From positions 1 through 32,252 of the forward strand of contig CAZGXZ010000003.1 in the NCBI GenBank assembly GCA_964530035.1: 32,252 nucleotides of DNA. The letters run 5' to 3'. Origin of the DNA: an uncultured Methanoregulaceae archaeon (GTDB taxonomy: Archaea > Halobacteriota > Methanomicrobia > Methanomicrobiales > Methanospirillaceae). How positions within the stretch are numbered: position 1 is the first letter of the stretch; every line of letters starts with the position of its first letter. Below are positions 1 through 32,252 of this stretch, in pieces. Under the pieces are notes generated by a model. The model saw only the letters and a program-made list of their open reading frames with translations. It was not told the origin of the DNA and did not search any database. A program made the position numbers and the translations under genes.

Positions 1-326
1 AATAAACCCGGATAACAGTTATCAGGAAATCGCCAACGGCTTGCCATGGCTATCGAATGCAGGGGGGGTTTGGGAGGCGGCAGCCCCCCGGTTCTCATCT
101 CTTTGATCCTCTGCTTGTTAAAAGCAAAAGCCAAAAAATCGACTCAATTAAATTGCAAATGAACTGAAGTTCACACCCGAACCATGAAAATTTCATTTCA
201 AATATCCTGATTATGAGGCCATTTTTTGCATTTTCATTGGAAACCCCCTGATCGGAATCGCCGCTGAATGAGCACTCTCATAGTGGGGTGAATAAAAATG
301 AAGACAGGGTGGATTTCAACGAAGCC
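1..326. repeat. Dispersed non-coding repeat, module A (MITE/REP-like), truncated by window start
   Basis: Aligns by eye to the reverse complement of 28801-29007. Shared blocks: AATAAACCC, GCCATGGCTATCG, GGCGGCAGCCCCCCGGTTCTCATC, ATCCTCTGC, TGATCGGAAT, TGAATAAAA, TTCAAC. Relative to the other copy it has extra sequence at about 10-34 and about 150-240. Confidence 0.85.
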
Positions 327-353
327 TGAAAAAGAGAAAAAAAACCCCGTGGC

Positions 354-845
354 TCACCCGTTCAACACGTAGATGCTGTAGTTGAGGAATGTTGCGAACG
401 AGACCCATAGGATATACGGGACAAGGAGGATGCCGGCAAGGAGCCGTATCCTGGTGAAGACCAGGATGCAGCCGAGGATGGCAATCCAGAGGACAAGGAT
501 ATCAGCGAGGCCGAGCAACGGGGACTGAAGCCCGAAGAAGAAGTACGACCAGAGGACATTGAGGAGGAACTGGAAGGCAAAGACCGCAATGGCCGGCTTA
601 AACCACCGGGACGCACGCCCGTCCATCAGGACCAGGTACAGGGCAATCCCCATAAGAGTAAAGAGGGTCGTCCATGCCGGGGCGAAGAGCCATCCCGGCG
701 GGGTGAACCAGGGTTTTGCGAGCGACGCATACCAGGAACCCGGCCCGGTGGTCGTGAATACGGACCCGCTGGCCCCGATTAGGTTGCAGAGGAGGATAAG
801 CCCGATGAGCCTGAGCGGAGAACGGACAAGGGTTTCGGTTTGCAT
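354..845 (-). CDS. tspO: TspO/MBR family tryptophan-rich sensory membrane protein
   Basis: WYASLAKPWFTPPGWLFAPAWTTLFTLMG, LNVLWSYFFFG and LLVPYILWVSFATFLN motifs; five hydrophobic helices. Confidence 0.95.
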   Translation of the reverse strand: MQTETLVRSPLRLIGLILLCNLIGASGSVFTTTGPGSWYASLAKPWFTPPGWLFAPAWTTLFTLMGIALYLVLMDGRASRWFKPAIAVFAFQFLLNVLWSYFFFGLQSPLLGLADILVLWIAILGCILVFTRIRLLAGILLVPYILWVSFATFLNYSIYVLNG

Positions 846-1091
846 ATATGCATAATGGCTGTTCCGTCCAAAGGAATTTTCCTCAGACGGACCGTTTTGT
901 GAAATCTTCCTGGCCCGGTTATGGTTTCTTCACCTTCAGGAGTGCATTCGGGGATGTCTGAAGAGAGGGGCCGGCCAATAATCTGATAGATACCGGGTAC
1001 TGACGAAAGGCATCGCAGGGAAGACAACGGGATGCCATTGGGAAACCTGATAAATACGTCCCGTGGTGTAGTACACTGGGAGGAGAATCCC

Positions 1092-1916
1092 ATGAAAGAC
1101 GCTATCACCGGGATACCAGACCCGGCAACACTGGTCAGGGACACCTGTGCGAGACTCGATATCCCGGTCGCAGGATTTGCACCAGCTGCACGCTGGGAGG
1201 ACCCGCAGTTTTCATCCCTTGTACCGGCCCCCTTCAGGCCGAAGTCCATCCTACCTGAAACGCAAAGTGTTATCGTCATCGGCCTGCCCGTTCACCTCCC
1301 GGTACTCGAAACCGCCCCTTCCATCTTCTACCATGAACTGTACAAGACCCTTAACAGCCTCCTGGACGAACATGCCTACCGTATCGCCGGGGTCCTCAAT
1401 ATGAACGGGTACGCGTCGACGGCCATCCCGAGGGACGGATACGGGAGTATCGGGGTAATAAAGGAGAAACCGGTCGCTTTCTTCTCGCACCGCCACGCCG
1501 CATATCTTGCCGGCCTCGGGACCTTCGGGGTGAACAACATGGTCCTCACCCCGGGGTATGGTCCCCGGATACGGTTCACCTCAATCTTCACGACAGCGCC
1601 CCTGCCGCCCTCGCCGGTGATGACGGAGTCCGTATGCATCCATTGCATGAAATGCGTCGAAGCCTGCCCGGTAAGCGCACTTGAGCCCCTGGACTATCCA
1701 GAGGGGATCACGGACAAGAAGACCTGTGCAACCCGGGCAGAACAGCTGTACCAGCGGCATGTCTCACCCTGCGGCCTCTGTATCAGGGTGTGTCCTGTGG
1801 GTGACGACAGGAAACTCTACGGACGTGAAGACACCGATATATACGACGAGGAGGACGACCGGTTCAGGTCCCTGCACTCTTCATGGGCGCATGTCCGGTC
1901 GTACGGGTCACGATAA
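1092..1916 (+). CDS. Epoxyqueuosine reductase (QueG)/reductive dehalogenase-like Fe-S protein
   Basis: FSHRHAAYLAGLGTFGVN motif, GPRIRF, CIHCMKCVEACP and CGLCIRVCP 4Fe-4S motifs. Start moved to ATG 1092, which follows AGGAGA. Confidence 0.85.
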   Translation: MKDAITGIPDPATLVRDTCARLDIPVAGFAPAARWEDPQFSSLVPAPFRPKSILPETQSVIVIGLPVHLPVLETAPSIFYHELYKTLNSLLDEHAYRIAGVLNMNGYASTAIPRDGYGSIGVIKEKPVAFFSHRHAAYLAGLGTFGVNNMVLTPGYGPRIRFTSIFTTAPLPPSPVMTESVCIHCMKCVEACPVSALEPLDYPEGITDKKTCATRAEQLYQRHVSPCGLCIRVCPVGDDRKLYGREDTDIYDEEDDRFRSLHSSWAHVRSYGSR

Positions 1917-1995
1917 GCGGGGCACGTCATACAAAAGTCCCTGGCCAGGGATATCCGTACGAATGGGAAAGCCCGTCGGGCAGCCAGCATGTCCT

Positions 1996-3045
1996 TCAGG
2001 CCTGCCCTGGCTTCCCATGGAACTTCAGGACGGTCGCTGCCCAGGTAAACCCGATCGCACTCCCGGCGAGGACGACCAGATCCCCATTGCAGATCTTTCC
2101 TTCTTCCAGTGCTTTTGCAAGACCGAACAGGGTGTCGACCGGTCCCATGTGACCGTACTCCGACATGGTGACCATAGTCTGCTCTTCAGACAGGCCGACC
2201 ATCTCGAGGATGCTCCGCGAAAGACTTCGTTTCACCTGGTTCGTGATGATGAAACAGATATCCGCGGTCGTATACCCGCTCGCTGCAAGGGCTCTCCTGA
2301 TGACCCGCCCGTACTGGTCCAGGTACGTCTCGGCAAATATCGCATCGAGCGCCTCCGGGTCTGTCACCGAGAAGTACCGGTCGGGGACTTCCGGCAGGGG
2401 GCCGTCGGGAGGGAGCCTGGTCCCGCCGAACGGCACCTTCACGTAGTCCACGAGTGAACCGTCCGTGACGCTCGCATAGGCGAGCATACTGTTCCCCGGG
2501 TGATTTTTTTTCAGGATGACCGCCGCCGCCCCGTCGGCGAACGAGAAACCGGAAACCGTTTTAAGGTTCCCGTAGTCGACCACCATCGAGAGCTTGTCGC
2601 TTGCCACCACGAGAGCGTACTGCTTCGCCGGGTCACCGAGGAGCAGTTCCCGGCAGAGGTGCAGCCCGAAATTCCCCCCGTTGCAGCCGTTCCTGACCTC
2701 GAAGGCATAGGCATTGACCGCCCCGACCGCGTCCTGGACCTTCGCCGCCGGCGACCAGAACCGGTAATCGGTGTACCCGAGGCTGCAGTAGGCGACGATA
2801 TCGATGAGGGACGGGTCTATCCCGGCGCCTGCAATGGCGTTCCGGGCCGCAGCAGTCCCCATTGCGGCAGGGTGTTCATCAGGTCCGGCGACGTGCTTCC
2901 GGATGACGCCGATCTTCTCCTCGAAGACCGGGATGGGAAGGCCGCTCCATCCAGCCATGTCCCTTGCGGTGACCGTCCCCTCCGGGATGAAGTACCCGGC
3001 CGAAAGGACACCGACTGATTCCTTTTCACCGCTGCCTGTCTCCAT
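1996..3045 (-). CDS. 3-oxoacyl-ACP synthase III (FabH/KAS III)-like thiolase-fold enzyme, atypical active site
   Basis: Catalytic-Cys loop EVRNGCNGG, FADGAAAVIL, YGHMG and GSAIGFTWAATVL. AGGAGGTG lies just upstream of ATG 3045. Confidence 0.88.
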   Translation of the reverse strand: METGSGEKESVGVLSAGYFIPEGTVTARDMAGWSGLPIPVFEEKIGVIRKHVAGPDEHPAAMGTAAARNAIAGAGIDPSLIDIVAYCSLGYTDYRFWSPAAKVQDAVGAVNAYAFEVRNGCNGGNFGLHLCRELLLGDPAKQYALVVASDKLSMVVDYGNLKTVSGFSFADGAAAVILKKNHPGNSMLAYASVTDGSLVDYVKVPFGGTRLPPDGPLPEVPDRYFSVTDPEALDAIFAETYLDQYGRVIRRALAASGYTTADICFIITNQVKRSLSRSILEMVGLSEEQTMVTMSEYGHMGPVDTLFGLAKALEEGKICNGDLVVLAGSAIGFTWAATVLKFHGKPGQA

Positions 3046-3221
3046 AACCACCTCCTGAAGGTGCTCTTCTCCTTATCTGCTGGGTTGTACGGGTGGTTAA
3101 TAATTGCCGGAACGCTGCCTTGCACCCCGTGAAGAGTGCCCGGCCGCCTGCCACTTCGTCAGGGAGGACGGTTTGAAGAGGAAAACAGGGTCTTTTATCG
3201 GAGCAGGGAGAACATGGGAGT

Positions 3222-4601
3222 ATGGACTCCTCCATCCTGCAGAGCCTCATCACCCTCTTCCAGATGATCTGCGTGATCATCATCTTCGCCTATCTCTTCA
3301 CCAGGAGCCGCTATTTCCTCGAGGTCCTTGAACACCACCCGACGCTCCTGACCCAGGTAATCCTCATCGTGGTGTTCGGCCTTCTCTCCATCTACGGGAC
3401 GATCAGCGGTGTCACCCTGTACGGGGCGGTCCTGAACGTCCGGGACCTCGGCCCCATCATCGCCGGACTCGCATGCGGCCCGTACATCGGGACAGGAGCA
3501 GGGCTCATCGGCGGGGCCTATCGCTTCTCGCAGGGCGGCCCGTACATGTATACCGGGTTCATCGCCCCCGTCATCTCAGGCCTTGTCGCCGGTATCGTAT
3601 ACCTCGCCAACAACCGGGCCTTTGTCTCCACGAAACTGGCGGTCATCTTCACCATCCTCATGGAGTCTTTCATCTCCATCATGGCGATAACCCTCGTCAC
3701 GGCCCCCTCACAGGTGGTCACCATCGCAACGGTCGTCGCCATACCGATGATCATCATCACCACCGTGGCGGCGTTCATATTCTCCACCATCATCCACAAC
3801 CTCCTGAACGAAAAAAGAGTGGAAAAAGAGAAAATGGCCCTTGAAACAGAGATCGCCAGGAAGAACGCGGAACTTGAGATCGCAGCCGACATCCAGAGGA
3901 GTTTTCTCCCTGAGACGCTGCCTGAAACACCGGGTTTCGACATAGCAGCCCGCAGCCTGCCTGCCAAGGAGGTCGGCGGGGATTTCTTCGACGTAATTCC
4001 CCTGGAGGTCATCCCCCTGTCGGGTAAGAGGACAGGAATGATGATCGCCGACGTATCAGGAAAAGGAGTCCCGGCGGCCCTGTTCATGGCACTCTCAAGG
4101 GTCATCGTCCGGGTGACCGCGACCTGGTTCCCGACGCCGGGAGCCTCCATGGCCCGGGCGAATGCCATCATTACGAGCGACTCGAAGAGGGGGATGTTTG
4201 TCACGATATTTTACGGGATCCTCGACGGGGAGGGTCACACCCTGACGTATGTCAATGCCGGGCACAACCCGCCGATGCTGTACCGGGCTGGTTCAGGAGG
4301 TATTGAGACACTGCCGGCCACCGGCATTGCGTTCGGCATCATGGACGACGCCGAGTACGGCGAGAACACTGTCAGCCTGTCACCCGGGGATGTCATCGTC
4401 CTCTACACTGACGGGGTTACCGAGGCGATCAATGAAAAGGATGAGATGTTCGAGACCGACCGCCTGAAGGAGACCATACGGGCATACCATTCCTCGCCTG
4501 CAAACACCATCGCCGACCAGGTCATCCGGGAGGTCTTTGCCTTCAGCGGGACCCAGCCCCAGTTCGATGATATCACGCTCATGGTGGTCAGGGTCGCATA
4601 A
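3222..4601 (+). CDS. Membrane PP2C/SpoIIE (RsbU-like) Ser/Thr phosphatase with 5TM-5TMR_LYT sensor domain
   Basis: N-terminal LytS-type TM region (LNVRDLGPIIAGLACGP), then AADIQRSFLP, EVGGDFFD, IADVSGKGVPAA, NAGHNPP, LYTDGVTEA and DDITL. Confidence 0.93.
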   Translation: MDSSILQSLITLFQMICVIIIFAYLFTRSRYFLEVLEHHPTLLTQVILIVVFGLLSIYGTISGVTLYGAVLNVRDLGPIIAGLACGPYIGTGAGLIGGAYRFSQGGPYMYTGFIAPVISGLVAGIVYLANNRAFVSTKLAVIFTILMESFISIMAITLVTAPSQVVTIATVVAIPMIIITTVAAFIFSTIIHNLLNEKRVEKEKMALETEIARKNAELEIAADIQRSFLPETLPETPGFDIAARSLPAKEVGGDFFDVIPLEVIPLSGKRTGMMIADVSGKGVPAALFMALSRVIVRVTATWFPTPGASMARANAIITSDSKRGMFVTIFYGILDGEGHTLTYVNAGHNPPMLYRAGSGGIETLPATGIAFGIMDDAEYGENTVSLSPGDVIVLYTDGVTEAINEKDEMFETDRLKETIRAYHSSPANTIADQVIREVFAFSGTQPQFDDITLMVVRVA

Positions 4602-4786
4602 AGGCAGGGGATGATGACCTTCACCACCCAGACACTCACTCCTCTGAAAGCCCCGGCTTCTCTTATCCAGGAGGTACGCCGGGCCTCATGCGGACCTTTC
4701 ATCCCATCATGCCGGTAGTACTACCCTGATGAGGATATTTTTATCATGACGACCCGAATCTTCAGGTACTTATCAGAGGTCATCCC

Positions 4787-5527
4787 ATGTCAGACCGAAG
4801 GACAACCATCATCATAATCGCGGTCCTCCTGACCGTCTCGTTTCTGTTGTACCTGCTCCATTACCTTGTATTTCACGACCTGCACCATATCGAGATCTAT
4901 TTCGTCGGCGACCTGGCCTTCCTTTCCATCGAAGTGCTGCTCGTAAGCCTGGTCATTGAACGGCTCATAGAACTGCGTGACAGGAAGTCACGGGAGGAGA
5001 AGCGTCACATGATCATCGGGACCTTTTTCTCGACCATGGGGACATACCTCCTCACCTACTTCTCTGACAGCGACCCGGGCATGGAAAAGATGAAGTCGGA
5101 CCTTCTCATATCCGATGCCTGGACCGACGAGGAGTTCACGAGGGTGGCGGGGGTCCTGTCCGGGTATCCCTGCTCCATCGATCTCCGCAGGATCGACCTC
5201 GCCGGCCTGAAGGCCTACCTGGTGGGCAAGGAGGAGTTCATGGTCCGCATCCTTGAGAACCCGTTTCTGGTCGAGCACGACCAGTTCTCGGAGCTGCTCC
5301 TCGCCACGTTCCACCTGACCGAGGAACTCGACCACAGGAAGGACCTGGTCAACCTCCCGGAAAACGATTACCGGCACCTCAGCGGAGATATTTGCAGGGT
5401 CTACCGCATCCTCATCAGCCAGTGGCTCGACAATGTCCGGCACCTGAAAAAGCACTACCCATACCTTTTCTCGCTCGCTTTAAGGACAAACCCGTTCGAT
5501 GAGAAGGCAAGCCCTATCATACCCTGA
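4787..5527 (+). CDS. Hypothetical membrane protein (two N-terminal TM helices, soluble helical C-terminus)
   Basis: 246-aa ORF with coding-like codon usage, GAGGT upstream of the ATG, and two hydrophobic segments. Confidence 0.8.
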   Translation: MSDRRTTIIIIAVLLTVSFLLYLLHYLVFHDLHHIEIYFVGDLAFLSIEVLLVSLVIERLIELRDRKSREEKRHMIIGTFFSTMGTYLLTYFSDSDPGMEKMKSDLLISDAWTDEEFTRVAGVLSGYPCSIDLRRIDLAGLKAYLVGKEEFMVRILENPFLVEHDQFSELLLATFHLTEELDHRKDLVNLPENDYRHLSGDICRVYRILISQWLDNVRHLKKHYPYLFSLALRTNPFDEKASPIIP

Positions 5528-5914
5528 TCCCTAACCTTTTCAGGTCGGTCTGCCTGCAGGACGCCACCTGCCCGAATAACGAATCAACAACGTGCAGAGG
5601 TATTCTGTCCTCCAAAATCAACAGCAACCGTCTCCCGGTATTTTTTCCCGCAGTCAGCAGGAAAACCTGGTGCTTCCCTCCATCCACGGGTATGACCGCA
5701 CCACCACACGGAAGAGAGCGCCCCTGAAGATGGTGGTGCGTATCAATTCAACACATATTTAAGAAGGTGAATGGTTCATTGTAGTATTGTCGAACTACCT
5801 TATAGCTATGCGGTTAGGGCAACCGGGAAAGGTCACTTGTTAGGGACTGCTTGCAGGGGATCCTGCGTGAAAGGCAACAAGATGTAAACAAAGGTGTTGA
5901 ACGGAGATTCTTTC

Positions 5915-8635
5915 ATGGTGGAGACTATTCGGGTCTTGATTATTGAAGACAGCGAGGACGATGCGAACCTCATTGTCTACGAGATGGAGAAGGAGAAAAG
6001 TATAACGACCCACAGGCGGGTCGAAAACCTGCGGGCACTCGAGGATGCCCTGCAGAAGGACACCTGGGACATCATCATATGCGACTATTCTGTCCCAGGG
6101 TTCGGTGCCATCCCGGCACTTGAATACCTCAATGAAAACGGGATAGATATTCCTGTCATCGTCGTCTCGGGGGTTGTCGGCGAGGACGTGGCGGTCAACG
6201 TGATGAAAGCCGGTGCCAAGGACTTCATTGTCAAGGGGAACTATTCCCGCCTCCTCCCGGCAATAAAGAGAGAGATCCAGGAGCACCGGGAGATGACCGC
6301 CAGAAACGAGGAGGTCAGCCGCCAGACCCACGAGGTCGAAAAACAGCGGCAGCTTGCCCTTACCATGGTCATGCAGAACCCGCAGCCGCTCCTTATCATG
6401 ACCAAGAAGCTCAAGATCAAGCTGGCAAACGATGCTTTCCCGATGATGAGCGGGTACACCAAGGCCCAGCTCGAGGCTATGAGTGCACACGACTTCAAGA
6501 TCCTCGAAAAGAGCGGCCACGGCATCAAGGAGGCGCTCGAGACAAAGCAGGGCGTGACCGGGGATGTCGTCGTCCAGTTCCCTTCAGGGATCCATTATCT
6601 TGAACAGCACACGATCCCGCTCCTTGATTCGAGCGGGGAGATCGTAAGCCTCATGGCCGTGTACAACGACAACACGGAAAAGCGTAAGAAGGATGCCGCC
6701 GCCCGGGAACTCGCCGAGTATACGACCCGGTACCTCCAGACACTCGGAAAGAACCTCGACCTTCTCGCCCATGGGGATTTCGCCCTGGAACTCACGCTTG
6801 AAGATGCTTCGGCTGATACGAGGGAGGCACGGGACGAGTTCCAGGTCACCAACAACAGCCTGAGCGAGGTAAAAACCGCTCTCGAACGGCTCATCGAGGA
6901 CACAAACAACCTCTCAAAAGCGGCAGTTGAAGGAAGACTCGCCACCCGGGCTGATGTCTCTAAACATAACGGTGGATACAGGAAGATCGTCGAAGGAGTG
7001 AATATAACCCTTGACTCTGTCATCAGTCCCCTGAAAGTGGCCGCTGATTATATCGATCAGATCTCAAAGGGCACCATTCCTCCGAAGATCACTGATACCT
7101 ACAACGGGGACTTCAATATCCTCAAAACGAACCTCAATAACTGTATCGATGGACTAAAAGGGCTTGTTGAAGCAAATGAAACCCTTGCAAGGATGGCAGT
7201 CAATGACCACACCCGGGGTGTTGAAGGGAACTACCAGGGGATATTTGCCGAAGTCAAGACCCATGTGAACCTTGTCCGGGAACGGGTCAACCATATCGCC
7301 GATTCTGTTGAAAGGATTGGAAACGGGGATGTGGGAGAGTTTGATGCCTACAAGAAAATAGGGAGACGCTCGGAGAATGACCGGCTCGTCCCTGGTTTCA
7401 TCCGGACGCTCGGCGCCCTTAATCTTCTCGTCGAGGACGCCAACATGCTTGCAAAGGCAGCCGATGAGGGCAATCTCAAGAAACGGGCAGATGCATCCAG
7501 GCACAGCGGAGAATACAGGAAGATCATCGATGGTGTGAACCGGACCCTTGACTCGGTCATGGCGCCGGTGAATGAAGCCCTCAGAGTGTCCAAGGAGTTT
7601 GCGAATACGAACTTCTCTGCAAGGGTGGATCCCTCTCTCGCCGTAGCCGGCGACTGGATTGTCTTCAAGGAGGCGCTGAATAATATCGGTATCTCCGTTT
7701 CAGCCGCGGTCAACCATATCAACCGCCAGGTGATCGACCTTGCTTCGTCCGCCGAGGAGGCAAACGCCTCAATCGAGGAGGTTGCCTCCGGGTCGGCACA
7801 GGTCGCGAAGAATGCCGCCGGTGTCAGCACCAATGCCGAGCGGGGCGACGAAGGCGCCAAACAGGTCCTCAAGGCCATGGAGGACCTCTCCTCGACGGTC
7901 CAGGACGTCGCGACCAAGACGGAGTCGGTCTCGAGGCTTGCGGTCGATGCCAACAGCCTCTCGAAGAAGGGAGCTGAACTGGCACGGCAGGCAGACGCCG
8001 GCATGGCGGGCATCACTCAGAACGCCGCCGATGTCGAGAACATCGTGAACGAGATCAATGCCGAGATGAACCGGATCGGAAAGATCGTCGGTCTCATCAC
8101 CGACCTTGCCAACCAGACCAACCTCCTTGCACTGAACGCTGCGATCGAGGCGGCACGGGCAGGGGATGCCGGAAGAGGCTTTGCCGTCGTGGCGACCGAG
8201 GTCAAGTCCCTCGCCCAGGAGTCGCGGGCTTCGGCAGAGAACATCGCGGAGATGATCGGGACCCTCGAGCAAAAGACCCGGGCTGCCGCCGGTGCAGCTG
8301 CAGAAGCCGGCAAAACGGTCAAGGAAGGAAGTGCCACCCTTACCGAGACCCTCGATGCCTTCAACATGATCGTGAAGTCCATCGAGGAGATCACCAGGAA
8401 CATCGAGGATGTCGCCAGCTCTGCAGAGGAACAGGCTGCCTCGGTCGAGGAAATCACGGCAAGCGTCCACGAGATGACAGGAGCCATCCAGGGTACGGCA
8501 CGGGAAGCGGTCGATGCTGCAGCGGCGAGCGAGGAGTCATCGGCAGCAATAGACCAGATAAGCAAGATCATCGGGAACGTGAACGTCATCGTGGACAGCG
8601 TGTCCAAGGAGATGTCAAAGTTCAAGGTCTCCTAG
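5915..8635 (+). CDS. Soluble methyl-accepting chemotaxis protein with REC-PAS-(HAMP-like)n-MA architecture
   Basis: REC motifs ([26 protein letters not shown]), a PAS domain (NPQPLLIM...), repeated HAMP-like units, and signalling tip [36 protein letters not shown]. No TM helix. Start 5915 preferred over 5894. Confidence 0.93.
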
Positions 8636-8755
8636 GTCTGTCCCTTTCAATAAGCGTCCTGAAATACAGGAATGCTTATCTGTAACTCTATTTTATGATC
8701 TTTTCCCGGACCATTCGGATTTTTTTTTCAGGAGGAATGGTGCACGGATTGTCTT

Positions 8756-9184
8756 TCATGGTTTTACAAGGACTGGCTCATGTTTGACCATGATCTCTCC
8801 TGCCATTGCGTTGTCATATAAGAGCCGTATCAACCGCTGCAGCTCAGCAAACTGCTGCCGGGGCTCTCCTCCTCCCTTCAGGAGACAGTAGTCCGCACCG
8901 GCACCGAATGCTCTGGCTATGATCTCATCGCGGTCATTTCCGGTGAAAAGAATGACCGGCGTGCCATTCCCGCCTGCCTTGATCTCAACCAGCAGGTCTA
9001 TTCCGTTTTTCCCTGGCATTTCGTAATCAATCACCAGTACATCGAAATGCTGCTGTCTCAACAGGACTGCCACATCGAAAGGCACGGTACAGCCTGTGAG
9101 GACGATCTCCTGGGACATTTCAAGAAAGAACCTTGTAATCTCGATAAGGTCCGCATCATCCTCAACATAGAGTACAGAGATCAT
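8756..9184 (-). CDS. Single-domain response regulator receiver protein
   Basis: VLYVEDD, DVLVIDYEMPGKNG, VILFTG, GADYCLLKG. GGAGGTG upstream supports the start at 9184 rather than 9304. Confidence 0.88.
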   Translation of the reverse strand: MISVLYVEDDADLIEITRFFLEMSQEIVLTGCTVPFDVAVLLRQQHFDVLVIDYEMPGKNGIDLLVEIKAGGNGTPVILFTGNDRDEIIARAFGAGADYCLLKGGGEPRQQFAELQRLIRLLYDNAMAGEIMVKHEPVLVKP

Positions 9185-9311
9185 TTCATGGAACACCTCC
9201 CTGTTCTTTTCCTGGTGAAGCCCCTGCCTGACCTTTTCCAGGGCATCCGGAAAGAAACGAAGATGGTACGCATCCCCGCTCCTGCCCCGGCGGAGCCTCA
9301 CCAATACATGG

Positions 9312-9878
9312 TTACGTGGCCCCGGCCTTCAGGCCTACTGTACCGCTGTTCATCCCTTTTCCGGCGAGACCCATCGAATCCAGGATGGCCCGTATGTCGA
9401 GCCAGATGATGAGATTCGTCTTGTCATGTTCCTTCACCCGGTTTTTCCGCCGGATTATCCCCGCAATATGGCTCCCCTTTCCATCATTCAGTCTCCTTGT
9501 TGTATCAACGATGTCTTTTAAGTAGGTGGATACCGAAAGGACCTCGTCTACCAGAAGACCCGTTTTTGACCTGCTGATAGCTTCATCGAGGACAATGATG
9601 CGGGACGTCCTGTTACCGGCCCCGTGTTGGGTGGAACCGATGGGCAGTCTCAATGTTTCCTTCATGTCGACGATGGTGGTAATCTCTCCTCGGAGGTCAA
9701 TCACACCCCGGATATGGGTGGGATAATCAGGGAGAGCGGTGATTTGGGTTGAATCCACCACTTCCCTGACATCAAAGAGATTGATCGCATAATGGTCATT
9801 GCCCATGAGAAACTCCACGACCTGGATAGTCTCCCCGGCAGGACCTGCGGAATTGACCAGTTCTTCAGTTAACGCCAT
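9312..9878 (-). CDS. cheW: Chemotaxis coupling protein CheW
   Basis: QVVEFLMG..YAI..VREV, IRGVIDLRGEITTIVD and GLLVDEVLSV; starts 10 bp downstream of a chemoreceptor gene. Confidence 0.93.
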   Translation of the reverse strand: MALTEELVNSAGPAGETIQVVEFLMGNDHYAINLFDVREVVDSTQITALPDYPTHIRGVIDLRGEITTIVDMKETLRLPIGSTQHGAGNRTSRIIVLDEAISRSKTGLLVDEVLSVSTYLKDIVDTTRRLNDGKGSHIAGIIRRKNRVKEHDKTNLIIWLDIRAILDSMGLAGKGMNSGTVGLKAGAT

Positions 9879-9888
9879 ATGCTGCCCT

Positions 9889-12450
9889 TCAATAGGTGAA
9901 CCTTGAAATGCTCCTGGAGACGCTGTCCACGATGGTGTTCACGTTCCCTATGACATTGGTTATCTGCTCGACGGCCGCAGAGGCCTCCTCACTGGCAGCC
10001 GCGGACTCCCCCGCCTCACGGGCCGTTGACCTGACAAGCCCGGACACTTCATTCACCGTGGCGGTTATCTCATGGAGGGACGAGGCCTGTTCCTCCGTGG
10101 CAGCTGCGACACCAACTATCGTGGCCGAGATCTCACCGAGCGATGAGTTCATCTGGTTGAATATCTTCAGGGTGTCCGTAAGTGCGGCATTCCCCTTTTT
10201 AACCTCGTTTTCAGCAATTTTAATGGCGTCGTTTGCTTTCTCGGACTGTTTCTGGAGCAGACTTATCATATCGGCAATCTCTTCGGCAGATGACCGTGAC
10301 TCCTGCGCAAGCGACTTGACCTCGGTCGCCACGACGGCAAATCCTCTCCCGGCATCTCCGGCCCGTGCCGCCTCGATCGCAGCGTTCAGTGCAAGGAGGT
10401 TGGTCTGGCTTGCCAGGTCGGAGATCAGCCCGATGATTTTCCCGATCTGATCCATCTGGGACTTTATCTCCTGGATTATCGAGTTTACATCAGAGGTCGC
10501 CCGGGTAATCCCCGCCATTTCCTTTTCGACCGCCTCCGCGGCTCCCGCACCCTGTTCCGAGAGGACATTGGTACTGAGGGCCATTTTTGCGATGGCATCT
10601 GTCTTCTGTGCGACCTCGGAAACGGTTCTGGAAAGGTCTTCCATCGCCTTGAGGGTCTGGCTCAGTTCGGAGTCGCAGTTTTCGGCATTCAGGCTGACCG
10701 CCTGGGAACTCTTGGAGACCTGTACCGCGCCNNNNNNNNNNGCATGGGCCTCCTCGGCCCCTGCGGCAAGCTCATTGACCTGACGTGAGATATGCGACAG
10801 GACATCAGAAATCCCCTGGCCGATATTGTTCAGGGAGTCCCTGATGATGACAAAATCACCCTTGATTTCAAGTTTTTCGTTGAAACGGGTCTCAAGGTGT
10901 CCCTTGGAATAGTTTTCCGACACCCGGGATATCTCCCCGACCGCTTCGGACACCTTGGAGCCGATGTTTTCAAGGGCCTCCTTCAGGGCCCGGAAGTCGC
11001 CGGAAAACTCAAGCCTGTCGTCCATGCGGGCAGTGAAGTTGCAGTTTGCATATTCCTTCGAGAGACGCAGAGTTTCCTGGACGGGAGCGGCCATGATGTC
11101 AAGCATGCCGTTGATACCCTCTATCATCTTCCCGTTCGCACCGGAGTACTTGGTAACATCAGCACGGACCGACAGCCTGCCTTCGTGGGCCGCCGTTGTC
11201 AGCATCCTGATGTCCTCGTTCCGCATCAGGACGGTTTTTATCAGCAGGTTGAGGTTTGTCCTGATCTCGTTGAAATCACCCTGGTAGGTATCCGTGATAG
11301 GGGAGGGGATCTCCCCGTTGCTAATCATCTCGATGTATCGGGCCGCCATTCTCATCGGAGTGATAACCGCGTCAAGGACATTATTGACACCGTCGAGCAT
11401 TTTACCATTATAGCCGGGATATTTCGTTGTGTCCACCCGTGTCGCGAGGTCCCCCCTGACCGCCGCTTCGGTCAGCATTTTGAGGTCCGCGTTCCTCATG
11501 TTGACAACGTTCGTCAGGTCGTTCAGTCCCCTGACGAGCCGTCCATACTCCCCGGGGTACTCTCTGGAGATGCTTTCCGGGAGCGTGCCAGCAGAGATCT
11601 GGCCGATGTAGCTCACGGCAATGTTAAAGGGTGCAATTATCGCTTCAAGAAGGGCGTTGATCTCCCGGATGAGTTTCCCGTTCGCACCGGCATACTTCGT
11701 ATCGTCGAGACGTCCTGAAAGGTCCCCCCGTTCAAGCGCCAGCGACAGGTTTGCTATGTCCTGGTTCCTGGTCTGGATCAGGCTGATAAGGTTGTTGATA
11801 TCCGTTGCAGCAGTACCGAGGGGACCGGGGCACGTAACAGGAATCATCCCTGGTACCTCGCCACTGCTGATCTGGTGAATGGTATTTCCTATCTGTCCGA
11901 TAGGAATTGTCAGGGTATCCAGGATGCTGTTCACTGCCTCTGCCATAACCTTGAAATCTCCTGACATTTGAGCCGGATCGGCTCGTGCCGAAAAATTCCC
12001 GTCGCGTATATCCTCTGCGAGCCTGGTAAAAACACCGAGGGCCGTTTTCTGGTCCTTCTGGTCGACCAGCACCTTGATCACACCGGTCACATCCCCCTTG
12101 GTGCTTTTTATCGGGGAAACCGCATATTTTACCGGGTTGGAAAAACCGTTCCGGCTCAGGACCCCTTCTCCGGTCTGGGGCATGGCCGTGATGACCGCCT
12201 GTGTTACAACATCACCACTGCCGTTCTCAAAATTGCCAATAATAAGATTGCAGTACTTTCCTATACAGGCATCGGGGGGTCTCCCCGCCATGTGCTCCGC
12301 GGAACGGTTCATGGAAGAAATGGTCAGGTCGGGATGAAGACTGAAGAGAGATATTCCCATGGCATCAATTGCAGCCTGAATGGCCAGACTGGACTCTTTT
12401 CCGGGGTCACAATACCTCTCACAATCACCGTGGTTATTTTCCAATCCCAT
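9889..12450 (-). CDS. Soluble methyl-accepting chemotaxis protein, PAS-(HAMP-like)n-MA (contains assembly gap)
   Basis: N-terminal PAS, about five repeated units (GDLxxRxDxxKYxGxNGK), and MA tip [36 protein letters not shown]-gap at 10732-10741. Start uncertain (12450 or later). Confidence 0.92.
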
Positions 12451-12589
12451 CAACTCCAGAATGATTAGGAAGCGGATGAAAACGTGCCCATATATACATC
12501 GTTGCAAATTGCAATGCAAAATAATCAACTATATATACTCAAATTGCATTGCATCGTTATCTATCATTATCGGGAATGAGTGATGGGTA

Positions 12590-14311
12590 TTGCTAGGCAA
12601 TGACCAGGTACAGGAACGGATCAGGGAAGTCCTGAAAAAGAATGGAAAACCCATGAACATTGGTGAAATAGCCTGTTCCCTGGGGATTAACAGGAACACG
12701 ACCGCCCGCTACCTTGACATCCTGTACCATTCCAAGCAGGTGGAAATGCGACAGCAGGGCATGGCAAAAAAATACTACCTGTCTGACACCATTCCGCTCT
12801 CCTCCATCCTGAACTATTCATCAGACTTCATCATCATCCTTGACAAGGACCTCAGGATCCTGTACGTGAATGACAACCTGCTCCAGTTCGAGCAGAAGAG
12901 CCGCGAGTCCCTCCTTGGCATCAGGATCAATTCCGTCAGGCTCTCCATAACCGACGACCCGGAGATCGCCGGCGCACTGGAGTCTTCACCTTCAAAGAAA
13001 GTCTGCAGGACGACAATACGGAGAAATATAGCAGGAAACGAAAGGTTCTTTTCCGTCACCATTGCGCATATCTTTCTGGCCCCTCTGAAAACGGCGATCT
13101 CAGTCATAGCCGAAGACATCACGGAACGCGAGAGGTATGCAACCGCCCTGAAAGAGAATGAAGAACGTTTCAGGAGGATTTTTGAACATGCAGCCGTCGG
13201 GACCCTGGAAACAACGGTGGACGGGACATGCACAGGAGTCAACAAGGCAATGGCTGCATTTACCGGGTTCAGCCCAGAGGAGATGCTCGGAAAGACGCTT
13301 GCCGAGTTCATTCATCCCGATGATGTATACCTGGTAGAAAAAAGCCTGGAAAAATATGTGGTCAGGGAGAGCAAAGTGCTTTCATTCGAAGCGCGGGTCG
13401 TCACACGTTCAGGGAGAAATGCCTTTGGCTGGTTCAGTATTTCGCCACTTGCTGATATCCGGGGAACCGTCTTCCGACTGGTATGCCAGGTCCACGACAT
13501 CACGCAGAGGAAGGAAGCGGAACTTGCCCTCATGAACAGTGAAGAGCGGTTCAGGCAGTTCATTGAACATTTTCCCGGGATTGTTTTTGTTAAGGACCAT
13601 GAACTCAGGATGACCTATGCTTCCCGGTCGATTGAACGCATTTTCAACCGCCCGATGAAAGAGATCCTCTATCGCCGGAATGATGAGCTCTATCCGCCGG
13701 ACCAGGCAGGACAGGTATCGCGTGAGGAGTCATCCGTGCTTGTAATGCAAGAGGGCGATTTCCTTCACAAAGAAGAAATATTCGAGCTCGACGGTTCTCC
13801 GCACCACTTTGCCACATATAAATTTCCTCTCATGCAGGCCACTGGCAACCCCTGTATCGGCGGGCTATCCTTGGATATCACCGACGTGAAGAGGCTGCAG
13901 TTTGCCCTGATCCGAAGCGAGGAGAATTTCCGGCTCCTTGCCGAGCAGTCATCTGATATTATTGCACGGGTGTCCACAAATGGAGTTTTCCTCTATGTAT
14001 CCCCCTCTGTTATCACGATTACAGGGTATTACCCCCTGGAACTCATCGGGAGATCTGTTCTGGATTTCATCCACCCTGATGAAAAGGACACCATCAAGAA
14101 CATATACACCATGCTGTTGACAGGACTGAAAAAAACGACCATTCTTACAAGGATTAACCACAAATCCGGGGAATATGTCTGGCTTGAATCTCATATCAGC
14201 CTGATTACACGCCAGGGAGGGGGAGGTCCTTCCGAGATCTATCTGGTCCTGCGGGATATTTCTGACAGGATATCTCAGGAAAGCACCAGCCCCCGTAATA
14301 ATGAACTTTGA
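12590..14311 (+). CDS. Winged-HTH plus four PAS/PAC domain sensor/regulator with no kinase output
   Basis: N-terminal MNIGEIACSLGINRNTTARYLDIL...AKKYYL wHTH; PAS hallmarks (FIHPDD, FIHPDE, EDITER, HDITQRK, LDITDVK, RDISDR) separated by EERFR linkers. TTG start is uncertain. Confidence 0.9.
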   Translation: MLGNDQVQERIREVLKKNGKPMNIGEIACSLGINRNTTARYLDILYHSKQVEMRQQGMAKKYYLSDTIPLSSILNYSSDFIIILDKDLRILYVNDNLLQFEQKSRESLLGIRINSVRLSITDDPEIAGALESSPSKKVCRTTIRRNIAGNERFFSVTIAHIFLAPLKTAISVIAEDITERERYATALKENEERFRRIFEHAAVGTLETTVDGTCTGVNKAMAAFTGFSPEEMLGKTLAEFIHPDDVYLVEKSLEKYVVRESKVLSFEARVVTRSGRNAFGWFSISPLADIRGTVFRLVCQVHDITQRKEAELALMNSEERFRQFIEHFPGIVFVKDHELRMTYASRSIERIFNRPMKEILYRRNDELYPPDQAGQVSREESSVLVMQEGDFLHKEEIFELDGSPHHFATYKFPLMQATGNPCIGGLSLDITDVKRLQFALIRSEENFRLLAEQSSDIIARVSTNGVFLYVSPSVITITGYYPLELIGRSVLDFIHPDEKDTIKNIYTMLLTGLKKTTILTRINHKSGEYVWLESHISLITRQGGGGPSEIYLVLRDISDRISQESTSPRNNEL

Positions 14312-14650
14312 TCTCCCGATTTTATCGAATCGGCTGAACAATGCTTTTTTTAACAAAAAAGGACGGTAAGATTCATTATTCGAATAAAAGTGCCTCCAGC
14401 ATACCCGGATTTCATGGAGGTGCCCTTCCAGGGATGCCCTTTGCGAGTATCCTCCCCGGGAAACACCGGAACGATATGAAAGAAAAATCTCGAATATGAT
14501 AGCAAAAAAGACTGGATGGTATTCCCTGTTCCCATTAGGGATATTCATGGGCCCGAAGGTATGAAACCGGTTCACCGTTCTCCCGGAGCAGGGTACGGTG
14601 ATGGAATCAGTGTTGTTATCATGAAGGACTCACTGCAGGGAGGAACACGG

Positions 14651-15532
14651 TCACAACGACTTCCCGCACCGGCTGCAGAACCGTGACCCGACCCTGACCG
14701 GGTTGTGACATGACGGGCATACGGGCCCCCGGGGCGGCGCATTTGAAGTGCCTGCCCCGACCTTGCTGCCACACCGGCCGCAGAACGCCGCCCCCGGCTT
14801 CAGGGGCTTTTTGCAGGACGGACAGAGGGGTTGCGAAAAAACGGTGACCGGCCTGCCCTGGGAGTGGGTTCCTGACTCCCTGGCGGTGATAGTATGGCCG
14901 CATTTCACGCAGAACCTGGCGCCAGGCTTGAGAGGGGTGCTGCAGGCCGTGCAGAACCTGGCGGTTTCCGGCTCGTGCCGGGGTTCCTGGACGGAAGGTC
15001 CCCGGGGCTCTTCCTGCTCCTGTCCGGAGGGGTGTCCTGCCGGAGGGGACATGGCAGGGTGAACCTCAACGGGCGCGGCAACCTCTTCCCCGTCCTGGAC
15101 CTTGACCTGGTCCTCCCAGGCCACGTTGCTCCTGTCGAGGAATATGGCAACCACCTTCTGGAGCTTCTCGACCTGTTCCTCAAGCGGGGGTGTGAAGGCA
15201 TCGAGCCAGTGAGCGGTTCCGATATAGTACTGCAACGCTTTCGAGGGCTCCACGGCCTCGACCCGGAAGGGGATGATGACGATGTTGTTGTTAAAGGCCC
15301 GCTGGACCTCGCTCATGATGTGCGGGGACTTGTTCGTGATGTCGGAAAAGACGAGGACGAATATCCGGCTCGAATCGATGGCGTCGTAGAGCGCCTCTGC
15401 AAAGTTCTGTCCCGGGAGGATGTCCCTCGGTGCCATCCAGCAGCGGTACTGCTGCTGTTCGAGGCTGGCGCATATCGTATCCGCCACCGCCTTGTTCTCG
15501 GAGGGGTAGCTGATGAAAATATCGTGCACCAT
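14651..15532 (-). CDS. TIR-domain protein with three C-terminal zinc ribbons
   Basis: HDIFISY box 1, CWMAPRDILPG, AIDSSRIFVLVFS, SPHIMSEV (Glu at the catalytic position) and IIPFRVE; Pro/Glu-rich linker; three CxxC-x10-CxxCG units. Confidence 0.93.
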   Translation of the reverse strand: MVHDIFISYPSENKAVADTICASLEQQQYRCWMAPRDILPGQNFAEALYDAIDSSRIFVLVFSDITNKSPHIMSEVQRAFNNNIVIIPFRVEAVEPSKALQYYIGTAHWLDAFTPPLEEQVEKLQKVVAIFLDRSNVAWEDQVKVQDGEEVAAPVEVHPAMSPPAGHPSGQEQEEPRGPSVQEPRHEPETARFCTACSTPLKPGARFCVKCGHTITARESGTHSQGRPVTVFSQPLCPSCKKPLKPGAAFCGRCGSKVGAGTSNAPPRGPVCPSCHNPVRVGSRFCSRCGKSL

Positions 15533-15677
15533 GGGAAAGCGCATTATCCCTATGTAAAAAAAATGCTATATAGGTATCGAGAATGGAAAAAATTCCCGTT
15601 CCTTCAGATTCGGAGACGATATTCCCACCTGTTGCGCCGAATGCATTATTACGAAACCTGTGTAACGGGAATCATCC

Positions 15678-16697
15678 ATGATCCCCCTGCTGGTCCTCGC
15701 CATCGCCCCGGGCATCTTCGTCCTCTGGTATTTCTACCACCGCGACCGGTACGAACCTGAACCCCTCACGTATGTCGTGAAGGTGTTCCTGTACGGGGCC
15801 CTGGCAACGGTTCCCGCAGTCCTCCTTGAACTGCCCTTCCCGGAAGGGTTCCTATCCACGGTGGTCGCAGCACCTGTCGTCGAAGAATCAATGAAATTCC
15901 TGGTGGTGTACCTGACGGTCTTCCGGGACCGGGAGTTCGATGAGCCCGTGGACGGGATCGTGTATGCGGTCGCCGCGGCACTCGGGTTCGCGACGGTTGA
16001 AAACATCTTCTATGTCATGGTGGGCGGGTTCGAGACCGGCCTTCTCCGGGCGTTCCTATCCGTCCCTGGCCATGCCCTTTTTGCCGTCTTCTGGGGGTAT
16101 GCCCTCGGGGTCGCAAAGTTCCGGCCCCGTTCAGAATGGCCGGTGCTGTTGGGCGGAGGCCTTGCGGGAGGGATCCTCATGCACGCAGCCTTCAACGGGC
16201 TCCTCTTCTTTGGAAATCTCGCAGGACTTGTCGTCGTCGGCCTGTTCGTGGTACCGTTCGGATGGTGGATGGCCCACCGGAACATCGCCAGGGCTGAAAA
16301 CCACCCGGCCTGTGCGAAGTTCTCGGCACGGGGGGAGCCGACGGAGCCGCTGCCTCTGTCATCTATGGTCCAGGAGACCTGTCCGAAGTGCGGTTCGCCT
16401 GCCAGGCCCGGTGCACGGTTCTGTAACATGTGCGGCCTTGACATCCTCGGCATGAAGGAACACCATGCGGCCGTGCGGGAAACAACCGAAGGTCCAGGCA
16501 GGATATGCGCTCAGTGCGGAAAAAGCACCCCTGATGGCTCACGGTTCTGCATCCACTGCGGTTCCCGGCAGGACGCTTCAACAGGGCATCCAGCCGGCGG
16601 ACCATTGTCCTGCCCTGCCTGCGGAGAGGATATCCCTGAAGGCACCCGGTTCTGTCCGGCATGTGGCCTGGACCTTCGCAAAGACTCACGGATGTGA
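15678..16697 (+). CDS. PrsW-family intramembrane protease with three C-terminal zinc ribbons
   Basis: DRYEPEP, APVVEESMK, FDEPVDGIVY...GFATVEN, GHALF and HAAFN motifs, then three CxxC-x10-CxxCG units. Confidence 0.93.
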   Translation: MIPLLVLAIAPGIFVLWYFYHRDRYEPEPLTYVVKVFLYGALATVPAVLLELPFPEGFLSTVVAAPVVEESMKFLVVYLTVFRDREFDEPVDGIVYAVAAALGFATVENIFYVMVGGFETGLLRAFLSVPGHALFAVFWGYALGVAKFRPRSEWPVLLGGGLAGGILMHAAFNGLLFFGNLAGLVVVGLFVVPFGWWMAHRNIARAENHPACAKFSARGEPTEPLPLSSMVQETCPKCGSPARPGARFCNMCGLDILGMKEHHAAVRETTEGPGRICAQCGKSTPDGSRFCIHCGSRQDASTGHPAGGPLSCPACGEDIPEGTRFCPACGLDLRKDSRM

Positions 16698-16926
16698 GGC
16701 CTGATAATTCCCATGATCACGCCCCGGATGAATCTTCAACAAGGGTCGACCCATTCCCGGCGGAAAAGGGCATGCGGGCGGGATCTGCGCTGAGCGACAA
16801 GGTCCTGGTGCCTGGAGAGGCGAGGCGGGGAATGAAGATGGGCTTTTAGGCCTTGAAGGCTTGAGAGAGTCCCCGGCCCTTCCTTTCGGGCATATCTTTT
16901 AATTGAAGGATGGAAAAGTAAAATAT

Positions 16927-17312
16927 ATGGCTGCTCGCTTTTGCGAAAACTGCGGAGACCCTGTATCGGCTGATGAAGTGTTCTGTGAAAAATGCGGGAA
17001 CAGGATAGAACAGGCCTCTGCAGGACAGACCGCACCTCCCCCTGCCTACCAGGCCCAGCCCCCCGTTGCGGCCCAGCAACCAAAACAGACCAAAACCCGA
17101 TTATTGCCGCGGTGCTGTCCCTGCTCCTCTGCGGTGTCGGCCAGATGTACAACGGCCAGTGGAAAAAAGGGATCGTCCTCCTGGTCGGTGTTATCATCCT
17201 TGCCTACCTTATCGGCATATTCGCCATCGTTGTCACGTTGTATGCCATTTATGACGCATACACAACCGCGAACAAGATCAATAACGGCGAACAGGTGAAG
17301 GACCTCTTTTAA
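16927..17312 (+). pseudogene. Zinc-ribbon plus TM2-like small membrane protein, split by a 1-bp frameshift (real lesion or sequencing error)
   Basis: Frame 1 gives MAARFCENCG...FCEKCG and a Pro/Gln linker; the other frame gives NPIIAAVLSLLLCGVGQMYNGQWKKG...IYDAY. Adding one A to the A4 run at 17092-17095 fuses them as ...QTKNPIIAAVLS. Confidence 0.85.
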
Positions 17313-17522
17313 GTCAATAGCTCCACCTGTTTTTTCCCTGCGCACACCTCTCCCTGCCGGAAGTTCCGGTTCCCGTGGCGGCAGGGTGCGACCTCCAGGA
17401 AGTTCGTCACCAGCAGGTTATACTTTCGGGGAGAAAAGCCACGGAGCCAGGAATAGTGCCGGGGAATTGCATCCTTCCTGCAGATCCCCCTTTTAAAAAA
17501 TGATTATGGGTACTGACCGGGA

Positions 17523-17729
17523 CTACGTTCCCTGGCCGGCCGGGAGTGTCTCCCACTGGGTGATAAACGAATCCAGCACTTCGGAAGACCACTCTGCCGG
17601 GTTTCCATGCTTCCGCAGGAAGTCAAGCATGAGGTTCATCTCGCACAGTGAAAAAAATTCATCAATACGGTGAATGCCCGTTTTCTCCTGGCGATTGATG
17701 TTTACTGCTTCCATATACGTTTGAATCAT
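17523..17729 (-). CDS. Small hypothetical protein (68 aa)
   Basis: ATG start preceded by CAGGTA, AT-rich promoter-like region upstream, helical-looking sequence; no recognisable family. Confidence 0.5.
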   Translation of the reverse strand: MIQTYMEAVNINRQEKTGIHRIDEFFSLCEMNLMLDFLRKHGNPAEWSSEVLDSFITQWETLPAGQGT

Positions 17730-18078
17730 TACCTGATAACTCTATAAATACTTATTGAAGAAAGTATATATATGATTTAGTAATTAAGGTTGTCCAGCCC
17801 TTTGATTCGCATTCGAGAGTCATATCCAGGGATAAAAAAGGGAGAAAACCTGCCACCCGCTAATACAAAACAGGCTGCAAATCGTCATAGGATCATGGAA
17901 AAAACTAATATTTGCCATTTTTTAGAAGTCAATACCTGTCGCCATGCAGAAGATCTCCAAATAACCGGTCAGGGTAAAGGCCGTTGCGCGATCAGGACAC
18001 AAATGAATGGACAGATAAGGATCCGGGCATGCCCTGCTGGTCCAGGGGGAAGGGGGTCCATCACCATGGAGGAACGGA

Positions 18079-18327
18079 ATGACTGATGACCTCATGGAGG
18101 AGATCATGCAGCACCTCCTCATGATAGAGCATGCGTACGGGGTGAGGATCCTCGACAAGGACGATATCTGCGGTTTCATCCTCCGCGCTACCAGCAGCCG
18201 CCGTGAGATACTCACCATCGCCCTTGCCCTCAACAACTGGATGGCAGTCAACAGCCTTCCCGGGAACGTCCGTATCGGGACGAAGACCATGCAGGATATC
18301 ATTGCGGCGACGGTCGGGCGGTGGTAA
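18079..18327 (+). CDS. Small hypothetical protein (82 aa)
   Basis: GGAGG upstream of the ATG, GC3-rich codon usage, T-run downstream. Confidence 0.65.
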   Translation: MTDDLMEEIMQHLLMIEHAYGVRILDKDDICGFILRATSSRREILTIALALNNWMAVNSLPGNVRIGTKTMQDIIAATVGRW

Positions 18328-18473
18328 CACCAGCCGGGTTTTTTCTCCGGCTGATCCTGTCCCGGGTCCTCCTGTTGCCGGGTAATCCCCATGAGGGACG
18401 TTTACCTGCCCGTCACTTTCACCCCTCATGCCCATCATGCTTTTACAAATGGTACATACACAGACTGAATGGT

Positions 18474-18950
18474 ATGACCGATGAAATTACCCTCGTCGAC
18501 CTTCCGGCGCAGAAGGTCCTTGGTATGACGCAGGCCGGGGATTACCGCCTTATTCCCGGGTTGATCACGACTATCTACAACCACATCGCCTCGCACCAGG
18601 TCACCGTCACCGGCCCTCCCGTGTTCATATGTCATGAGACATCCCCCGAGGAGGTTAAAGCCGCAATGGAAAAACAGAACGCCCGTGTCGAAGTCGCCTG
18701 GCCGGTTTCCGGGCGGGTCGTGGAGACAGACGAGATACGGTCGTATGACCTTCCCGGCGGGAGGATGGTGCATGCCGTGCACAAGGGGCCGTACGAGACC
18801 TGCGAGCCTACCTACCTCCGTGTCTTTGCATGGATAGCGGAAAAACGGCTGTGTATCAGCGGCCCGGTACGCGAGGTGTACACGAACGACCCGGCGATGG
18901 TACCACCCGGGGAGCTCCTCACCGAGATCTATATCCCTGTCCAGGAATGA
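18474..18950 (+). CDS. Stand-alone GyrI-like (AraC/BmrR effector-binding) small-molecule binding protein
   Basis: GPPVFICH, LPGGRMVHAVHKGPYE, GPVREVYTNDP and LLTEIYIPV motifs; start trimmed to ATG 18474. Confidence 0.9.
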   Translation: MTDEITLVDLPAQKVLGMTQAGDYRLIPGLITTIYNHIASHQVTVTGPPVFICHETSPEEVKAAMEKQNARVEVAWPVSGRVVETDEIRSYDLPGGRMVHAVHKGPYETCEPTYLRVFAWIAEKRLCISGPVREVYTNDPAMVPPGELLTEIYIPVQE

Positions 18951-19164
18951 CCCGGGTCCCCCCTCTCCATACCTGGGAAAATAGCCTGGCCTGACTGCAG
19001 GGAAAAGGTCCTTTAGAAACGTCTACCGTGGGTCCCGCTTAGGGTCAGGAAAACCTGCGTCCAGGAGAAGCTGTGCCATCCTGACGTGGAGCCATCCCTA
19101 TCGTTCCCACAGTGACATGACCTGATATCTTAATCCACAGGGACGTCGCACATACAGATTGACT

Positions 19165-20469
19165 ATGACCAGGATTCCACGGTACCTCTGCGTTCTGTTC
19201 GTACTGGTTCTTTTTTTCCAGGCGGCGTCGGGTTCCATCGCGGTCAAGGACCTCACCATCAGTCCTGCAGGAAACCTCATATCCGGCCAGGACCCGCCGG
19301 AGGAGGTCAAGGTGGCATTTGGCATCACGTTCTTCCCCGAAGGAGGGGAGACGTTCCCGAGCGACGACACCCTTCACATGAATACGGACCTTGAAAACGC
19401 CAGATGGTCCTATATCAAGCTCCAGGACGGTTTTCCCAGTCCTCCCACAACCGATGCAGGAAAAAACCTGAACATCCAGGGCTGGGACCTCTCCTACCCG
19501 AAGTCAGTCACGATGGCACTCGCGGTGAACCTCACCGGGACCGTCCCCCAGGTAACCTCCACCGGTAAGAAGACCGTGCTCAGGGTTACCGAGGGGAGTG
19601 CCGGCGGCATCGTCCCGGGGTCGGAGTTCCTCCGGGAGGCAAATGTCGTCCTGTCAGGAAGCTCTCCCCTCCACTCCTCGACCGTGACGGAGACCCCCAC
19701 ACCGGTCCCCCAGACGACCGTGCCCACACCTTCGCAACCTGTACAGCCTGTAGCAGGACCGGACTCAGTGAATCTTCCAGGGTTTCTCTTGACCCTGGTG
19801 ATCCTGCTCCTGTCGTTCATCCCCCTCGGACTCCTGGTCTTCCATGACCACTTTGGCCTCGGGAGGATGCTGTACCCCGTCGAGGACCGGCAGCGGATGA
19901 TCGCCTCGGCTATTCTGGTGGTCTGTGGTTTCGGGCTGATACTCGCCCTGCTGACCGTCCAGAAGATGTTCAGCAGCCTGGCCGGAGCCGGGAGCGGTCC
20001 TGCCACCATCATAACCCTTGTCGCGCTCTTCCTCATGTCATACCTCGCCCTTTCGGCGCTGGCGCTCGCGGTCGGCTCCTTTATCAACCGGGCATTCGCA
20101 CGGACGGTCCGCATCCACCAGGTTGTGGCCCTCCTCACCCTCATCCTCACACCCCTCGTACTCTCCCTGTACGGAAAAGACCTTGATGCAGCGACACGGA
20201 CCATGGCGATGGTCATTTCGTTCCTGTCGGCGCTTGCATCGGGTATCACCGCCGTGTGGCTTGACCGTTCATTGAACGAGGAGCTCGGGAGGGATGACTG
20301 GGTCGGACGGGTCCTTGGTATCCTCAGGCGGACCGGTCACAGGACAGCCCCCCGGCAGGGAGAGGAGAGTCCGGCCGGCTCGGCCCTTGCCATACTCAAT
20401 ACCCGGCTTGCGAAGGGAGAGATAACCCTCGAGGAATACAACCAGATGAAGGACGCGATCAGAAAATAA
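19165..20469 (+). CDS. Membrane protein: signal peptide, extracellular beta domain, P/T linker, about 5 TM helices, C-terminal SHOCT domain
   Basis: Signal-peptide-like N-terminus, TETPTPVPQTTVPTP linker, hydrophobic helices, and C-terminal ALAILNTRLAKGEITLEEYNQMK matching the SHOCT pattern. Confidence 0.85.
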   Translation: MTRIPRYLCVLFVLVLFFQAASGSIAVKDLTISPAGNLISGQDPPEEVKVAFGITFFPEGGETFPSDDTLHMNTDLENARWSYIKLQDGFPSPPTTDAGKNLNIQGWDLSYPKSVTMALAVNLTGTVPQVTSTGKKTVLRVTEGSAGGIVPGSEFLREANVVLSGSSPLHSSTVTETPTPVPQTTVPTPSQPVQPVAGPDSVNLPGFLLTLVILLLSFIPLGLLVFHDHFGLGRMLYPVEDRQRMIASAILVVCGFGLILALLTVQKMFSSLAGAGSGPATIITLVALFLMSYLALSALALAVGSFINRAFARTVRIHQVVALLTLILTPLVLSLYGKDLDAATRTMAMVISFLSALASGITAVWLDRSLNEELGRDDWVGRVLGILRRTGHRTAPRQGEESPAGSALAILNTRLAKGEITLEEYNQMKDAIRK

Positions 20470-20602
20470 TCACAATGGCCCTGGACGTACCGCAACGGGT
20501 CCGGGTGAGACGGAATATCCCGTTTCCTGAGACGCTTCCCGGCGCCTGCCGGGGAGAAACCATATACCTTTACCCGTTTTTGTAGTACACCGGGACGCAC
20601 CC

Positions 20603-21367
20603 ATGACCGACAGGACCATCCAGGCATCCCAGGACCCCGGATACCTGGTCGAGATATCCGAGTACCTCAATGCTCTTGCCAGTCCCACCCGGCTCCAGAT
20701 CCTGACCGCCCTCGAGAACAGACCGATGGACCTGAAAGAGATCACGTCGGTCACGAAGACCAGTTACGAAAACACGAGGAAACACATGGACAAGCTGCTC
20801 CTCGCAGGCCTCGTCAGGAAGGAGGCCGGTCTGAGCTCCGAGACCATGACCGGGATCCACCCGGTCTGGAAATACTCCATTGCACGGGGTGGAATGGAGG
20901 CGATAATTACGAACCTTTCAATGTTTTCAAAAGTCCCCCTATCAGTCCCGAGCTCTGAGCTCGCCGGCCGCCTCCAGGAAGTACGGGCACAAGTTGGTGA
21001 GCAGGCCGGGAAACGGGGGGCCTGCCTCTACCTCGCCTCCGGTACCCAGGAGGGCACCATCATTCCCCTGGATACCGGGACAACATCCATAGGCCGGGCT
21101 GACCCGGGGGCAACACGGCCGCATGACTCCTGTTTCGAGCTTTCCCCGGAGTATAAATCAGTGTCCCGGGTCTCCCGCCCACATTGCAGAATCCACCACG
21201 GGACCTGCTGGGAGATAGAGGACTGCGGGAGCACCTCGGGGACGTTCGTCAATATGAAGCCGTTGACCGCAGGAAAGCGGTACGAGGTCCATGACGGGGA
21301 TACCATCATTCTTGGCACAGGGAACCTCCTGGCACGGTTTATCTTCCTCGACAACGGAGCAGACTGA
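20603..21367 (+). CDS. ArsR-type wHTH plus FHA domain transcriptional regulator
   Basis: LNALASPTRLQILTAL...ENTRKHMDKLLLAGLV (ArsR HTH); IGR, VSRPH and IEDCGSTSGTFVN (FHA). Confidence 0.92.
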   Translation: MTDRTIQASQDPGYLVEISEYLNALASPTRLQILTALENRPMDLKEITSVTKTSYENTRKHMDKLLLAGLVRKEAGLSSETMTGIHPVWKYSIARGGMEAIITNLSMFSKVPLSVPSSELAGRLQEVRAQVGEQAGKRGACLYLASGTQEGTIIPLDTGTTSIGRADPGATRPHDSCFELSPEYKSVSRVSRPHCRIHHGTCWEIEDCGSTSGTFVNMKPLTAGKRYEVHDGDTIILGTGNLLARFIFLDNGAD

Positions 21368-21400
21368 CAGAGGAACCTCCGATACCTGAAAAGCCCCGGT

Positions 21401-23047
21401 ATGAAGACCTGCCTGTTCATCCAGATCATACTCGCCGTCCTGATAATCGCAGGGACGGCACTTGCAGCAGGTGCTCCACAGGAATCGCGTGAGAATGGTT
21501 CCCTTGCTCTTCCCAGGCTGGACAACCCGGTCTTCCCACCCGGGCACCCCCCCGCATCCCCATCTTTCGACCCGGGCAGCAGTCAGCTCCCCCCTCCCTC
21601 CAGGGAGGTCAACCATACTGCCTCAAACGGACGCCCGAACCTTTCCGGCCCCTGGCCGTTGGACGGGAGGGCGGGAGGCCAGTCAGGGAACCCGCTCAGG
21701 AGTGACTCCATCACCGGGGTTGCAGTTTCAACCGGCATAATCCTCCTGATCTTCCTGGGCATCCTGTACACCGGGTACCGGATAGGCGCGACCTATTCCT
21801 ATGAAGCAGCAGGGAATATCCGGGCCTGGCTTGCCGTTGGTCATGCGGCCAGTGCCGTTCTCCTGGTCCTGGGCGTCCTGTACCTGCCTGTCCGCGGAGG
21901 TCCCCCTGAACCCGCCGCTGATACCGCAACAGCACTGCTCGGCATCCAGATGTATCTCCTGTTCTCCTCGACTGCTCAGGCGGTCTCCCTGTTCAGGGAC
22001 CGCCCTATCCCTCCCGCCCAGTACGCCCATATCTTTTTTGCATTCGTGGCAATCCTGATGACCCTCATCCCGGGGTACCGTTTCCTTGAGTCCACCCTCC
22101 TTTCCATCTCCCTCATGTACCTCCCGGGTGTTGTCCTCTCCCTGGTAACCCACCAGCTGACAGGGAGGTCAGGGCCCCGTGGCAGTTCCGGGCCCTCTCC
22201 TGCAGATATGACCATATCGCTTCCCAGAGGGGTGCCCTCGTCATTCCCCGTGAGCCTCCTCTCCCGGTACCACGACGTGAGCGTCGTCGGGACCGGGGGG
22301 CTCGCGGTCGTCTACCTCGCGACCCGTTCAGGAACGAACCGGCAGGTCGCGGTAAAGATCCCCTTCTCCCTCGACGAGATGAGCGGAAGGACGTTTCTCA
22401 ACGAGATGTCGACATGGAGGGAACTCCACCATGAAAACATCGTCGAGGTCTATGACCAGAACATCTTCCCGGTCCCGTTCGTCGAGATGGAGTACCTGAA
22501 ACGGTCGCTTTGCGACCTCACCTACCCGTTGTCTCCCGGGTACGCCGTTTCAGTAACAAAGGATATCGCAGAAGCCCTCCTCTATGCCCATGGGAAAGGG
22601 ATCATCCATGGCGACATCAAGCCCGGCAATGTTCTCCTCACCGACGACGGGCGGGCGAAGCTGACCGACTGGGGGCTCTCCCGCTCCGTGACCCGGGCAG
22701 AAGTCACGAAAAACGCCAGTTTCTCGCTGCATTACGCTGCTCCGGAGCAGCTGGCTCCGGAAGAGTACGGTGCGAGGGACACGAGGACCGATATCTATCA
22801 GCTGGGTGTCCTTCTGTACGAAGCCCTGTGCGGCCAGCCTCCGTACCTCAAACAGGGTGCGGGCGAGATGTTCCTCGCGGTCAGGAAAAATGCCTATACC
22901 CTTCCTTCGGAGTGCTCACCCGCACTCGCCCCGTTTGACGGGTTGGTATCCCGGTGCCTGAAAGCTGACCCGGAGGAACGGTTCGGTTCCGTGCAAGAGT
23001 TCCTGGCCTGTCTTGACCGGGTCCGGGATGAGCTCTCAAAACCGTGA
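21401..23047 (+). CDS. Membrane-anchored Hanks-type Ser/Thr protein kinase
   Basis: Signal peptide, Pro-rich segment and about 5 TM helices, then GTGGLAVVY, VAVK, HGDIKPGN, DWG, YAAPE and DIYQLG. Confidence 0.95.
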   Translation: MKTCLFIQIILAVLIIAGTALAAGAPQESRENGSLALPRLDNPVFPPGHPPASPSFDPGSSQLPPPSREVNHTASNGRPNLSGPWPLDGRAGGQSGNPLRSDSITGVAVSTGIILLIFLGILYTGYRIGATYSYEAAGNIRAWLAVGHAASAVLLVLGVLYLPVRGGPPEPAADTATALLGIQMYLLFSSTAQAVSLFRDRPIPPAQYAHIFFAFVAILMTLIPGYRFLESTLLSISLMYLPGVVLSLVTHQLTGRSGPRGSSGPSPADMTISLPRGVPSSFPVSLLSRYHDVSVVGTGGLAVVYLATRSGTNRQVAVKIPFSLDEMSGRTFLNEMSTWRELHHENIVEVYDQNIFPVPFVEMEYLKRSLCDLTYPLSPGYAVSVTKDIAEALLYAHGKGIIHGDIKPGNVLLTDDGRAKLTDWGLSRSVTRAEVTKNASFSLHYAAPEQLAPEEYGARDTRTDIYQLGVLLYEALCGQPPYLKQGAGEMFLAVRKNAYTLPSECSPALAPFDGLVSRCLKADPEERFGSVQEFLACLDRVRDELSKP

Positions 23048-23085
23048 AACCCGCTCCATCCATACCTGTTCCCGGCCGTAAGGGG

Positions 23086-23118
23086 AACCCCCGGGAGGGT
23101 GAAGGGTTTCCGGGGGTC
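23086..23118. terminator. GC-rich hairpin between convergent genes
   Basis: ACCCCCGGGA...TTCCGGGGGT inverted repeat in the gap between the kinase and the repeat protein, with an A-run nearby at about 23132-23138. Confidence 0.35.
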
Positions 23119-23164
23119 CGGCCGTGCCGTTAAAAAAAGGTCCCTGAGGGGAGGTGCGCCTTGT

Positions 23165-23716
23165 TCAGGATGTCTGTGGAGGTTGCGGCGGCTTCATTGC
23201 TGCCTTGAGGGCGTCCTCGGTCACCCCGAGCGTCCCGGCAATTGAGGCAAAGTCAGGCCTGCCCTGTCCGCTGGACGAGAACGCACTTTTCACCGCGTCT
23301 TCGGAGACCCCGAGACTGGAAGCGATTGATGCATAATCCATGGTGCACGGGCCATGGCCACGTCCGTTCCCGGTGCCAAGTGCGGATTTCAATGCGTCCT
23401 CGGTAACCCCGAGCGTTGTCGCAGCTGATGCAAGGTCAGGTCTGTCCTGTCCGTTCCCGGTGCCAAGCGCGGATTTCAATGCATCCTCGGTGACCCCGAG
23501 CGTTGTCGCGGCTGCTGCGAAGTCAGGTCCTCCGCGTCCCTGCATATCCATCTTCATGGTACCGTTTTCCATTGCCTTGAGCGGCTTTCCCGCGGCCGTC
23601 TGGTTGGGACCAGGATGGAACGATCCCTTGCCCCCCATGAACTGGGCGACGGCCAGTCCTGACAGCACGAATCCTGCCACCAGGAGGATACAGATGGTTA
23701 CCGTTGATTTTTTCAC
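23165..23716 (-). CDS. Secreted/anchored protein with four PDxAxxAxxLGVTEDALKxA repeats
   Basis: GTG start at 23716 gives a signal peptide (MKKSTVTICILLVAGFVLSGLAVA); four helical repeats of about 29 aa. Confidence 0.85.
   Translation of the reverse strand: MKKSTVTICILLVAGFVLSGLAVAQFMGGKGSFHPGPNQTAAGKPLKAMENGTMKMDMQGRGGPDFAAAATTLGVTEDALKSALGTGNGQDRPDLASAATTLGVTEDALKSALGTGNGRGHGPCTMDYASIASSLGVSEDAVKSAFSSSGQGRPDFASIAGTLGVTEDALKAAMKPPQPPQTS
23196..23530. repeat. Intragenic tandem repeat, about 87-bp period, four units
   Basis: GTCCGTTCCCGGTGCCAAG occurs at 23362 and 23449 (87 bp apart); two more diverged units lie to the left. Confidence 0.85.
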
Positions 23717-24122
23717 GTTATTCTCCTGTTCCCTTGTTGTTCCGGGGGTTTGCCCCGAAGAGAACATCACCCGTTTTCATCTCCGGGGTATATAGCAACA
23801 AAAAGTCCGTCAGGTTGAAAGTAACAACGACCTGGTTGGATATTTCCCTGGCCAGGGAAGCGAGTAGGTACCATTGGCCGTCAATAGTGTTCCATTGAGC
23901 AATGAATATTCGCCGGAACCAGGAAAGAACCGTCTGGAGAGCCTTCCAGAACATAACGGATTACCGCGGGCAGCAGAGGATTACCCTGGCGGACCGGATG
24001 GACTGCTCAAACCTGCAACCGGAAAGGTGTGCATTCCAACCGGTCGTGGTGGCGGTTCTTTTTAAGGGAGGATGACAATGAGTGCTCGGTATAAATGGAA
24101 AGCAAACATTACATTTTGTACG

Positions 24123-24130
24123 ATATATAA
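24123..24130 (+). promoter_or_regulatory. Candidate archaeal TATA box for the GT39-GtrA pair
   Basis: ATATATAA about 30 nt upstream of ATG 24160. Confidence 0.4.
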
Positions 24131-24159
24131 TACGTCACTACGGCCGAAGGTCACCCACC

Positions 24160-26283
24160 ATGGCACCACTCACCATCCTCCGTCAAAACCGGGATTCCCT
24201 GCTCCTCGTCCTTGTCCTGGCCCTGGCCGCGTTCCTGTACCTGTCCGACCTGGGAAAGGAGGGATTTTCAAACCATTACTATGCGGCAGCGGTACGGAGC
24301 ATGCTGGAAAACCCGGCCCTCCTCGTCTTCAACTCATTTGACCCGGCCGGGTTTGTCACGGTCGACAAGCCGCCGGTCGCCCTCTGGGTCCAGACGGCAT
24401 CGGCCGCAGTCCTTGGCTACTCGGGCTGGTCCCTCATCCTCCCCCAGGCCATCGCGGCCCTGGGATCGGTCATCCTTGTGTACTACGTTGTATCCCGTCC
24501 GTTTGGGAAACCCGCCGGGATCATCTCGGCCCTGGCACTTACGGTCACGCCTATCCTTGTCGCCGTGGCCAGGACCAACAACATGGACGGGCTCCTGGTC
24601 TTCGTCCTGCTCCTGTCGGTAGTGACCGCAGTCAGGGCCTGGAGGGAAGGATCAGTCTGGTACCTCCTTGCTTCAGCAGTCCTGATAGGCATCGGGTTCA
24701 ACATCAAGATGATCGAGGCATTCGTGGTCGTCCCGGCCTGCTTCGGCATCTACCTCCTCGCCCATGGGCTCCCCTTGAGGACACGGTGCGGCCATATCGC
24801 GATCGCCCTCGTAGTGCTCCTGGCGGTCTCGTTTTCCTGGGCGGCCTTCATGGAGATGACGCCCGTGGAGGATCGGCCCTACATCGGGAGCACCCAGGAC
24901 AACTCAGTGATGGAGCTTATCTTCGGGTACAACGGGCTTCACCGCTTGTTTGGAGGGTTCGGGGCACACGGACATGCGACTCCCGGGATGAACCAGTCCC
25001 GGGAAGGCCTTCCTCCCGGAATACCCGGCTCCGACCGGCCCGCCGGGTGGGAACGCACCTCCACCAGTCATGGAATGGTGCCTGGAAATGCCGGGACCGG
25101 TGGACCATCGGGACGCATGGAGGTATCAGGCGGCTCGATGCCTCCCGGGGGAAACCGTTCTGCCTTCCCGGGTTCCGCTCCCGGCATGGACCCTTCCCGC
25201 CCGTCCGGCCGCGGCCCTGGCGGGATGAACGACGGAGGGGAGCCGGGGTTGTTCCGCATGGGCGATGCCGGCATGTCCGGCCAGATCAGCTGGCTCCTCC
25301 CCTTCGGCCTGATCGGCCTCCTCGCATGGCTCAGGAAACCCACCTGGACGGCATTTCAACGTCTGGGTGAGAGAGAAGTAGTCACCCTGGCCATGGTACT
25401 CTGGATCGTCCCCGAGCTCCTCTACTTCAGCTTCACCGAGGGGTTCTACCACACCTACTATGTCGTCATGGTCGCTCCACCTCTTGCAGCCCTTGTAGGG
25501 ATTGGAGCGGTGACCATGTACCAGTCAATCGGGTCCCCGGGGGTCCGCGGGTGGCTGCTCCCCGTGGCGGTCCTCGCGACCGGGGTATCTCAGTGGGTCT
25601 TCATGATGTACGATGCGAGGTTCTCCGGGCCGTTGCCCCTTGTTGTCCTCATCGGTACGGTCATCTGCACGACAGTCCTGACAGTGGTGCGCCTCATCCC
25701 CATGCGGGTATCTCCGGGGCTGCCCCGGGCCGCAGCGGTCCTGGGAGTCTCACTGCTCTTCATCGCCCCGGCGGTGTGGTCATGCACACCGGTTTTCTTT
25801 ACGGGAAGCGCCACCCTCCCGGTCGCGGGACCATCCCTTGCTGCCCGGGACGGAGGTGGCGGACCGGGTGGCATGCAACAGGCAGACTCCGCCTCCCTCT
25901 ATGCCTACCTGACGACCCACCGGACCGGCGAAAAGTACCTCATCGGCATGGGTGCTGCAAACTCAGGGACGGCGGATTTCATTATCGCCACAGGGGCACC
26001 CGCCATCGCCATCGGGGGGTTTACCGGCTCAGACCCCATCCTTACCATCGATTCGTTCAGGGATCTTGTATCGGGCGGCGATATCCGCTACTTCATGACG
26101 GGAGGAGGAGGTGGCCTCCAGGGCACCGGGGGGTCCTCCATCTCCTCGTGGGTGGCCGGGGCATGCCGGGAGGTTCCGGCAGGTGAATGGAGCACGCCGG
26201 CATCAGGAAGAGGATCAGGAGGGGTCCTCTACGACTGCAAGGGGGTTGCCTGGGGTGATGAAAATGCCGGAATACCCTTCTAA
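24160..26283 (+). CDS. GT-C fold glycosyltransferase, family 39/PMT_2 (YkcB-like)
   Basis: NHYYAAAVRSM, FDPAGFVTVDKPP, RTNNMD, GFNIKM, RPYIGSTQDNS..ELIFGYNGL, a Gly/Pro/Met-rich loop, FYHTYY and IGGFTGSDP. Confidence 0.92.
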   Translation: MAPLTILRQNRDSLLLVLVLALAAFLYLSDLGKEGFSNHYYAAAVRSMLENPALLVFNSFDPAGFVTVDKPPVALWVQTASAAVLGYSGWSLILPQAIAALGSVILVYYVVSRPFGKPAGIISALALTVTPILVAVARTNNMDGLLVFVLLLSVVTAVRAWREGSVWYLLASAVLIGIGFNIKMIEAFVVVPACFGIYLLAHGLPLRTRCGHIAIALVVLLAVSFSWAAFMEMTPVEDRPYIGSTQDNSVMELIFGYNGLHRLFGGFGAHGHATPGMNQSREGLPPGIPGSDRPAGWERTSTSHGMVPGNAGTGGPSGRMEVSGGSMPPGGNRSAFPGSAPGMDPSRPSGRGPGGMNDGGEPGLFRMGDAGMSGQISWLLPFGLIGLLAWLRKPTWTAFQRLGEREVVTLAMVLWIVPELLYFSFTEGFYHTYYVVMVAPPLAALVGIGAVTMYQSIGSPGVRGWLLPVAVLATGVSQWVFMMYDARFSGPLPLVVLIGTVICTTVLTVVRLIPMRVSPGLPRAAAVLGVSLLFIAPAVWSCTPVFFTGSATLPVAGPSLAARDGGGGPGGMQQADSASLYAYLTTHRTGEKYLIGMGAANSGTADFIIATGAPAIAIGGFTGSDPILTIDSFRDLVSGGDIRYFMTGGGGGLQGTGGSSISSWVAGACREVPAGEWSTPASGRGSGGVLYDCKGVAWGDENAGIPF

Positions 26284-26701
26284 CCACGCCATCGGTCATC
26301 ACCCGGTTTCGTGCCTGGACCACCTTCCCGGGTTCCTGGTCATCGGGATACTCGCAACGCTCCTTGACATGAGCCTCCTCTACCTCCTGGCTGAGATCGC
26401 AGGGCTCTGGTACCTTNNNNNNNNNNTCGCAGCAGGGATATCGTATACCCTGGGAGGTATCTTCAGCTACATCCTCAACAAAAAGCTGACCTTCCACAAC
26501 GTGAGCCGCAGGTTTGTCAGGCAAGGCCTGGTATTTCTTGCAATCTCGGCTGCAGGCCTCGCCCTGAACACGGGTGTCATCTGGCTCGGTGTCGAGGTTT
26601 TCGACCTCCATTATCTTATTGCAAAGGCGGGAGCCACGTTTATCGCCTTTTTCTGGAATTTTTTCGGCCAGAGCACGATAACGTTCAGGGTGTGGAGGTG
26701 A
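26258..26701 (+). CDS. GtrA-family lipid-linked sugar flippase (contains assembly gap)
   Basis: FLVIGILATLLD, SYILNKKLTF and AFFWNF; four TM helices; overlaps the GT39 stop codon. N-gap at 26417-26426. Start 26258 or 26264. Confidence 0.88.
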   Translation: MKMPEYPSNHAIGHHPVSCLDHLPGFLVIGILATLLDMSLLYLLAEIAGLWYLXXXXAAGISYTLGGIFSYILNKKLTFHNVSRRFVRQGLVFLAISAAGLALNTGVIWLGVEVFDLHYLIAKAGATFIAFFWNFFGQSTITFRVWR

Positions 26702-27006
26702 CGCCTATGTAGCTGCTGCGGGATATGCACGAAGTCCGGGGCGACCATTCCTCATCGACCCGGCTACCAGGTGGTTGGCGGAGCCGCAACAGGCAGTACA
26801 CCCTTGTCCTGTTCATCGTCAATCCTTCCCCAAAACGGCTGATAAACGATATTATCTCAGCCTCATAACAATCCACGGGCAGTATTCAGGGGGGAGAACA
26901 CGGAGTCAGACCCCCTGGGCTGTTCCCTTTTCTGCCATACCCGGATGGAACCACAGTCGTCGGCAATATTATACTTCATGGGCGGGAGGTTCATCGATCC
27001 AGGGTG

Positions 27007-28758
27007 TTACGTGGCCCTTTTCAGGGTGAAACAGATGACCGCTCCCTGTTCAGGCCTGCCTGGCACGCGGTCCTGAGCCCATATCCGGCCGCCGTATGCC
27101 TCGACCAGCATCTTGACAATATGAAGCCCGAGGCCGTAACTGCTCCGGTCTCCTGATCCCGGCCTGAATCGGTCAAATATGGTCTCCTTGAGGGCGTCGG
27201 GTATCCCCTTGCCGTGGTCGGTTACACAGAACAGGACGGTGCCGTCATCCCTGGCCTCCCCGGTGATATTTATCCTTGCAGGGCCGTTCCTGAACTTGAT
27301 ACCATTCTCGATGAGGTTCTCAAAGACCTGCCTGAGCATCCCGTCGGCAAGGACGTACCGCCCTGGACCGGAATAACTGACCTCGATCCCCGGGTTGTTC
27401 TCGATGACAGCCTGTACAACGGGGTCAGGGTCGATGGGACCGATAGTCGGTGGGTTCTTGTATATCCTTGAGATAATGCCGATGTTTCGTATGACTCCCC
27501 GGTCCCTCCTGGATATCGCCTGGATCTTTTCGGCATACTCCTTCTCTTTTTCTCCCCCGTTTTCCGCGATCAGGTCGGCATAACCGAGGATTGAAACCGT
27601 CGAGTTGAATATCTCATAGCTCATCACGTCGAGGTAGATATCGAGGTACAGGTTTGCACGGCGGTTGGCCTCGCCGAGCTGTTCCCTGTTTTCCCGGAGC
27701 TCCCGTTCACGGTCCTCGACCTCTTCGAGCAACAGGTTGAAGGAGTTTTTTATGGACGATACCTCGTCGTCCCCCGACACCGGCAGCCTCGCCGAGAGGT
27801 CATGCTCCTGCGAAATTCGCTTAATCGATGCATCGAGTCCGGTGAGGGGTGCCAGGACGTATCGCTGCATGAGGAACTCGACCATCACGATGTACACGGC
27901 CCCGATGACCAGGAGGGAGCAGATAAGGAAGACCATCGTGGCGATGACCTGTTCGTGCAGGAACCTGGGCGTATGGACGTTCAGGATGATGATCGGGCTG
28001 TTGTCGATGTCCCGGAGTACCGCATACCCTTCCATGATATCGCTGCCTGTCGCCCTGCTGACAACCGGGGAACCGAGGGGCTGGGAGACGAGGAGGTCCT
28101 TCCACTCTTTTTCAATTGACGGGTCTTCGATCGGAACGAACCTGAAATTCAGGTGGGTCCGGTCCTCAAGACCGGATATCCCCACTGGGCTGTACTCCCG
28201 CACCATCACGAGCGTCCCGCCTCCATGCTCCTCCCCGGAATTGCTGAGGATGTGGTGGCTTGAGACCATGAAGAGACCTGAAGGCGTGGATATGAGCCCT
28301 GTTTTACCCCATCCCCCTTCCGAGGCGTTCACAACTCCCCGGTAACGCAGGAGGTGCTCCGTCACCCGCTCCGGAGCGTTGCTCACCGTCCTCGTGGCCG
28401 GATCGAACCACCTCGAGGTGTAGAGGTCGCCGTCTGCATCGTAAAAAATGATCCCGTTGACCCCGAGACTTTCATAGCTGGCGGCAGGGTCAAGGTTTGA
28501 CCGGTTGTAACCCGGGTCTGCATCTTGCATATACCGGGAGGTTTCGTCCCAGACGGCCCAGGCCCGGGTGGTCTCCCCGAGCTTGTCGAGCTCGAAATTG
28601 ATGGAGTCTATCACCCGCATGACGTTCGTTCTCGACTCGAACTGTTCCACCTGGTCATATGACGAGAAAATAGAAACCTGGGCGAGGAGGTTCATGAAAA
28701 AGAAGAGGATGAAGACGGTTGCCCCCATGACGATGAGGGAGCGGGTATGGATCTTCAT
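27007..28758 (-). CDS. CHASE4-HAMP sensor histidine kinase-like protein (H-box His replaced by Tyr)
   Basis: TM-CHASE4 (AWAVWDET)-TM-HAMP (LSARLPVSGDDEV); N box FENLIENGIKF, G1 DHGKGI, F IFDRF, G2 GLGL; the H-box reads DVMSYEIFN. Confidence 0.9.
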   Translation of the reverse strand: MKIHTRSLIVMGATVFILFFFMNLLAQVSIFSSYDQVEQFESRTNVMRVIDSINFELDKLGETTRAWAVWDETSRYMQDADPGYNRSNLDPAASYESLGVNGIIFYDADGDLYTSRWFDPATRTVSNAPERVTEHLLRYRGVVNASEGGWGKTGLISTPSGLFMVSSHHILSNSGEEHGGGTLVMVREYSPVGISGLEDRTHLNFRFVPIEDPSIEKEWKDLLVSQPLGSPVVSRATGSDIMEGYAVLRDIDNSPIIILNVHTPRFLHEQVIATMVFLICSLLVIGAVYIVMVEFLMQRYVLAPLTGLDASIKRISQEHDLSARLPVSGDDEVSSIKNSFNLLLEEVEDRERELRENREQLGEANRRANLYLDIYLDVMSYEIFNSTVSILGYADLIAENGGEKEKEYAEKIQAISRRDRGVIRNIGIISRIYKNPPTIGPIDPDPVVQAVIENNPGIEVSYSGPGRYVLADGMLRQVFENLIENGIKFRNGPARINITGEARDDGTVLFCVTDHGKGIPDALKETIFDRFRPGSGDRSSYGLGLHIVKMLVEAYGGRIWAQDRVPGRPEQGAVICFTLKRAT

Positions 28759-28784
28759 GAGTAACGGTCAATGAAGCTCATTTT

Positions 28785-28792
28785 TATTTAAA
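28785..28792 (-). promoter_or_regulatory. Candidate TATA box for the CHASE4 kinase (leaderless-type spacing)
   Basis: TTTAAATA on the minus strand about 27 nt upstream of ATG 28758. Confidence 0.5.
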
Positions 28793-28800
28793 GATTTATA

Positions 28801-29007
28801 AGCTCTGTTGAATTCCTCCATACCTCAACTTTTATTCAACCCATTTCAAGAGGTCTCCAGCAGCTGTAATTCCGATCAAAGGATCTAACAGAGCCGTTTT
28901 TTCGTTTTTACCTTGAACAGGCAGAGGATTAATGGGATGAGAACCGGGGGGCTGCCGCCCCCCAACCCTCTGCATACGATAGCCATGGCGAACCGTAGGG
29001 GTTTATT
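28801..29007. repeat. Dispersed non-coding repeat, module A (inverted relative to 1-326)
   Basis: Reverse complement aligns with 1-326; perfect hairpin GGGGGGC-TGCC-GCCCCCC at 28946-28963. Confidence 0.85.
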
Positions 29008-29071
29008 TGATGGAGGGTTGTTTGGGGAAATTTTTCAGCAGTTTCAATCTTCATCTGGTTTTTTATTCAGC

Positions 29072-29262
29072 TCGATGCCTTCATGAAGGGCCGTGGGTCC
29101 GTCGCCGGGACGCCCTTCGGGGGCTGCGGGATATCTTTCCGGGAGAGTGGGGATATACCCCCACCGAAGGGTTGATGGTTATCGGATATCGGGAAAGGTG
29201 CTGCTACGGGTATTCGCCAGGGGCTGGAACCATTCTGAAAGGTCGAAAAATTTCAGATCCCG
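29072..29262. repeat. Dispersed non-coding repeat, module B
   Basis: Colinear with the reverse complement of 32019-32210. Shared blocks: GGCCGTG, CGCCCTTCGGGGGC, GAAGGGTTGATGGTTAT, ATCGGGAA, AAAGGTCGA, AATTTCA. Confidence 0.85.
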
Positions 29263-29322
29263 GATCCATTCCCTCCGGCAGGGCATGTCTGAACGGAATG
29301 GGATACACCGTTGCTATTGGTT

Positions 29323-29895
29323 TCAGACCCTGCCGTTTCCGTTTTTATTCCGCATAAAGGCGCTTAAAGCGACGAGAAGGATAATAATCACAAGACCTGA
29401 TGCCAGGAAGAACACCGGTTCCTGGAAGGTGACAGGAGGTTTTCCAGCTGAAGAAGCACCGTCTGACTGGAATGTCATCGTCATGGACCGCTCGGCGCCT
29501 GACACAGGGTCCGTGGCAATGAGGACGTATGTCCCGTCGGGGACCTTTGTCTTGTCCAGCTGACCTTTAAAATGACGTTCCGTCTGGTCTCCGGGAGCTC
29601 CATCAGGGTCCAAAGCGATCCCGATAGTCTGGACCGTCGTTCCCCCGGGCTGTTTTTTCAGGGTGATGAGGAGGCGGTCCGGAGGGGCGAGGTCGGGGTT
29701 TCCGTGGAGTGACCAGTCCGCGTACACGGTCAGGGTGTTGTCGGCATGGTCCGACAGGAGGCTCAGTTCAATCACTGGTTGCGGGGGTATGACAGACGCC
29801 GTGGCAGGGAATGAGAGGGTGAGGGAAAGGCTGATGAGAAGGACAAGGGAAATAATGAGCGGCCGGCGTTTCAAACGGGCATCTGATGGTTTCAT
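29323..29895 (-). CDS. Hypothetical exported protein with C-terminal membrane anchor
   Basis: Signal peptide, beta-rich Ig-like-looking middle (VPDGTYVLIATD), C-terminal TM helix and basic tail. Confidence 0.8.
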   Translation of the reverse strand: MKPSDARLKRRPLIISLVLLISLSLTLSFPATASVIPPQPVIELSLLSDHADNTLTVYADWSLHGNPDLAPPDRLLITLKKQPGGTTVQTIGIALDPDGAPGDQTERHFKGQLDKTKVPDGTYVLIATDPVSGAERSMTMTFQSDGASSAGKPPVTFQEPVFFLASGLVIIILLVALSAFMRNKNGNGRV

Positions 29896-30164
29896 GCGAC
29901 TAGATAGACGGGGGATACCTTAAACCTATTTCGACGGGGATCCGGCCACCTGCCGCCAGGTTAGTGGTCCCTTAGAAACTGCTATCCCGACCGGGTTGGA
30001 CAACCCCGGACGGTCCGGGGAGGTACAGGAGCAAACCAGGACCGGAGATGCCGTTTCTGGTCTTTAAATCAACCGGCACTGAGTTTATACTGATGAAAAT
30101 CCAAGATAAATGATGGCTGCGGCCTCTGCCGCCTGCTACCACTTTGCCGAACGGGACCGTACCG

Positions 30165-31112
30165 ATGCTCTGCCCAACATGTGGATATCCCTGTCAGGAC
30201 CATGCTTTCTTCTGCTTAAACTGCGGGTCCCCCCTTACCCCCGACTCATCGGTCCCGGGAGGACCCGTTCTTTCCAGAAAAGTGCCCGGACCAGGCGTTA
30301 TTCCCGTTACAGACCCCGGGAAGATCTACGACCAGGGCACCGTTTATTTCAACAACGGAAATTATGCCACCGCACTCGTCTTGTTTTCAAAGGCCCTCGA
30401 GGCCGATCCGTCGCTTGACCGGGCCTGGAACGCAAAGGGAGCCAGCTATGCCAGACTGGGGCGGTACGGAGAGGCCCTGAAGTGTTACGAAAAAGCCCTC
30501 ATGCTGAAACCGGGTGACCGGAAATACCTTGACAACCGGCAAAAAAGCATTTTAAAACAGAGTGCCGACCCTTTCCGCCAGGTCCCGGTGAAATACATCG
30601 TCAATTCACAGACTCCTGACCCAACTTCCGTGACTTCTTCTTCTGTTCCGGGAGGTCCTGTCAGTTACGGGCCATATCGGGCAAACATACCCATCATGGC
30701 CCTTTGCCTGGCATTCTGGGCGGTTCCATTCCTGTCTTACTTCCTGGTGACGGGAGTGCAGGCATGGTCCTCACTCGTGCTGCTGGGAATCGCCACAGCC
30801 GGCGCCCTGCTGGCATACCGGGATGCCAGGTTCCTTGGTTCAGGGAAAAACCCTTCTGCCGCCGGCCTTGAACGGTGGAGGCCCGGGTCATGGGGGTGGT
30901 TCCTGTTCATCCTCTTCCCGGTATCATCGCTCGTCTATCTCCTAAAGAGGAAACGCATTTTCATGACCAACCGGGAGTCCCGGGACCTCCCCTATCTTCC
31001 AAAGACGCCCGGGCAGGTCGTTGTCAGGGGACTGGGGGTTCTTGTCATGCTGGCATCCGGTACCATGGTCATCGTTTCATTCATTCCCGTCATTTCCGGT
31101 CTGTTATCCTGA
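30165..31112 (+). CDS. Zinc-ribbon plus TPR plus multi-TM membrane protein
   Basis: MLCPTCG...FCLNCG ribbon; TPR motifs (YDQGTVYFNNGNYATALVLFSKALEADP, AWNAKGASYARLGRYGEALKCYEKAL); about 4 TM helices. Confidence 0.88.
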   Translation: MLCPTCGYPCQDHAFFCLNCGSPLTPDSSVPGGPVLSRKVPGPGVIPVTDPGKIYDQGTVYFNNGNYATALVLFSKALEADPSLDRAWNAKGASYARLGRYGEALKCYEKALMLKPGDRKYLDNRQKSILKQSADPFRQVPVKYIVNSQTPDPTSVTSSSVPGGPVSYGPYRANIPIMALCLAFWAVPFLSYFLVTGVQAWSSLVLLGIATAGALLAYRDARFLGSGKNPSAAGLERWRPGSWGWFLFILFPVSSLVYLLKRKRIFMTNRESRDLPYLPKTPGQVVVRGLGVLVMLASGTMVIVSFIPVISGLLS

Positions 31113-31274
31113 TATTCCAGTAAAAGGAGACCGTGCTGCCATGCATCACGCCATACATAGACCCCTCCCAACGGTACAGCCTCCCGCGTCCGGCACCTGT
31201 CAGGGGGAATTTCTCTCCGGATTACGGATATGAAGGCATTATAAGGGCCGTGGTCCAAATAATGGCAGGTATTC

Positions 31275-31904
31275 ATGCGGGACCAGGTCTGTTTCATCGT
31301 ATCGTGTGTTATCGCCATCCTCCTCCTCTCCTCCGTCCAGGCGTCCTCGGCAGCCAGGATATCGGTTCAGGACATGAACGTACGCCCCAACGGGGAGACA
31401 TCCGCAACCCTCGTGCTGGATGCCATCCCCCAGGGCATCTCGGTCTATGATATCACGGCCAATATCACCGACCCGGCAAAAGCGCTGGTAACACGGGTGG
31501 AATACCCGGCATGGGCAAAGTTTTCCCGCCCACAGCCGGCCCCTGCCGGTCACGCCAGGCTCATGGTCATCAGCGACGGGTCGGCTCCGCGGGACAACCT
31601 TGTCCTTGCGACCGTCACGATAACGGGTATCGCTCCGGGAAGTACCTTCATGAAGCTCACCGTTAACGAGCTGAGGGATACGAAGGGAGAGGTCGTGCCG
31701 GTGGAGGTATCAGGCGGTACCATCCTGGTCTCGGGAGAATCTGCCGGGGGCCGCCCGCTCACCGCTGCCGTGCAGGGGGCTGCCTTTCCGGCGAATGAAA
31801 GCATGGCCACCCCGGCACGGCATGCACCCGGGTTCGGGGTCATGATGGGTATCGCGGGCACGCTTGGAGCTGCAGCTGTCATCGCACGCGGCAAGTCTGC
31901 CTGA
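31275..31904 (+). CDS. Cell-surface protein with cohesin-like beta domain and PGF-CTERM archaeosortase sorting signal
   Basis: Signal peptide; beta-sandwich pattern (LATVTITGIAPG); C-terminal APGFG, hydrophobic helix and RGK. Confidence 0.8.
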   Translation: MRDQVCFIVSCVIAILLLSSVQASSAARISVQDMNVRPNGETSATLVLDAIPQGISVYDITANITDPAKALVTRVEYPAWAKFSRPQPAPAGHARLMVISDGSAPRDNLVLATVTITGIAPGSTFMKLTVNELRDTKGEVVPVEVSGGTILVSGESAGGRPLTAAVQGAAFPANESMATPARHAPGFGVMMGIAGTLGAAAVIARGKSA

Positions 31905-32018
31905 TGAAGGGTACCCGAAGGTTCCGGACAATTTCAACAGAACTAAAAAATCTCGCTATGAACGAACAATTCTCCCTTGCCTGACCTAATTGTCAGGTAA
32001 TCTGCATGATTGAAGAAA

Positions 32019-32210
32019 CGGGACTTGAAATTGATCGACCTTTTAATACATATCCAGACCTTGCCGGATTCAAGCAGCATCACCGTTCCCGATTTTCAAT
32101 AACCATCAACCCTTCAGTGGGGGGGATACTCCCCTACTCACAAAACGATACCCCGCCGCCCCCGAAGGGCGCCCCGGCGGTGGTCTCACGGCCTTTCATA
32201 AAGAATTCGA
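32019..32210. repeat. Dispersed non-coding repeat, module B (inverted relative to 29072-29262)
   Basis: Near-ungapped alignment by eye to 29072-29262; weak similarity may continue toward the window end. Confidence 0.85.
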
Positions 32211-32252
32211 ACCGGAAAAAACCCGCTGAAATGAAAAAACGAGGGAATAATA

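Follow-up and report, generated by a model that had tools for sequence, protein, structure and literature searches.

Relation to described systems

Among described systems, the Thoeris systems (types I-XI) are one of the closest to the locus examined here, sharing with it a TIR protein with a catalytic Glu that probably signals, through a product of NAD, to an effector on another protein, in many cases a membrane protein; the effector is reported to be an ion channel in type X and SLATT in type VII (10.64898/2025.12.03.692087). In Thoeris the effector is encoded in the operon, whereas our locus contains no effector gene; moreover, its TIR belongs to TIR_2 rather than to the ThsB_TIR family, and its ribbon tail and protease neighbour are unlike Thoeris. 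CBASS, Pycsar and SPARTA differ in that our TIR carries no STING, SAVED or APAZ fusion, only TIR and ribbon domains, and no cyclase or Argonaute was detected among 29 ORFs scanned in the window (by which we mean the whole stretch of 32,252 nucleotides that was analysed).

The second protein of the locus shares with the Bacillus subtilis PrsW-RsiW-sigmaW system an M82 protease with all four motifs; unlike the B. subtilis protein it is archaeal, lacks a sigma/anti-sigma neighbour, bears three ribbons, and is flanked by genes for a TIR and a ribbon-TM protein. The fusion of PrsW to a zinc ribbon is as such already known in bacteria, where these proteins are listed as probable signalling peptidases (Zhang et al. 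2012, PMC3482391), and the targets of archaeal PrsW are listed as unknown in PMC9263693.

Two further systems bear on the ribbons. In the HEPN RNase RAZR (PD-T7-4), too, a linker joins a Cys4 ribbon-like domain to an enzyme that is activated by oligomerisation, but RAZR combines one variable N-terminal finger with an RNase, whereas our protein combines three conserved C-terminal ribbons with a TIR domain (PMC13017515). Homology of the fingers is putative. Myxococcus GltJ is a membrane protein with a zinc-ribbon switch (ZnR) on its cytoplasmic side, which binds either the protein's own linker or a partner protein; this ribbon differs in spacing and pathway and, as it binds non-ribbon partners, is a precedent against assuming that ribbons pair with ribbons (PMC11135422).

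Finally, the phage proteins RyDEP and RyR Tad contain the same Pfam domain (PF02026) as the partner of our TIR subfamily described below, and phage RyR domains are reported to bind or cleave 2'/3'-cADPR (PMC13232231; 10.64898/2026.06.04.730250). Those proteins are viral and act in anti-defence, whereas the partner is cellular, is fused to TM-TrkA_N or PAS-HisKA, and is encoded outside the window. The term RyR-domain is absent from the main text of the Thoeris preprint (10.64898/2025.12.03.692087). Our search of mostly open-access literature returned nothing on TIR with PrsW, on methanogen TIR-DZR proteins or on cellular TIR-RyR pairs; the literature examined assigns no signal source to cellular RyR-domain proteins.

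Structure of the locus

In a methanogenic archaeon of the Methanomicrobiales we confirmed a three-gene locus at 14651..17312, encoding a TIR_2 protein with three ribbons, an intact PrsW with three ribbons, and a ribbon-2TM protein. Its features are as follows.

14651..15532, minus strand: TIR_2 protein with three zinc ribbons, 293 aa (297 aa from the first ATG, at 15544)
15161..15520, minus strand: TIR domain with an RDILPG BB loop, from alignments and fold search
14663..14953, minus strand: three TIR ribbons (residues 198-216, 241-259 and 276-294) with Pro-rich linkers
15533..15677, no strand: divergent spacer of 145 bp between the TIR and PrsW starts
15678..16697, plus strand: PrsW (M82) intramembrane metalloprotease with ribbons, 339 aa
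16380..16667, plus strand: three PrsW ribbons (residues 235-253, 277-295 and 312-330)
16883..16926, plus strand: conserved stretch ahead of the third gene that includes a TATA-like element (16897-16904)
16927..17312, plus strand: ribbon, Pro/Gln linker and hydrophobic membrane region resembling DUF5683 and TM2 at scores under both cut-offs

The initial annotation had called three adjacent genes with a shared CxxC-x10-CxxCG ribbon, and we recovered the same copies: three in the TIR protein, three in PrsW and one in the membrane protein. The motif said to be frequent among them, PG[AST]RFC, is present exactly in just two of the seven. The head-to-head arrangement of TIR and PrsW across about 145 bp was also upheld, counting from the start used by the homologues (15532); the gap is 133 bp if the first ATG of the TIR gene is used. 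Within this spacer, positions 15538-15583 are identical in the sister genome despite a dS of about 0.5, and a palindromic TATA-like octamer at 15566-15573 is a putative promoter element. A scan for sigma-70 promoters, a model that is inapplicable to archaea, gave nothing above chance.

The direct neighbours of the TIR gene are PrsW and a PAS protein, and the 29 window ORFs scanned include chemotaxis, PAS, GyrI-like, FHA and kinase genes in the flanks. The left flank differs between the window genome, whose assembly is 86% complete, and the sister genome. We rejected a recent foreign origin of the locus, as its GC3, at the 92nd and 68th percentiles, does not look foreign. PADLOC and NCBIfam scans found no named defence system matching the trio, in keeping with its description in the initial annotation as a candidate undescribed system.

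The TIR protein and the RyR-domain partner of its subfamily

The TIR gene product matches TIR_2 at 85.6 bits (cut-off 28), a match shared by no other protein of the assembly, and has no predicted transmembrane helix. Fold searches confirmed the TIR fold, with the MAL filament (TM 0.81) and the SPARTA TIR (0.78) among the top matches, and the BB loop is of the TLR type. Glu79 (297-aa numbering) is invariant in 88 aligned relatives and aligns with the helix-C Glu of the oyster TIR-STING (6wt6); judged from these alignments, the enzyme is catalytically intact. Four residues before Glu79 stands a His instead of the Trp of the aligned oyster TIR, and the product is therefore uncertain. Comparison with the sister genome gave a dN/dS of 0.01 for the TIR domain, indicating strong purifying selection, with values of 0.13 for the ribbons and 0.29 for the linkers of the tail. 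Among Thoeris models, ThcB4 (NF058526) scored below its cut-off (28.5 against 220 bits), and the PADLOC ThsB match had an E of 1.7e-4 over 84 residues.

The subfamily to which this protein belongs consists mostly of single-pass membrane receptors: a TM segment is predicted after the TIR in 60 of the 97 closest relatives, the architectures are ectodomain-TM-TIR or TIR-(ribbon)-TM-ectodomain, and in seven family members a single ribbon separates the TIR from the TM segment. When metagenomes were scanned with the whole TIR protein, nothing was found; an alignment used as query recovered 78 loci (47-57% identity), this clade not being among them, and a search of genome contigs returned the sister genome alone.

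The subfamily is regularly associated with RyR-domain proteins, which are present in 51 of the 57 genomes that contain it (15.5 expected), with the RyR gene lying within 5 kb of the TIR in 44 of the 57; RyR is also present at 22 of the 78 metagenome loci. The usual partner is a channel-like TM-TrkA_N-RyR membrane protein, cellular RyR copies also being fused to PAS-HisKA, and the His-x-x-Trp and Asp ligand residues are present in the cellular copies. The sister genome has a TM-TrkA_N-RyR gene on a different contig from the TIR. No RyR gene was found in the window's own assembly, where the contig breaks off some 1.3 kb short of the syntenic site; the radical-SAM gene neighbouring that site is likewise missing, consistent with an assembly gap. 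The initial annotation had left open NAD+ turnover or signal production as the output of the TIR. Because the linkage to RyR is so tight, a diffusible signal is favoured over depletion of NAD+.

PrsW and the ribbon-TM protein

PrsW matches PF13367 at 138 bits (cut-off 23.5) and has intact motifs (E69-E70-x-x-K73, F104-x3-E108-N109, H132 and H169-x3-N173), all four showing little or no variation across 107 sequences; it falls below the cut-off of the NCBIfam equivalog NF033739 (171.3 against 225 bits). A model and the positive-inside rule predict about seven membrane helices with the C-terminus inside. The PrsW domain has a dN/dS of 0.05 against the sister genome. There is no ECF sigma/anti-sigma pair beside the gene, and archaea are not known to have sigma or anti-sigma factors. 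A role in toxin export was rejected, since the C-terminus holds ribbons only and no toxin domain. Foldseek returned no match for the PrsW model at E 0.001; its best TM-scores were to gamma-secretase APH-1 chains (TMt about 0.5), which leaves the analogy with APH-1/TM2D a curiosity. Seven distant PrsW-like matches, at 18-32% identity, were seen on viral contigs.

In the window sequence the third gene is broken in two, with its ribbon and membrane part in different frames. Since the sister genome has a single 128-aa ORF here, and contigs from four of four runs in four studies (the window may itself derive from one of them) have one more A after position 17091, the frameshift, which is confined to this assembly, is most likely an assembly error and the gene intact; on the same evidence of the extra A we rejected pseudogene status. 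The product had been described as TM2-like. Its membrane part was confirmed, and the TM2 assignment is tentative: the intact orthologue scores 22.4 bits against a cut-off of 27.9 for TM2 (PF05154) and 24.3 against 26.7 for DUF5683, and five other PrsW-linked orthologues gave no TM2 match at E 0.001. One ESM Atlas cluster of look-alikes is 86% TM2. A separate promoter is probable for the third gene, because the stretch at 16883..16926 with its TATA-like element is conserved and the remainder of the 229-bp gap between PrsW and the third gene is poorly conserved.

A ribbon-TM gene lies near 8 of 22 ribbon-PrsW loci and near none of the 77 ribbonless PrsW loci. Ribbon-PrsW forms one supported clade on a quick tree, in which two rows join on long branches. 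We regard PrsW-ribbon and ribbon-TM as an older pair, probably a protease plus its substrate or cofactor.

A proposed pathway

Our leading reading, offered tentatively and at somewhat less than even chances, is that the locus encodes a soluble, ribbon-tethered, signal-making TIR that is co-regulated with the membrane protease PrsW and feeds a RyR-domain receptor. The locus would then join, in one clade, two modules of a ribbon-tagged membrane-signalling network. The TIR subfamily most likely makes a cADPR-type signal from NAD+ for its RyR partner; the genomic linkage is observed, and the chemistry is what we infer from it. In the window TIR, three ribbons appear to take the place of the membrane anchor and ectodomain, so that the protein should be soluble and would have to cluster through its tail. 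The TIR and PrsW would share divergent transcription; the tail would dock on cytoplasmic parts of PrsW, of the ribbon-TM protein or of another of the genome's 25 ribbon proteins; envelope proteolysis would thereby switch the TIR on or off; and the signal would be read by a RyR-domain protein encoded elsewhere in the genome. The more specific version, in which methanogens have Toll-like single-pass TIR receptors whose cADPR isomers gate a RyR-domain ion channel, PrsW is a recurrent proteolytic regulator, the form here is tethered by its ribbons to the protease complex, and intramembrane cleavage of the small ribbon-TM protein switches synthesis, is unlikely. Ribbon-ribbon binding and an antiviral role for the trio are both putative.

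If the more specific version holds, a TIR-RyR-PrsW route would be eukaryote-like and archaeal PrsW would gain a sigma-independent output. The locus offers a small, assay-friendly soluble TIR together with candidates for a PrsW substrate and for a receptor, and it makes two questions testable: the role of PrsW without sigma factors, and the gating of RyR-domain channels by cADPR isomers made by a prokaryotic TIR.

Pairing across genomes and alternative explanations

It is somewhat unlikely, in our estimation, that the genes are neighbours with no functional link, TIR with RyR and PrsW with ribbon-TM being separate pairs, the head-to-head arrangement an accident kept by a shared promoter, and the islands places where ribbon-bearing and other variable signalling genes collect. 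Ribbon-gene adjacency is indeed a genome-wide habit: the ribbon occurs in 36 copies in 25 ORFs of the window genome, with seven adjacent pairs where 0.24 are expected (none of 5000 shuffles reaches this), two of them supplied by this trio. Three further proteins of the genome, one of them an M48 peptidase, likewise carry triple ribbons. These genes point to an extensive network of ribbon-tagged membrane proteins in Methanomicrobiales that seems not to have been studied.

Co-occurrence points the same way. Genomes with both the TIR subfamily and PrsW number 20 (19.5 expected), and those with any TIR_2 and PrsW 28 (31.1 expected); at this chance level neither needs the other. In nineteen of the 22 ribbon-PrsW loci the sequence examined, out to 3 kb, contains no TIR, and the unlike left flanks of the sister genomes also suit an unlinked neighbourhood. 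The TIR-PrsW pairing recurs, sporadically only: TIR and PrsW are neighbours in 5 of 99 PrsW loci. Against an accident, all five are head-to-head and occupy three or more distinct positions on the quick PrsW tree. Outside this genus there are two adjacency events against 0.05 expected at random, an excess that fades to P about 0.05 when both genes are confined to some 300 variable slots. The three other head-to-head loci among the five also have RyR genes nearby. Their TIR proteins differ in architecture, and at two of these loci PrsW is ribbonless, so ribbons are not a general link between TIR and PrsW. Both partners here have multiplied ribbons, whereas the 120 listed PrsW homologues have one in 103 cases, two in 3, three in 2 and none in 12; the multi-ribbon TIR and PrsW appear, from two singleton proteins whose contigs are both 7352 bp long, to persist in a third lineage at 56-58% identity.

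The recruitment of the TIR to the protease proposed in the initial annotation is, taken as a whole, supported in part. Its enzymes are intact and the pairing recurs; its matching tails were not supported, nor was a trio conserved across Methanomicrobiales, as the TIR-PrsW pair ranks 9th of 15 among multi-ribbon protein pairs of the genome, the ribbon of the TM protein is no closer to theirs than background, and all three genes occur together in this clade only. A private ribbon code was rejected, 25 ORFs carrying the ribbon and those of TIR and PrsW being not specially alike.

We consider it very unlikely that the locus is a Thoeris-like antiviral sensor in which the ribbons bind viral proteins and template TIR assembly, with PrsW as bystander or brake and the signal passing to RyR or another effector in trans. 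RAZR recognises phage rings through a domain related to Cys4 zinc ribbons (PMC13017515); on one metagenome contig a soluble two-ribbon TIR of our subfamily adjoins a SLATT gene and an integrase, an arrangement known from type VII Thoeris (10.64898/2025.12.03.692087); and in one genome ribbon-PrsW lies inside a TIR/STAND/RyR island. Arguing the other way are the missing effector gene and system-level match, the chemotaxis, PAS, GyrI-like, FHA and kinase neighbours, the non-foreign GC3, and the conservation of the TIR ribbons, where the RAZR sensor is the most variable part of that protein (PMC13017515).

It is highly improbable that, as a literal reading of the initial annotation would have it, the TIR is recruited to PrsW by ribbon-ribbon contact and acts there as an effector that depletes NAD+ in bulk or as a non-enzymatic, MAL/MyD88-like scaffold: its MAL- and SPARTA-like fold, its TLR-type BB loop and the three ribbons on both proteins would fit, but the RyR linkage points to a diffusible signal, the invariant Glu counts against a pure scaffold, the assembly has no second TIR_2 for adaptor pairing, and the two sets of ribbons show no special match. 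A predicted complex of the TIR and PrsW tails with zinc scored 0.00 against a mark of 0.32 and is not evidence either way. An ESM Atlas search with the ribbon tail returned generic DZR clusters alone, all under 0.9.

The trio and its predicted activities

The initial annotation placed a TIR gene and a PrsW gene, each encoding three CxxC-x10-CxxCG zinc ribbons, on either side of a 145-bp gap, and both are present as claimed:

14651-15532 (first ATG at 15544), minus strand: TIR_2 with three ribbons
15678-16697, plus strand: PrsW protease with three ribbons
16927-17312, split between two frames in the window: third gene, ribbon and hydrophobic part

The ribbon membrane gene that was also described is present, but in the window its ribbon and hydrophobic part lie in different reading frames; its orthologue in the sister genome G001 is a single 128-aa ORF. 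Contigs from 4/4 runs (4 studies, possibly including the window's own source) carry one extra A after 17091 and are otherwise identical over 3.2 kb. Because none of them has the window's version, the split is likely an assembly error. The TIR-PrsW spacer shares with G001 a run of 46 identical bases, which includes a palindromic TATA-like octamer, and the third gene has a conserved upstream element of its own.

A block of CheY-like, CheW, MCP and HTH-4xPAS genes (8756-14311) is missing at this place in G001, where the TIR gene comes straight after the first MCP. A membrane protein with a C-terminal SHOCT domain (19159-20469) keeps its position in G001. An ArsR-type HTH-FHA gene, then a Ser/Thr kinase (20603-23047), lie 3 kb downstream of the trio, and a ribbon-TPR protein (30144-31112) is the fourth ribbon protein of the window.

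Judged from sequence, TIR and PrsW both look like functional enzymes. Glu79 of the TIR protein (297-aa version) is invariant among 88 aligned relatives, its counterpart in oyster TIR-STING is the helix-C Glu, and the structure model (pLDDT 86) matches TIR folds. Four residues before Glu79 the window TIR has His and the oyster protein Trp; among 97 TIR relatives this position is Gln in 39, His in 27, and Trp and Asn in 1 each, the remainder being unparsed. All four motifs are present in the window PrsW, whose ribbons are predicted to be cytoplasmic from charge distribution and the model. Compared with G001 (dS about 0.5), dN/dS rises from 0.01 in the TIR domain and 0.05 in the protease to 0.13 and 0.19 in the ribbons and 0.29 and 0.64 in the linkers.

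Conservation of the gene pairings

The names under which homologues are recorded suggest that the window belongs to Methanomicrobiales. PrsW relatives occur in 78/228 family genomes. Of the 84 matches, we examined the surroundings of 82 (all except those in G231 and G103), together with matches from other families, for a total of 99 distinct PrsW genes with flanks of <1 kb to about 8 kb. A ribbon-TM gene, a type frequent overall (119/228 genomes), lay within 2.5 kb of 8/22 ribbon-bearing PrsW genes vs 0/77 ribbonless ones. The ribbon-bearing proteins form one clade in a quick tree (SH-aLRT 98); because the window's genus branches first and ribbon-TM neighbours are found in three sub-branches, the pair is probably ancestral to this clade. 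In the largest genus, the gene has mostly relocated to a housekeeping region. A listing in PMC3482391 includes bacterial PrsW-Zn-ribbon fusions as likely signalling peptidases.

The expected co-occurrence of TIR and PrsW held only as sporadic adjacency. At the genome level there is no association: 20 genomes have both PrsW and this TIR subfamily vs 19.5 expected, and 28 have PrsW and any TIR_2 vs 31.1 expected. Individual loci give a weak signal: TIR adjoins PrsW in 5/99, every time head-to-head (the window's genome, G001, G200, G265 and metagenome locus L193). These cases occupy at least three places on the quick PrsW tree; long branches join two of those places. Without the window's genus, there were 2 adjacency events vs 0.05 expected under random gene order (P 0.001; P 0.05 when both genes are restricted to about 300 variable slots). 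The genome-level counts speak for TIR and PrsW being independent neighbours, a reading that we rate as less likely than not but as the strongest rival of the scheme set out below.

In G200 the ribbon-PrsW sits within a TIR/STAND/RyR island; in G265 an additional ribbonless PrsW faces a signal peptide-TPR-TM-TIR gene, then TrkA_N-RyR; and L193 holds three TIR genes, TrkA_N-RyR and PrsW. The G200 island (L087 1691-16001 and L342, contig C5) spans about 40 kb and includes five TIR genes, DUF4062-NACHT-TPR, TIR-NB-ARC-TPR, TrkA_N-RyR and AAA-RyR. Two further homologues, a three-ribbon TIR at 56% identity and a two-ribbon PrsW at 58%, each come from a single contig 7352 bp long; from the equal length we take this to be one contig, which would then represent a third lineage of the window's clade.

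Distribution of the ribbon

A regular expression found 36 ribbon copies in 25 ORFs of the window's genome (86% complete), carried by TPR, RDD, PKD, M48-peptidase and small membrane proteins. The ribbon tails had been proposed to match one another. Of the 15 possible pairs of multi-ribbon proteins, TIR and PrsW rank ninth in ribbon similarity, and the ribbon of the third gene falls at the 25th-47th percentile of background; we reject a private ribbon code for the trio. Ribbon genes do cluster genome-wide (7 adjacent pairs vs 0.24 expected, from crude gene calls). A second cluster, L168 13764-18105 (G000 contig C9), comprises ribbon-2TM, ribbon-TPR, ribbon-unknown and an M48 peptidase with three ribbons, paralleling the theme of a protease with a small ribbon-TM protein. 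At L167 314-7172 (G000 contig C5), L050 10588-16001 and L052 2240-6890, polymorphic-toxin-like proteins of 1255-1524 aa precede a multi-ribbon gene; they have a common N-terminal part (31% identity, about 1050 aa), unrelated C-termini and no Pfam match, and such proteins lie near ribbon-PrsW in three other genomes.

The TIR subfamily and RyR

A membrane helix is predicted after the TIR domain in 60 of the 97 closest relatives examined; three have three ribbons and two have two. Family layouts are signal peptide-TPR or PPC-TM-TIR, or TIR-(ribbon)-TM-ectodomain, with the ribbon between TIR and TM in 7 members. The subfamily occurs in 57/228 genomes and RyR in 62; both occur in 51 vs 15.5 expected, a comparison given without a P value because the genomes are kin and non-independent. 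The two lie within 5 kb in 44, and RyR is also found in 22/78 metagenome TIR loci. Partner architectures are TM-TrkA_N-RyR or PAS-HisKA-RyR. Two 2026 preprints (PMC13232231 and 10.64898/2026.06.04.730250) show binding or cleavage of 2'- and 3'-cADPR by phage RyR domains.

G001 has a TM-TrkA_N-RyR gene on a different contig from the trio. No RyR gene was seen in the window's genome, where contig C113 stops about 1.3 kb short of the syntenic position; the radical-SAM gene that should lie in between is likewise missing from the assembly, so an RyR gene may fall in the gap. A better-supported discovery than the trio is the wider TIR-RyR receptor network in these methanogens. Its Toll-like single-pass receptors (signal peptide-TPR or PPC-TM-TIR, and TIR-TM-variable ectodomain) lie in operons with the RyR partners, for example L262 5524-8953, L263 6751-9915, L266 1615-4701 and L288 7612-10664.

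Known systems and a possible scheme

The trio is a real, clade-restricted new variant, and no published account of this combination was found in the main texts of the literature searched. Its likest known mode of action is that of a Thoeris-type signal source, but without an operon effector or a ThsB match above cut-off it does not belong to Thoeris. We also rejected identity as a CBASS, Pycsar or SPARTA effector, or as a PrsW toxin.

The domains present, the intactness of both active sites, the constraint on sequence, both conserved pairings and the sporadic TIR-PrsW adjacency are directly supported. In the scheme that we tentatively favour, at somewhat short of an even chance, TIR would make a cADPR-type signal that an RyR-domain receptor reads in trans, the ribbons would stand in for a membrane anchor, clustering or restraining TIR, and PrsW would act on the ribbon-TM protein, thus modulating TIR. 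Direct viral sensing by the ribbons, by analogy with RAZR, seems distinctly improbable; a hint of it is that a soluble two-ribbon TIR at L189 adjoins SLATT and an integrase. That locus (471-3589: integrase, SLATT_1, TIR of this subfamily) has a type VII Thoeris-like layout. Least plausibly, pairing between ribbons would recruit TIR as a bulk NADase or as a scaffold; the published ribbon partners described in PMC11135422 and PMC13017515 are non-ribbon proteins.

A conserved cluster (L147 221-9672 in G146, also L148-L150 and L152-L154) may be an ESCRT-like system connected with TIR signalling. It encodes a kinase that in some cases bears a ribbon, two small coiled-coil proteins that resemble Snf7 by eye but have no Pfam match, a Vps4-like AAA ATPase, helical-TIR, TrkA_N-RyR and PPK2.
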